The position numbers and the translations under genes were made by a program. From Candidatus Berkiella sp. (GTDB lineage: Bacteria; Pseudomonadota; Gammaproteobacteria; Berkiellales; Berkiellaceae), in assembly GCA_050247135.1 (NCBI GenBank), contig JBFWUT010000002.1, positions 61,850 to 125,849 of the forward strand: DNA of 64,000 nt, in the 5' to 3' direction. Below are positions 1 to 64,000 of the stretch, piece by piece. The notes below the pieces were generated by a model. The model made no database searches, had not been told where the DNA came from, and was given only the letters and a program-made list of their open reading frames with translations. The number at the start of each line of letters is the position of its first letter. Positions within the stretch are counted from its first letter, which is position 1.

Positions 1-18
1 AAACATAACGGCAGAAAT

Positions 19-1143
19 TTGCCTATTCATTTTGACCGCTCATTGTCTAATAGTGTACAAGCCTTATACTATCAACATAAAATTCACACAGCTTATCGCT
101 ATTTATTCTTGCATCCTAACCCTTGGATTTCTCCACGCCCCTCACATGCTTCGAATCATCCCAACGGCGGACATTCCGCAACCATCACCCATGAGCATAA
201 AACCAAAATCGCCTTTTTATGGCTGGCGGCATCGGACACAAATAGGCCCGTACCAGAAGGCTATACTCGGGCACAATTAAAACAGGTATTTGCTGAACTG
301 ATTTTAGCTGGCGCAGGGCGCGGTCATAACTGGGATCAAACCCGCGTTAAAACCAAGCAAGTTAAAAATAAAACCACCCAAGCCATAGAAACGGTTACTG
401 TCACTCGTAAACAGAAAAACGAAATAACCGGCCATGATCAAGAAGTGCCCGTGATGGAAGAGTATGATGATGGTTTACCAGATAACCCAACCTGTGGCTG
501 GGGCGTTTCACAATGGGTAACGCAATTCTTAACCATTATTGCCAATGACAGCCCAGAGTCGCGTCCATTGTCGGTTCAGATTATCCGCAATAAATTCCAA
601 TCAGCCCTGATTGCTGAGGGTGGTCATAAAGAAGCCATCTTTAATAAGCTTAATAGGATGAAGAAAGAAACGCTATTAGCAACCCACGAAGCGATAAGAA
701 ATTTAGTCGCTAATGGCGAAGAAGAGCTCGATGCGGCAGAAAAGACATTACTGGCCCCTCTTGCGTTCTCTAAAGTAACCATTAATGAGATAGTCAATCA
801 ATGCAAGACTTTCTTTGGTAGCGCCAGGATCACTGCCAAACAGAACCCGTTACTTGATTTTCAAGCAACGAAGTTCAACACCTATGAAGAAGTGCTTCGT
901 GAAATGGCAAAAAATCCCTTAGGTTTATTTTATAATGAAATTGACGAAAAAATAGAAAAACTTAAAAAAGGTCCAGAAGCTAAAAAAGCCAAAACCCCCA
1001 GCGCAAACAAGGAAGATACCTTAGGCAAAGTTGTTGTTTTTTCTGAGAAAGCTTTAGGCAAAACAGCCCCTAAAAAGAAGGCTGAAGAAAAGGAAAATAA
1101 TGACGACAAAAAAGAAAAGAAAGGCTCAGCTAAAAAGCGCTAA
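19..1143 (+). CDS. hypothetical protein with a lysine-rich, histone-H1-like C-terminal tail; may be 5'-truncated by the window edge
   Basis: 374 aa ORF. The frame stays open back to nt 1. The C-terminus is K/A/E-rich low complexity (KKAKTPSANKED...KKKAEEKENNDDKKEKKGSAKKR). A strong terminator follows. Confidence 0.45.
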   Translation: MPIHFDRSLSNSVQALYYQHKIHTAYRYLFLHPNPWISPRPSHASNHPNGGHSATITHEHKTKIAFLWLAASDTNRPVPEGYTRAQLKQVFAELILAGAGRGHNWDQTRVKTKQVKNKTTQAIETVTVTRKQKNEITGHDQEVPVMEEYDDGLPDNPTCGWGVSQWVTQFLTIIANDSPESRPLSVQIIRNKFQSALIAEGGHKEAIFNKLNRMKKETLLATHEAIRNLVANGEEELDAAEKTLLAPLAFSKVTINEIVNQCKTFFGSARITAKQNPLLDFQATKFNTYEEVLREMAKNPLGLFYNEIDEKIEKLKKGPEAKKAKTPSANKEDTLGKVVVFSEKALGKTAPKKKAEEKENNDDKKEKKGSAKKR

Positions 1144-1178
1144 GCAAAAAAGCCCCACTTAAGTGGGGCTTTTTTTTA
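1144..1178. terminator. bidirectional rho-independent terminator shared by the convergent genes
   Basis: 9 bp perfect stem AAGCCCCAC/GTGGGGCTT (1150-1158 and 1163-1171) with loop TTAA. An A-tract lies upstream and a T-tract downstream, so it can terminate both the plus-strand ORF and cydB on the minus strand. Confidence 0.8.
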
Positions 1179-2192
1179 ATGATACCCTTCTCCAGCTCGG
1201 ACCTTGCCACGAAACGTCCAGTAAACGAAAACGGTATAGCCCAAAATCATCGGTAGCAATATTAAGGTTCCTAGCAGTAAAAAGAGTTGCGACTCCGGCA
1301 CCGCTGCGGCTTGCCATACCGTTAAGGTCGGTGGCACCAAGTAGGGCACATTGGAAATCACTAATCCAATATAAGCCAGTAAGAATAACGCGACCGAGCT
1401 ATAAAAAGCTTGTGAGACATGTCGCTCGTCTTTGATCCCGAGCCAACAAAGGATAACTAACAGTCCCGTGAGGACTGGCACCGGAAATAAGTAAAAGAAA
1501 TTGGGCAAGGTAAACCACAATTCTTTAATTCTGGGAATAATCAGCGGCGTCCAGATACTGACAATCACGATAATACTAAACAAAGCCACTAAAAAAGGTT
1601 TTGCTAACTGTCGCGCGCGCTGTTCAACTTCGCCTTCGGTTTTCATAATCAGCCACGTTGCCCCAAGTAAGGCATAGCCACAACATAAGCCTAGCCCGCA
1701 AGTGATACTAAAGGGAGTAAGCCAATCTAAAGGTCCACCGGCAAATTGGTTGTTGACCACTTTAATCCCTTGCAATAACCCACCTAACGCCAAGCCTTGA
1801 GAAAAGGCGGCGACTAACGAGCCTAAAGTAAAGGCGACGTTCCATTTAAAATGGTGAGGTTTGGCTACCCAACGAAATTCAAAGGCGACACCGCGAAACA
1901 CTAAGGCCAGTAGCATGATGGTGATTGGCAAATACAGCGCCGGCATAATGATCGCGAACGCTTTAGGAAAAGCCACCCATAAGCCACCACCGCCCAATAT
2001 TAACCAGGTTTCATTGCCATCCCAAAAAGGAGCGACTGAGTTCATCATTTGATCATGCGCACTTTCCGTTTTGAAAAAGGGATATAAAATGGCCACCCCC
2101 AAATCAAAGCCATCCAAAATCACATAGAATGCTACCGCCGTGCCGATCAAGATTGCCCAAATTAACGGTAAACCAAATTCAATTAAGTTCAT
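1176..2192 (-). CDS. cydB: cytochrome bd ubiquinol oxidase subunit II
   Basis: 338 aa polytopic membrane protein with a CydB-like N-terminus (MNLIEFGLPLIWAILIG...VILDGFDLGVAIL). Its stop overlaps the cydA start by 4 nt. Confidence 0.85.
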   Translation of the reverse strand: MNLIEFGLPLIWAILIGTAVAFYVILDGFDLGVAILYPFFKTESAHDQMMNSVAPFWDGNETWLILGGGGLWVAFPKAFAIIMPALYLPITIMLLALVFRGVAFEFRWVAKPHHFKWNVAFTLGSLVAAFSQGLALGGLLQGIKVVNNQFAGGPLDWLTPFSITCGLGLCCGYALLGATWLIMKTEGEVEQRARQLAKPFLVALFSIIVIVSIWTPLIIPRIKELWFTLPNFFYLFPVPVLTGLLVILCWLGIKDERHVSQAFYSSVALFLLAYIGLVISNVPYLVPPTLTVWQAAAVPESQLFLLLGTLILLPMILGYTVFVYWTFRGKVRAGEGYH

Positions 2193-3607
2193 ATCACAGC
2201 ACCCCCCTCAAAGGACTCACGTGCAGAATCTTGTGCAGCCGATAAAGGACGGTTTGGCAGCGCCGCCGCCCCATCATCCGGTTTAGGTGCAATAGCAGCG
2301 CCAGTTGGACCCTTTTTAATCATTTTACGGATGTAAAGTATCCCAGTGGAAAAGACCACCGAATAAACAAAGACAAACAAGGCAAGGGATATCGCTACAC
2401 TCAAACCATCGACTGGAGAAACCGCGTCCGCTGTTCGTAATATGCCATGAGCTATCCACGGTTGTCGGCCACTTTCTGTCACCATCCAACCGGCCAAAAT
2501 CGCGACAAAACCTAGCGGCCAACTGTGCCCTGCCGTCCATAAAAAGAAACGGTTAGTAAATAAATGCTTCGTTAGCCATAACAAACCGCCTAATAGGCCT
2601 AGCGCAATCAAAAATAAACCAATGCCGACCATGATACGAAAAGAGAAAAAGACGGATAATAGTGGAGGTCTATCTTCTTTGGGCACATCTAACAAACCAG
2701 GAAATAATCCATCCCATTGATGGGTAACGATAAGGCTGCCTAATTTAGGAATAGCTATTTCATACAGATTTTTTTCCAACTTGGCATCAGGAATAGCGAA
2801 TAACACTAAATCTGCTGGAGTACTGCCATCCCAATGCGCTTCAATCGCCGCCAGTTTTGTAGGCTGATATTTTGCTGTGTTTAATCCATGCAGATCACCA
2901 ATATAGGCTTGTAAAGGCGCTAATAAAATCACCATGCCTAACCCCATGCGTACCATGGTTTTGGCTTCCTCAACAAAACGCTGCACCAGTAGATAGCGTG
3001 CACCCACCGCAAGCACCACCACCGAGGTGGTCAAGTAAGCGCCTGTCATCATATGCATAAAGCGATAAGGAAAACTGGGGTTAAAAACAATCGCAAACCA
3101 ATCTTTGGGATACGCAATACCATCAATGACTTCATGCCCTGCCGGGGTTTGCATCCAACTGTTTGCCGATAAAATCCAAAATCCCGACATACAGGTACCC
3201 ACAGCCACTAAAATGGCTGATAAGGTGTGAAGCCAAGGTGGAACGCGCTTCCAACCAAAGAGCATCACCCCTAAAAAGGTGGCTTCTAAAAAGAAAGCCG
3301 TCAGTACTTCATAACCGATCACAGGCCCGACCACATTACCGACCACTTCAGAAAAGTGGCTCCAGTTCGTCCCGAACTGATAAGACAGCACAATGCCTGA
3401 CACCACCCCCATTGCGAAAGAGACGGCAAAGATCTTGGTCCAAAAGCGGGCTAAGGTCTGAAAGTGCTCTTTTTTGGTCCATTGCCACATGACTAATAAA
3501 GTGGCAATAAAGCCTGAGAGTCCAATAGTAAACACGGGGAAAATAATATGAAAACTCACCGTAAACCCAAACTGGATACGGCTAAGAAGAAGAGGATCAA
3601 ATGTCAT
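2189..3607 (-). CDS. cydA: cytochrome bd ubiquinol oxidase subunit I (short Q-loop type)
   Basis: 472 aa with a CydA-like N-terminus (MTFDPLLLSRIQFGFTVSFHIIFPVFTIGL). It sits upstream of and overlaps cydB. Confidence 0.85.
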   Translation of the reverse strand: MTFDPLLLSRIQFGFTVSFHIIFPVFTIGLSGFIATLLVMWQWTKKEHFQTLARFWTKIFAVSFAMGVVSGIVLSYQFGTNWSHFSEVVGNVVGPVIGYEVLTAFFLEATFLGVMLFGWKRVPPWLHTLSAILVAVGTCMSGFWILSANSWMQTPAGHEVIDGIAYPKDWFAIVFNPSFPYRFMHMMTGAYLTTSVVVLAVGARYLLVQRFVEEAKTMVRMGLGMVILLAPLQAYIGDLHGLNTAKYQPTKLAAIEAHWDGSTPADLVLFAIPDAKLEKNLYEIAIPKLGSLIVTHQWDGLFPGLLDVPKEDRPPLLSVFFSFRIMVGIGLFLIALGLLGGLLWLTKHLFTNRFFLWTAGHSWPLGFVAILAGWMVTESGRQPWIAHGILRTADAVSPVDGLSVAISLALFVFVYSVVFSTGILYIRKMIKKGPTGAAIAPKPDDGAAALPNRPLSAAQDSARESFEGGAVI

Positions 3608-3710
3608 GCTTTTTTCTCGATGTAGCTGTGAGTTAAGACCATGAACTGAAAAAACATTGCTTTTTTGCCCTTAAAAAATACGCCTTTTAAAGCAAATCGG
3701 CAAGCTTAAT

Positions 3711-4766
3711 ATGATACCCGATTTGATCCTCGGTGAATGGCGCCTGGTCATGGTGCCACCCGTATGCTCTATACTTAATCTCATCATCTTGCTTGCTTAT
3801 GGAGCACACATGATTTCAATAGGCCAATGGTGGATGTGGCTTATTTTTTTCGGCATCATCAGCTTAATGATTCTGGCCGACATTTTTTTACTGGGTGGCG
3901 GTAAATCCCACCGTGTCTCCACTAAAGAAGCCGCTATTTGGATCAGTGTCTGGGTCAGTGTCGCCCTCGGCTTTAACCTTGGCTTGTGGATATATTTAAA
4001 AGATACCATGGGCCTGCAAGAGGCCAACCTTAAAGCCACTGAGTTCTTAACCGGCTATCTGATTGAGCTCTCGCTCTCTGTGGATAATTTGTTCGTTTTT
4101 ATTTTAATATTTAATTATTTTAAAGTACCGCCTGAATATCAACGCCGCACCTTGCTGTTTGGGGTACTCGGCGCAATCATAATGCGACTCATTTTCATTA
4201 CGCTCGGCGTTTATCTTGTTTCCAAGTTTCATTGGATATTATATCTGTTTGGCGTGTTTCTGGTTTACACCGGATTAAAAATCCTTTTGACGCCTGAAGA
4301 ACCACCTCATCTTGATAAAAATCCCTTAATTATTTGGGCAAGTAAACATTTAAGGATCACCAAAGAGTTGGTTAAAGAGCGCTTCTTTGTTAAGCAGAAT
4401 GGATTACTTTACGTCACTCCCCTTTTTATTATCTTGATGCTCATTGAATTTAGCGATGTGATCTTTGCCATTGATAGCATTCCGGCGATTTTTGCTATCA
4501 CCAACGATCCTTTCATTATTTATACATCAAATATCTTTGCTGTCATGGGTTTGCGCTCCATGTATTTCCTCTTAGCCAGGATGGCTGAGCTATTTCATTA
4601 TTTAAAATATGGTGTTGCCCTTATTCTGGTCTTTATTGGCTGTAAAATGCTGGCAGGTTATTGGTTTAAGGTACCCGTCATTATTACGCTGGGCGTGATA
4701 GTGCTCACCTTGGGAACCTGCGTTGTAATTAGTCTCTTACACAAGAAAAAACCCGCCCCCAATTAA
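3711..4766 (+). CDS. TerC/Alx-family integral membrane protein
   Basis: Carries the TerC family signature ...SLSVDNLFVFILIFNYFKVPPEYQRRTLLFGVLGAI... The start could instead be the ATG at 3813 (MISIGQWW), which would leave a ~200 nt leader. Confidence 0.8.
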   Translation: MIPDLILGEWRLVMVPPVCSILNLIILLAYGAHMISIGQWWMWLIFFGIISLMILADIFLLGGGKSHRVSTKEAAIWISVWVSVALGFNLGLWIYLKDTMGLQEANLKATEFLTGYLIELSLSVDNLFVFILIFNYFKVPPEYQRRTLLFGVLGAIIMRLIFITLGVYLVSKFHWILYLFGVFLVYTGLKILLTPEEPPHLDKNPLIIWASKHLRITKELVKERFFVKQNGLLYVTPLFIILMLIEFSDVIFAIDSIPAIFAITNDPFIIYTSNIFAVMGLRSMYFLLARMAELFHYLKYGVALILVFIGCKMLAGYWFKVPVIITLGVIVLTLGTCVVISLLHKKKPAPN

Positions 4767-4810
4767 ATGGAAGCTGAGTAACTTATATTTAATTCTGGCC
4801 CAATATTCCG

Positions 4811-4816
4811 TATAAT
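4811..4816 (+). promoter_or_regulatory. candidate -10 box (TATAAT) for def
   Basis: Perfect TATAAT hexamer 33 nt upstream of the def ATG. The -35 (TTTAAT at 4788-4793, 17 bp spacer) is weak. Confidence 0.3.
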
Positions 4817-4848
4817 TGCCCGATTTCATCACCTCGGAAACAACTCCC

Positions 4849-5490
4849 ATGGCCATATTGACTGTCAAGCGCTACCCACACCCTGCTTTGCGCAAAATAG
4901 CTGCCCCTACTACCGATTTTGGACCTGCCCTAAAAGAAGCGGCGGCTTCCATGCTGGAAACCCTTTACAAAGTACAGGGCTGGGGATTAAGTGCTAATCA
5001 AGTGGGTCTTGATGAGCGATTATTTGTACTAGACATGGCGCTTGAAAATGTTGAACCACTTTGCATGGTCAACCCGGTCATCATTGAAAAAGCCAACCCA
5101 GTGCTTTCTGATGAAGATTGTTTATCTTTTCCTGGCGTGCATGTGACACAGGAGCGCGCACGCGATATCACCGTGCAATATCAAGATCTGGATGGCAATC
5201 AACAAACTTCGAAGTTCGAGGGGTTACTGGCTTGCGGTATTCAACATGAAATTGATTTACTCAATGGGGTTTTAATTATTGATTCATTATCAAAATTAAA
5301 ACGTGATCGCTTACTCAAACAATACAAAAAAGTACTCACCAGTGGGCACGTTCATGGGCCACAATGTAACCATGGCCACCACCACGATCATACCCATGAG
5401 CATGTTCATGGCCCAGACTGTGATCATGAACACCACGAACATGTTCATGGCGAACATTGTCAGCACGAACATGAACACGAGCATTCTTAG
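4849..5490 (+). CDS. def: peptide deformylase with a ~47 aa His/Cys-rich C-terminal extension
   Basis: PDF motifs are present: G-WGLSANQVG (motif 1), EDCLSFPG (EGCLS-like motif 2) and QHEIDLLNG (HExxH motif 3). The tail is HVHGPQCNHGHHHDHTHEHVHGPDCDHEHHEHVHGEHCQHEHEHEHS. I placed the start at the ATG at 4849 (MAILTVKRY); the ORF-track start at 4816 is a TTG. Confidence 0.85.
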   Translation: MAILTVKRYPHPALRKIAAPTTDFGPALKEAAASMLETLYKVQGWGLSANQVGLDERLFVLDMALENVEPLCMVNPVIIEKANPVLSDEDCLSFPGVHVTQERARDITVQYQDLDGNQQTSKFEGLLACGIQHEIDLLNGVLIIDSLSKLKRDRLLKQYKKVLTSGHVHGPQCNHGHHHDHTHEHVHGPDCDHEHHEHVHGEHCQHEHEHEHS

Positions 5491-5492
5491 TT

Positions 5493-6206
5493 TTAGTTAA
5501 GGAATGACTCCAATATAGGAGGTAATTCGCGCCAGTCCGCAAAAGCCTCCTGACAACCTATTTCCTTTAATTTTTGAGCTGCTTCAATTTTGTTGTCAGC
5601 AAAACCGGTGAAAGCAAAAGTCACTAATCCCGCTGCAAGAGCCGCCTTGGCACCCGTCACACTATCTTCTACTGCAAAGCTTTTTTCAGGACTGGCAACC
5701 ACTTGCTCCATGGCTCGCAAATACACATCGGGCAAGGGCTTTTGCAGTTCGCCTGCTTCAAAATAACGCGTACCAAATAACGAGGCGAGATCATCACCTT
5801 GCTGATTGCTGGCATAACGCATGGCACACAAGGCACGTTGAATAGGATTGTTTGACACTAACGATAATAACGCTCCTCTTTTTCTTAAGAGGGTCAACGT
5901 TTCAATTAGATGAGGCGCCATCGCTATGCCCTCGGGGATGGACTTTAAATGCTGCATAATACGAGGCTCGCGTGAATCATACAGTGCCGTATAATCCACC
6001 TCAATAGCAAAATGTTGGCTCAAATTTTTACACAGCACTTCCCTAGCCTGACCATGAAAATAGTGCTTAAACTCTGATAAGGTTAATTCTTTTCCAATCT
6101 TTTTAGCGTATAGCGCATTAAAGCGGTCAATTAGCGAGGGAACGGCGTATTGCTCGGTTGCCATTAATGTATTATCAAAGTCTATAAATAGCCAACAGGT
6201 TTGCAT
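5493..6206 (-). CDS. HAD-superfamily hydrolase (subfamily IA-like phosphatase)
   Basis: N-terminal DxDxT motif (FIDFDNTL). 237 aa. Last gene of the minus-strand operon with kdsB. Confidence 0.75.
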   Translation of the reverse strand: MQTCWLFIDFDNTLMATEQYAVPSLIDRFNALYAKKIGKELTLSEFKHYFHGQAREVLCKNLSQHFAIEVDYTALYDSREPRIMQHLKSIPEGIAMAPHLIETLTLLRKRGALLSLVSNNPIQRALCAMRYASNQQGDDLASLFGTRYFEAGELQKPLPDVYLRAMEQVVASPEKSFAVEDSVTGAKAALAAGLVTFAFTGFADNKIEAAQKLKEIGCQEAFADWRELPPILESFLN

Positions 6207-6209
6207 TCG

Positions 6210-6617
6210 TTATCCTTGAAATGCGATTCTTAATTGCGTGATAAGGTTTTGTTTGTCTTGGGACAAATAATTCGCTTGTATATGACTATTCCACACTGGG
6301 TTTGGCCACGCTTTATCACTTGCAAAACGCGCGATCACATGAATGTGCAGCTGTGCAACAACATTGCCTAGATTGGCTACATTTAACTTCGTCGGCGAAA
6401 AGATAGCGCGCATGATATGAGAAGCACGAGTGATTTCTTGCCATAATTGCCCCTGGTCAGATAGAGATAAATCAATCAATTCAATCAATTGTGGCTGTCT
6501 TGGGATCAATACAATCCAAGGAAAAGCCGCATTGTGGCTAAGACGCACTTGGCTTAATGGCAAATCACAAATAAAGCTGGAGTCCTGTGCTAATTTAGGG
6601 TCTAGTTCAAAATTCAT
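6210..6617 (-). CDS. HIT (histidine triad) family nucleotide hydrolase
   Basis: Histidine-triad motif HIHVIARF (HxHxHxx). The start was taken at the internal ATG at 6617 (MNFELDPK), which overlaps the kdsB stop by 11 nt. The ORF-track start at 6668 would overlap kdsB by 62 nt. Confidence 0.75.
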   Translation of the reverse strand: MNFELDPKLAQDSSFICDLPLSQVRLSHNAAFPWIVLIPRQPQLIELIDLSLSDQGQLWQEITRASHIMRAIFSPTKLNVANLGNVVAQLHIHVIARFASDKAWPNPVWNSHIQANYLSQDKQNLITQLRIAFQG

Positions 6618-7404
6618 TTTCAGTGATCCCCTGCTGATATCGCGCAACAAACGCATCATAATCTGCACGGGTATCTACCCCTGGCACCGCTTTAGCGACT
6701 ACTCCAGCCACAATATCATAGCCGTGCTCTAAGATGCGCAATTGTTCTAATTTCTCAGTTAACTCTAACGGCGTCTGCGCTAAAGTCACATAGTGTTGCA
6801 AAAATGCTGGAGTATAAGCGTAAATGCCCAAGTGGAGAAAATAGTGTTGCGGTGAAATCACTTGGCCTTGATGATCTCGGGGATAAGGCACAAGGCTTCG
6901 GGAAAAATAAAGTGCTTGATAGCCATTTTCTTTTGCAGCACCGAGCACCGCTTTGACACAATTGGGATCAACCGGTGAACCCGGACCTACTTTTCGTTCT
7001 GGATCAAAACGCGCAACCAGCGTACCCATAGCAGGTTTGGTTTTAAGAGAAAGCTCGATGAGTAAATCGATATTGCCTGGCTCAAGTTCTGGCTCATCAC
7101 CTTGCACATTAACGATTAAGTCTACATCTGATAAATGCTTAGCCGCCACTTCCGCTAGTCTATCCGTGCCGGTGGGATGCCTGGGATCGGTCATAACCAC
7201 CTCAGCACCAAACTGTTTCACCGCGGTAAAAATACGCTGATCATCCGTTGCAATCACGACTCTTTGTGCTAGACGCGCTTTTTTAGCTTGCTCGTAAGTA
7301 TGACGAATAAGAGGCCAACCGGTTTCACTTAAGAGCATTTTTTCCGGCAATCGTGTAGATGCCCATCTAGCAGGGATTACTATGGCAACACTCATTACTG
7401 ACAC
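6607..7404 (-). CDS. kdsB: 3-deoxy-manno-octulosonate cytidylyltransferase (CMP-KDO synthetase)
   Basis: The N-terminus MSV(M)SVAIVIPARWASTRLPEKML matches the KdsB P-loop-like motif. 265 aa. The start could be the second Met, at 7395. Confidence 0.85.
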   Translation of the reverse strand: MSVMSVAIVIPARWASTRLPEKMLLSETGWPLIRHTYEQAKKARLAQRVVIATDDQRIFTAVKQFGAEVVMTDPRHPTGTDRLAEVAAKHLSDVDLIVNVQGDEPELEPGNIDLLIELSLKTKPAMGTLVARFDPERKVGPGSPVDPNCVKAVLGAAKENGYQALYFSRSLVPYPRDHQGQVISPQHYFLHLGIYAYTPAFLQHYVTLAQTPLELTEKLEQLRILEHGYDIVAGVVAKAVPGVDTRADYDAFVARYQQGITENEF

Positions 7405-7440
7405 CTTTTAGGATTAATTGAAGCCGATTATAGCGATTTT

Positions 7441-7812
7441 CTAAAGCATTGGGAACCGAATAGGCTTGCCTTCATTGTTCACTGAAGCTACTGTCGTCTT
7501 ACCACTTGCCATTAAGGTTTCACCTATAAAAATATCTTGTTCGAATAGGTAACGGACTGGGCTTTGTTTGTGTAGATTAACCGTGACCACGAATGCATCT
7601 CCGCTTTTTAGCGATCGTTTATAGTCAATCTCAATACGCGTGGCCACTAAGACAACATTTTGCGATAACAGCGCTTTAAAATCCGAACCGATATGCTTTA
7701 GGTATTCATGCCTGGCATGTTCAAAATAATTGAGATACACCGCATTATTGACAATGCCTTGCATGTCACATTCATAATCGCGTACGGTTAACGCCAATTG
7801 AAACATTGCCAT
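7441..7812 (-). CDS. acyl-CoA thioesterase, 4HBT/YbgC-like hotdog fold
   Basis: 123 aa. LALTVRDYECDMQGIVNNAVYLNYFEHARHEYL is typical of the YbgC/4-hydroxybenzoyl-CoA thioesterase family. Confidence 0.75.
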   Translation of the reverse strand: MAMFQLALTVRDYECDMQGIVNNAVYLNYFEHARHEYLKHIGSDFKALLSQNVVLVATRIEIDYKRSLKSGDAFVVTVNLHKQSPVRYLFEQDIFIGETLMASGKTTVASVNNEGKPIRFPML

Positions 7813-7981
7813 ACCCTACTCTTCCCAGTTAAATTTATTCATTGTTACCTGTGCTCACTCACCCCAGTCATGCACCCAAGCGTGCACGACTTGGGATCCG
7901 CTCGCTTGGTGCCTTGCCTAAATTCAAACTGGTTCGAGTATCTAGTTTGTTCCTTAGCTGTGCCAAAAAACACTTTGTTCA

Positions 7982-8956
7982 TTATATCCTCATCCGAGCC
8001 CTTTCTGCTATTGTCTGATCCGCATGCTGCTTTAGGCGAGTAAAAGCATAGTATAAGAAAGAAACGGGCGCCGGTAATATCCAGACGACAGCAGAATTTG
8101 TAAGTGCTTCACGCATAGTTTGCGGCACTGCCGGCGGAGCACTTTGATAATGACGGGTAATGCGATTATTGAAACTCACTTTGCGAAATTCAGGGTGACG
8201 CTTTTGTAATAAAGGTAGTTCCTTGCGCAAAAAGGCTTCATCATGCGTATTTAATGGATAGGTCTCAAGATGCTGCTGCCAAGTCAACGCAATTTTGTCA
8301 CGCAAAGAATCATGTAGCCTGGCAAAGAGAGCACCTACTTGAAAAAATCCTCGACTGTTGGTTAAATCTTTTAAAATAAGCTCTGCCACTTGACTATGGC
8401 GGCTTCCCAATTGAGTAATAGCGACTATCGGTAATTCACCGCATTGGGCAATATAACGAGACAGATATAGAAAATTCTGCTCAGCCCCTCCTTGCCTTAC
8501 CATGCGATAGCTAAAATCTAAGCACAAGAAGGGATCGCCTTTGTTATTTATTAAAAGATGTTTGCGGATTAAGGCGATTAATACTTCACGATACTCACTC
8601 AGAGAATTGCCAGCTTTTAATAATGCGGCCATATCCAGAGCTTGTAGATAAAATTCATTGGTGAGCATCGCTCTTTTCAACATTTTGAGTGATTGCTGCA
8701 TATCTTTACTCAATAATACTGATTGCGCCGCTGTCAGTGAATTGATACTTTGCCAAAGCGCCATAATTTGTGATTTTGATAAATGAAGCTTGAGCTTGTG
8801 TAACGTTCTGGTAATACGCAATTTATCATTATTTTTTGCCTTTGCTCGGTATCGATAAAGATCAGCAAGTAGATAACTTGCGGCCTGTACTGATTTTTGA
8901 ATTACCTCAAAGAAAGTTTTATCAATTTTATCACATAAGGTTTTTACGGCTGACAT
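7982..8956 (-). CDS. hypothetical protein (324 aa); its start overlaps the stop of the upstream 769 aa ORF by 26 nt
   Basis: Long ORF with no recognisable motif. Same strand as the 769 aa ORF and immediately after it. It may be a separate gene or the frameshifted continuation of that ORF. Confidence 0.45.
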   Translation of the reverse strand: MSAVKTLCDKIDKTFFEVIQKSVQAASYLLADLYRYRAKAKNNDKLRITRTLHKLKLHLSKSQIMALWQSINSLTAAQSVLLSKDMQQSLKMLKRAMLTNEFYLQALDMAALLKAGNSLSEYREVLIALIRKHLLINNKGDPFLCLDFSYRMVRQGGAEQNFLYLSRYIAQCGELPIVAITQLGSRHSQVAELILKDLTNSRGFFQVGALFARLHDSLRDKIALTWQQHLETYPLNTHDEAFLRKELPLLQKRHPEFRKVSFNNRITRHYQSAPPAVPQTMREALTNSAVVWILPAPVSFLYYAFTRLKQHADQTIAERARMRI

Positions 8957-11240
8957 TAGAGATTACTCTTGAATTTAAAGGTTGGCTAAGTGGTTTTTTG
9001 CCATATTGTTTGTATTGGTGTAAATCAATTCCCTCTCGTACCGTTTTTGCTTGATACTCTCTTAGCAGACGCCCATCATCTAACCCAAACTGCCTGCAAG
9101 CTATTAAAAATTGCCTCATCGCCTTTATTGACGGCTGAGCAAATGCCGGATGCGTTCCAATGACTTGGGCAATATTGAAAGTCGTGTCCTGTCTTGAGAG
9201 CGTATGCGCAAGAAATAATTCTAAGTCATGCTCATCAAAAGGTTTTGCTGCATTCACTTCTTTTCCCAATTGCGACAATAACCAGCAAAGTCTTTTTTGA
9301 GCAATTGTAACATGCAAAGATGGTTTTAAGTGCTCTGGAATAAATCGCAATAGCAAAAAGGCACGACTCGTCTGCCCGTCGTAGTTGGCAAAAAATTCCC
9401 TGATTCTATTTTGTCTGGCAACGATACTGTGCGATCCATTTTGTGAATAGTGATAAATGTCTGCCCCCTCCAGTAAAATATAATACTCAGCCAATTGTTC
9501 ATCGTTGAAGCGTGCAAAGGTCTTATTAGTTTGATCGTTCAATAATGCTTCCATAGCTTGCTTAGCTTTTCTGATCGCCCCCTTGTGCTGTTGGTACCAT
9601 ACTAAGATCTGATGTTTATGAGGCTTCCCAAGCAAACAAGCAGTTTGAGGTGCTCTAGCAGATAAGGTGTTGAATAGAATTGTCTGGATTGCGAGCAACA
9701 GTTCGGATTCTTTTTTTTGATTACCCAACTTCTTTACCAATTCTACCAATGCAGCCATTGAAAGCTCCCGTTTACCTTGCAACAGTTCGTTAAGCACTCG
9801 TGCGCTCTTGGCTGTGCTGTTTATTTCCCATTGCGTTAACAGCGTTTGCCAACCTTGCAGAATATCATGGCGCAAGACATGTGACCCCCAAGGTTGTTGC
9901 TGCGTGCGATGCTCATGCTTATCAGCCAAGGTAAATTGTGGCAATTGATTTTGCCACAGTGCGGCGATATTAGTTTTTTTCTCAAAATCATCAAGATCGT
10001 CTTTTGTACCCAAGGTAGCTATAAATACTTTTATTTGTAGGTATTGCTTTGCGGATAACAAAGGCAACAACCATGACTTGCCTTGAGACTTTTCGAGCAG
10101 CATGAGTTCTTCTTTAACTCGATAAGTCAAATGCCGAATGAGCCCTTTAATGGCCATCTCTAGCTCAATTTCTTGCTTTTGCAATTTATCGTATACAGCC
10201 CTGGCTTGCGTCTTTAGGCATCTGCCAACTAACAGTTTTTCTGCCATTGTAAATTGTCTCAACTGAGCTTTTAAGGAATTGAAGATCTGCTGTTTTTGCA
10301 AAAGAGTCATTCGCAGCGCCTCGACATCAGCACGAGCGATATCGATAATCACTTGATTCAGCCGATACCCTATCCATTGCTGTGTATGCTCTAAATGATA
10401 GAGAGCTTCCACAATTTGTGATTGTTTTGGCAAGCGCCAATATCCGATAAAGCGCTCCCAAGCATTGACAAGAAATTGTCCTGACAAGCACCAAAACGGA
10501 AACAATCCAACGCCATAAAATAACATGCTAGAAATAAAGGCTAATAGCTTTTCACTCAGGATAAATGCACCAGCCATTGTTACTGCCTGCATTAACAAGA
10601 AATACGCTCCCAGGCTTAACATAAAGTAGCAAAGGTAGCGCAGCTGCCATAGCATGGTTATGGAATTCAACTGTCGTGTGAAGTCAGTGATCCCTGCCTG
10701 TAGGCGGTTGGGCCTCGTTCGTTTGATCGCTAATGCCTCACTGACTTGTTGAGTAAACCCATAAATTTCACTCAACGATTTTTTGATGATTTTAGCTTCC
10801 TTCAATTTTTGATAGGTGCGCTTAGGTATTCGCTGGATAATTCTTTGGTAAAGGAGCTCTTTATTAAAACCCGCTTCCATTAAAATATCGTAGATAATCA
10901 ATCGGCTATCATCGCTCAGTGAAGGACATTGACTCTCTTGTAGCAAGTGCTGATGAATTTTTTTGGTTAATGTGACTATTTTTTGTTGGTTTACGTTGAG
11001 TATTGTCTGATTTTGCTTATCATTCCCTTGGCTCAACAGATAAACGTAACGCTGCGAAAGAGAAAATAAGGGACCCTCTAGTAAAGTCAATAATGCGTTG
11101 ACACTTTGCTGTGCTAATGGTTTAGAGGTGAGTTGTTCATTTATTTTTTCGACTTGGTGGTTATAGAGCACATGGGTGAGCGCAAAAGCAGAGGGCAATT
11201 CAATCGTGTGAAATGTGAGTATTGGCGTGCTTCCCTGCAT
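8931..11240 (-). CDS. large hypothetical membrane-associated protein (769 aa), effector-like
   Basis: No conserved domain that I can recognise. Two adjacent hydrophobic hairpins lie mid-protein (LRYLCYFMLSLGAYFLLMQAVTMAGAFILS...LFYGVGLFPFWCLSGQFLVNAW), flanked by coiled-coil-like regions. It is divergent from a cI-like repressor gene. Confidence 0.5.
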   Translation of the reverse strand: MQGSTPILTFHTIELPSAFALTHVLYNHQVEKINEQLTSKPLAQQSVNALLTLLEGPLFSLSQRYVYLLSQGNDKQNQTILNVNQQKIVTLTKKIHQHLLQESQCPSLSDDSRLIIYDILMEAGFNKELLYQRIIQRIPKRTYQKLKEAKIIKKSLSEIYGFTQQVSEALAIKRTRPNRLQAGITDFTRQLNSITMLWQLRYLCYFMLSLGAYFLLMQAVTMAGAFILSEKLLAFISSMLFYGVGLFPFWCLSGQFLVNAWERFIGYWRLPKQSQIVEALYHLEHTQQWIGYRLNQVIIDIARADVEALRMTLLQKQQIFNSLKAQLRQFTMAEKLLVGRCLKTQARAVYDKLQKQEIELEMAIKGLIRHLTYRVKEELMLLEKSQGKSWLLPLLSAKQYLQIKVFIATLGTKDDLDDFEKKTNIAALWQNQLPQFTLADKHEHRTQQQPWGSHVLRHDILQGWQTLLTQWEINSTAKSARVLNELLQGKRELSMAALVELVKKLGNQKKESELLLAIQTILFNTLSARAPQTACLLGKPHKHQILVWYQQHKGAIRKAKQAMEALLNDQTNKTFARFNDEQLAEYYILLEGADIYHYSQNGSHSIVARQNRIREFFANYDGQTSRAFLLLRFIPEHLKPSLHVTIAQKRLCWLLSQLGKEVNAAKPFDEHDLELFLAHTLSRQDTTFNIAQVIGTHPAFAQPSIKAMRQFLIACRQFGLDDGRLLREYQAKTVREGIDLHQYKQYGKKPLSQPLNSRVISNVSRKNLM

Positions 11241-11376
11241 GATATACGGTTATCCTGCTAACGTAAAAAATTGATTTTCAAGCTGCGGTATGCATTTTGC
11301 AGCATGTTAATTGGTTGTAAATCAAATCGCAACCCATTAGAATGTATGTATAAAACAAACTAAATTCAAATAAGCC

Positions 11377-12000
11377 ATGTCAGTAGAAGCGCCCAATAAA
11401 TTAAAATCGAAAATTTGCGAACGTCTAAAGCAAGCGCGGATTGAAGCCGGCTATTTAACGGCTAAATCTTTCTCAGAGCGCAATAATGTTAAGATATCAA
11501 CCTATGCTCTGCATGAAGCAAGCACGCGTAGCATGTCTTTTGAAATCATTGAACATTACGCCAAACTATTGGGTATCAATGCTTCCTGGTTATTAACCGG
11601 TATCGGTCCTAAAAGCGCACAACATGTTCGAAGCGTTCCTATTATCGACTGGAATGAGGCTCCTTTATTCCCTAAAGGTTTGCTGCTTGAAACCAAAAAA
11701 CATACTTATTCTGATAAAGATCTGAGCCCACAATCTTTCGCGCTCGTTGTTCAAAATGACGCCATGGAGCCACGCTACCCACAAGGCACCGTGATCATTG
11801 TTGACTGCCTCGAGGTGCCCGCAGCGCAGGACTTTGCTGTTATTTTGCCTGCAGACAAAAAAAATGCCCTATTTACGCAATTAGTGACCAAAGATAACCA
11901 GCTCTTTGCCAAACCGTTAAATCCTCGCTATGAAACACTAGCACTTGCCCCTTCAACCCGAAAAATAGGCAAAGTAGTGCAGGCCAAATTGGTTTGCTAA
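11377..12000 (+). CDS. phage cI/LexA-like repressor (N-terminal XRE HTH plus C-terminal S24-peptidase-like domain) with Ala at the catalytic Ser position
   Basis: The N-terminus is an HTH_XRE domain (KSKICERLKQARIEAGYLTAKSFSERNNVKISTYALHE). The C-terminus aligns by eye to the lambda cI autocleavage domain: VVQNDAMEPRYPQGTVIIVD versus [25 protein letters not shown], and KIGKVVQAKL versus VVGKVIASQ. The nucleophile Ser is replaced by Ala; the Lys is conserved. Confidence 0.75.
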   Translation: MSVEAPNKLKSKICERLKQARIEAGYLTAKSFSERNNVKISTYALHEASTRSMSFEIIEHYAKLLGINASWLLTGIGPKSAQHVRSVPIIDWNEAPLFPKGLLLETKKHTYSDKDLSPQSFALVVQNDAMEPRYPQGTVIIVDCLEVPAAQDFAVILPADKKNALFTQLVTKDNQLFAKPLNPRYETLALAPSTRKIGKVVQAKLVC

Positions 12001-12248
12001 AGATCTAGAGTGGCAAGGGTATCTTCACAACCCAATAGATAACCTAACAGGTGGGCGTCTTGCTTTGAGAAGTGCCTGATAAAAGCACTATTACGGGCAA
12101 TTTTGTTGAGTTTGACTTTAAAAACGCGTCCTAGTTTGTTTTTAAAAACAACGACAGTGCCGCGATTTTCTTCATAATGCGACAATAACCTGTATCTATT
12201 TAACCAACTTTTAAAGAATAATATCATGTCGTCATCCTTGTTGCTCAA
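11997..12248 (-). CDS. small hypothetical protein (83 aa)
   Basis: ORF preceded by an A-rich promoter-like region. No motif recognised. Confidence 0.35.
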   Translation of the reverse strand: MSNKDDDMILFFKSWLNRYRLLSHYEENRGTVVVFKNKLGRVFKVKLNKIARNSAFIRHFSKQDAHLLGYLLGCEDTLATLDL

Positions 12249-12334
12249 TCTTCTCTATTCCCTAGAAAATTCAGCCGATTTAAACATAATAAAAAAAAAA
12301 TAAAAGTGTAAATGCAAGAGCATCACTGGATGTG

Positions 12335-12811
12335 TCAAAGCAATGAGAGAAGTCTTTCAAGAGCGATGCTGACCGCTTGTTCGCGGATCTCAGCTCTTTC
12401 GCCACTTAAAGAGAGCAGCACGGCTTGAGGCGCAAAGCTCTGGCTGGCAAAAGCAAGCCACACTGTACCGACCGGCTTTAAAGGTGTGCCACCCGTAGGC
12501 CCTGCAACGCCTGTTACCGCGATACTGACATCAGCCTGACTGTTTGCTAAGGCTCCCTTTGCCATGGCCAAGGCTACCGCTTCACTCACTGCGCCAGCAG
12601 TTGCTAACAGTGCTTGGTCCACATTTAACATTTCTTGCTTTGCTTCATTAGTATAAGTAACAAAACCACGATCAAACCATGCTGAGCTGCCTTCAATTTG
12701 GGTGACAGCATAAGCAATACCACCACCCGTGCAAGACTCTGCAGTCACTAACTTGTAACCCTTTTCTTTTAATTTAAGCCCAACTTGCCTTGCAATATTT
12801 TCTGCGATCAA
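12335..12811 (-). CDS. CinA C-terminal domain protein / nicotinamide-nucleotide amidohydrolase PncC-like
   Basis: N-terminal hallmark LVTAESCTGGGIAYAVTQIEGSS of the CinA C-terminal (PncC) family. 158 aa. Its start overlaps the upstream MFS gene stop by 4 nt. Confidence 0.8.
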   Translation of the reverse strand: MIAENIARQVGLKLKEKGYKLVTAESCTGGGIAYAVTQIEGSSAWFDRGFVTYTNEAKQEMLNVDQALLATAGAVSEAVALAMAKGALANSQADVSIAVTGVAGPTGGTPLKPVGTVWLAFASQSFAPQAVLLSLSGERAEIREQAVSIALERLLSLL

Positions 12812-14085
12812 ACCATTTTTCCCTGCACATTCAGTGCTTTTCGCTTTTTATCTTGAAGCGCTAAAAAGAAGTATCCCACACTGGCTAATAAAAGCCCTGC
12901 TGGGATCACCATTAAACCCTGAGTATAGGCACTCGCATCATAATAAGGCACCCCCTCAGATAAGAAACGGCCATCCCATTTGGACTTCATGATTTCACCA
13001 ATCGCACTATGGAATACAAAACCAAAAGTCATAATGATCATGTTGGCACAAGCGGTTGTTAAACCAACCAAATTTTCTCCTACAAAGGTGCTGGCTAAAT
13101 AGATGGCTAAAATTTGATAAGCACAAAACACACCCACCACCACAAAAAGCACGCTCAACCACACTTTAGGTACATCGCCTGTTAATAAGAAAATGAAAGC
13201 CAATCCCATTATCACACCGCTTAAAATGATAAAACCAAAATAAGCGTTCGTTTTTGCGGTAATCCAACTCAACAAGGGCGAGCCAAAACACATCCCTAAA
13301 AAGATTAATGATGGCAAGGAAGCTGCAACACTATCACTTAATTGGTAAACCGATTTCAGGTATTCTTTGCCCCAAACATCCGCGAAACCTTCAAGTGGTC
13401 CTACCATTAATCCCGCAAAAAAGCATACCAACACAATTTGCGGATTGGTTAGCACTGTTTTAACGCTCATCCACCAACTTTCATTTTGTTGTAAAATCGG
13501 CTGCTTAGGAACAATGCAATATGTGGCAATAGCCATCGCAAAGCCAATTAAAATGATCGCTTGCACCACAGCTTCCCAGCCAAAAATATGGATTAATTTA
13601 TTGACCGGCTGACCACCATAAATTGCCCCAATAAGGCCAATAGTCACTGAAAATCCTAATAATAAGGTAAAGCGCTCTTCCTTAAACGACATGCGAATAA
13701 TTTTAAAGACACCCAAAATAGCCGCAGAAGATCCCATACCAATCATTAAGCGACCTAATGCCGGATAAATCCAATCATCAGCGAATAACAACGGCAATAA
13801 CCCAGCGACGGTTAATACCATACAAACTGGCAAAATACGTTTAGGGCCGTATCTATCTAAGAGAATACCAACTGGAATATGCATGCCGGCATAACCGATA
13901 TAATAAAGGCCAGAATATTGGCCAAATTTAGCCGCATCCATATGAAATTTTTCGAGAATATCAATCATCATGATATTGGGCAATACGCGCAGAATATATT
14001 GATAAGCATAAAAAAATGAGGCCAAAAGCCACATAGACCAAATCGTAATTGTACTCTTTTGCTGCATAGCGCTAGTCCCGGACAA
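12808..14085 (-). CDS. MFS transporter
   Basis: 425 aa with about 12 predicted TM segments. MFS-like N-terminal helix and loop 2-3 (GILLDRYGPKRIL). Confidence 0.75.
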   Translation of the reverse strand: MSGTSAMQQKSTITIWSMWLLASFFYAYQYILRVLPNIMMIDILEKFHMDAAKFGQYSGLYYIGYAGMHIPVGILLDRYGPKRILPVCMVLTVAGLLPLLFADDWIYPALGRLMIGMGSSAAILGVFKIIRMSFKEERFTLLLGFSVTIGLIGAIYGGQPVNKLIHIFGWEAVVQAIILIGFAMAIATYCIVPKQPILQQNESWWMSVKTVLTNPQIVLVCFFAGLMVGPLEGFADVWGKEYLKSVYQLSDSVAASLPSLIFLGMCFGSPLLSWITAKTNAYFGFIILSGVIMGLAFIFLLTGDVPKVWLSVLFVVVGVFCAYQILAIYLASTFVGENLVGLTTACANMIIMTFGFVFHSAIGEIMKSKWDGRFLSEGVPYYDASAYTQGLMVIPAGLLLASVGYFFLALQDKKRKALNVQGKMV

Positions 14086-14386
14086 AAACAGTTAAGTTAA
14101 ATATTAAGTTAAAATTGTAGCGATAAAATAAAATGATTCTTAGCTGCTAAGGCAGCTAAGCAGGAGACGAGCATAATGTAAGTAATTTATCTTCATTTTC
14201 ATGGATTTTACCTTAGCAATTTCTATTCTCAAAGACAAGCTGCAGACAACAAGTTAGCTATTGAAATACGATAAATGGCTATGAACGACGATAGACGCAA
14301 AAGGTGCCCAAGGAATAATTGGCACCGATGAGTTGTTGAATTACACTATTCTTCTATTAGATTAATTCATTGTAGGAATGCTCTAG

Positions 14387-14926
14387 ATGAAACGGATGCT
14401 CACCTTTCTTGCTCTGTTGATATTAACCCTATCAACACCTGCCTATTCTTTAAATGAAGACGCTGAGCAACAACATAAAACCAAGCTCATCCGCTATCTC
14501 GTCAATAAAGTAAGTTGGCCAGCAGGCTCCGTTCCTAGAAGTCGTTTTAATGTTTGCGTTCTGGGAGATCCAGGCGATATCAAAATAGTTGAAAAACTAA
14601 ATGGCCTAAAAATCAAAAAGCATAAACTCGTTGTGAAAGATATCTCAGGATATGACAAGGCAGCCTCTTGCCAACTCGTGTATGTTTTGAACAAAACAAC
14701 TCCCGAACAACAAACACTGATTAAAAAATATGCCAAAGCCCCCGTGCTGCTGTTGGGTGATATGGAGCACTTTGCCAATCTGGGAGGTTCGATGAATTTT
14801 GTGGTTCTCAAAAATACGGTGGCACTCACTGTGAATTTAGAAAGCATGAAAAGATCCAAACTTATTTTGGACAGCAAAGAGCTCGATCAAGTCATCTTAT
14901 TGCCTGACGAAAAAGACTTAGAATAA
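14387..14926 (+). CDS. YfiR-like (DUF4154) periplasmic protein, orphan
   Basis: Signal peptide MKRMLTFLALLILTLSTPAYS. Conserved YfiR-family pattern: YLVNKVSWP...FNVCVLGD...CQLVYVL...PVLLLGDMEHFANLGGSMNFVV...LTVNLESMKRSKLILDSKEL. No yfiN (GGDEF) or yfiB gene is adjacent. Confidence 0.65.
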   Translation: MKRMLTFLALLILTLSTPAYSLNEDAEQQHKTKLIRYLVNKVSWPAGSVPRSRFNVCVLGDPGDIKIVEKLNGLKIKKHKLVVKDISGYDKAASCQLVYVLNKTTPEQQTLIKKYAKAPVLLLGDMEHFANLGGSMNFVVLKNTVALTVNLESMKRSKLILDSKELDQVILLPDEKDLE

Positions 14927-15004
14927 TTTCAGGTGTGCCTACACTTCTTTGCATTGTAGTGTTTTACTCTTTCTGCCGATAACAAAACAGTATCATCACA
15001 TTAC

Positions 15005-15346
15005 ATGGGTACTGATATGTTAGGTCGATCTATCATTGTATCGCTCTTAGGTGTCTTCCTTGCCCTAGCGCCTTTGACATCGCACAGTCAATATTATTTG
15101 GGAAATCCTGAATATCCCACCCAATTATCCAACGATGAAGTGCGCGAATTGATGATCCAAATGAGTATCAATCGAGCAGGAAAATGTGCATGCCCCTATA
15201 GCCCCGATGAAATAGGGGGTATTTGTGGTACAGAGTGTGCTTATTATCGCCCGGGCGGATTTAAGGTTTACTGCTTCTTGAGAGATATTTCTTCAGAGCA
15301 AGTCTACTTCTGGAAATTGAAGTACGCGACGCCGCGCTCCCGTTAA
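15005..15346 (+). CDS. small secreted cysteine-containing protein (113 aa)
   Basis: N-terminal signal-like hydrophobic segment, then GKCACPYSPDEIGGICGTECAYYRPGGFKVYCF, which has 6 Cys. Confidence 0.45.
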   Translation: MGTDMLGRSIIVSLLGVFLALAPLTSHSQYYLGNPEYPTQLSNDEVRELMIQMSINRAGKCACPYSPDEIGGICGTECAYYRPGGFKVYCFLRDISSEQVYFWKLKYATPRSR

Positions 15347-15399
15347 CTCTTTTCAATCGAGCTTATGTGTGTTTTAGTTTAGTGATGTGAGTATACACA

Positions 15400-15576
15400 T
15401 CATTTAGAATTGGGTTGTTGGCAGATCTGACATTCATTAGAAAGATTGAGTTCAATGTACCAATCTAGCTCCTCATCCCAGTATTTCTCTAAGAAAAGTT
15501 GCTTGCAGCGGATGCATTCTTTCCAGCAATCATCAAGTGTTGCCGTACAATTCTCAGAAAGCTGAGTATCCACCAT
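15400..15576 (-). CDS. candidate unannotated Cys-rich micro-protein (58 aa; below the ORF-track cutoff)
   Basis: My translation of the minus strand gives MVDTQLSENCTATLDDCWKECIRCKQLFLEKYWDEELDWYIELNLSNECQICQQPNSK. The paired Cys residues (C-x6-C-x3-C-x2-C ... C-x2-C) suggest a zinc ribbon. The RBS is weak. Confidence 0.25.
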   Translation of the reverse strand: MVDTQLSENCTATLDDCWKECIRCKQLFLEKYWDEELDWYIELNLSNECQICQQPNSK

Positions 15577-15848
15577 TTTTTTTACCTATCTTCTACTTCA
15601 CGTGGCGAAAGTTTATACGCAATCAAATCGAAATGGAATCATTACATTCACGAAGTTTAATTGCTTAAATACACGTCTCGCTGCAAGGAATCTTAACTCT
15701 ACAAAGCTTCTAGGGATTAAATTTATCCTCTTCATCTCCCCAAAATCTCTATCTGATGCAACTACAGATATATAATATTTTAGTTGAATAGATATATTTT
15801 ATTTGTTACCCTTGCGTTCGTTTCATGCTGACTTAATGAGGGAAACAA

Positions 15849-17030
15849 ATGGAAATGCTTATCCCGATGGCAACCGATGGCTTTTCGATGGAAACCAATT
15901 TTGTATTTGCCCCCCTCTTTGTTGCACCTATTGCCTCTTTCCAAACAGCTCAAGATGAATACAGCTCTCACATTGTACCTTGTGCAGCTTATGATATTGG
16001 CTCCGGTGCAACCAAATTCATGGGAGCTCTCGTCAATACGGAATCGCTAACTATTGAGCAAATTTTTAGCCAAGGCAATTTTAACGTTCCCTATCGCGAA
16101 GATCTTTACCAATCAAATAATCATACTTTTTCAGATCTTATTCAAGAAATGGGATTAAAAGCTCTGGTTGATGCGCATTATCAAATTGAGCAGGATTATC
16201 ATCATGCTGGGTTAGCGCAATATGGTGATATCCAGCATTTTGCTGTTGCGACGGCTGCTTTTCGTGCAGCTGATAATGGTGAATTAGTTGCTGAATATTT
16301 TAGCGACAAGCTAGATATGCCTGTTCGTATTATTTCACAAGAAGAAGAAGGCAAATTAGCTTATTACAGCGCACTTACCCAACCTCATCCTGATGGCACC
16401 TTGCCGATTGTTTGGGATATCGGCGGTGGCAGTATGCAGTTAACCTTTAAAGATGTTACTGATCACTTTCATGTGATGCAAGGTGAAGTGGCCTCACAAA
16501 CTTTTCAAGCTTTAGTAGGTGAAAAAGTGCTTGGCTTTGGAGATGGTAGCCACTCGCCTAATCCAATGAAAGAAAGTGATGTTGAAGCAGCCATTGCTTT
16601 AGCCAAACAAACATTGCAATTTGACCCTGCGACTACAGCCATTATTAAAAATCAAATAAGTGATCAAACACCTGTTTTGGCTGTTGGCACTGTGCATAAT
16701 TTTTCTATTCAACCTTTGTGTACTTTTGCAGGTATTGATGCCAGCAAAGACCATTATTCTAAACATGATCTTCTGTTAGCAATTGATTTATTAACCGATA
16801 AAACTGATCAACAAATCATGCATTTGAATAATTTGCCAAACATTGACTTGGCCAAGAATCAACTAACTAATCTAATATTAGTCTATGCCATGATGGATCT
16901 GATGGGCATTGAAAACGTACAAACCGTCAAAAGTTCTAACGTAGAAGGCTTGTTGATTATGAACGCACCAACCAAACAGCCGCTTGCTTCGCCGATTATT
17001 GCTCATCCACAGGAGCTTTATTATGCCTAA
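15849..17030 (+). CDS. Ppx/GppA-family phosphatase (ASKHA fold)
   Basis: Motifs AAYDIGSGATKF (phosphate 1), VATAAFRAADNGELV, RIISQEEEGKLAYYSAL and IVWDIGGGSMQL (phosphate 2 / adenosine) are characteristic of the Ppx/GppA N-terminal domains. 393 aa. Confidence 0.7.
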   Translation: MEMLIPMATDGFSMETNFVFAPLFVAPIASFQTAQDEYSSHIVPCAAYDIGSGATKFMGALVNTESLTIEQIFSQGNFNVPYREDLYQSNNHTFSDLIQEMGLKALVDAHYQIEQDYHHAGLAQYGDIQHFAVATAAFRAADNGELVAEYFSDKLDMPVRIISQEEEGKLAYYSALTQPHPDGTLPIVWDIGGGSMQLTFKDVTDHFHVMQGEVASQTFQALVGEKVLGFGDGSHSPNPMKESDVEAAIALAKQTLQFDPATTAIIKNQISDQTPVLAVGTVHNFSIQPLCTFAGIDASKDHYSKHDLLLAIDLLTDKTDQQIMHLNNLPNIDLAKNQLTNLILVYAMMDLMGIENVQTVKSSNVEGLLIMNAPTKQPLASPIIAHPQELYYA

Positions 17031-17286
17031 TCTATTTTGCGACCTGACGCAAAAAGCTTCTGAAATAGCCTGCAGTAATCTAATAGAACCTTGTACCAAT
17101 AATATTTTTAATCGCCTGGCTTGTTTATTTGAGTCAAATTCTGAGTGTGAAACGCTAACGAATGCTATCTGCGACACCGCTTTTACAGAATGTCCTAAGG
17201 TATGGCTAAGACAATATGCCTTACCTATCGTGATAGCTGGCGCCGCCATCTTAACCGCAGCAATACTTTGCCGGCCACGACGATGA
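17023..17286 (+). CDS. small Cys-rich protein with C-terminal hydrophobic anchor (87 aa), translationally coupled
   Basis: The ATG at 17023 overlaps the ppx-like stop (ATGCCTAA) and has a good SD (AGGAG at -8). There are 8 Cys (CDL..C..C..C..C..C..C) plus the C-terminal hydrophobic stretch LPIVIAGAAILTAAILC. Its stop overlaps the next start (ATGA). Confidence 0.5.
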   Translation: MPNLFCDLTQKASEIACSNLIEPCTNNIFNRLACLFESNSECETLTNAICDTAFTECPKVWLRQYALPIVIAGAAILTAAILCRPRR

Positions 17287-18041
17287 CAATCCGGCACTTT
17301 TTTCTCTTCGTTACGGTTATCGTCAATTTGTTAATCAGTGGATTAGCGCAAGGTTATGCCGCGCTTATTTTTGATTGCGATGGCGTATTGGTCGACAGTG
17401 AAGAGCTGAAGTTTAAAGCTTGGCAAACCGCTCTCAAAGAACAAGCGATCGACTTTAAAGAAAATGAATATCTGCCGATGGTAGGTTATGATTCAGCACA
17501 CATTGCTAAAGCTATTGCCTTGAGTAAATCGATGCCTTTTGATCAGAAAGCGATCATAAAGAGAAAAGATCAAGTTTATGATCAATTACAAAAACAAGGC
17601 GTTACGCCATTACCTGATGCCTTAAGTTTCCTCAAATTAGCGATTGCCAGAAAAGAAGAACTAGACTTAAAAATTGCCATTGCTTCCAGTGCGCCCAAAG
17701 CTGAAATCTTAGAGAATCTGCATCAATTAGGCATTGACCCTAATAGCTTCGATTTTATTATTTCTGGTAAAGATGATCTAAAACACATTCATGATCCAGA
17801 AGGTGTGAACAAACCGAAACCTTATATCTACCAAGTGTGTGCAAAAGCTTTAGGGATAGAGCCTTCACAATGTTTGGTTTTTGAAGATAGTCAGGCAGGC
17901 GTCACTGCCGCAACATTAGCAGGCATGAATGTAATCGCTATTCCCAATCGTTTTACCCAAAATCAAGATTTTAGCTGCGCATTGAAAATAACTGCCTTTA
18001 AAGAGCTGGATCAATGCTATCCCTTTGGCAACTGCGCATAA
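17283..18041 (+). CDS. HAD-superfamily phosphatase with N-terminal signal peptide/TM (probably exported)
   Basis: The ATG at 17283 overlaps the previous stop by 4 nt (ATGA). A signal-like segment MTIRHFFLFVTVIVNLLISGLAQG is followed directly by the HAD motif I, IFDCDGVL. The ORF-track start at 17202 would overlap the upstream gene. Confidence 0.7.
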   Translation: MTIRHFFLFVTVIVNLLISGLAQGYAALIFDCDGVLVDSEELKFKAWQTALKEQAIDFKENEYLPMVGYDSAHIAKAIALSKSMPFDQKAIIKRKDQVYDQLQKQGVTPLPDALSFLKLAIARKEELDLKIAIASSAPKAEILENLHQLGIDPNSFDFIISGKDDLKHIHDPEGVNKPKPYIYQVCAKALGIEPSQCLVFEDSQAGVTAATLAGMNVIAIPNRFTQNQDFSCALKITAFKELDQCYPFGNCA

Positions 18042-18124
18042 ACCTCCCTCTCTAATGCTAGTTGAAGATTACTTATATTTGTTCTAATTATATTAAATGA
18101 GTTCATATATTAAAGGGTTATAAA

Positions 18125-27852: not shown

Positions 27853-28576
27853 CCTCTTTTTGTGGTTACCCGCTTTTTTGGCGGGGCTGCTTGTGATGCT
27901 AACCCATGTCCCACTGGGGCAAAAAGTTTTGCAGCGTGGTGTGATCTTTCTTGATCTGGCCATTGCCCAGGCTGCTGGGCTGGGTGTGATCATTGCTTAC
28001 GGGCTTGAACTCAATACCCATGGTTTTGCATTGCAGTTAATTGCTTTGTTAAGCGCTGTACTGATGGCACTGTTTTTTCAATTCTTAGACAAAAAGCAAA
28101 ATGCCCATTTGGAAGCGTGGATCGGTTGTAGTTTTGTGATCACCGCCAGTATCGGCTTATGGATTTTATCAGGCAGCGCTCATGCAGCAGAGCATCTTCG
28201 CGAAATTCTGATGGGGCAGATCTTATGGGTAACGCCATCACAGCTTGTGACCACGCTATTTTATTATGCATTAGCAGCGCTGTTACTGGTTATTAACCGT
28301 AAAAGCTTTTATCTGTTGTTTGCCATTAGTATTACGGCAGCTGTACAACTTGTAGGGATTTACCTGGTATTTGCCACGTTGATTATGCCCGCTTTGGCTA
28401 CCTCGCATCTTAAGTCGAGGATCAGCAAATTAGGATTTGGCTATGGCTTGTGTTTGTTTGCTTATATCGTGGGGATTGTACTGTCTCAGCAGTTTGATGC
28501 ACCTGCAAGTCCTATGATTGTCTTAAGCATGGCACTTGGTACCGTCACGCTGTTAACCATTCGGAGTTTGAGATGA
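27839..28576 (+). CDS. znuB: metal ABC transporter permease (ABC-3/ZnuB family)
   Basis: 245 aa polytopic protein. N-terminus HVPLGQKVLQRGVIFLDLAIAQAAGLG is typical of ZnuB/MntB permeases. It overlaps the znuA end. Confidence 0.75.
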   Translation: MRMDNLFLWLPAFLAGLLVMLTHVPLGQKVLQRGVIFLDLAIAQAAGLGVIIAYGLELNTHGFALQLIALLSAVLMALFFQFLDKKQNAHLEAWIGCSFVITASIGLWILSGSAHAAEHLREILMGQILWVTPSQLVTTLFYYALAALLLVINRKSFYLLFAISITAAVQLVGIYLVFATLIMPALATSHLKSRISKLGFGYGLCLFAYIVGIVLSQQFDAPASPMIVLSMALGTVTLLTIRSLR

Positions 28577-29010
28577 GTTACAAAGTCCAACAGCGTTTAA
28601 AAAAGGCTGAAGCGGTGTGTCAGAAGCAAAATACAAAGCTAACCCCACTAAGAAGATCGCTATTGAGTAAGCTATATGAAAATACTAAACCGCTCACTGC
28701 TTATGATTTGTTACGGCTGATGCGTGAACAGCACCCCAAAATGGAAGCAATGTCGGTTTATCGGATTTTACATTTTTTGGAAAGCCAACATCTGGTGCAT
28801 CGTTTAAATAGTTGCCAAGCTTATGCTGCGTGCAGCATGCCAGAGCATGAACATCATGCGCAGTTAGTGGTTTGTGAAAAATGTCATCACTCTGAAGAAA
28901 TAGCCATGCGATCACTCAAGGAATCGATCGATTCTGCTCTAAAAGAACACTCCTTTTGTTTCTCAACTAAATCGATTGAAATCTTTGGCATCTGCCAAAG
29001 CTGCGCCTAG
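28573..29010 (+). CDS. zur: Fur-family transcriptional regulator, probably Zur
   Basis: Winged-helix region TPLRRSLLSKLYENTKPLTAYDLLRLM...SVYRILHFLESQHLVHRL, then metal-site Cys/His residues (CSMPEHEHHAQLVVCEKCHH...CQSCA). It sits inside a zinc-uptake operon and overlaps znuB by 4 nt. Confidence 0.75.
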   Translation: MSYKVQQRLKKAEAVCQKQNTKLTPLRRSLLSKLYENTKPLTAYDLLRLMREQHPKMEAMSVYRILHFLESQHLVHRLNSCQAYAACSMPEHEHHAQLVVCEKCHHSEEIAMRSLKESIDSALKEHSFCFSTKSIEIFGICQSCA

Positions 29011-29117
29011 GACATCCAAATTTTCTAAGATTCGAATATCCCTTACTTGTTTCTTACCTGTTTAACTTTAACAATTTGGATGTCCTAAGTTTTTTATTTG
29101 GGTGTCCTTTATTTTGG
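29008..29117. repeat. REP-like inverted doublet (BIME-like) plus a degenerate third copy
   Basis: TAGGACATCCAAATTTT (29008-29024, overlapping the zur stop codon) and the inverted AATTTGGATGTCCTAAG (29074-29090) are separated by about 50 nt. A degenerate GGGTGTCCTTTATTTTGG follows at 29100-29117. Confidence 0.65.
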
Positions 29118-29172
29118 ATTTATGATAAAAAGCGATAAATTTTTATTCACATAAGTAAGAAGGAAGTTAGCA

Positions 29173-29793
29173 ATGTTTGGATGGGGCGGTTCAGATACTT
29201 GGTTTAGTGGGCTTAATACCTTTTTAAAAGGATATGCTGACACAGCAGCAGCGCCTTTTAAAAGTGGTGTTGCCACAGGCATTGATGCCATATTCACTGC
29301 AACATGGGCAGGCATGAAAGCCAACCCTTATGCGACAGCCGCAACCGTTGTTGTAGGCGGGGTAACTTTATACGCTTACAAAAATAAAGGCTTTGGCGTT
29401 GGACTTGGCAAATTGCACGTAGGGTTTAATAATTTTTTAGCGCACGCCACGGTTAAAATTGGCTTAGGTGCAGAATCTGTAGCCAATTATTGGGATATTA
29501 ATAATAGGTTGATTAATATTGATAACAGATTGCAACGTCTTGAAGAAGGCCAAAGCACATTAGCAGAAAATGAGCGTTTTCGTAGCGAAGCTCATCGAAC
29601 CCGCGCCAGCGAATTGAAAAGTACCTTAACTGATTTGCAAAATTCTGTTGGGCAACAATTCACCGCACTCTTTCAACTCACTCGAGAACAGCACAAAGCA
29701 ACCTCTGATTCTCTCCAAGCAATGGGATTAGCTAACGCTGAAGCTAATCAAGCCACCCGTAGAATCGAAGAAGGTCTTCGTCCTAAAAAGTAA
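29173..29793 (+). CDS. hypothetical protein (206 aa) with C-terminal coiled coil
   Basis: The N-terminal half is G/A/T-rich (GVATGIDAIFTATWAGMKANPYATAATVVVGG). The C-terminal half is heptad-like (NNRLINIDNRLQRLEEGQSTLAENERF...). Confidence 0.45.
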   Translation: MFGWGGSDTWFSGLNTFLKGYADTAAAPFKSGVATGIDAIFTATWAGMKANPYATAATVVVGGVTLYAYKNKGFGVGLGKLHVGFNNFLAHATVKIGLGAESVANYWDINNRLINIDNRLQRLEEGQSTLAENERFRSEAHRTRASELKSTLTDLQNSVGQQFTALFQLTREQHKATSDSLQAMGLANAEANQATRRIEEGLRPKK

Positions 29794-29800
29794 TTTTTCC

Positions 29801-29834
29801 CAAAAGGCACCTTGTTAACAAGGTGCTTTTTTAT
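29801..29834. terminator. bidirectional rho-independent terminator between convergent genes
   Basis: 8 bp stem GCACCTTG/CAAGGTGC with loop TTAA (29807-29826). An A-tract on the left and a T-tract (TTTTTTATTTG) on the right. Confidence 0.75.
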
Positions 29835-30991
29835 TTGCGTTCTTGTCTTTCAATCCGCTTTAACGGCTCTTCAGTCTCTTTAATCAGATGATCTAAATCC
29901 GAAATCACATTGGCCATTTCAGGCAGTGCTTTTTGCCGAAAATTGCTGATATCATCGATGGCGCTCTTTAAGTCGTTTAAAGCCGATTTCAAGGCATTCA
30001 CATCGATTTGTGCCGAAGCGGCCCCTTTATGGATTTGGGTACCTTGGGTTTTTAACCGCGCAGCGCTATCGGCAATTAATTTGGCCGTGGTCTCATTAAT
30101 CTTATCAATCTTTTGTAACACTTTTTCTTGATTCGCCAGCGCTAGCGCAATGGTCGTGGCATTTCTTAAGGCGGTAATGGTCACATTCAGAGCTCGATTT
30201 ACCCCGCGCACTAATTCTTTGTTATTACGAATAATTAATTCCGTCGCAATAATCGATTGCTGGGTGACAGCCACTTGTTGCTGTAAATCAATCACGCGCT
30301 GGCGAATGGGGAATAACATATATTCATCGACCACTTTGGCTTGATTGGGATCGGTGTTTTTTAGCTCTTTGCTTTTTTGATCGAGTTTTTGATCCACGCT
30401 ATTAGCAAATACCAAGGTTTTTTCTAATTCTTCACCGGTGTGCCACAACTGTTTTTGATCTTCAGCCAAGGTAATGTTGTCACGTAGTAATTGATCGCGT
30501 CCAGCTTCAAGAGAATGCACTATGGCATCGATCACCGTTTGTGCACTTTCAAAGCGGGTGATATAGCGTTTAATAGATGAACCCACACCGGGAATATAAC
30601 CTAAAAGGCGTGAAAACCAGCCTGGTGAAAAATTCACTTTTTCAGGGTCTAGCGATTCTACCGTCATTTTTAAATCGATTAACGCATTAGCAACCTCGCC
30701 CCCATCTTCAGCGCGGCGCGATAAGGTGGCAATCGGTTGCTTTAACATGCCCATTTGCTGGGCTGATTTTTTCTGCAAATCGGTGCCAATTTCTTCGACT
30801 TTATTCACTGATAGTTGTTGGCTTTCAATTTTGCTTAAATCGTTTGCCAACAGTGCACCCACAAATTGATCGGCGCTTAAGATAATTTGTTGCTGCTCAC
30901 TGCCTGGCACACGATCTTTTAGCAACAGTTCTTGTTGGACTTCTTGACTTGACGCTGGTTTCAATTGGGTTGAATTGTCATTGTCTTGCAT
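29831..30991 (-). CDS. TelA/KlaB-like toxic anion resistance protein (YaaN-like)
   Basis: 386 aa. Coiled-coil rich, with TelA-family-like segments (…LDPEKVNFSPGWFSRLLGYIPGVGSSIKRYITRFESAQTVIDAIVHSLEAGRDQLLRDNITL…). It sits downstream of an XpaC-like gene, as in the Bacillus xpaC-yaaN pair. Confidence 0.55.
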   Translation of the reverse strand: MQDNDNSTQLKPASSQEVQQELLLKDRVPGSEQQQIILSADQFVGALLANDLSKIESQQLSVNKVEEIGTDLQKKSAQQMGMLKQPIATLSRRAEDGGEVANALIDLKMTVESLDPEKVNFSPGWFSRLLGYIPGVGSSIKRYITRFESAQTVIDAIVHSLEAGRDQLLRDNITLAEDQKQLWHTGEELEKTLVFANSVDQKLDQKSKELKNTDPNQAKVVDEYMLFPIRQRVIDLQQQVAVTQQSIIATELIIRNNKELVRGVNRALNVTITALRNATTIALALANQEKVLQKIDKINETTAKLIADSAARLKTQGTQIHKGAASAQIDVNALKSALNDLKSAIDDISNFRQKALPEMANVISDLDHLIKETEEPLKRIERQERK

Positions 30992-30999
30992 GGCTCATC

Positions 31000-31590
31000 C
31001 TAATACAGTTTTGCGCGATCGGTCATTGTTTTTAAGTTATCTACTAAGAAGTCAGTTGTTTGCTTATCCGGACCTGAAAGATTCTTAATATCAGATAAAT
31101 TCGTTATTAGCTCGTTGAGTTTATCTAACAAGCTTTGATTCGATGACAATAAATTCTCAATTCGTTCCGCCAGTTTTTGTTTTTCGAGCGCTTCTTCTTC
31201 AGCAACCTGATCCAGCGCTTCTAATAATGGGATCATTTTGCTAAGGTTATCCGTTAGCACGGCATTCGTTTCAATCAGCGTTTTTTCATAACGGGCATAG
31301 GTTAATTCATCGACCTTGAATTTTTGCTTTAACACCGTAAAGCTTAACTTAGCCACTTCACGAGTTCTGGCAAATTGCTCGCTTGCGCGCTTGCCAAATA
31401 CTCCTATGTTTTCGAGATATTTGCACCAGGTCACTTTGGGCTCTAAGCGCAGTAACGGTAGCAAATTCGTATCTTCTAGGGATAACACTGGCACCAAAGC
31501 ACGTTGGCGTCTTCGAATAGCCACGTAGCCAGCCAAGCCTGCTAAAGCAACAGCAGCAGTAATCACAATTTCAATCAACAAAATAGCCAT
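31000..31590 (-). CDS. XpaC-like membrane-anchored coiled-coil protein (5-bromo-4-chloroindolyl phosphate hydrolysis protein family)
   Basis: 196 aa. N-terminal TM (MAILLIEIVITAAVALAGLAGYVAIRRRQR), then coiled coil. It sits directly upstream of the telA-like gene. Confidence 0.4.
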   Translation of the reverse strand: MAILLIEIVITAAVALAGLAGYVAIRRRQRALVPVLSLEDTNLLPLLRLEPKVTWCKYLENIGVFGKRASEQFARTREVAKLSFTVLKQKFKVDELTYARYEKTLIETNAVLTDNLSKMIPLLEALDQVAEEEALEKQKLAERIENLLSSNQSLLDKLNELITNLSDIKNLSGPDKQTTDFLVDNLKTMTDRAKLY

Positions 31591-31673
31591 CCGGGTCGAA
31601 TAGTGTTGTAGCCTAAATACTGAATATCATATTATAGGCTTTCTTCTATTAATATACATTCATCATAGGTTTT

Positions 31674-32327
31674 ATGACTTGGCAAAAATGGCTGACCCTT
31701 GGGCCCAACACTATCAAAAGTAGCGAAAGCGAACCTAACTATATCAGTTGGAATACTGATATAGAGTCTTGGAATGCCCAAAGCACGCTCATGGTTGAAG
31801 ACGGCCAACTGGCCATGCTGCTGGTGAATCAAGCCATTGTAGCCATCTTAGAAAAAGGGACGTTCCCGTTAGATTGGGTGTTAGATGATAACTTGCTAAA
31901 CACAGCCTCCTCTTTAAAAGCCTATTATTTTTCCAGAAAAACCTTTTCGAATCTGCGCTGGGGTACGCCTGCGCCTATTATCGTGAACGATACGGCGATT
32001 GGCATGAAATCACTACGCGCCCATGGTGTGTTTTCTTTTAAGCTCGATAACCCTAAACGCTTATGGCAACATGTGCCCAATGATTATAAAAGTTTTACCA
32101 CAGATGATATCGGCGTACCGCTTCGAGCGATGATCTTAGATGAGTTCACCGCCAAAGTGAGTGCTAATCAAAATAATATTTTGCAGTTTCTTGAAAAGCG
32201 CCAGGCTTTTTCAGCAGAAATCAAAAAAGCACTCGCACCCCATTTTCTCAATTATGGGCTAGAACTGGTGGATTTTATTGTACAAAGTATTTCAGCACCT
32301 GATAATCAAGGAAGCAAGGACATTTAA
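31674..32327 (+). CDS. SPFH/Band-7-like protein (Band_7_1 / YdjI-like 'virion core protein' family)
   Basis: The N-terminal pattern ISWNTDIESWNAQSTLMVEDGQLAMLLVNQAIVAILEKGTFPLDWVLDDNLL matches the conserved IEW..D....L..r.P....i..Ga.L.V.egQ.A.f...G N-terminus of YdjI-type SPFH proteins. 217 aa. Confidence 0.55.
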   Translation: MTWQKWLTLGPNTIKSSESEPNYISWNTDIESWNAQSTLMVEDGQLAMLLVNQAIVAILEKGTFPLDWVLDDNLLNTASSLKAYYFSRKTFSNLRWGTPAPIIVNDTAIGMKSLRAHGVFSFKLDNPKRLWQHVPNDYKSFTTDDIGVPLRAMILDEFTAKVSANQNNILQFLEKRQAFSAEIKKALAPHFLNYGLELVDFIVQSISAPDNQGSKDI

Positions 32328-32954
32328 ATGGCATTATCATGCCCTGCTTGTGGTGGGGAATTAGAATTTAAAAGCCGCTTTAGTGCCATGAGCATTTGTC
32401 CTTATTGCCAATCTATTTTACTCAAAAAAGACGATCTCTGGCTGCAACAAGGCAAAATGGCCGTGTTACCCACCGATATGTCCCCTTTTCAAGTTGGCAC
32501 GCAGGGTATTTTTCAGAAACAATCTTTTGAGATGATTGGCAAATTAAAAGTCGCTTGGGAAAATGGTTTCTGGAATGAGTGGTATATTATCGAGCAAGAT
32601 GGTACAGCTGCTTGGCTGGCTGAAGCCATGGGTTTTTTAAGTTATTCCCACGAAATGGAATTAAACGATCCCCTCAATGATCCTCTCTTTTATCAGGTCG
32701 GCCAAGCTATAACCTTAAATAACAACACTTATACGATTAACGATATTAAAGAATTCGAATGCATTGGCTGCATCGGTGAATTACCCATGGAATTCACTCA
32801 AGGGATGAAAGGGGTTTCTATTGATTTAGTCACCACCGATGATAACTGCGCTTATTTAGAATATTCAAACAATGTGTATCGTTTCTTTAAAGGTAAAAAC
32901 GTCGACTTTGATACCCTAAAACTTGAGAATTTGCGAGCCCTCGATGGCTGGTAA
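32328..32954 (+). CDS. DUF4178-like protein with N-terminal zinc ribbon (YdjH-like)
   Basis: MALSCPACGGELEFKSRFSAMSICPYCQSIL, a C-x2-C...C-x2-C zinc ribbon, then a beta-rich domain. It is paralogous to the N-terminus of the next ORF. Confidence 0.5.
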   Translation: MALSCPACGGELEFKSRFSAMSICPYCQSILLKKDDLWLQQGKMAVLPTDMSPFQVGTQGIFQKQSFEMIGKLKVAWENGFWNEWYIIEQDGTAAWLAEAMGFLSYSHEMELNDPLNDPLFYQVGQAITLNNNTYTINDIKEFECIGCIGELPMEFTQGMKGVSIDLVTTDDNCAYLEYSNNVYRFFKGKNVDFDTLKLENLRALDGW

Positions 32955-34254
32955 GTATCTTCATCCCGAACACAACGCCACACCACCCTCCGTCGAGCAA
33001 ATCGCCTGTGTCAAATGCGGTGGTGCGTTAACGCTGCGGGCTAAGGGTTATTCCACCACCGTTATTTGCCCTTATTGCAATGCGCTTTATAAAGTCACCG
33101 CGCATGGGCTTGAAATTGAGGGCATGTCTCTCTCGCAACACCAACGTCAAATCGAACCTTTAATCCCATTAGGTACGCGTGGTAAATTGCATGGCGCCAC
33201 CTGGGAAGTGATTGGCTTCATGCAACGGCGCTCATCGCTCAATGTAACCTGGCAAGAATATCTACTATTTAATCCTTATAAAGGTTTTCGCTGGCTCACC
33301 GAATGTTTGGGACACTGGAACTATGTCTTGGCTATCCATGATGTGCCTAAACCCTTATTGGGCGATAGCATGTCGTACCTTGATCAAAAATATGTTTTTT
33401 ACTCCACTTACTACGCAGCTGTGCTGTATGTGATTGGCGAATTTTATTGGCGTGTCAAAGCCAATGACACTTGCTCGATTAGTGATTATGTCGCAGGCCC
33501 TAACATCCTCTCTAAAGAAAAACAAGAAAGTGAAGAGATCTGGTCTTTAGCGGAATATATTGAACCTGAAACGGTTAAAGCGGCTTTTAATTTGAACACC
33601 ATGCCCGCGAAAGTAGGGGCAACCATTAACCAACCGTTTAAGCAAAGCAAAGAATTATCTGCCTTGATTACCTCTGGCGTCATTGGCTGTATTTTAGTGG
33701 CGGTGGTCGGTTTATTTATACTGATTGGTTCACGGCATACTCCCCTGGTTTATGGTGAGCTTACCGCCAAGATTGAGCAAAAGGCGCAGTCGCTCGCTTT
33801 ACCACCTCCTTTAACAGTACCAGAAGTCAAAAACGAAATAACGACGCCCAGCTTTGAGATTACCGATGATAATGCTTTTCTGAGTTTTTCACTGCAAGCC
33901 CCTGTCAATAATAATTGGGTCGATGTGGATGCCACATTGATTAATGAACAAACCGGTAAAGCATTATATTTTTCCAATGGCCTTGAATTTTATTCGGGTT
34001 ATGATTCTGATGGTTATTGGAGTGAGGGAAAAAAAGAAGATTCCATCGTACTTTCTGCCCTACCTAAAGGCAAGTATCATTTAGTCTTTGAGGCCACCAC
34101 CAATGATCCCAATGGTATCACCGTCAAGTATCAATTTAAGCAAGGTGCTTTTAACTCAAACAATTACTTTTTTTCACTTTTTTTAATGCTTCTACCCACG
34201 GCGTTTGGACTGGCTTATTATTTTTATTTTAACTATCAACGAGAGATCTCATAA
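32944..34254 (+). CDS. DUF4178-like zinc-ribbon protein with a TM segment and C-terminal extracytoplasmic domain (435 aa)
   Basis: Zinc ribbon CVKCGGALTLRAKGYSTTVICPYCNALY. A TM at about residue 240 (LITSGVIGCILVAVVGLFILIG) and a second hydrophobic segment at the C-terminus. The ATG at 32944 overlaps the previous stop by 8 nt (the ORF-track start at 32923 is a TTG). Confidence 0.5.
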   Translation: MAGKYLHPEHNATPPSVEQIACVKCGGALTLRAKGYSTTVICPYCNALYKVTAHGLEIEGMSLSQHQRQIEPLIPLGTRGKLHGATWEVIGFMQRRSSLNVTWQEYLLFNPYKGFRWLTECLGHWNYVLAIHDVPKPLLGDSMSYLDQKYVFYSTYYAAVLYVIGEFYWRVKANDTCSISDYVAGPNILSKEKQESEEIWSLAEYIEPETVKAAFNLNTMPAKVGATINQPFKQSKELSALITSGVIGCILVAVVGLFILIGSRHTPLVYGELTAKIEQKAQSLALPPPLTVPEVKNEITTPSFEITDDNAFLSFSLQAPVNNNWVDVDATLINEQTGKALYFSNGLEFYSGYDSDGYWSEGKKEDSIVLSALPKGKYHLVFEATTNDPNGITVKYQFKQGAFNSNNYFFSLFLMLLPTAFGLAYYFYFNYQREIS

Positions 34255-34260
34255 ACACTG

Positions 34261-34428
34261 ATGAAATGGTTTCGTAATAAAGGGCTCCTTTTTGGCATTG
34301 CTTACAGTCTGGCGGTGTTTAGCTGGTTTTCTTATACCACTCTACACGGCATCGACATGATGGTTTTTGCGAAATCCTCTGCTAGCTGGAGCGCTAAAGG
34401 CATTCAACATTCTGCAACTCATAAATAA
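34261..34428 (+). CDS. candidate small membrane protein (55 aa; below the ORF-track cutoff)
   Basis: An ATG 7 nt after the previous stop. My translation is MKWFRNKGLLFGIAYSLAVFSWFSYTTLHGIDMMVFAKSSASWSAKGIQHSATHK, with one hydrophobic helix. Confidence 0.3.
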   Translation: MKWFRNKGLLFGIAYSLAVFSWFSYTTLHGIDMMVFAKSSASWSAKGIQHSATHK

Positions 34429-34440
34429 GGATTTAACAAC

Positions 34441-34668
34441 ATGGCAACTGTCGCTGCTTGGATCAACTTACACCCGCTGGTGAATTCCGTCATTTACTCA
34501 GTCGTTGGTTTTGTGATGCTGGGCTTGGGTTTTTATGTATATGACAAGCTCACACCTTGGCGGATGTGGAAAGAAATTATTGATGAACATAACATTGCTC
34601 TGGCTGTGATTGTGGGTGCTATGGTCTTGGGTATTTCTAATATTATTGCTGCAGCTATTGCAGGTTAA
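34441..34668 (+). CDS. DUF350-family small membrane protein (YjfL-like)
   Basis: 75 aa with two TM segments. C-terminal motif GAMVLGISNIIAAAIAG is typical of DUF350. Confidence 0.65.
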   Translation: MATVAAWINLHPLVNSVIYSVVGFVMLGLGFYVYDKLTPWRMWKEIIDEHNIALAVIVGAMVLGISNIIAAAIAG

Positions 34669-34669
34669 T

Positions 34670-36169
34670 ATGGCACTGTTGTTGTTATTTTCTGTTTTTG
34701 TTGTTTCAACCTGCGGTTTGATCTATGAATTGATATGTGGCACCTTAGCCAGCTACCTATTGGGAGATTCGGTTACCCAATTCTCAACGATTATTGGTGT
34801 CTACTTGTTTTCAATGGGTGTCGGCTCCTATTTTTCAAAATTTATTGATAAAAAACTGGTTGAGACCTTTATTCAAATTGAACTCATAATCGGGATCTTG
34901 GGTGGGTTTTCAGCACTGGGTTTGTTTGTTGCTTTTGAGTTTGTTTCACACTTTAAGCCACTACTCTATTTTATTGTTTTTTTAATTGGCACCTGCGTAG
35001 GGTTAGAGATCCCGCTCATGATGCGAATTTTAAAAGAGCACTATACCGATTTTAAAGATCTGGTTTCTAAAGTATTCACCTTCGATTATATCGGTGCGCT
35101 GCTGGCTTCCTTACTCTTTCCATTACTACTTGTGCCTCATTTGGGCTTGGTGCGCTCTGCGCTGCTGTTTGGTGTCATTAATACTGGGGTAGGCGTGCTT
35201 GCTATTCGATCTTTTAACCATCAGATCAAGAAGCCACACTTGTTATATAGCAAAGCTATCGCTTGCTTATTGGTCTTATCGGTGGGTTTTGTATTTTCAC
35301 ATAGGCTCACGACTTTTGCTGAAGCTCGCAATTATGAGGGTAAAATCCTTTACAGCAAATCCACTAAATACCAACGCATCGTATTAACCCGAACCGATAA
35401 CGACATCCGATTGTTTCTCAATGGCAACTTACAATTTAGCTCAAGAGATGAATATCGTTATCATGAAGCACTGGTCCACTTAGGATTGTCACAGATTGAA
35501 AACCCTAAAAAAGTCTTGGTGCTAGGTGGTGGCGATGGCTTGGCGGTGCGCGAGATCTTAAAATACCCATCGATAGAGCAAATCACACTGGTTGATTTAG
35601 ATCCGGCCATGACCCAGCTGTTTCGCCAAGTCCCGATGCTCGTCACCTTAAATGAAAAATCATTGCTCTCTAATAAAGTTACGGTAATCAATGAAGATGC
35701 CTTTTTATGGCTGCGAAGCAATCAGCAACAATTTGACTTTGTGGTCATCGATTTTCCCGATCCGTCAAATTTCTCCCTCGGCAAGCTGTATACCAATACG
35801 TTTTATCGCCATTTGTTTGCAGCCTTAAATAACAAGGGCATGGCGGTAGTGCAATCGACTTCCCCTTTTGTGGCACGTAAAAGCTACTGGTGCATAGCCA
35901 ATACCTTAGAAAGCGTCGGTTTTTATGTGAAGCCTTATTTAACGTATGTGCCCGCTTTTGGTTTGTGGGGGTTTCACTTGGTTGCCAAGTCGATCCCCTC
36001 TGAGCGCTATCATTTACCTAAGCCTTTAAAATACCTAAGCCAAGATGTCATCCCCAGTTTATTTGAGATCCCTTGTGATTTAGCTCATCTTAACACCGAT
36101 GTGAATGCTTTAAACAACCAAGCACTGGTTCGTTATTTTGAAGACGAATGGCAGCGTTATGTCGGATGA
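34670..36169 (+). CDS. membrane-anchored polyamine aminopropyltransferase (spermidine/spermine synthase family)
   Basis: About 7 N-terminal TM helices, then the PABS catalytic domain (VLVLGGGDGLAVREIL...VDLDP...VIDFPDP). The ATG at 34670 lies 2 nt after the DUF350 stop; the ORF-track start at 34610 is a TTG that overlaps the DUF350 gene. Confidence 0.8.
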   Translation: MALLLLFSVFVVSTCGLIYELICGTLASYLLGDSVTQFSTIIGVYLFSMGVGSYFSKFIDKKLVETFIQIELIIGILGGFSALGLFVAFEFVSHFKPLLYFIVFLIGTCVGLEIPLMMRILKEHYTDFKDLVSKVFTFDYIGALLASLLFPLLLVPHLGLVRSALLFGVINTGVGVLAIRSFNHQIKKPHLLYSKAIACLLVLSVGFVFSHRLTTFAEARNYEGKILYSKSTKYQRIVLTRTDNDIRLFLNGNLQFSSRDEYRYHEALVHLGLSQIENPKKVLVLGGGDGLAVREILKYPSIEQITLVDLDPAMTQLFRQVPMLVTLNEKSLLSNKVTVINEDAFLWLRSNQQQFDFVVIDFPDPSNFSLGKLYTNTFYRHLFAALNNKGMAVVQSTSPFVARKSYWCIANTLESVGFYVKPYLTYVPAFGLWGFHLVAKSIPSERYHLPKPLKYLSQDVIPSLFEIPCDLAHLNTDVNALNNQALVRYFEDEWQRYVG

Positions 36170-37778
36170 TTTTTTACTACGCCGTCGTTTGATTAAGGGC
36201 ATAGGGATCGCCGGTCTTAGCGCTCTGGCATGGCCCTTAGTAAAATATATTTACCCGCAGCAACACCCTGCTATCACGCAAGCCGGTACGACACCCGCGC
36301 TGGCGCATCAAATCCGTGATCCGCATTTTCCACCCATTAGCCAACATGAGCGCACCCAAGTGGCCATTATTGGCAGCGGTGTGGCAGGCTTAAGTGCGGC
36401 ACGCCAGTTACAGTTAAAGGGTTTGACGGATTTTCGCGTATTAGAGCTCGAAACGATGATTGGCGGCAATGCCGCCAGTGGACACAATAGCATAAGCGCT
36501 TATCCATGGGGTGCGCATTATCTACCCGTGCCAGGATCAGATAGTGATTTTCTGTACCCTTTTTTGCAAGAAGCCAACGTGATCACAGGCTTTAATGAGC
36601 AAGGTAATCCATATTATAACGAATTATTTCTATGTCATGATTTGCATGAACGGCTTTATCTCAATGGCTCCTGGCAAGAAGGCTTGGTCCCTTTACAAGG
36701 TATTAGTGCAAAAGATAAAGAAGAGATCACGCAATTTTTTGCACTGATGACGCGTTTCAAACACACTAAAGGCCAGGATGACCGTTATGCTTTTACTATC
36801 CCCGTTGAAGCTTCATCGAGTGACCCCACTTTTGTGCGCTTTGATCAAATAACCATGGCGGAATACTTAAATGAGTTGGGTCTTTATTCACCTTATCTTC
36901 GTTGGTATGTGAATTACTGTTGCCGAGATGATTTTGGCGGAGGCATTGATAAGGTATCGGCCTGGGCTGGGATCCATTATTTTGCCTCAAGGCGTGCTTG
37001 CCTAGCGAATGATATGGATGATGCCATTTTAGTCTGGCCGCAAGGCAACGGTTTTTTGGTTGATCATTTAGCACAGCCCTTTATGGATCGCATTCAAACC
37101 CAATCTCTTGTTTATCAAGTTGTGCCTCACGCCAATCAAATGGCTGTCCATTACTTTGATGCGAAAACTCAAACTTCAGTCGAGTTACTAGCAGAGCAAG
37201 TCATTATGGCCATTCCACGCTTTGTGGCCCATAAAATTTGTCACCCTGACTTCCAAGATGCTTTTCAGGACATCCAAAAATTGGACTATGCGCCTTGGTT
37301 AGTCGCTAATATCAGTTTAAAAGCGCTACCTGTTAGCAAAGGGGCTGATCTCGCCTGGGATAATGTGTCGTATTACAGCCGTTCTTTAGGCTACATCCAT
37401 GCTAATCATCAGTCTTTGAGTGGTCATCGTGGCGAAAGCGTGATCACTTACTATTTGCCGCTTGATCATTTACCGCCTCGTGAAGCAAGACAACAAGCCT
37501 TAGCGAGAACAACGCAAGAATGGCACCAGCTGATCGTCAATGATCTTGAAACTATGCACGAGGACATACGATCTCTGATACAGGACATCCAAATTCGTGT
37601 CTTAGGTCATGGCATGATTTGCCCAACGCCGCATATGATTTCTTCGACCGTCAAACAAATCAAACGATCACAAGGCAGGTTATTTTTTGCTCATTCGGAT
37701 ATGAGCGGACTTTCACTGTTTGAGGAAGCCTATTGGCAGGGCTTACAAACAGCCAATAGACTGCTAGCGTCAGTCTAG
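36159..37778 (+). CDS. Tat-exported FAD-dependent amine oxidase (polyamine oxidase-like)
   Basis: Twin-arginine signal MSDDFLLRRRLIKGIGIAGLSALAWP. FAD dinucleotide-binding motif VAIIGSGVAGLSAARQL...ELETMIGGNA. The ATG at 36159 overlaps the upstream stop by 11 nt. It contains two in-frame copies of the CAGGACATCCAAA motif. Confidence 0.75.
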   Translation: MSDDFLLRRRLIKGIGIAGLSALAWPLVKYIYPQQHPAITQAGTTPALAHQIRDPHFPPISQHERTQVAIIGSGVAGLSAARQLQLKGLTDFRVLELETMIGGNAASGHNSISAYPWGAHYLPVPGSDSDFLYPFLQEANVITGFNEQGNPYYNELFLCHDLHERLYLNGSWQEGLVPLQGISAKDKEEITQFFALMTRFKHTKGQDDRYAFTIPVEASSSDPTFVRFDQITMAEYLNELGLYSPYLRWYVNYCCRDDFGGGIDKVSAWAGIHYFASRRACLANDMDDAILVWPQGNGFLVDHLAQPFMDRIQTQSLVYQVVPHANQMAVHYFDAKTQTSVELLAEQVIMAIPRFVAHKICHPDFQDAFQDIQKLDYAPWLVANISLKALPVSKGADLAWDNVSYYSRSLGYIHANHQSLSGHRGESVITYYLPLDHLPPREARQQALARTTQEWHQLIVNDLETMHEDIRSLIQDIQIRVLGHGMICPTPHMISSTVKQIKRSQGRLFFAHSDMSGLSLFEEAYWQGLQTANRLLASV

Positions 37779-37784
37779 ATGCAA

Positions 37785-37804
37785 AATAAGTTAATTAACT
37801 TATT
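37785..37804. promoter_or_regulatory. perfect 20 bp AT-rich palindrome AATAAGTTAATTAACTTATT
   Basis: Directly observed: the first 10 nt are the reverse complement of the last 10. It lies 7 nt after the amine oxidase stop and about 80 nt upstream of the next ORF. Confidence 0.4.
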
Positions 37805-37883
37805 TATTGGCGTCATTCCTAACTAGCCTTAACAGATTTATCGTGCTAACATCCAGCCTGCTGTATTAGTTAGGTTTAAAAAT

Positions 37884-39230
37884 ATGCCAGGCATCAATGA
37901 TAAAACCCTCACTATTGAACGGATCACCTGCGCAAACGAGCGTTCAGAAAATGATCGTGAGATTATTTCTGTCGCAGGTATGCCCTTTTATCAATCCACA
38001 GGCCAGAACTCAGCCTACACTAACACCTGGTTTCCCTTTTTTGGCATCGAACAAACCAATAGGGTCGGAGCCTATCCTCGTGGCTGGTTTATCAAATCCT
38101 TTGTGACCGATTTACCTAAATCCATCACTGACAAAATGGATGAGCTTTTTCCCTCTTATGGCGGCTTGAATGCGGGACGTGAGCTGCAACTGCGTTTTTG
38201 GAATATCCCTAGCTTGCTCTTTTCCTCAACGATCGGTGGCGGCTTATGGATTTCTGAAAAGGGCAGGGAATTCAAAACCTTTTTGAATAAAGAGTTTCCT
38301 GAATATTATCAACAGATCCCCAAGCTTGAAATAATGCCTTCATCGCAATCACTCATTGAGCCTGAACCTATCAATCAATGGTTATGTGAGAAAGCGGGAT
38401 TGGTCGATTATAAAAACCTAATGGAGCCCTTTCCCAAAACGGTTGATGACTTTTTAAAGAAGATCGCTGTGTTGGCAAAAAAACCGACAGAGCCTGCCTT
38501 TGTACCTCCGATCCCTATGTTGCGCGATCCCATAAAGGAGCTTCCTCGCTATGTGGGACCTATTCTAGATCAGCAAGCTATACCTGCTATACCTAAAGCA
38601 CTGGCAAAAAAGACGACCCAAAAAACGTCACCCAAAGCCTCTGCTAAAGTGACCATTAAACAAGTTGCTAGAAAAGCGGCGCCTAAACAGCCAGCTCCTA
38701 AAAAGGTGCGAATAGCTTCACTTGACACCCAAAATGGCAAACGACTTTTTGAAGCAAGATATCAGTTGCGCTCTATGGGACTGTGCCCAGCCCCTAAAAG
38801 AACCGATAGCGAAAAGCCCTTACAGCGGTTTTTGAAAAAACATCCCGAGCGCAAATTAGTCACAGCCCCAGCGCCTGTGAAAACCCCACTGCCTGCAGCA
38901 ACTCAACCTGAACGCCAATTATTTTCTGGCGTTGCTTTATCGTTAGGTATTCTGACTGCAGCGGTCTATTTGGCTTACGGGTTCTCACCTATGATGGCTT
39001 TAGGCCTTGGTTTCATTTGCTATGCTGGTACGGTGGCTCTGCAATTTTTGCCAACGCAAAAAGAAGCTGCTATCAAAGCACCTTCTCCTGATGCAACGAT
39101 GCCAAAAGAAACGCCGGATCCTTCGGCTAAAGTGTGGCTGCCCTCACAAAATAAAAGCAAAAAAGCGCTGGCACAAAATGCCGACCCATCACCACTTAAA
39201 AGCATTTTAAAAACCCGGATGGGTCTTTAA
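37884..39230 (+). CDS. hypothetical protein (448 aa) with K/P-rich low-complexity middle and C-terminal TM pair
   Basis: KASAKVTIKQVARKAAPKQPAPKK repeats, then a C-terminal hydrophobic hairpin (GVALSLGILTAAVYLAYGFSPMMALGLGFICYAGTVAL). Its 3' end overlaps the convergent DUF924 gene by 24 nt. Confidence 0.45.
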   Translation: MPGINDKTLTIERITCANERSENDREIISVAGMPFYQSTGQNSAYTNTWFPFFGIEQTNRVGAYPRGWFIKSFVTDLPKSITDKMDELFPSYGGLNAGRELQLRFWNIPSLLFSSTIGGGLWISEKGREFKTFLNKEFPEYYQQIPKLEIMPSSQSLIEPEPINQWLCEKAGLVDYKNLMEPFPKTVDDFLKKIAVLAKKPTEPAFVPPIPMLRDPIKELPRYVGPILDQQAIPAIPKALAKKTTQKTSPKASAKVTIKQVARKAAPKQPAPKKVRIASLDTQNGKRLFEARYQLRSMGLCPAPKRTDSEKPLQRFLKKHPERKLVTAPAPVKTPLPAATQPERQLFSGVALSLGILTAAVYLAYGFSPMMALGLGFICYAGTVALQFLPTQKEAAIKAPSPDATMPKETPDPSAKVWLPSQNKSKKALAQNADPSPLKSILKTRMGL

Positions 39231-39878
39231 AAAAGCCTGTTCTTCTGGGGTCGATTTTCGCGACAGGATTTTGTTACGGTGCGGAAATCGACCAAATTGC
39301 GCAATAATTTGCTGATGCGCTTTGGCATATTTTAAAAATTTTGCCGCTAGTGGCTTTTGTGCTGCTGGCGTGTCTTTATATAATTGTTCAAATAATGCGA
39401 CACTTTGGTTTTGATCATCAATATTTTCAGAATGTTCTAGCGGCAGATATAAAAAGACACGCTCGGTTAACGTTAACTGCTTATCCACGCCTTTTTGAAT
39501 AGCGTCTTTGGCCACTTTCAGTGCCAATTCATCATGTTGATACGCCTTAGGTGAATCACGAAACATGTTTCTAGAAAACTGGTCAATCAATATCACATAA
39601 GCCAGCGTACCACGCGGTGTTGCTAGCCAATCTTTTAACCCACCCTGAATTGCTTGTTGATATAAGTCTTTATATTGCAAGCGGATGGTATCATCGACTT
39701 CTTTGTTTTTGACCCACCACACAGTGTTTTCAAATAGTGGCGCATGATTGTGATCATATTCAAACCAATTATCTAACACCTTTTGAATGCCAAGCTCAGT
39801 TTCCGTGGGATTGGCATGAGCATTAATGGCTAAAACCAATAATGCCCCAGCACACAAGCTCATGATCTTTTTGATCAT
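39207..39878 (-). CDS. DUF924-family protein with N-terminal signal peptide
   Basis: The DUF924 core is conserved (AYVILIDQFSRNMFR...ERVFLYLPLEHSE). There is a signal-like N-terminus, MIKKIMSLCAGALLVLAINAHA. Its start overlaps the fabV stop by 4 nt. Confidence 0.7.
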   Translation of the reverse strand: MIKKIMSLCAGALLVLAINAHANPTETELGIQKVLDNWFEYDHNHAPLFENTVWWVKNKEVDDTIRLQYKDLYQQAIQGGLKDWLATPRGTLAYVILIDQFSRNMFRDSPKAYQHDELALKVAKDAIQKGVDKQLTLTERVFLYLPLEHSENIDDQNQSVALFEQLYKDTPAAQKPLAAKFLKYAKAHQQIIAQFGRFPHRNKILSRKSTPEEQAFLKTHPGF

Positions 39879-41080
39879 ACCGCAACCTTATCCAAGGAAG
39901 GGATCCCCACTTCCGGATCACAATCCTTTGCATAGTCCACACCTTCGACTTCAAAGCCAAATAGTTTGTGAAACTCGCGTCGATATCCTGCCAGATCAGA
40001 AACCGCCATGATGTTATCGGTGCTAACGGTGTCCCACAATTTGGCAACGGCTGCCTGCACTTCGGGCTTCATTTCATAATCATCTAAGCGAATAAGCCCT
40101 TGGGGATCGACTGGTACGTTCGCTTCATATAATCGGTCTTTAAATAAACGCCAAATCTGTTGGATGCAATCTTCATGCAATTGTTGTTCTTTCATCACTT
40201 TATACAGTAGAGAAATATATAAAGGCACCACAGGAATAGCGGCGCTCGCTTGCGTCACAAGAGCTTTATTAACCGAAACAAAAGCTTGCCCATCAATGGC
40301 TTTTAGGATGTTATTTAATTGGGTTGCTGTGGCCTCTAGATGATTTTTTGCTTTGCCTATCGTGCCTTCACGATAAATAGGATAGGTTAATTGTGGACCA
40401 ATATAAGAATAAGCCACTGTTTTGGCGCCATTGGCCAGCACGCCCGCTTTTAATAAAGCGTCTATCCACATTTGCCAATCTTCGCCACCCATTACCGCAA
40501 TGGTATTCTCAATGTCTTGATCTGTTGCGGCTTCTAAAGTGATATCAGACACATTACCTGTCATGACATCAATGGTTTTGCTGGTGTAAGCTTTGCCGAT
40601 AGGTTTTAAAGTAGAATTAAAGACTTGGCCCGTTTTAGGATGAATACGTCGTGGTGATGCAAGACTATAAACCACTAAATCAACGCCGCCTTGCCAATCT
40701 TGTTTAATTAATTCGATGGTCTTATTTTTAATCTCATCAGAGAACGCATCGCCATTAATGCTTTTAGCATAAAGTCCTTTTGCGTGTGCGGCTTTTTCAA
40801 AACCGGCACTGTTGTACCATCCGGTGGAGGCGGTACGTTTACCATCAGCTTCTTTTTCAAAAAATACGCCAATGGTTTTCGCATCACCACCAAAGGCAGC
40901 CACAATACGGCTCGCTAAGCCATATCCCGTTGAAGCCCCAATCACTAAGACCTTTTTCGGCGCTTTGGATAAATTTGCCTGTTTTGTCACATAATCAATT
41001 TGTGCTTTGACATGTTCTTCACAGCCCACGGGATGGGCGGTAGTGCAAATAAATCCGCGAATTTTTGGCTGAATAATCAT
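39875..41080 (-). CDS. fabV: trans-2-enoyl-CoA/ACP reductase (NADH) FabV
   Basis: The N-terminus MIIQPKIRGFICTTAHPVGCEEHV...KKVLVIGASTGYGLASRI is diagnostic of FabV/TER. The ATG at 41080 has a strong SD (AAGGA at -9). The ORF-track start at 41266 adds 62 non-homologous residues. Confidence 0.85.
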   Translation of the reverse strand: MIIQPKIRGFICTTAHPVGCEEHVKAQIDYVTKQANLSKAPKKVLVIGASTGYGLASRIVAAFGGDAKTIGVFFEKEADGKRTASTGWYNSAGFEKAAHAKGLYAKSINGDAFSDEIKNKTIELIKQDWQGGVDLVVYSLASPRRIHPKTGQVFNSTLKPIGKAYTSKTIDVMTGNVSDITLEAATDQDIENTIAVMGGEDWQMWIDALLKAGVLANGAKTVAYSYIGPQLTYPIYREGTIGKAKNHLEATATQLNNILKAIDGQAFVSVNKALVTQASAAIPVVPLYISLLYKVMKEQQLHEDCIQQIWRLFKDRLYEANVPVDPQGLIRLDDYEMKPEVQAAVAKLWDTVSTDNIMAVSDLAGYRREFHKLFGFEVEGVDYAKDCDPEVGIPSLDKVAV

Positions 41081-41204
41081 CGCTTTTCCTTCTGAAGCTA
41101 AAAATCTAGAAAAATAACTAGATCGGATGGATTTTAATGACCCATTTAGCATCAAAAAGAAGAAAATTTCAATTGAAGAGTGCCGTGAAACACGGCACCT
41201 ATAG

Positions 41205-42008
41205 CTAGTGCTTTTTTCTACCTTTACGATAGGATTGCTGCTGAGCTGACACTTGATTAGCCGCATCTTCCCCTTGAGCGATGGGTGCTGATTGCTGTTT
41301 CAAACGAGCTACCATTTTTTCATTGACTAATCGTAAACCATTTAATCGCTCTGTCAGTTCCGCTACCTGTTGTTTGGAATTTTCTTCAAGCTCTCGATTC
41401 CCTAAAACTTGTCTGTCTATTTCTGCCTTTTGTTCTTCTAATGCTCGCTCTAAGGCCTGCTGACGCTCTAATAGCTGAGCTAATTGCGACTGAGCGGCAG
41501 TATGTTCAGCGACCACGCTTTGTTTTTCATCTTCCAATTTCTTGTTTGCCGCTTCTGCCGCTGCTTTTTCTTCTTCTAAGATTCTTCTGGCCTTCTCGGC
41601 TTCTTCTTTCTGTGCTTTAAACTGACTCGCTTCATTTTGGGCTTGTTCACTTTGCTGTTTTGCCAATGCTAGTTCGTAATCCTTTTGCGTAGGCCAGCTA
41701 TTCGCCATGTCTTCGAGCTTGGTCCGAAGCGTACTACCGCCATGCAAATACAACATTGACTTTATGGCTACAACAAACTGGGACGCAAGATTATTAATTA
41801 CATAGCTTTTCAATTCATCGAAAGTGAACGCCTTAGCATTGAGCTCATCTATTAAAGGGAAGGCTGTTTTAAAATCCTTTAGTGATTTTTCGGCTTGATC
41901 TTGCCACCCACTGGGCTTATCTTTACGCTCAGCAATGTAGCCTTGTAATTCAGCCCGAATTTGTATTGCGGCTTGTTGTGGAGAAGTTAGCGAAGGACCA
42001 TTATTCAT
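41205..42008 (-). CDS. hypothetical coiled-coil protein (267 aa), effector-like
   Basis: A long Q/E/A/K-rich heptad region (AQNEASQFKAQKEEAEKARRILEEEKAAAEAANKKLEDEKQ...). No catalytic motif. Confidence 0.45.
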   Translation of the reverse strand: MNNGPSLTSPQQAAIQIRAELQGYIAERKDKPSGWQDQAEKSLKDFKTAFPLIDELNAKAFTFDELKSYVINNLASQFVVAIKSMLYLHGGSTLRTKLEDMANSWPTQKDYELALAKQQSEQAQNEASQFKAQKEEAEKARRILEEEKAAAEAANKKLEDEKQSVVAEHTAAQSQLAQLLERQQALERALEEQKAEIDRQVLGNRELEENSKQQVAELTERLNGLRLVNEKMVARLKQQSAPIAQGEDAANQVSAQQQSYRKGRKKH

Positions 42009-42120
42009 ATTGAAACTTCCTAATCAGTTTTTGCTACGGGTCAATGCGTTTGGCATCTTGCGCTAGTCAATCACTGAGATCAAGCCCGCCTAAAAAAACA
42101 TGAATCTAGTTACTCAACTA

Positions 42121-42750
42121 TTAATCAAAGGCGGTTGGTAAATCCATTTGATGATAGTGCTTAAAGGCTAACTGAATTTGTTCTGGCACCACACGGTGTA
42201 CTGACAAAGTGGGTAATTGATCTTGATGAAAAAATTGCACTTGTGTGGTTTCAATGCTGGTTGAGAGCTCACCCCCTGTGATATCAGCAAGAAAGAATGC
42301 CTTATAAGCATGAGGGAGTTGGGGCGGGTGGGAATGCTTTAACTTATCTAAAAAGGCATAGAGCTTAGTCACACGCACCTCTAATCCGGTTTCTTCTAAC
42401 ACTTCTTTTGCCGCGCACATAGCCGGTGACTCATTCACATCAGCCCAACCACCCGGTAGTGACCATTTGCCATCACTGATTTCTTTTACCATTAAGATCT
42501 GGTTACCGTCTTTAATGACGGCAACGCGCACATCCAACTTAGGTGTGAGGTAATGATCTTCAGTGAAAAAAAGCTGTTGAACTTTTTCAAAAGCTTCGAA
42601 AGATTGAAAAGCAATCATTTCCGCTGCCATGGTTTGCAAGCGCTGATAACGTTGTCTATCAAACGGATCTTTAGCAAAAGTTAAACCCGCTTGAGAAATG
42701 GATTGTAGTTCACTGGCCCATCTTAACCATTGTTCTTTATTTTCTGACAT
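42121..42750 (-). CDS. NUDIX hydrolase with N-terminal extension
   Basis: Nudix box GGWADVNESPAMCAAKEVLEETGLEV (G-x5-E-x7-REUxEExGU). Confidence 0.8.
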   Translation of the reverse strand: MSENKEQWLRWASELQSISQAGLTFAKDPFDRQRYQRLQTMAAEMIAFQSFEAFEKVQQLFFTEDHYLTPKLDVRVAVIKDGNQILMVKEISDGKWSLPGGWADVNESPAMCAAKEVLEETGLEVRVTKLYAFLDKLKHSHPPQLPHAYKAFFLADITGGELSTSIETTQVQFFHQDQLPTLSVHRVVPEQIQLAFKHYHQMDLPTAFD

Positions 42751-42869
42751 CGTTAGTATTTTAAAAATAAATAGCTATTCTACTGGTTTTTATTCTGATT
42801 CACAAAGTGGATTACTAGTTAAGTTTATGGACTCACATCAATTTTTTGGGTGTCCTATTGTCTTGCTTA

Positions 42870-44075
42870 ATGCACAAGAGTGGTATATTTTTTGGAAACT
42901 GTTTATTGAATTGCTACAATAACCTTATGCTTAACCTTCCTCCCATTCCTTCGCCACCACGTTTTGACAGCATAGCGATCGATAGCATCCGTTCAGGAAA
43001 CATTCAGCAAGCACTTTTCGCTATCGGTCGTTTAACCGCATCTGACAATATTGAAGCCGTCTATCAAGCACTATCCGCACATCATCATCCCGATCTGTGG
43101 GCTGCTTTTTTGCAGAACAGAAATATTCAAGATCCGTTATTAAGCATAAAAAATGCACTATACAAAAATTGTCATAGCTATCAGGAAAATTATTTTGTTG
43201 CTAAACATTGGGGTGATGTTGCATGGCAAATTGCAACCATCTCCAGCGTAGAACCAGGATACGCATTTAGAGACATTTTTGACGATCTATTACAATCCAC
43301 CGATAAGCGTTTATGGTTTGCATTTATTCACAACCCAGCCATTAGTCTTGCCTTAAAGAATACGCAATACTATACCCTTGTCGAAAAACTGATAGTCTAT
43401 GTTAACACTCAGGTCCCCCTCGACACCGACTGGGTGATTTTACTAATGCTTTATTTGCTCAAGGGTTACCCTTTAAATTATACGGAAAGTTTACTGCAAT
43501 TCACTCAACATTTTTCGTTGATGTTAGATTATGCTTTGTTGAAAATTTTTCAACCTCACGATCAACCCCACTCTAAAGAAACGCGCACTGAAATAGTCTA
43601 TTGGTTGCGTTTTATTATCAAAACATCACTCGCCAATGCTGAAATGAATGTGCTCACACGCAGCAAAGAGCAATTAAAAGCCGAGCTTCCTGCATTGCTT
43701 CAATATCTTGGTTCAAAATTAACCTATGATTTTTTGCAAATTTTTCCTGAATGCTTTCCTACTGCGTTAGATCACATTCATGCACAACTCCTAAACAACA
43801 AGAATTCAGCTGCTTATCGTGGGAGCGTAAGCTTAATTAAGTTATTGGCTACAGATGAAAAATTTTGCCACCTTATCACCACTGACTCAGCGTGTCATGA
43901 AGCACTGACTTCAAACCTGCCCCCCCCTGTGACTCCCGTGCGAAGGGAATCGCATCGGCCGTTTGTACCTGCCTTTGTTACTTATCAGCAGCAAACATCA
44001 ACGACTTCAACCATCGTTGATGCTTTTGCAGAAGTGGTTGATGAACCTGCCGATGCAGCCCAGCTTACATTTTAA
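42870..44075 (+). CDS. hypothetical protein (~400 aa), effector-like
   Basis: No motif. The ORF-track start at 42846 is a TTG inside a REP-like motif. The first ATG is at 42870, and another ATG at 42927 is an alternative start. Confidence 0.45.
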   Translation: MHKSGIFFGNCLLNCYNNLMLNLPPIPSPPRFDSIAIDSIRSGNIQQALFAIGRLTASDNIEAVYQALSAHHHPDLWAAFLQNRNIQDPLLSIKNALYKNCHSYQENYFVAKHWGDVAWQIATISSVEPGYAFRDIFDDLLQSTDKRLWFAFIHNPAISLALKNTQYYTLVEKLIVYVNTQVPLDTDWVILLMLYLLKGYPLNYTESLLQFTQHFSLMLDYALLKIFQPHDQPHSKETRTEIVYWLRFIIKTSLANAEMNVLTRSKEQLKAELPALLQYLGSKLTYDFLQIFPECFPTALDHIHAQLLNNKNSAAYRGSVSLIKLLATDEKFCHLITTDSACHEALTSNLPPPVTPVRRESHRPFVPAFVTYQQQTSTTSTIVDAFAEVVDEPADAAQLTF

Positions 44076-45255
44076 GGACTCTGGACGCATTTAAAGAATT
44101 GGCAATTTGATCAAGCACTTTAACTGCAACTGGGTTTTTATGAGGAACCACTTTACCTAGCGGCTCTTGCATCCGTTCTCGCATAGGTGTAATGGGGCGC
44201 GGAGGTGCCTTTTTGCCAATTGGAGGACTCGTTACTTCTTTGAATTCGGTGATTGTCGTAGGGAATCCATATTCTTCTAATTGTTGCAGTATTTTTGGAT
44301 CATACTTCCCAACCGTTAATTCAGGATGGTTTTGATGGAAGTAACACATTACGCTGTATTGCCCTGATTCAAAAAGAGCGTCCTTTTGTGCTTGCGTTAG
44401 ATCAAAATCTAAGGTTCCGACTTCTAAAGTGGTAGCAAAAATAGTATGACTCTTATAGGGACTCGAAAAGAAATTATAATCTTGTGCATTGGTAGCAGCA
44501 CCAAATTGAGCAGCCAGCGATTGAAATATGTTTTTGGGTCGCTTACGGGGTGGCTTAATACCTTTTTCATAATAATTAATTTCATTTTGATGATCTAAAC
44601 GAATGCTCAGTGTCTGAGGATTGTATTCCCCAGGATTTTTTTCAAATACTTCGGAAGGGCAATTTCGTTGCGTGCCCCCATCAAAAAATAAAGTGTCTTT
44701 GATTTCAAAAGGCGTAAAAAAGATGGGGAACTTCATTGAAGCAAAGATGGCATCCGCAATAGGCACTTCGGCATGTTCGCCTAAATGAGAAAATGTCTCA
44801 TTATAACCAGTCTCAAGGTTACAAGCCTCAACAAATATATCTTTAAATTTGAGCTTTGGATTTTTTTCTTTTAGTGCATGCCATTGTCTAAAGGTTGTAT
44901 TAGGATCACCCTCAACACCATCAATCGTCGTCGCTTCTTTAATCAGTTCTTTAAACCAGGTGTAGAATGCTTTACCCTTGAAAGCACCAAATTTATTGTC
45001 AATATTGAAGGGCACTTTTGCTTTATCAATAATATTACCCATTGCCATGGTTTCAAAATCCATTTTTGAATAAATATCTTGGATTTTTTTAACAGGCCAG
45101 CCAGTGGCTAGCAATAATGCGGCAATGGCACCCACCGAGGCACCGGCAATGCAATCAATATTGGCTAATACCCCAAGTCTTTCCAGCTCAACTGCAGCCC
45201 CCATGTAAATGTGTCCTTTCGTGCCGCCACCTTCCAATGCTAAATTTTTATACAT
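44065..45255 (-). CDS. patatin-like phospholipase (VipD/Vpd-like)
   Basis: Oxyanion-hole motif GGGTKG and nucleophile elbow GASVG. The start was placed at the ATG at 45255 (MYKNLALEGGG), which has an SD (AAGGGA). The ORF-track start is at 45330. Confidence 0.8.
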   Translation of the reverse strand: MYKNLALEGGGTKGHIYMGAAVELERLGVLANIDCIAGASVGAIAALLLATGWPVKKIQDIYSKMDFETMAMGNIIDKAKVPFNIDNKFGAFKGKAFYTWFKELIKEATTIDGVEGDPNTTFRQWHALKEKNPKLKFKDIFVEACNLETGYNETFSHLGEHAEVPIADAIFASMKFPIFFTPFEIKDTLFFDGGTQRNCPSEVFEKNPGEYNPQTLSIRLDHQNEINYYEKGIKPPRKRPKNIFQSLAAQFGAATNAQDYNFFSSPYKSHTIFATTLEVGTLDFDLTQAQKDALFESGQYSVMCYFHQNHPELTVGKYDPKILQQLEEYGFPTTITEFKEVTSPPIGKKAPPRPITPMRERMQEPLGKVVPHKNPVAVKVLDQIANSLNASRVLKM

Positions 45256-45466
45256 GTCTTTTCCCTTGACCCATGACCAAACTTGCTCAAGTATAGTGAG
45301 GCATTTGAGCATTATCATCTGGTTAAACATTCAGAAGTGAAAATCTTTAGCGCAACAAGCTTAGGGCCAATAAATCTCCGTAGACAAGTGAGGATAAACG
45401 ATTTAAAAATTGAATCTTTCACTCTCAGAAACACTCCTATAGATAATATAAATAGGAGTAAACCCA

Positions 45467-45793
45467 ATGAAAGCATACATACAATCCGTCAGTACTGTTC
45501 TAATCTTGCTACTCTCAGGTTCAGCCTTTTCAGAGGGAGTGACAAGTGGCCTACCTAGTGAAAGTGGTTCGGCAGCTAGTTCTAGCGGAAGCGTTTCCAG
45601 TGGTGTGGGAGCAGCATCCTCTGATGTGGGTTCTGTCAGTGACAAAAGCAAAGATGAAGCTAGCGCATCTACGGATGCGAGTTCTGCGCTAACTTCGCCC
45701 GCTGATAATCCCAATACGCTAGGCGAATCTCCAACAGATTCTAATAATCCCAAAAATCCCAATAACCTCGATAATAGAGCACCCAGCGAATAG
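45467..45793 (+). CDS. small secreted Ser-rich low-complexity protein
   Basis: Signal peptide MKAYIQSVSTVLILLLSGSAFS, then an S/A/D-rich disordered sequence. Confidence 0.4.
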   Translation: MKAYIQSVSTVLILLLSGSAFSEGVTSGLPSESGSAASSSGSVSSGVGAASSDVGSVSDKSKDEASASTDASSALTSPADNPNTLGESPTDSNNPKNPNNLDNRAPSE

Positions 45794-45807
45794 AGGGACT
45801 TTATATT

Positions 45808-46737
45808 ATGCCTAATCGAAAAAAGATCACTAAAAAATCTAAAGATAAAAAACCTGATAAAATGCGATCAGGTGATGTTCGCTCGATTTGGCGCGGCTAT
45901 ATCACTTTTGGATTAGTGAATATTCCTGTTGTGCTTTACTCAGCTGAAAAGCCACAACAGGAAATTCATTTTAAACTTCTTGATAAAAAAAACCATGCCG
46001 GTATCCGTTATGCCAGAATCAATGAGGAAACAGGCAAAGAAGTACCTTGGCATGACATTGTCAAAGGTTATGAATATGAACCGGGTAATTATGCAATATT
46101 AAATGCCGATGATCTTAATGAAATTGCCAGAGAGAACCTTAAAGCCATCGAAATAGAGGATTTTATTGATCTTGATGAATTGGAAACACTCTACTTTGAA
46201 AAACCCTATTATCTTCTACCTGATAAGCGGGGGGATAAAGGCTATGTACTACTAAGAGAAACATTAAAAAACACCAACAAAGTGGGGATCGCTCGCGTGA
46301 TGGTGCGCTCACATCAATATCTTGCCGCCGTGATGGCTCTAGACAATGCCATTATTATCAATACAATGCGATATCCTCAAGAGATCAAACAACCTTCAGA
46401 GCTAAATGTACCCGATGATGCTATCTCAAATTATAAAATTAGTAAAAAGGAATTTGATATCGCCAAGCAATTAGTCGAAACCATGACCGTTAAATGGGAT
46501 CCAAAACGCTATTCCAATGAATATCGAGAAGATCTCTTAAAACTTATCGATGAAAAAATTGCCTCTGGCGGCAAAAAGGCCGTTAAGCATATTGAAGAGA
46601 CCGATATAAAACAAACCAATGTGGTCGATTTCATGGAATTGCTCAAAAAAAGCGTTAAGTCTCGTCAATCGCCTAAAGCAGACAAACCTAAAAAAGGCAA
46701 AGGCAAGTCAACATCACCTAAATCTAAAAAGCATTGA
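45808..46737 (+). CDS. ku: Ku protein (non-homologous end joining)
   Basis: Ku core RSIWRGYITFGLVNIPVVLYSA...IRYARINEETGKEVPW. A K-rich C-terminal tail, typical of bacterial Ku. Confidence 0.85.
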   Translation: MPNRKKITKKSKDKKPDKMRSGDVRSIWRGYITFGLVNIPVVLYSAEKPQQEIHFKLLDKKNHAGIRYARINEETGKEVPWHDIVKGYEYEPGNYAILNADDLNEIARENLKAIEIEDFIDLDELETLYFEKPYYLLPDKRGDKGYVLLRETLKNTNKVGIARVMVRSHQYLAAVMALDNAIIINTMRYPQEIKQPSELNVPDDAISNYKISKKEFDIAKQLVETMTVKWDPKRYSNEYREDLLKLIDEKIASGGKKAVKHIEETDIKQTNVVDFMELLKKSVKSRQSPKADKPKKGKGKSTSPKSKKH

Positions 46738-49172
46738 GTCTTATTATGGGATCGCTTCATCAATATCAGCAAAAACGCAATTTTAAGCAAACTCATGAGC
46801 CAAAAGGCAAGAAGCAAGATAAATCAAATCATCATTTTGTTGTGCAGATGCATGCTGCACGTCACCTTCATTATGATTTCAGACTTGAACAAAATGGTGT
46901 CTTAAAAAGTTGGGCAGTTCCCAAGGGGCCTTCGCTTGATCCCTCCGTTAAACGTTTGGCCGTGCAAGTTGAAGATCATCCTGTCGAATATAAAGATTTT
47001 GAAGGCGTCATTCCACAAGGAGAATATGGTGGAGGCACAGTGATGATTTGGGATCAAGGAACCTGGGGTAAAATTGACGATGGTAAAGACCTCGAAACTG
47101 GGGCAATCACCTTTTCTCTTAAAGGCGAAAAACTGAAAGGGAAATGGAAACTGATACAAATAAAAACTGATCCTAAAAATTGGTTACTGATAAAAGCTAA
47201 AGATGATGAAGCTTGCCCTCAAGATAAATATGACATTGTTGAGGAAGAACCTTTCAGCGTGGTATCTGGCAGAACACTCACTGAAATCAAAGATGAAGAA
47301 AATGCTCTATGGCATGAAAAGAACAGTAAACCAAGAAAATATAATTTACCTAAATCGATTAAAAATGCTGTACCAAAGCGTCAACTGCCTAAGAAGTTCC
47401 CACCTCAGTTGGCTACTTTAGTGGAAAATCCTCCTAAAGGAGATGACTGGCTACATGAAATGAAATTTGATGGTTATAGACTCATTAGCGTAATTAATGA
47501 TGAAGTTAAACTAATAACACGTGGTCAACAAGATTGGACTGATAAATTTACTCAGCTTGCTGTTGCAATAGAGAAACTTAGATTGAATGACACCGTGTTA
47601 GATGGAGAGTTAGTGGCTCTTGATGAAAAAGGATTACCTAATTTTCAGCTTCTGCAAAAGGCTATCAAAGATAATTCCACGAATAAACTGGTTTATTACG
47701 TTTTTGATGTTATTTATTATCAGGGATATGATTTGTCGTCACTTCAACTTCAGCAGCGCAAAGCCATTTTAGAGAAAATCCTGCCTCATAACCACCCTCT
47801 TATTCGTTACAGCTCGCATATCAAAGGTCATGGCGAACGGGTGTTTAAAAGAGCCGCAAAGTTAGGTTTTGAAGGGATTGTTTCTAAAAATAGCCATAGC
47901 CACTATTCTCATCAGCGTAACAAAGATTGGCTAAAAACCAAAATTAACCAACGTCAGGAATTTGTGGTGGGCGGCTTCACTGCCCCTGAAGGCGAACGAG
48001 CTTATCTGGGTGCTCTACTGATTGGATATTATGGTGACAATAACAAATTACACTATTGTGGTCGTGTTGGCACTGGTTTCACTGATGATTCTTTGCATGC
48101 GCTTTATACCGCTCTGAAAAACATGACGATCAAAAAAAGCCCTTTTGCCAAGCCTGTGGATAAAAGTGACAATGTTACCTGGGTAAAACCTAATCTCATC
48201 ATCGAAGTTGAATTTAAAGAATGGACCGAGGATTATTTATTACGACACCCTAGTTTCAAAGGTGTGCGTAATGACAAAACGCCCAAACAAGTCTCAATAG
48301 AAGAAGTGCATTCATCAGTAAAATTAACTCATCCTGAAAAAATTCTTTATCCTAAAGATAACATTAGCAAACAACAACTGGCTGATTTTTATCATGTCAT
48401 TCATGAATGGATTTTGCCTCACATTATAAACAGGCCCATTAGTCTGTTGCGCTGCCCCAATGGCATTGATGACGCTTGTTTTTATCAAAAACATTTATCT
48501 AGCAAAGACCTAATAGATAATCTGAAAACTATCATTGTGCAAGAAAAGCATAAAAAGGAACCTTATATCTATCTTGAAAATATGGATGGACTTATTCAGT
48601 TAGTACAAATGGGAACTTTAGAAATCCATCCATGGTCATCTAGCATCGTCAATATTGAACGCCCTAATTATGTTACTTTTGATCTTGATCCTGCTGATGA
48701 CATTGCCTGGAAAGAAGTGGTGAAAGCTGCCTTTCAAATCAAGGATGAATTAGAAAATTTGGACTTAAGATCTTTTGTTAAAACCACGGGGGGCAAAGGA
48801 TTACATATTGTTGCTCCGATTGCACCCCGCTACAGTTGGGAGGAAGTTTCTCATTTTGCTAGAACTTTTGCTCAATTTGTTACTCTGAAATATCCTGATA
48901 AATACATCGACACGATGAGTAAAGTGAAAAGAAAGGGTAAGATATTTGTCGATTATCTAAGAAACCAGCGAGGTGCTACCGCAATAGCCGCTTATTCGAC
49001 TCGCGCTAGAACAGGCGCCCCTGTATCCACTCCACTTTCTTGGCAAGAGCTTTCTCCTAAAATGCATTCTGATCAATTCACTTTACATAATTTGCCAAAG
49101 CGTTTACATTCACTCTCCCAGGATCCTTGGGAAGATTACTTTAGACTTAAGCAAAAAATACCCACTGTATAG
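46734..49172 (+). CDS. ligD: multidomain ATP-dependent DNA ligase LigD (PE-Lig-Pol architecture)
   Basis: N-terminal 3'-phosphoesterase motif HYDFRLE. Ligase adenylation lysine EMKFDGYRL. C-terminal polymerase/primase motifs FDLDP and TTGGKGLHIV. 812 aa. The ATGA start overlaps ku. Confidence 0.85.
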   Translation: MSLIMGSLHQYQQKRNFKQTHEPKGKKQDKSNHHFVVQMHAARHLHYDFRLEQNGVLKSWAVPKGPSLDPSVKRLAVQVEDHPVEYKDFEGVIPQGEYGGGTVMIWDQGTWGKIDDGKDLETGAITFSLKGEKLKGKWKLIQIKTDPKNWLLIKAKDDEACPQDKYDIVEEEPFSVVSGRTLTEIKDEENALWHEKNSKPRKYNLPKSIKNAVPKRQLPKKFPPQLATLVENPPKGDDWLHEMKFDGYRLISVINDEVKLITRGQQDWTDKFTQLAVAIEKLRLNDTVLDGELVALDEKGLPNFQLLQKAIKDNSTNKLVYYVFDVIYYQGYDLSSLQLQQRKAILEKILPHNHPLIRYSSHIKGHGERVFKRAAKLGFEGIVSKNSHSHYSHQRNKDWLKTKINQRQEFVVGGFTAPEGERAYLGALLIGYYGDNNKLHYCGRVGTGFTDDSLHALYTALKNMTIKKSPFAKPVDKSDNVTWVKPNLIIEVEFKEWTEDYLLRHPSFKGVRNDKTPKQVSIEEVHSSVKLTHPEKILYPKDNISKQQLADFYHVIHEWILPHIINRPISLLRCPNGIDDACFYQKHLSSKDLIDNLKTIIVQEKHKKEPYIYLENMDGLIQLVQMGTLEIHPWSSSIVNIERPNYVTFDLDPADDIAWKEVVKAAFQIKDELENLDLRSFVKTTGGKGLHIVAPIAPRYSWEEVSHFARTFAQFVTLKYPDKYIDTMSKVKRKGKIFVDYLRNQRGATAIAAYSTRARTGAPVSTPLSWQELSPKMHSDQFTLHNLPKRLHSLSQDPWEDYFRLKQKIPTV

Positions 49173-49220
49173 GAAACCTTAAACTAGTATGCTATAGTTT
49201 GGCTTTGCTATTTATTTTTA

Positions 49221-49583
49221 TTGTATATTATGAGCAGTACTGGACCTCAATCTCTCACCGATATTTTAATCGAATGTATTAATCAAGGCTTCACCAACGA
49301 GGCGCTGTTCGCCATCGAACTCCTCAAGTGCGCTATTGATGATGTCAGTTTTTCTGATTTAAACAATATCAATACTTTACTTGACGATCCACGACATGCG
49401 GCATTACAAAATTCGTTTCTTCCTGTATTTGAAAAAGAAGCGCGCAAACATCGTCAACCTCTTGTCCCGCGCCGCTCTCCGCCTTTGCCACCTACGAGAG
49501 CTTTGTCAGATTTAGAAAAACTGCAAGCTCAGTGCCAGCAGTCTATTCATATTGATTTCAGTCATTATAGAGGCCCTTCTTAG
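49221..49583 (+). CDS. hypothetical protein (120 aa)
   Basis: ORF only. Pro-rich C-terminal half (VPRRSPPLPPTR). Confidence 0.35.
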   Translation: MYIMSSTGPQSLTDILIECINQGFTNEALFAIELLKCAIDDVSFSDLNNINTLLDDPRHAALQNSFLPVFEKEARKHRQPLVPRRSPPLPPTRALSDLEKLQAQCQQSIHIDFSHYRGPS

Positions 49584-49707
49584 CACTTCTGATCGAATTT
49601 CTAGCCTTGCTTAGTCGTGCATTTTTTGGTATTGCTGTTACTATCCACTTTAAAAAATATTTAATGTTAAGAAATAGTGGAATAGCTCTTGCCATGGAGG
49701 CAACCTC

Positions 49708-51096
49708 ATGTTGACACAATTCCACCCATTCCCCGAGTTGAGTACCGAATTAAAACTAAGGATAATCGAAGAATTGGTTTCTGATATCGATTTTCCCAAA
49801 TCATTGCTGTCCTTTAGTTTGACATCACAACATCAGCGTGTGCTTGCTCATGATTGGAGCCTTTGGCGTTTAGCCATCGAGCGCTTTTTCCCTGCCGTGC
49901 CAACCTATAAAAAAGCCGCTTATCTAAATGATTCGTTTGCTTTGTTTCAATCCCTTTTCCGGACGCTTCAACCTCTTTTGGTGGCGCACCACTTAACATT
50001 TTCTGATTTCATCAAAGTGGTTATTGAACAACAAGCGATACTTGATGAACGCCAGCTTGAGGTGATACTCGGCTTATTACTGGCAGCAGGACACCCCCTT
50101 TTAAAAGGAACAACGCTCAATCCTACTATTGCTGAACATGCCTTATTATTTGCCACTGTCTTAGGTAACAGCGAATTAGTGGATACGCTACTGTCAGAGC
50201 GTAAATTTCACATCTGTAAAACCGTTGTGTGCCAAGCTTTATTGGATGCCGCCAGATTAAATCACCCATTTATCTTAGGCTCGCTGTTAACCAACATGAA
50301 TCATCTGTTAGATGGTACAACCTTACGCAATGCATTAACCTCTGCTGCCTCAAAAGGCCACACTCGAATTGTTGCCCAATTCTTACAACACCCTTTCTTA
50401 AGAGTGGTCTCTTTTACCCTTAAAAAAGTCGTGCATATCGCTATTTTACATGGTTACCCTGATATCTTGTCTTTAATTCTGCGTGGCGACGATACTCACC
50501 GCTATGCTTGTGACATTCGTACTGGGGCGATAGAAGCCGCGCAAAACGGCTCCGTTGCTGGCATCGAAAAAGCTTTTCAATTAGCTAGCGCCCAATTTGA
50601 TGATGTGACCATTCGCAAACTACTTAAGGTAGCAGCTCAGCGAGGTAACCTTGTTTTAACCCAGTTGTTTGTTGCAACACCCGCCGTGTTGCGTCACCCC
50701 AATGCTCTATTAGAATCCTTGCAATTAGCGTTACATGAGGGGCACGAGAGTACTGCTTTATTATTGTTACAATCAGGAAGAGCCATATTAAAGCCGTTCG
50801 TTAAACGTGAGCTTTATTTAGAAGCCGTAAAAAAAGGCTTTAATTCTTTAATTGACGAACTCAACGACCATGGTCATCTCAAAGTCGATGGTTCCTTTTA
50901 TCAAACAGCTGTTAACCTTGCCAAAATTTATGATAAAGAAGACACTATCGAACATTTAACAGCTGCGATGTCGCAATTGACTGTCGAAGAAGTGTCCAGG
51001 CCCATTACGCCATCATTTGCAAGACATTCATCGCCCTATCGTTCTCAATCTCTGGCTGATACTACTCAGGATTGTCGTCGAGGATTCGTCTTATGA
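49708..51096 (+). CDS. F-box domain plus degenerate ankyrin-repeat protein (eukaryotic-like, AnkB/LegU-type effector candidate)
   Basis: The N-terminus FPELSTELKLRIIEELVSDIDFPKSLLSFSLTSQHQRVLAHDWSLWR fits the F-box pattern (LP.E....I...L....L.....VC..W..L..D..LW). At least 6 ankyrin-like helix-turn-helix repeats follow (ALLDAARLNHPFILGSLL, LTSAASKGHTRIVAQFLQH, HIAILHGYPDILSLILRG...). Confidence 0.6.
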   Translation: MLTQFHPFPELSTELKLRIIEELVSDIDFPKSLLSFSLTSQHQRVLAHDWSLWRLAIERFFPAVPTYKKAAYLNDSFALFQSLFRTLQPLLVAHHLTFSDFIKVVIEQQAILDERQLEVILGLLLAAGHPLLKGTTLNPTIAEHALLFATVLGNSELVDTLLSERKFHICKTVVCQALLDAARLNHPFILGSLLTNMNHLLDGTTLRNALTSAASKGHTRIVAQFLQHPFLRVVSFTLKKVVHIAILHGYPDILSLILRGDDTHRYACDIRTGAIEAAQNGSVAGIEKAFQLASAQFDDVTIRKLLKVAAQRGNLVLTQLFVATPAVLRHPNALLESLQLALHEGHESTALLLLQSGRAILKPFVKRELYLEAVKKGFNSLIDELNDHGHLKVDGSFYQTAVNLAKIYDKEDTIEHLTAAMSQLTVEEVSRPITPSFARHSSPYRSQSLADTTQDCRRGFVL

Positions 51097-51824
51097 TTTT
51101 GCTCGGGGGTATCTAAAGGCACCATAATAAAAGAGAGTATCATCTCATCAATTTCTTTGGCCAAGGCCTGCTTTTCTTTGAGTGCTAGACGTTCATTGTA
51201 TCGCTGCAAGCTGATAGCACTTCTTTCTTCATTTCTTGCGAGCCGTTCATCTCTTTCTAACGCTAATTGAATTGGCGTCTTTTGTGAAACATTCTGTAAG
51301 TTTTTGCGACATTCAACCACATCTTTGAGTAATTGTAGAGAGAACTCACCACACTCATCTGGATTACGTCGCTCTTGTGCACGCTGGGCTAAGAAGTTTC
51401 TTCTTTTGCTCTCTGCTGATTCAATTCCTGCTAAGCGGCTTTGTAACATTGGCGTAAATTGCTCAGAGCTCGTTTCAGGCAACGCATCTTTGATTGCCGC
51501 TAATGCATCCGATAAGGCTTGGTGATGGCTACTGGTTGAACTGGGAGAAACGGCAACCGATCTGACGGGCGTAGCTGGCGGTGCTTTAGGAGTGACAGCA
51601 GGTGGTGGTGGCGGTGGTGGCATGGGTGCAGGTTGATGTTTAACTTCTATCTTTGGCGATTTTTGTTGTTCGCTCTGATTTTTGATTTGCTTTAACAGTG
51701 CAAGGCAGGCTTGCAACAATTCCAAATCTAATTGTTCAACATTACCTTCTGCAATTTCACGTGCATAGCGAATTAAGGTTTGCGTTAATACCTCTACTTT
51801 GCGCTCAGCTCCAGTGATGGCCAT
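51066..51824 (-). CDS. hypothetical protein with poly-proline tract (252 aa), effector-like
   Basis: PAPMPPPPPPPAVTPKAPPATP, plus coiled-coil segments. Confidence 0.45.
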   Translation of the reverse strand: MAITGAERKVEVLTQTLIRYAREIAEGNVEQLDLELLQACLALLKQIKNQSEQQKSPKIEVKHQPAPMPPPPPPPAVTPKAPPATPVRSVAVSPSSTSSHHQALSDALAAIKDALPETSSEQFTPMLQSRLAGIESAESKRRNFLAQRAQERRNPDECGEFSLQLLKDVVECRKNLQNVSQKTPIQLALERDERLARNEERSAISLQRYNERLALKEKQALAKEIDEMILSFIMVPLDTPEQNHKTNPRRQS

Positions 51825-51938
51825 GCTGTTCCCTTTTTCTTTTTATAGGAGTGTATCAAAGTAGGTCACACTTACTCTCAATAAGCAATCTGATTATACA
51901 TTCAGCATAAATTAGCAAGTTATCTTAAATACCCAGTG

Positions 51939-52265
51939 TTAGCGACGGTGCCCTCTTGCGCCTGTGCCTCTATCACCCCGCCCTTCTAGAGCATTGTCTC
52001 GGTTAAAAGCGCCTTCACTCGCATTGCCTGTGCCCGCTTCACCATTGTGAGGTAAGTAGTTGCGAGCTTCGGAAGGCACAATATGTCTTTGTCCATCACC
52101 AGCAGGATAGCCATCAACAGGAACGACTACAGTTCCATCGGTATTACCTTCAAAATGACCTGGCACATACGTACCATCGGGATTAGTATGGGAAGGGATC
52201 CAAGCGCCAGCTGCAAAACCGATTTGCGGGATAACGATAGCCATCATTAATAATGCCGCCTTCAT
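51939..52265 (-). CDS. small secreted Gly/Asp-rich protein
   Basis: Signal peptide MKAALLMMAIVIPQIGFAAGA. 108 aa. Confidence 0.4.
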   Translation of the reverse strand: MKAALLMMAIVIPQIGFAAGAWIPSHTNPDGTYVPGHFEGNTDGTVVVPVDGYPAGDGQRHIVPSEARNYLPHNGEAGTGNASEGAFNRDNALEGRGDRGTGARGHRR

Positions 52266-52363
52266 GGTATATCTCCTTTGAATGAATATAAATCAGATAT
52301 ACGACACTGATGGTTTTTAAAAAGTTCAATTCCCTATATTCACCCCCATTTTTATACAGCCTG

Positions 52364-53023
52364 CTAAAACAACCCTATCCTTTTGCGCCTTGATTTCTTA
52401 TATTCTGCGACCAAAGATTCAGCATTAATATTCCATTGGTTTTCTTTCGCTTCAAACAAAAAGTGCTGCATTAAATGATCATCAGAGCATATCATGTGTA
52501 GCACGCGTAGTCCCTCTTGAGATAAATGTTCATGATCATATTCATGCAAATTAAAAGAAATATAAGCACTTTGCGCAGATGAGGTAACACAGATAGGCTT
52601 TTGTTTAGCAACACCAATTTCTTCTAAAATATAACAAGCGGCCAACGGACAGATTTCATGAGCAATCTTAATTAATTCTGCTCTTAAGCTGCTACCTGGC
52701 GCATTGAAGGCATTCCCTATTTTTTCAGCCCATACGGAACCGACTACCGTATTGATGACCAAATTAAAGGGTGAACGTAATTTCTCACAAAAGACAAGCA
52801 AATCTTTTTTTAGATCAAGTAAAGAGCATCCTTGTCTTAATCGAATACTGAGTTCCTGATAAAAGTTCACCGCTTCCTCTTGCCAGCCATCTTTTTGCAG
52901 ACGGTTCGCATCGGTTACATACCCATCCAACACTTGGGTAATCCGGCGGTAAAATTGCTCAAAATGAGTGACTCGTAATAGAACATATTCTTGAGAAGAA
53001 GAACTGGATTGATGCAGACTCAT
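52364..53023 (-). CDS. hypothetical protein (219 aa)
   Basis: ORF only. Basic C-terminal tail KKSRRKRIGLF. Confidence 0.4.
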   Translation of the reverse strand: MSLHQSSSSSQEYVLLRVTHFEQFYRRITQVLDGYVTDANRLQKDGWQEEAVNFYQELSIRLRQGCSLLDLKKDLLVFCEKLRSPFNLVINTVVGSVWAEKIGNAFNAPGSSLRAELIKIAHEICPLAACYILEEIGVAKQKPICVTSSAQSAYISFNLHEYDHEHLSQEGLRVLHMICSDDHLMQHFLFEAKENQWNINAESLVAEYKKSRRKRIGLF

Positions 53024-53093
53024 AGTGTAACTATCTTTAGGATGAGGAGATCAATTTTAAGCAAATGAATAGAGTCTAGGCAAGTTTTAAAAT

Positions 53094-54641
53094 TTATTTT
53101 AGCTTAGTGCTAGTTGGCAGCGCCGGCATTACAGGAGCAACGACACCAGAAGCATCCGTTGCACTAGCACCACCGCCTGTGGACTTTCTTTTGGCAACAC
53201 CATAGGCCACCTCACTGTGCATAGAGCGGGTTTCGCGGATGTCCAAATCGGCTCTGTGTTTAGGTGTCACACTTTGATTATCCGGCGCCAGCGATTCTTG
53301 CGCCGGCGCTTCTTTGTTAATATCCCATCCTTGTTTAATCGCAAGATTTCTGGCAACAGCTAACTCTATGACCATGGTAACAACTTCAGCTCCACTACCT
53401 AAATTTTCTTCAATATCCTCGCCGCTTTTTACTTTTTCCATATGGTCTTTTTCTAAGATTGGACCTAATTCGATAAATCTATCGATTTTCTCGCTCTTTT
53501 GAGGGCCGGTAGGTGTTTCTTCACTTGTTTTTGGTGAGGCGGCTTTGCGCGCGGGTTGGGGTTGCTGTAGTTGTGCTAATGACTGCTCTTGTTCAGGTAT
53601 TGCAATGTTGGGTTGATGCTGTTGATTTTTTGCATGATGCCCCTGAGAGTGAATGGGCCCCACGTGGTGTTGGATCTCACCCTTTAGCACTTTTTGCACA
53701 TGACCAATTTCATGTTTTAGATGGTTCATATTCTTCTCTAAGCGCCCTATCGCCTTCTGCAGATTTCTCACATCATGTACTTTAGCATAAGGCGACATAT
53801 TCCCTAATACCTTTTTTAGCATACCTTTTTCAACTTCTACTTTGTTTAATTGGCTTCTAAGATTTGCTTCATATTTTTGCATCTCTTGGCGGCTTGGATG
53901 CTGCCTTGCCAACATTTGATTATTTTGTTGAAGTTCTGGTTTAGGCTCAGGCTCTGATTGCGGTTTTGATTCCTTTTGCTGAACACGCTGATTCGCTGAG
54001 GCTTCACACTTGTCTAAAATCACATCTACCGTCTGAGTGATTTGTTCTTTTTTATCAACAATTTTTTGTTCGAGCGCGGCTAGTTTTTCTTCCTTAACAC
54101 TAATTTGCTTATCAAGATAACCTGTTCGTTTTTTATTTTCTTGATTCTCTTCTCGATTTTCTTTTAATTGCGCAACCTCGCCGCTCAATTTTGCATGTTT
54201 TGCTTCTAATCGTTGTAAAGCATCTGTTTGCGGTTTGAGATCGCTGTAATCACGACGAATTTCTGCCACAATAGCTGCCTTCATGGCATTCTCACACCCT
54301 TCTTTACATCTTTCTTCAACTTTGACTGCGGCATCTAATCTATCATCAGCTTCTTCTTTAGCGAGTCTGGCTTGCGAATATTGGTATCGGGTATCATCAG
54401 AAGGGGATTCTTTATACAGCCTTCTTGCCTCTTCCAGATCTTTTGTTCTTGCCTCGACTTCAATCTGTGCACCGGTGGATTCTTCTTGAGCTTCTGCAAA
54501 ATCTTCTTCTGCTTCGGCTAAAGCTTCGCTCGCTGCGATAAATAGGCTTTCCAATTCCTCTTGGCTGACTTCTATTTGTTCATCATTTAAATCCGTTAAG
54601 TCATTTGAGTTTGCGGTTGGTTCATTTTTTATGTTAGGCAT
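53094..54641 (-). CDS. hypothetical acidic coiled-coil protein (515 aa), effector-like
   Basis: Long heptad-rich E/K/Q sequence. No catalytic motif. Confidence 0.45.
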   Translation of the reverse strand: MPNIKNEPTANSNDLTDLNDEQIEVSQEELESLFIAASEALAEAEEDFAEAQEESTGAQIEVEARTKDLEEARRLYKESPSDDTRYQYSQARLAKEEADDRLDAAVKVEERCKEGCENAMKAAIVAEIRRDYSDLKPQTDALQRLEAKHAKLSGEVAQLKENREENQENKKRTGYLDKQISVKEEKLAALEQKIVDKKEQITQTVDVILDKCEASANQRVQQKESKPQSEPEPKPELQQNNQMLARQHPSRQEMQKYEANLRSQLNKVEVEKGMLKKVLGNMSPYAKVHDVRNLQKAIGRLEKNMNHLKHEIGHVQKVLKGEIQHHVGPIHSQGHHAKNQQHQPNIAIPEQEQSLAQLQQPQPARKAASPKTSEETPTGPQKSEKIDRFIELGPILEKDHMEKVKSGEDIEENLGSGAEVVTMVIELAVARNLAIKQGWDINKEAPAQESLAPDNQSVTPKHRADLDIRETRSMHSEVAYGVAKRKSTGGGASATDASGVVAPVMPALPTSTKLK

Positions 54642-54710
54642 AGTTTTGAGCCTTTAAAAAAACGAACTCCCGCGCTAAATGAAACACGGGAGATCTTTGT
54701 GACCTTATCA

Positions 54711-55643
54711 TTACATTTTTAATTTATTTTTATCATCTTTATCCGCTTCTGGTTTTGGCCCACCTTTTTCAAGATCGGATTCTTGGCCTTTACCAGCATC
54801 TTTTCGTCTTGATTGCGTCGGCGAAGATTCCATGGTTTTAGAAGGACCATCGTCTTTGTTGTCTTTTTTATCTTTCGAATTCACACCACTGCCTGCTGAT
54901 CCCTGGGGTCCAATCTGCGGCGCATTTTCACGCGTTAAGATAGGCCGTGCCTCAGTTATCATACCCTTAGCCTCTTGCATTGCTTCCTTGGCACCTTGCC
55001 TTGCTTCTTTCATACCCTCTTTGGTGACATCACCCAGCGTTTGTCCAAAATCTTGTCCACTCCCACCGCCTTTTTGCTGTGGCCCCGAAGCGGCACCACC
55101 GCCACTATTTTGAATGTTGATATTGGTTGTATTGTTATTGGTGTTCGTGTTCTTGTTTCCGGCATCTTGTTTAGCGGATTTTTCACCTCCCTCTGGCTTG
55201 CCGTCCCCCGCTTTAGGCTTATCGCCACCTGGCATCCCGCCACCCGGCCCTTTCATAGCATCTTGAGGACCACCGCCTGCGCCACCACCAGATCCTTTTT
55301 TCATCGCATCTTGTGGACCACCTCCTGCGCCACCGGGGCCTTTCATCGCATCTTGCGGACCACCACCTGCGCCACCGGGACCTTTTTTCATCGCATCTTG
55401 CGGACCACCGCCTGCACCACCTGGGCCTTTCATGGCATCTTGGGGGCCGCCCCCTGCGCCGCCGCCAGGGCCTTTCATCGCTTGCTGAGGTCCACCGCCA
55501 ACATCAGGTTTGTTCTCCATCATCTTTTTAGGATCACCCTGCTTAGCAGCTTCTTGTGGTTTTTGTTCCGGCTTTTTTTCCTGTGGTTTTTCTTTATCAT
55601 CATCGGGCTTTTTGCCGCCCATACCCGGACCTTTCATACCCAT
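54711..55643 (-). CDS. glycine-rich tandem-repeat protein, (GPQDAMK(K)GPGGAGG)n
   Basis: About 6 near-identical 15 aa repeats, encoded by a ~45 nt tandem DNA repeat at about 55238-55493. K/E-rich ends. Probably intrinsically disordered. Confidence 0.5.
   Translation of the reverse strand: MGMKGPGMGGKKPDDDKEKPQEKKPEQKPQEAAKQGDPKKMMENKPDVGGGPQQAMKGPGGGAGGGPQDAMKGPGGAGGGPQDAMKKGPGGAGGGPQDAMKGPGGAGGGPQDAMKKGSGGGAGGGPQDAMKGPGGGMPGGDKPKAGDGKPEGGEKSAKQDAGNKNTNTNNNTTNINIQNSGGGAASGPQQKGGGSGQDFGQTLGDVTKEGMKEARQGAKEAMQEAKGMITEARPILTRENAPQIGPQGSAGSGVNSKDKKDNKDDGPSKTMESSPTQSRRKDAGKGQESDLEKGGPKPEADKDDKNKLKM
55238..55493. repeat. ~45 nt tandem repeat (about 6 units) inside the Gly-rich protein gene
   Basis: Repeated CATCGCATCTTGCGGACCACCGCCTGCGCCACCGGGGCCTTT-like units are visible on the plus strand. 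Confidence 0.6.
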
Positions 55644-55946
55644 CGCAAACCTCCAGCAAATACACGAAGTTGTATAACTTACATCTTTCTACTTTACCTA
55701 CGAGCGGCTAGTTTTATCAATAGTTTCGAGGCGACCTAGGATGAACCACCTCGCTGTTTTTTACCCTCAAACACTGCAAAAAGCACAGCCCAAATTGAGA
55801 GCTGATTATTTATGCACTGGATAAATGATTTTTTGACAAAGTTTACAAATGTTGTAAATTTGTAAATATAAGGTTTGTGAATGAAATGCTGTATCACACG
55901 CTAATGAACGAATGAAACTGTATAAATTGATTCTAAGGGCATTATT

Positions 55947-64000: not shown

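Follow-up and report, generated by a model that had tools for sequence, protein, structure and literature searches.

The seven-gene operon described here is Candidatus Berkiella's version of an envelope cassette that is widespread and has already been described, and is not a new composite locus. It lies in a 64-kb stretch of a Candidatus Berkiella MAG, referred to as the window. Berkiella is an intracellular bacterium associated with amoebae; an earlier note on this DNA spoke of the Legionellales, but NCBI taxonomy now has Berkiella in the Candidatus Berkiellales. The same note described the locus as 'composite' and 'fused', where it is rather one standard cassette, conserved over more than ten phyla, of which the Berkiella locus is an ordinary, somewhat reduced family member. 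Nor is the arrangement undescribed, since a PspA-less Band-7 variant has already been reported (Ravi et al., 2024; PMC11237479).

Gene content and conservation

The operon-like run of seven plus-strand genes is real, with all seven ORFs intact, and separate gene calling on a Logan contig of this DNA recovered the same nine genes, including the 55-aa gene. Between 31674 and 37778 the plus-strand gene spacings are 0, −11, +6, +12, +1, and −11 nt, close to the '0-11 nt or overlaps' of the earlier note and a tight, operon-like packing. Going solely by this spacing, the seven genes probably form a single transcription unit. Orthologs in other Berkiella genomes have 65–83 % identity. The gene content given in the earlier note held up, with all nine genes present where it had placed them and profiles supporting all but the XpaC-like assignment, namely TelA, Band_7_1, DUF4178 (twice), DUF350, Spermine_synth, and Amino_oxidase.

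The first plus-strand gene (31674..32327, +) encodes the expected SPFH/Band_7_1 protein (PF13421, E 2.5e-25), shortened to 217 aa. When aligned with orthologs of 251 aa and 328 aa (alignment A4), it is without the Gly/Ala-rich segment, the 2TM region, and SHOCT; typical orthologs match Band_7_1 and SHOCT, and SHOCT has been kept in the Ca. Berkiella aquae ortholog. The next two genes encode zinc-ribbon DUF4178 proteins, a soluble one of 208 aa (32328..32954, +; PF13785, E 1e-7; CxxC...CxxC at residues 5–28) and a membrane protein of 436 aa (32944..34254, +; PF13785, E 5e-18). As the earlier note had it, the two are paralogs, one of them membrane-spanning, and have an N-terminal CxxC...CxxC ribbon in common. 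In the 436-aa protein, hydropathy peaks at residues 244–262 and 409–427 mark two TM helices, which follow the N-terminal part and between which approximately 146 aa are predicted to be extracytoplasmic.

The 55-aa micro-ORF (34261..34428, +) is a conserved gene. Its product starts with basic residues, continues through one TM or signal-like helix into a tail rich in Gly and Ser, and ends in an invariant His-Lys, with a charge bias suggesting an N-in, C-out orientation. An ORF ending in -HK is found immediately upstream of DUF350 in 63 out of 71 loci, where the background rate is 0.41 %; no literature report of this conserved micro-protein was found. The DUF350 protein that follows (34441..34668, +; PF03994, E 7e-16) is short, at 75 aa with two TM helices, and matches E. 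coli YjfL by phmmer (E 8e-5). The final two genes, encoding a 7-TM SpeE-type aminopropyltransferase and a flavin amine oxidase, are considered below.

Relatives of the oxidase are present in at least 596 species, and their neighbourhoods were sampled at 81 loci from more than ten phyla. The cassette is spread over hundreds of species. The adjacency is conserved across these loci: the 7-TM SpeE gene adjoins the oxidase gene in 77, DUF350 is present in 71, DUF4178 in approximately 70, and Band-7 in 23. The gene order is always Band-7 or AdoMetDC, DUF4178, micro-ORF, DUF350, SpeE, and oxidase, and because dozens of unrelated genomes repeat it the arrangement is beyond chance. Ralstonia megaplasmids carry a bare SpeE–oxidase pair, which makes these two genes the core of the cassette. 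A 364-aa membrane protein, encoded at 58 of the 81 loci, is missing from the Berkiella cassette; with this protein missing and the Band-7 protein truncated, the function of the Berkiella cassette could be reduced.

Divergent from the seven genes is a pair on the minus strand. The distal gene (29831..30991, −) encodes a 386-aa TelA-family protein (PF05816, E 4e-67; 227 bits, cutoff 30), and the proximal gene (31000..31590, −) encodes its conserved partner of 196 aa, in which a single TM helix at the N-terminus precedes a helical C-terminal region. The partner had been called XpaC-like; however, it has no Pfam hit, with none to XpaC PF10112 at E ≤ 1, and ten distant relatives likewise have no Pfam hit, PF10112 included, at E ≤ 0.01. 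This protein family has approximately 104 representatives, a distant member of which (P0265) is again encoded ahead of TelA, in divergent orientation to the cassette. TelA is at the same divergent position in four other loci (L002, L080, L086, and L088), and on an Alteromonas plasmid the TelA gene is inside an oxidase-less cassette. In other lineages, too, the pair thus recurs beside such cassettes or within them, and because the divergent arrangement is repeated there, the link between pair and operon proposed in the earlier note is retained. No literature report of this recurrence was found. The 83-bp divergent intergenic region (31591..31673, unstranded), as read from the sequence, presumably holds promoters for both units; since a consensus promoter scan of it did not rise above shuffled expectation, this role stays presumptive.

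The locus is PspA-less, as had been noted: phmmer queries with the E. coli proteins PspA and YjfJ reach only E > 2 over the 64-kb window, and PF04012 is absent from the precomputed Pfam tables for approximately 5–61 kb of it. A classical Psp locus was considered and rejected, there being no PspA/IM30 (PF04012) within the window. Likewise, with a profile derived from 41 AdoMetDCs of such clusters no AdoMetDC was found in the window at E ≤ 10, and no AdoMetDC gene adjoins the cassette in any of three Berkiella loci. AdoMetDC is encoded within 10 kb in only six of the 23 Band-7-type loci; the other 17 have none that near. PADLOC defence-system models were not matched, the only hits being one to mad2 through the generic methyltransferase fold and a weak one to a FAD-binding region.

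Proposed orientation and chemistry of the core enzymes

The aminopropyltransferase (34670..36169, +; 499 aa) has seven TM helices followed by a SpeE domain (PF01564, E 1e-40) with intact dcSAM-binding and catalytic motifs. NCBIfam NF002956 (PRK03612, polyamine aminopropyltransferase) matches the whole protein at 660 bits against a cutoff of 472, and exactly seven TM helices precede the SpeE domain in the AF2 model, in keeping with the 7-TM spermidine-synthase-like enzyme first proposed; the score for NF037959 ('fused MFS/spermidine synthase') is 35, under its cutoff of 40. The motifs YHE, GGGDG, DLD, and DxPDP (dcSAM and catalytic) are invariant, as are the acidic residues E20, E71, and E113 inside the TM helices. 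The TM domain has an MFS-like fold, made up of one MFS half and one extra helix.

Among 71 SpeE homologs, mean K+R is 2.2, 2.4, and 2.6 in loops 2-3, 4-5, and 6-7, and 0.1, 0.9, and 1.0 in loops 1-2, 3-4, and 5-6; the segment past TM7 is net negative. In MFS halves, loops 2-3 and 4-5 are cytoplasmic, which matches an N-in reading of the 7-TM protein. Based on the positive-inside rule and fold homology, the SpeE domain would be periplasmic, beside the exported oxidase. No literature report was found of the SpeE TM domain as half of an MFS transporter, or of a charge bias that puts the SpeE domain in the periplasm.

The FAD amine oxidase (36159..37778, +; 539 aa; PF01593, E 3e-11) carries a twin-arginine signal in its N-terminal region, where LRRRLIKG leads into a hydrophobic stretch (GIGIAGLSALAWPLV). 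The RRxFLK-type motif is conserved over the oxidase family (alignment A1), two members of which (P0070 and P0092) have names or annotations marking them as TAT signal proteins. The AF2 model (pLDDT 87) has Foldseek TM-scores of 0.60–0.76 against MAO, putrescine oxidase, and SpdH, with only 13–17 % identity to characterised enzymes. The protein is therefore predicted to be a Tat-exported flavoprotein with the MAO/putrescine-oxidase/SpdH fold, and the twin-arginine flavin amine oxidase of the earlier note is supported by both the PF01593 match and the family-conserved RR motif. Periplasm-facing chemistry, also proposed there, is plausible given this signal and the charge bias of the 71 SpeE homologs. 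The 'polyamine synthesis' part of that proposal is doubtful: there is no AdoMetDC gene in the window and, in the 2019 abstract of Li and colleagues, membrane SpeE fusion enzymes reportedly do not make spermidine, with no complementation by related fusions.

Taken as a whole, the locus is best explained as an envelope cassette in which periplasmic aminopropylation is followed by oxidation, an account held tentatively, at a little under an even chance. It builds on the observed gene content, conserved order, folds, intact catalytic motifs, RR signal, and charge bias, and from these we infer the topology, donor export, acceptor, and accessory roles. The half-MFS domains would pair to form a homodimer, which would pass a cationic substrate, most likely decarboxylated SAM from cytoplasmic AdoMetDC, over the inner membrane to the SpeE domain on the periplasmic side. 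The amine that this domain aminopropylates would be something other than bulk free putrescine, and the periplasmic oxidase would then oxidise the aminopropylated product, removing or converting it. Counting against this account are the missing AdoMetDC gene at the Berkiella loci, which makes the donor supply here uncertain, the reduced gene set, and the low identity of the oxidase to characterised enzymes; we also know of no SAM- or dcSAM-dependent enzyme that acts in the periplasm. DUF350, the His-Lys micro-protein, the two DUF4178 proteins, and the SPFH protein may be parts for membrane assembly and control, and the 196-aa/TelA pair may fill the membrane-stress slot that is held by the CesT–PspA pair in sister cassettes.

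The orientation could also be reversed, with the SpeE domain in the cytoplasm and the N-terminus outside, the MFS-like domain exporting a polyamine or other aminopropylated molecule that the periplasmic oxidase degrades or recycles. Such cytoplasmic synthesis and export is unlikely, although it is the strongest competitor; dcSAM and AdoMetDC are cytoplasmic, the AdoMetDC encoded in the clusters of other loci has no signal sequence, and an MFS-like fold suits an exporter. The charge bias of the 71 homologs is the opposite of what it needs (approximately 7.2 versus 2.0 K+R), and the cytoplasmic loops 2-3 and 4-5 of MFS halves also favour N-in.

Less probable again is that the acceptor is the C-terminal Lys, or His-Lys, of the micro-protein, on whose periplasmic tail the SpeE domain would make a spermidine-like side chain for the oxidase to remove or convert. 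The frequency of the -HK ORF upstream of DUF350 and the C-out bias of its product are in keeping with this, as is the sister DUF350 operon of E. coli, where YjfC carries the annotation peptide-spermidine ligase (Pederick et al., 2023, as reported in a citing paper, PMC11762307) and its neighbour YjfM likewise has a C-terminal tail rich in Gly and Ser. However, SpeE–oxidase pairs in Ralstonia and Burkholderia stagnalis are without such an ORF or DUF350, and the oxidase-less cassettes of Ensifer and Alteromonas are also without the -HK ORF. Slightly less probable than this peptide modification is a fully extracytoplasmic version, in which dcSAM would cross by way of the half-MFS homodimer to a SpeE domain that lies in the periplasm and acts on a non-polyamine acceptor, the micro-protein's C-terminal lysine being the most specific candidate, with the Tat oxidase as eraser or processor. 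If true, this would be the first dcSAM-dependent enzyme of the periplasm, together with a new protein modification.

It is very improbable that the Berkiella cassette is a decaying remnant whose original function went with the loss of AdoMetDC, SHOCT, and the 364-aa membrane protein. These parts are indeed not found in the window, and AdoMetDC and the 364-aa protein are also absent at the two other Berkiella loci; but the seven ORFs are intact, the catalytic motifs are invariant, the orthologs are kept in other Berkiella genomes, and most Band-7-type cassettes of other phyla likewise have no nearby AdoMetDC.

What membrane-fused spermidine-synthase-like enzymes aminopropylate has been a standing question since 2019. 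Three testable leads come from the present analysis: the catalytic domain is predicted to sit on a half-MFS scaffold facing the periplasm, the enzyme is encoded beside a conserved micro-protein that always ends in His-Lys, and TelA can take the slot filled by PspA elsewhere. The cassette is present in the tractable genera Flavobacterium, Chitinophaga, Pedobacter, Novosphingobium, Bacteriovorax, and Ralstonia.

Comparison with known systems

The spermidine dehydrogenase SpdH of Pseudomonas aeruginosa (PDB 7D9F-J) is a periplasmic, Tat-exported, polyamine-oxidising enzyme. It has the same flavin amine-oxidase fold as the window oxidase, and in profile searches the two align over the N-terminal region, including the signal; however, identity is only 13–14 %, SpdH carries haem, and it has no link to a SpeE fusion. 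In the Bacillus xpaC-yaaN (telA) arrangement, a small membrane-anchored helical protein likewise precedes a TelA-family gene, but as the window protein and its relatives miss PF10112 the resemblance is one of position and architecture only.

In E. coli yjfIJKLMC the setting, as here, is one of membrane stress, with DUF350 next to a secreted Gly/Ser-tailed protein and an enzyme that conjugates polyamines. The conjugating enzyme YjfC is an ATP-grasp ligase, in contrast to the aminopropyltransferase of the window, and YjfL has four TM helices where the window DUF350 protein has two. The E. coli operon has PspA (the paralog YjfJ) and CesT, neither of which is in the window, and has no oxidase or DUF4178.

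The fusion in the 2019 work by Li and colleagues, an MFS–spermidine-synthase protein, is said to be clustered with AdoMetDC and DUF350. The window shares a membrane-fused SpeE-like enzyme with DUF350, its TM domain having the MFS fold; it differs in that the TM part is one MFS half and one helix and in the local absence of AdoMetDC.

The closest system is the PspA-less variant with Band-7 and SHOCT, AdoMetDC, and polyamine oxidase (Ravi et al., 2024, mSystems; PMC11237479, section 19). For such operons 'aminopropylation of other substrates' was suggested (sections 19-20), and Li et al., 2019, is cited there for AdoMetDC gene linkages. The main text does not mention TelA, nor apparently the His-Lys micro-protein; the 'Ctha_1186 lipoprotein plus low-complexity' gene is in the same slot as the micro-protein in Shewanella, and may or may not be related to it. 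In common with that variant, the window has the 7-TM SpeE fusion, DUF350 and DUF4178 on the same strand, a polyamine-oxidase-type flavoprotein (PF01593 and fold), and a Band-7 protein in place of the CesT/Tir–PspA pair. It differs in a Band-7 protein without the 2TM and SHOCT tail, in having no AdoMetDC in the operon or window, and in its attached divergent pair of TelA and the 196-aa protein.

Gene content and distribution of the cassette

Open reading frames read from the sequence form a two-gene unit on the minus strand (29831-30991 and 31000-31590), encoding TelA and a 196-aa protein, divergent from a seven-gene unit on the plus strand (31674-37778) encoding a Band-7 protein, two DUF4178 proteins, a 55-aa micro-ORF, DUF350, a seven-transmembrane (7-TM) SpeE fusion, and an amine oxidase. 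These ORFs and an independent gene call on the identical public contig, which reproduced the gene starts, confirm the positions of the nine genes reported in the earlier note. The spacings at the six plus-strand junctions are 0, -11, +6, +12, +1, and -11 nt; a promoter and terminator scan of the cassette was not above shuffled expectation and is uninformative on the operon. Profile searches backed the domain assignments, with matches to TelA (PF05816, E 4e-67), Band_7_1 (PF13421, E 2.5e-25), DUF4178 in two products (E 1e-7 and 5e-18), DUF350 (E 7e-16), Spermine_synth in the 7-TM SpeE (E 1e-40), and Amino_oxidase (PF01593, E 3e-11). The 7-TM SpeE also scored 660 bits against NCBIfam PRK03612, polyamine aminopropyltransferase (cutoff 472). 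The DUF4178 proteins were correctly described as a zinc-ribbon pair of which one spans the membrane: they are paralogs sharing an N-terminal four-cysteine ribbon, and in the longer one about 146 residues are bracketed by two hydrophobic segments. Sequence searches of solved structures found no match to TelA or to the membrane DUF4178 protein. The reported absence of PspA/IM30 also holds, none being found within the 64-kb window.

An alignment of oxidase homologs, used to scan one genome per species, found relatives encoded in at least 596 species. The hosts include Bacteroidota, Melainabacteria, Nitrospirota, Verrucomicrobiota, Bdellovibrionota, Spirochaetota (Leptospiraceae), Actinomycetota, Alpha-, Beta-, and Gammaproteobacteria and, among plasmid matches, Gemmatimonadota. 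Eighty loci with 10-kb flanks were fetched, giving 81 with the window's own, and ORFs called in them were searched with the window's proteins. The 7-TM SpeE adjoins the oxidase in 77 of the 81 loci; DUF350 is present in 71, DUF4178 in about 70, and Band-7 in 23. The order is fixed: Band-7 or S-adenosylmethionine decarboxylase (AdoMetDC), one or two DUF4178 genes, a small ORF, DUF350, the 7-TM SpeE, and the oxidase, usually followed on the 3′ side by a 364-aa polytopic membrane protein of no Pfam family (58/81). This last protein has several conserved His motifs and lies directly downstream of the oxidase at, for example, 7620-8714 of locus L034 and 11702-12796 of locus L065. The arrangement, which the earlier note had considered a novel composite, is therefore the same across many phyla and is already in the literature (Ravi et al., 2024; PMC11237479).

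The core of the cassette consists of the SpeE-oxidase pair. On Ralstonia megaplasmids (approximately 120 records) the pair is found without DUF350, DUF4178, Band-7, or the micro-ORF, as at 8908-12121 of the locus from Ralstonia solanacearum megaplasmid AP024098.1 (L089), so that Ralstonia offers a minimal system amenable to genetics.

The gene immediately after the oxidase (37884-39230, plus strand) encodes a 448-aa protein whose middle part is of low complexity, rich in Pro, Ala, and Lys, and whose C-terminal part includes two TM helices. The protein matches no Pfam family, no relative of it occurs in any fetched locus, and it is outside the conserved cassette. Further along the window are a non-homologous end-joining pair, Ku and LigD (LigD_N, ligase, and Prim-Pol; 45808-49172, plus strand), and genes for three proteins (44065-45330, minus strand; 49708-51096 and 55947-58685, plus strand), two of which have a patatin domain and one only faint ankyrin matches. 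The 912-aa member of the patatin-domain pair has faint ankyrin matches as well. Eukaryote-like proteins of this kind are common in amoeba-associated intracellular bacteria, and these are possible effectors.

The enzyme pair and a proposed mechanism

The AF2 model of the 7-TM SpeE (pLDDT 86) has long helices at residues 2-31, 34-58, 63-91, 95-122, 128-158, 160-181, and 189-208, followed by a short linker helix and then the SpeE domain. Homolog comparison shows that the motifs for catalysis and for binding decarboxylated S-adenosylmethionine (dcSAM) are invariant (YRYHE, GGGDG, DLD, and D361-x-P-D364-P). Three acidic residues inside the TM helices, E20, E71, and E113, are also invariant, which fits a cationic ligand. 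Over 71 homologs, mean Lys+Arg is 2.2, 2.4, and 2.6 in loops 2-3, 4-5, and 6-7 and 0.1, 0.9, and 1.0 in loops 1-2, 3-4, and 5-6, and the net charge of the 22 residues that follow TM7 is negative. MFS halves have a known topology, with the N-terminus cytoplasmic. By this topology and the positive-inside rule, the N-terminus would be cytoplasmic and the seventh helix would carry the SpeE domain to the periplasm, so that a periplasmic catalytic domain is predicted from the sequences. A SpeE domain that instead stays in the cytoplasm, with its product exported, runs against this charge distribution; it is rather unlikely, with an appreciable chance of being correct.

The oxidase model (pLDDT 87) has the fold of MAO, putrescine oxidase, and SpdH, to which it aligns with TM-scores of 0.60-0.76 and an identity of 13-17 %. 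The twin-arginine signal that had been predicted for it is borne out by alignment, the RRxFLK-type motif being conserved across the family.

It is proposed that the half-MFS domains dimerise and would deliver a cationic substrate, most plausibly dcSAM, across the inner membrane to the extracytoplasmic SpeE domain. The acceptor that this domain aminopropylates would be something other than bulk putrescine, and its aminopropylated form would then be processed by the exported oxidase. Li et al. (2019) reportedly found no spermidine synthesis by the fusion enzyme, and proposed another acceptor. DUF350, the micro-protein, the DUF4178 proteins, and the SPFH (Band-7) protein may be parts for membrane assembly or control, with TelA and its 196-aa partner as a putative stress module. 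As a whole, from dimer and donor delivery to acceptor, oxidase, and accessory roles, the mechanism is tentative, its chance of being right falling slightly short of even. A role in anti-phage defence was dropped, there being no specific PADLOC match.

The His-Lys micro-protein

The gap of 150-250 nt between the membrane DUF4178 gene and DUF350 contains an ORF of 43-90 aa in nearly every locus; in the window this is the 55-aa micro-ORF at 34261-34428 (plus strand), encoding MKWFRNKGLLFGIAYSLAVFSWFSYTTLHGIDMMVFAKSSASWSAKGIQHSATHK. An ORF ending in His-Lys lies in the gap in 63 of 71 loci, against a background of 0.41 % of all stop-to-stop segments of at least 25 aa. The products share a basic N-terminus, one hydrophobic helix, and a Gly/Ser-rich tail of 20-39 residues ending in [FY]-[YH]-H-K, with Tyr at -3 in 38/63. 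The micro-ORF is a conserved gene for a family of small membrane proteins.

The terminal lysine could itself be the acceptor, an idea that gains appeal from the peptide-spermidine ligase annotation of YjfC, which belongs to a sister DUF350 operon (Pederick et al., 2023, as cited in PMC11762307). This is improbable, and it is weakened by cassettes without the micro-ORF: Burkholderia stagnalis has neither DUF350 nor the micro-ORF, and in Ensifer and Alteromonas the cassettes that lack an oxidase lack the micro-ORF as well. The micro-protein end resembles that of E. coli Lpp, KYRK, in being aromatic-basic-Lys; a peptidoglycan tether is without support, however, as the surroundings of the cassettes show no enrichment of L,D-transpeptidase genes, one locus alone having such a gene nearby. 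A MifM/SecM-type arrest peptide that senses force is likewise unlikely, because with only 20-39 residues after it the TM helix would still be in the ribosome tunnel at termination. A leader peptide that responds to a small molecule is conceivable. In E. coli K-12 yjfL-yjfM-yjfC (locus L083), the gene between those for DUF350 (YjfL) and YjfC encodes a lipoprotein, YjfM, and its Gly/Ser/Arg-rich C-terminal tail (...SRGGYGRSSSARGHWGG) is reminiscent of that of the His-Lys micro-protein.

The Berkiella copy compared with described cassettes

Relative to the norm, the Berkiella copy has the divergent 196-aa/TelA pair as an extra feature. The association of TelA in the earlier note is real, the divergent layout recurring in a second Berkiella MAG (L002), Ca. 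Berkiella aquae (L088), a Bacteriovoracaceae MAG (L080), and an unrelated metagenomic contig (L086), the last reached only via P0265, a distant member of the 196-aa family (E 2e-16). A cassette without the oxidase, on an Alteromonas mediterranea plasmid (L090, NZ_CP018028.1, 8911-15569 of the locus), includes TelA on the strand of its other genes, in the order SpeE fusion, speD, 169-aa protein, TelA, DUF4178, 510-aa protein, and four-TM DUF350. From this recurrence beside and inside cassettes, TelA appears to belong to their set of interchangeable membrane-stress modules. Its 196-aa partner had been called XpaC-like, an identity without sequence support: neither this protein, at E <= 1, nor ten distant relatives matched PF10112, and the protein matched no other Pfam family. 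The family has no Pfam model; a word-index search found 16 close relatives only, and a full profile search approximately 104 representatives at 50 % identity. Just upstream is a zinc-uptake cluster of ZnuA, ABC-3 permease, and Fur-family regulator genes (26926-29010, plus strand), which adjoins the TelA gene in Ca. Berkiella aquae too, with synteny kept.

The window's Band-7 protein is 217 aa compared with a norm of about 330 aa; its Gly/Ala-rich hydrophobic segment is gone in all Berkiella copies, and SHOCT is additionally gone in the window's copy. Neither AdoMetDC nor the 364-aa membrane protein was found in the 64-kb window or in two other Berkiella loci. A nearby AdoMetDC is missing in 17 of 23 Band-7-type cassettes, from other phyla, and its absence is therefore not peculiar to Berkiella. 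That these losses mark a decaying remnant is very improbable, given that the ORFs are intact and Berkiella orthologs retain 65-83 % identity to one another. The window's oxidase and aminopropyltransferase match proteins of an NCBI MAG named Candidatus Berkiella sp. at 100 % identity. NCBI places the genus in Candidatus Berkiellales, Gammaproteobacteria. Outside Berkiella, the proteins closest to the SpeE fusion (59-63 % identity) come from Bdellovibrionota (Bacteriovorax, Bdellovibrionaceae, and Pigmentibacter) and Leptospiraceae, which, with the TelA-linked layout of the Bacteriovoracaceae MAG, hints that the whole nine-gene block moved by lateral transfer.

Ravi et al. (2024; PMC11237479) describe operons in which the 7-TM spermine-synthase fusion, DUF350, and DUF4178 are joined to a CesT/Tir-PspA pair, credit the AdoMetDC linkage to Li et al. 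(2019), and list a 'LipoSIG+Ctha_1186+Low-comp' gene in the micro-ORF slot of Shewanella; TelA is not mentioned in the main text. A literature search for later functional work on DUF4178, Rv2597-2601, or an aminopropyltransferase with an amine oxidase found nothing relevant. The Berkiella locus represents a somewhat reduced form of a cassette that is known, widespread, and uncharacterised in its biochemistry. Four features were not found reported, namely the His-Lys micro-protein, the TelA association, the half-MFS membrane domain, and the predicted periplasmic catalytic domain, and these make the true substrate of the enzyme experimentally approachable.
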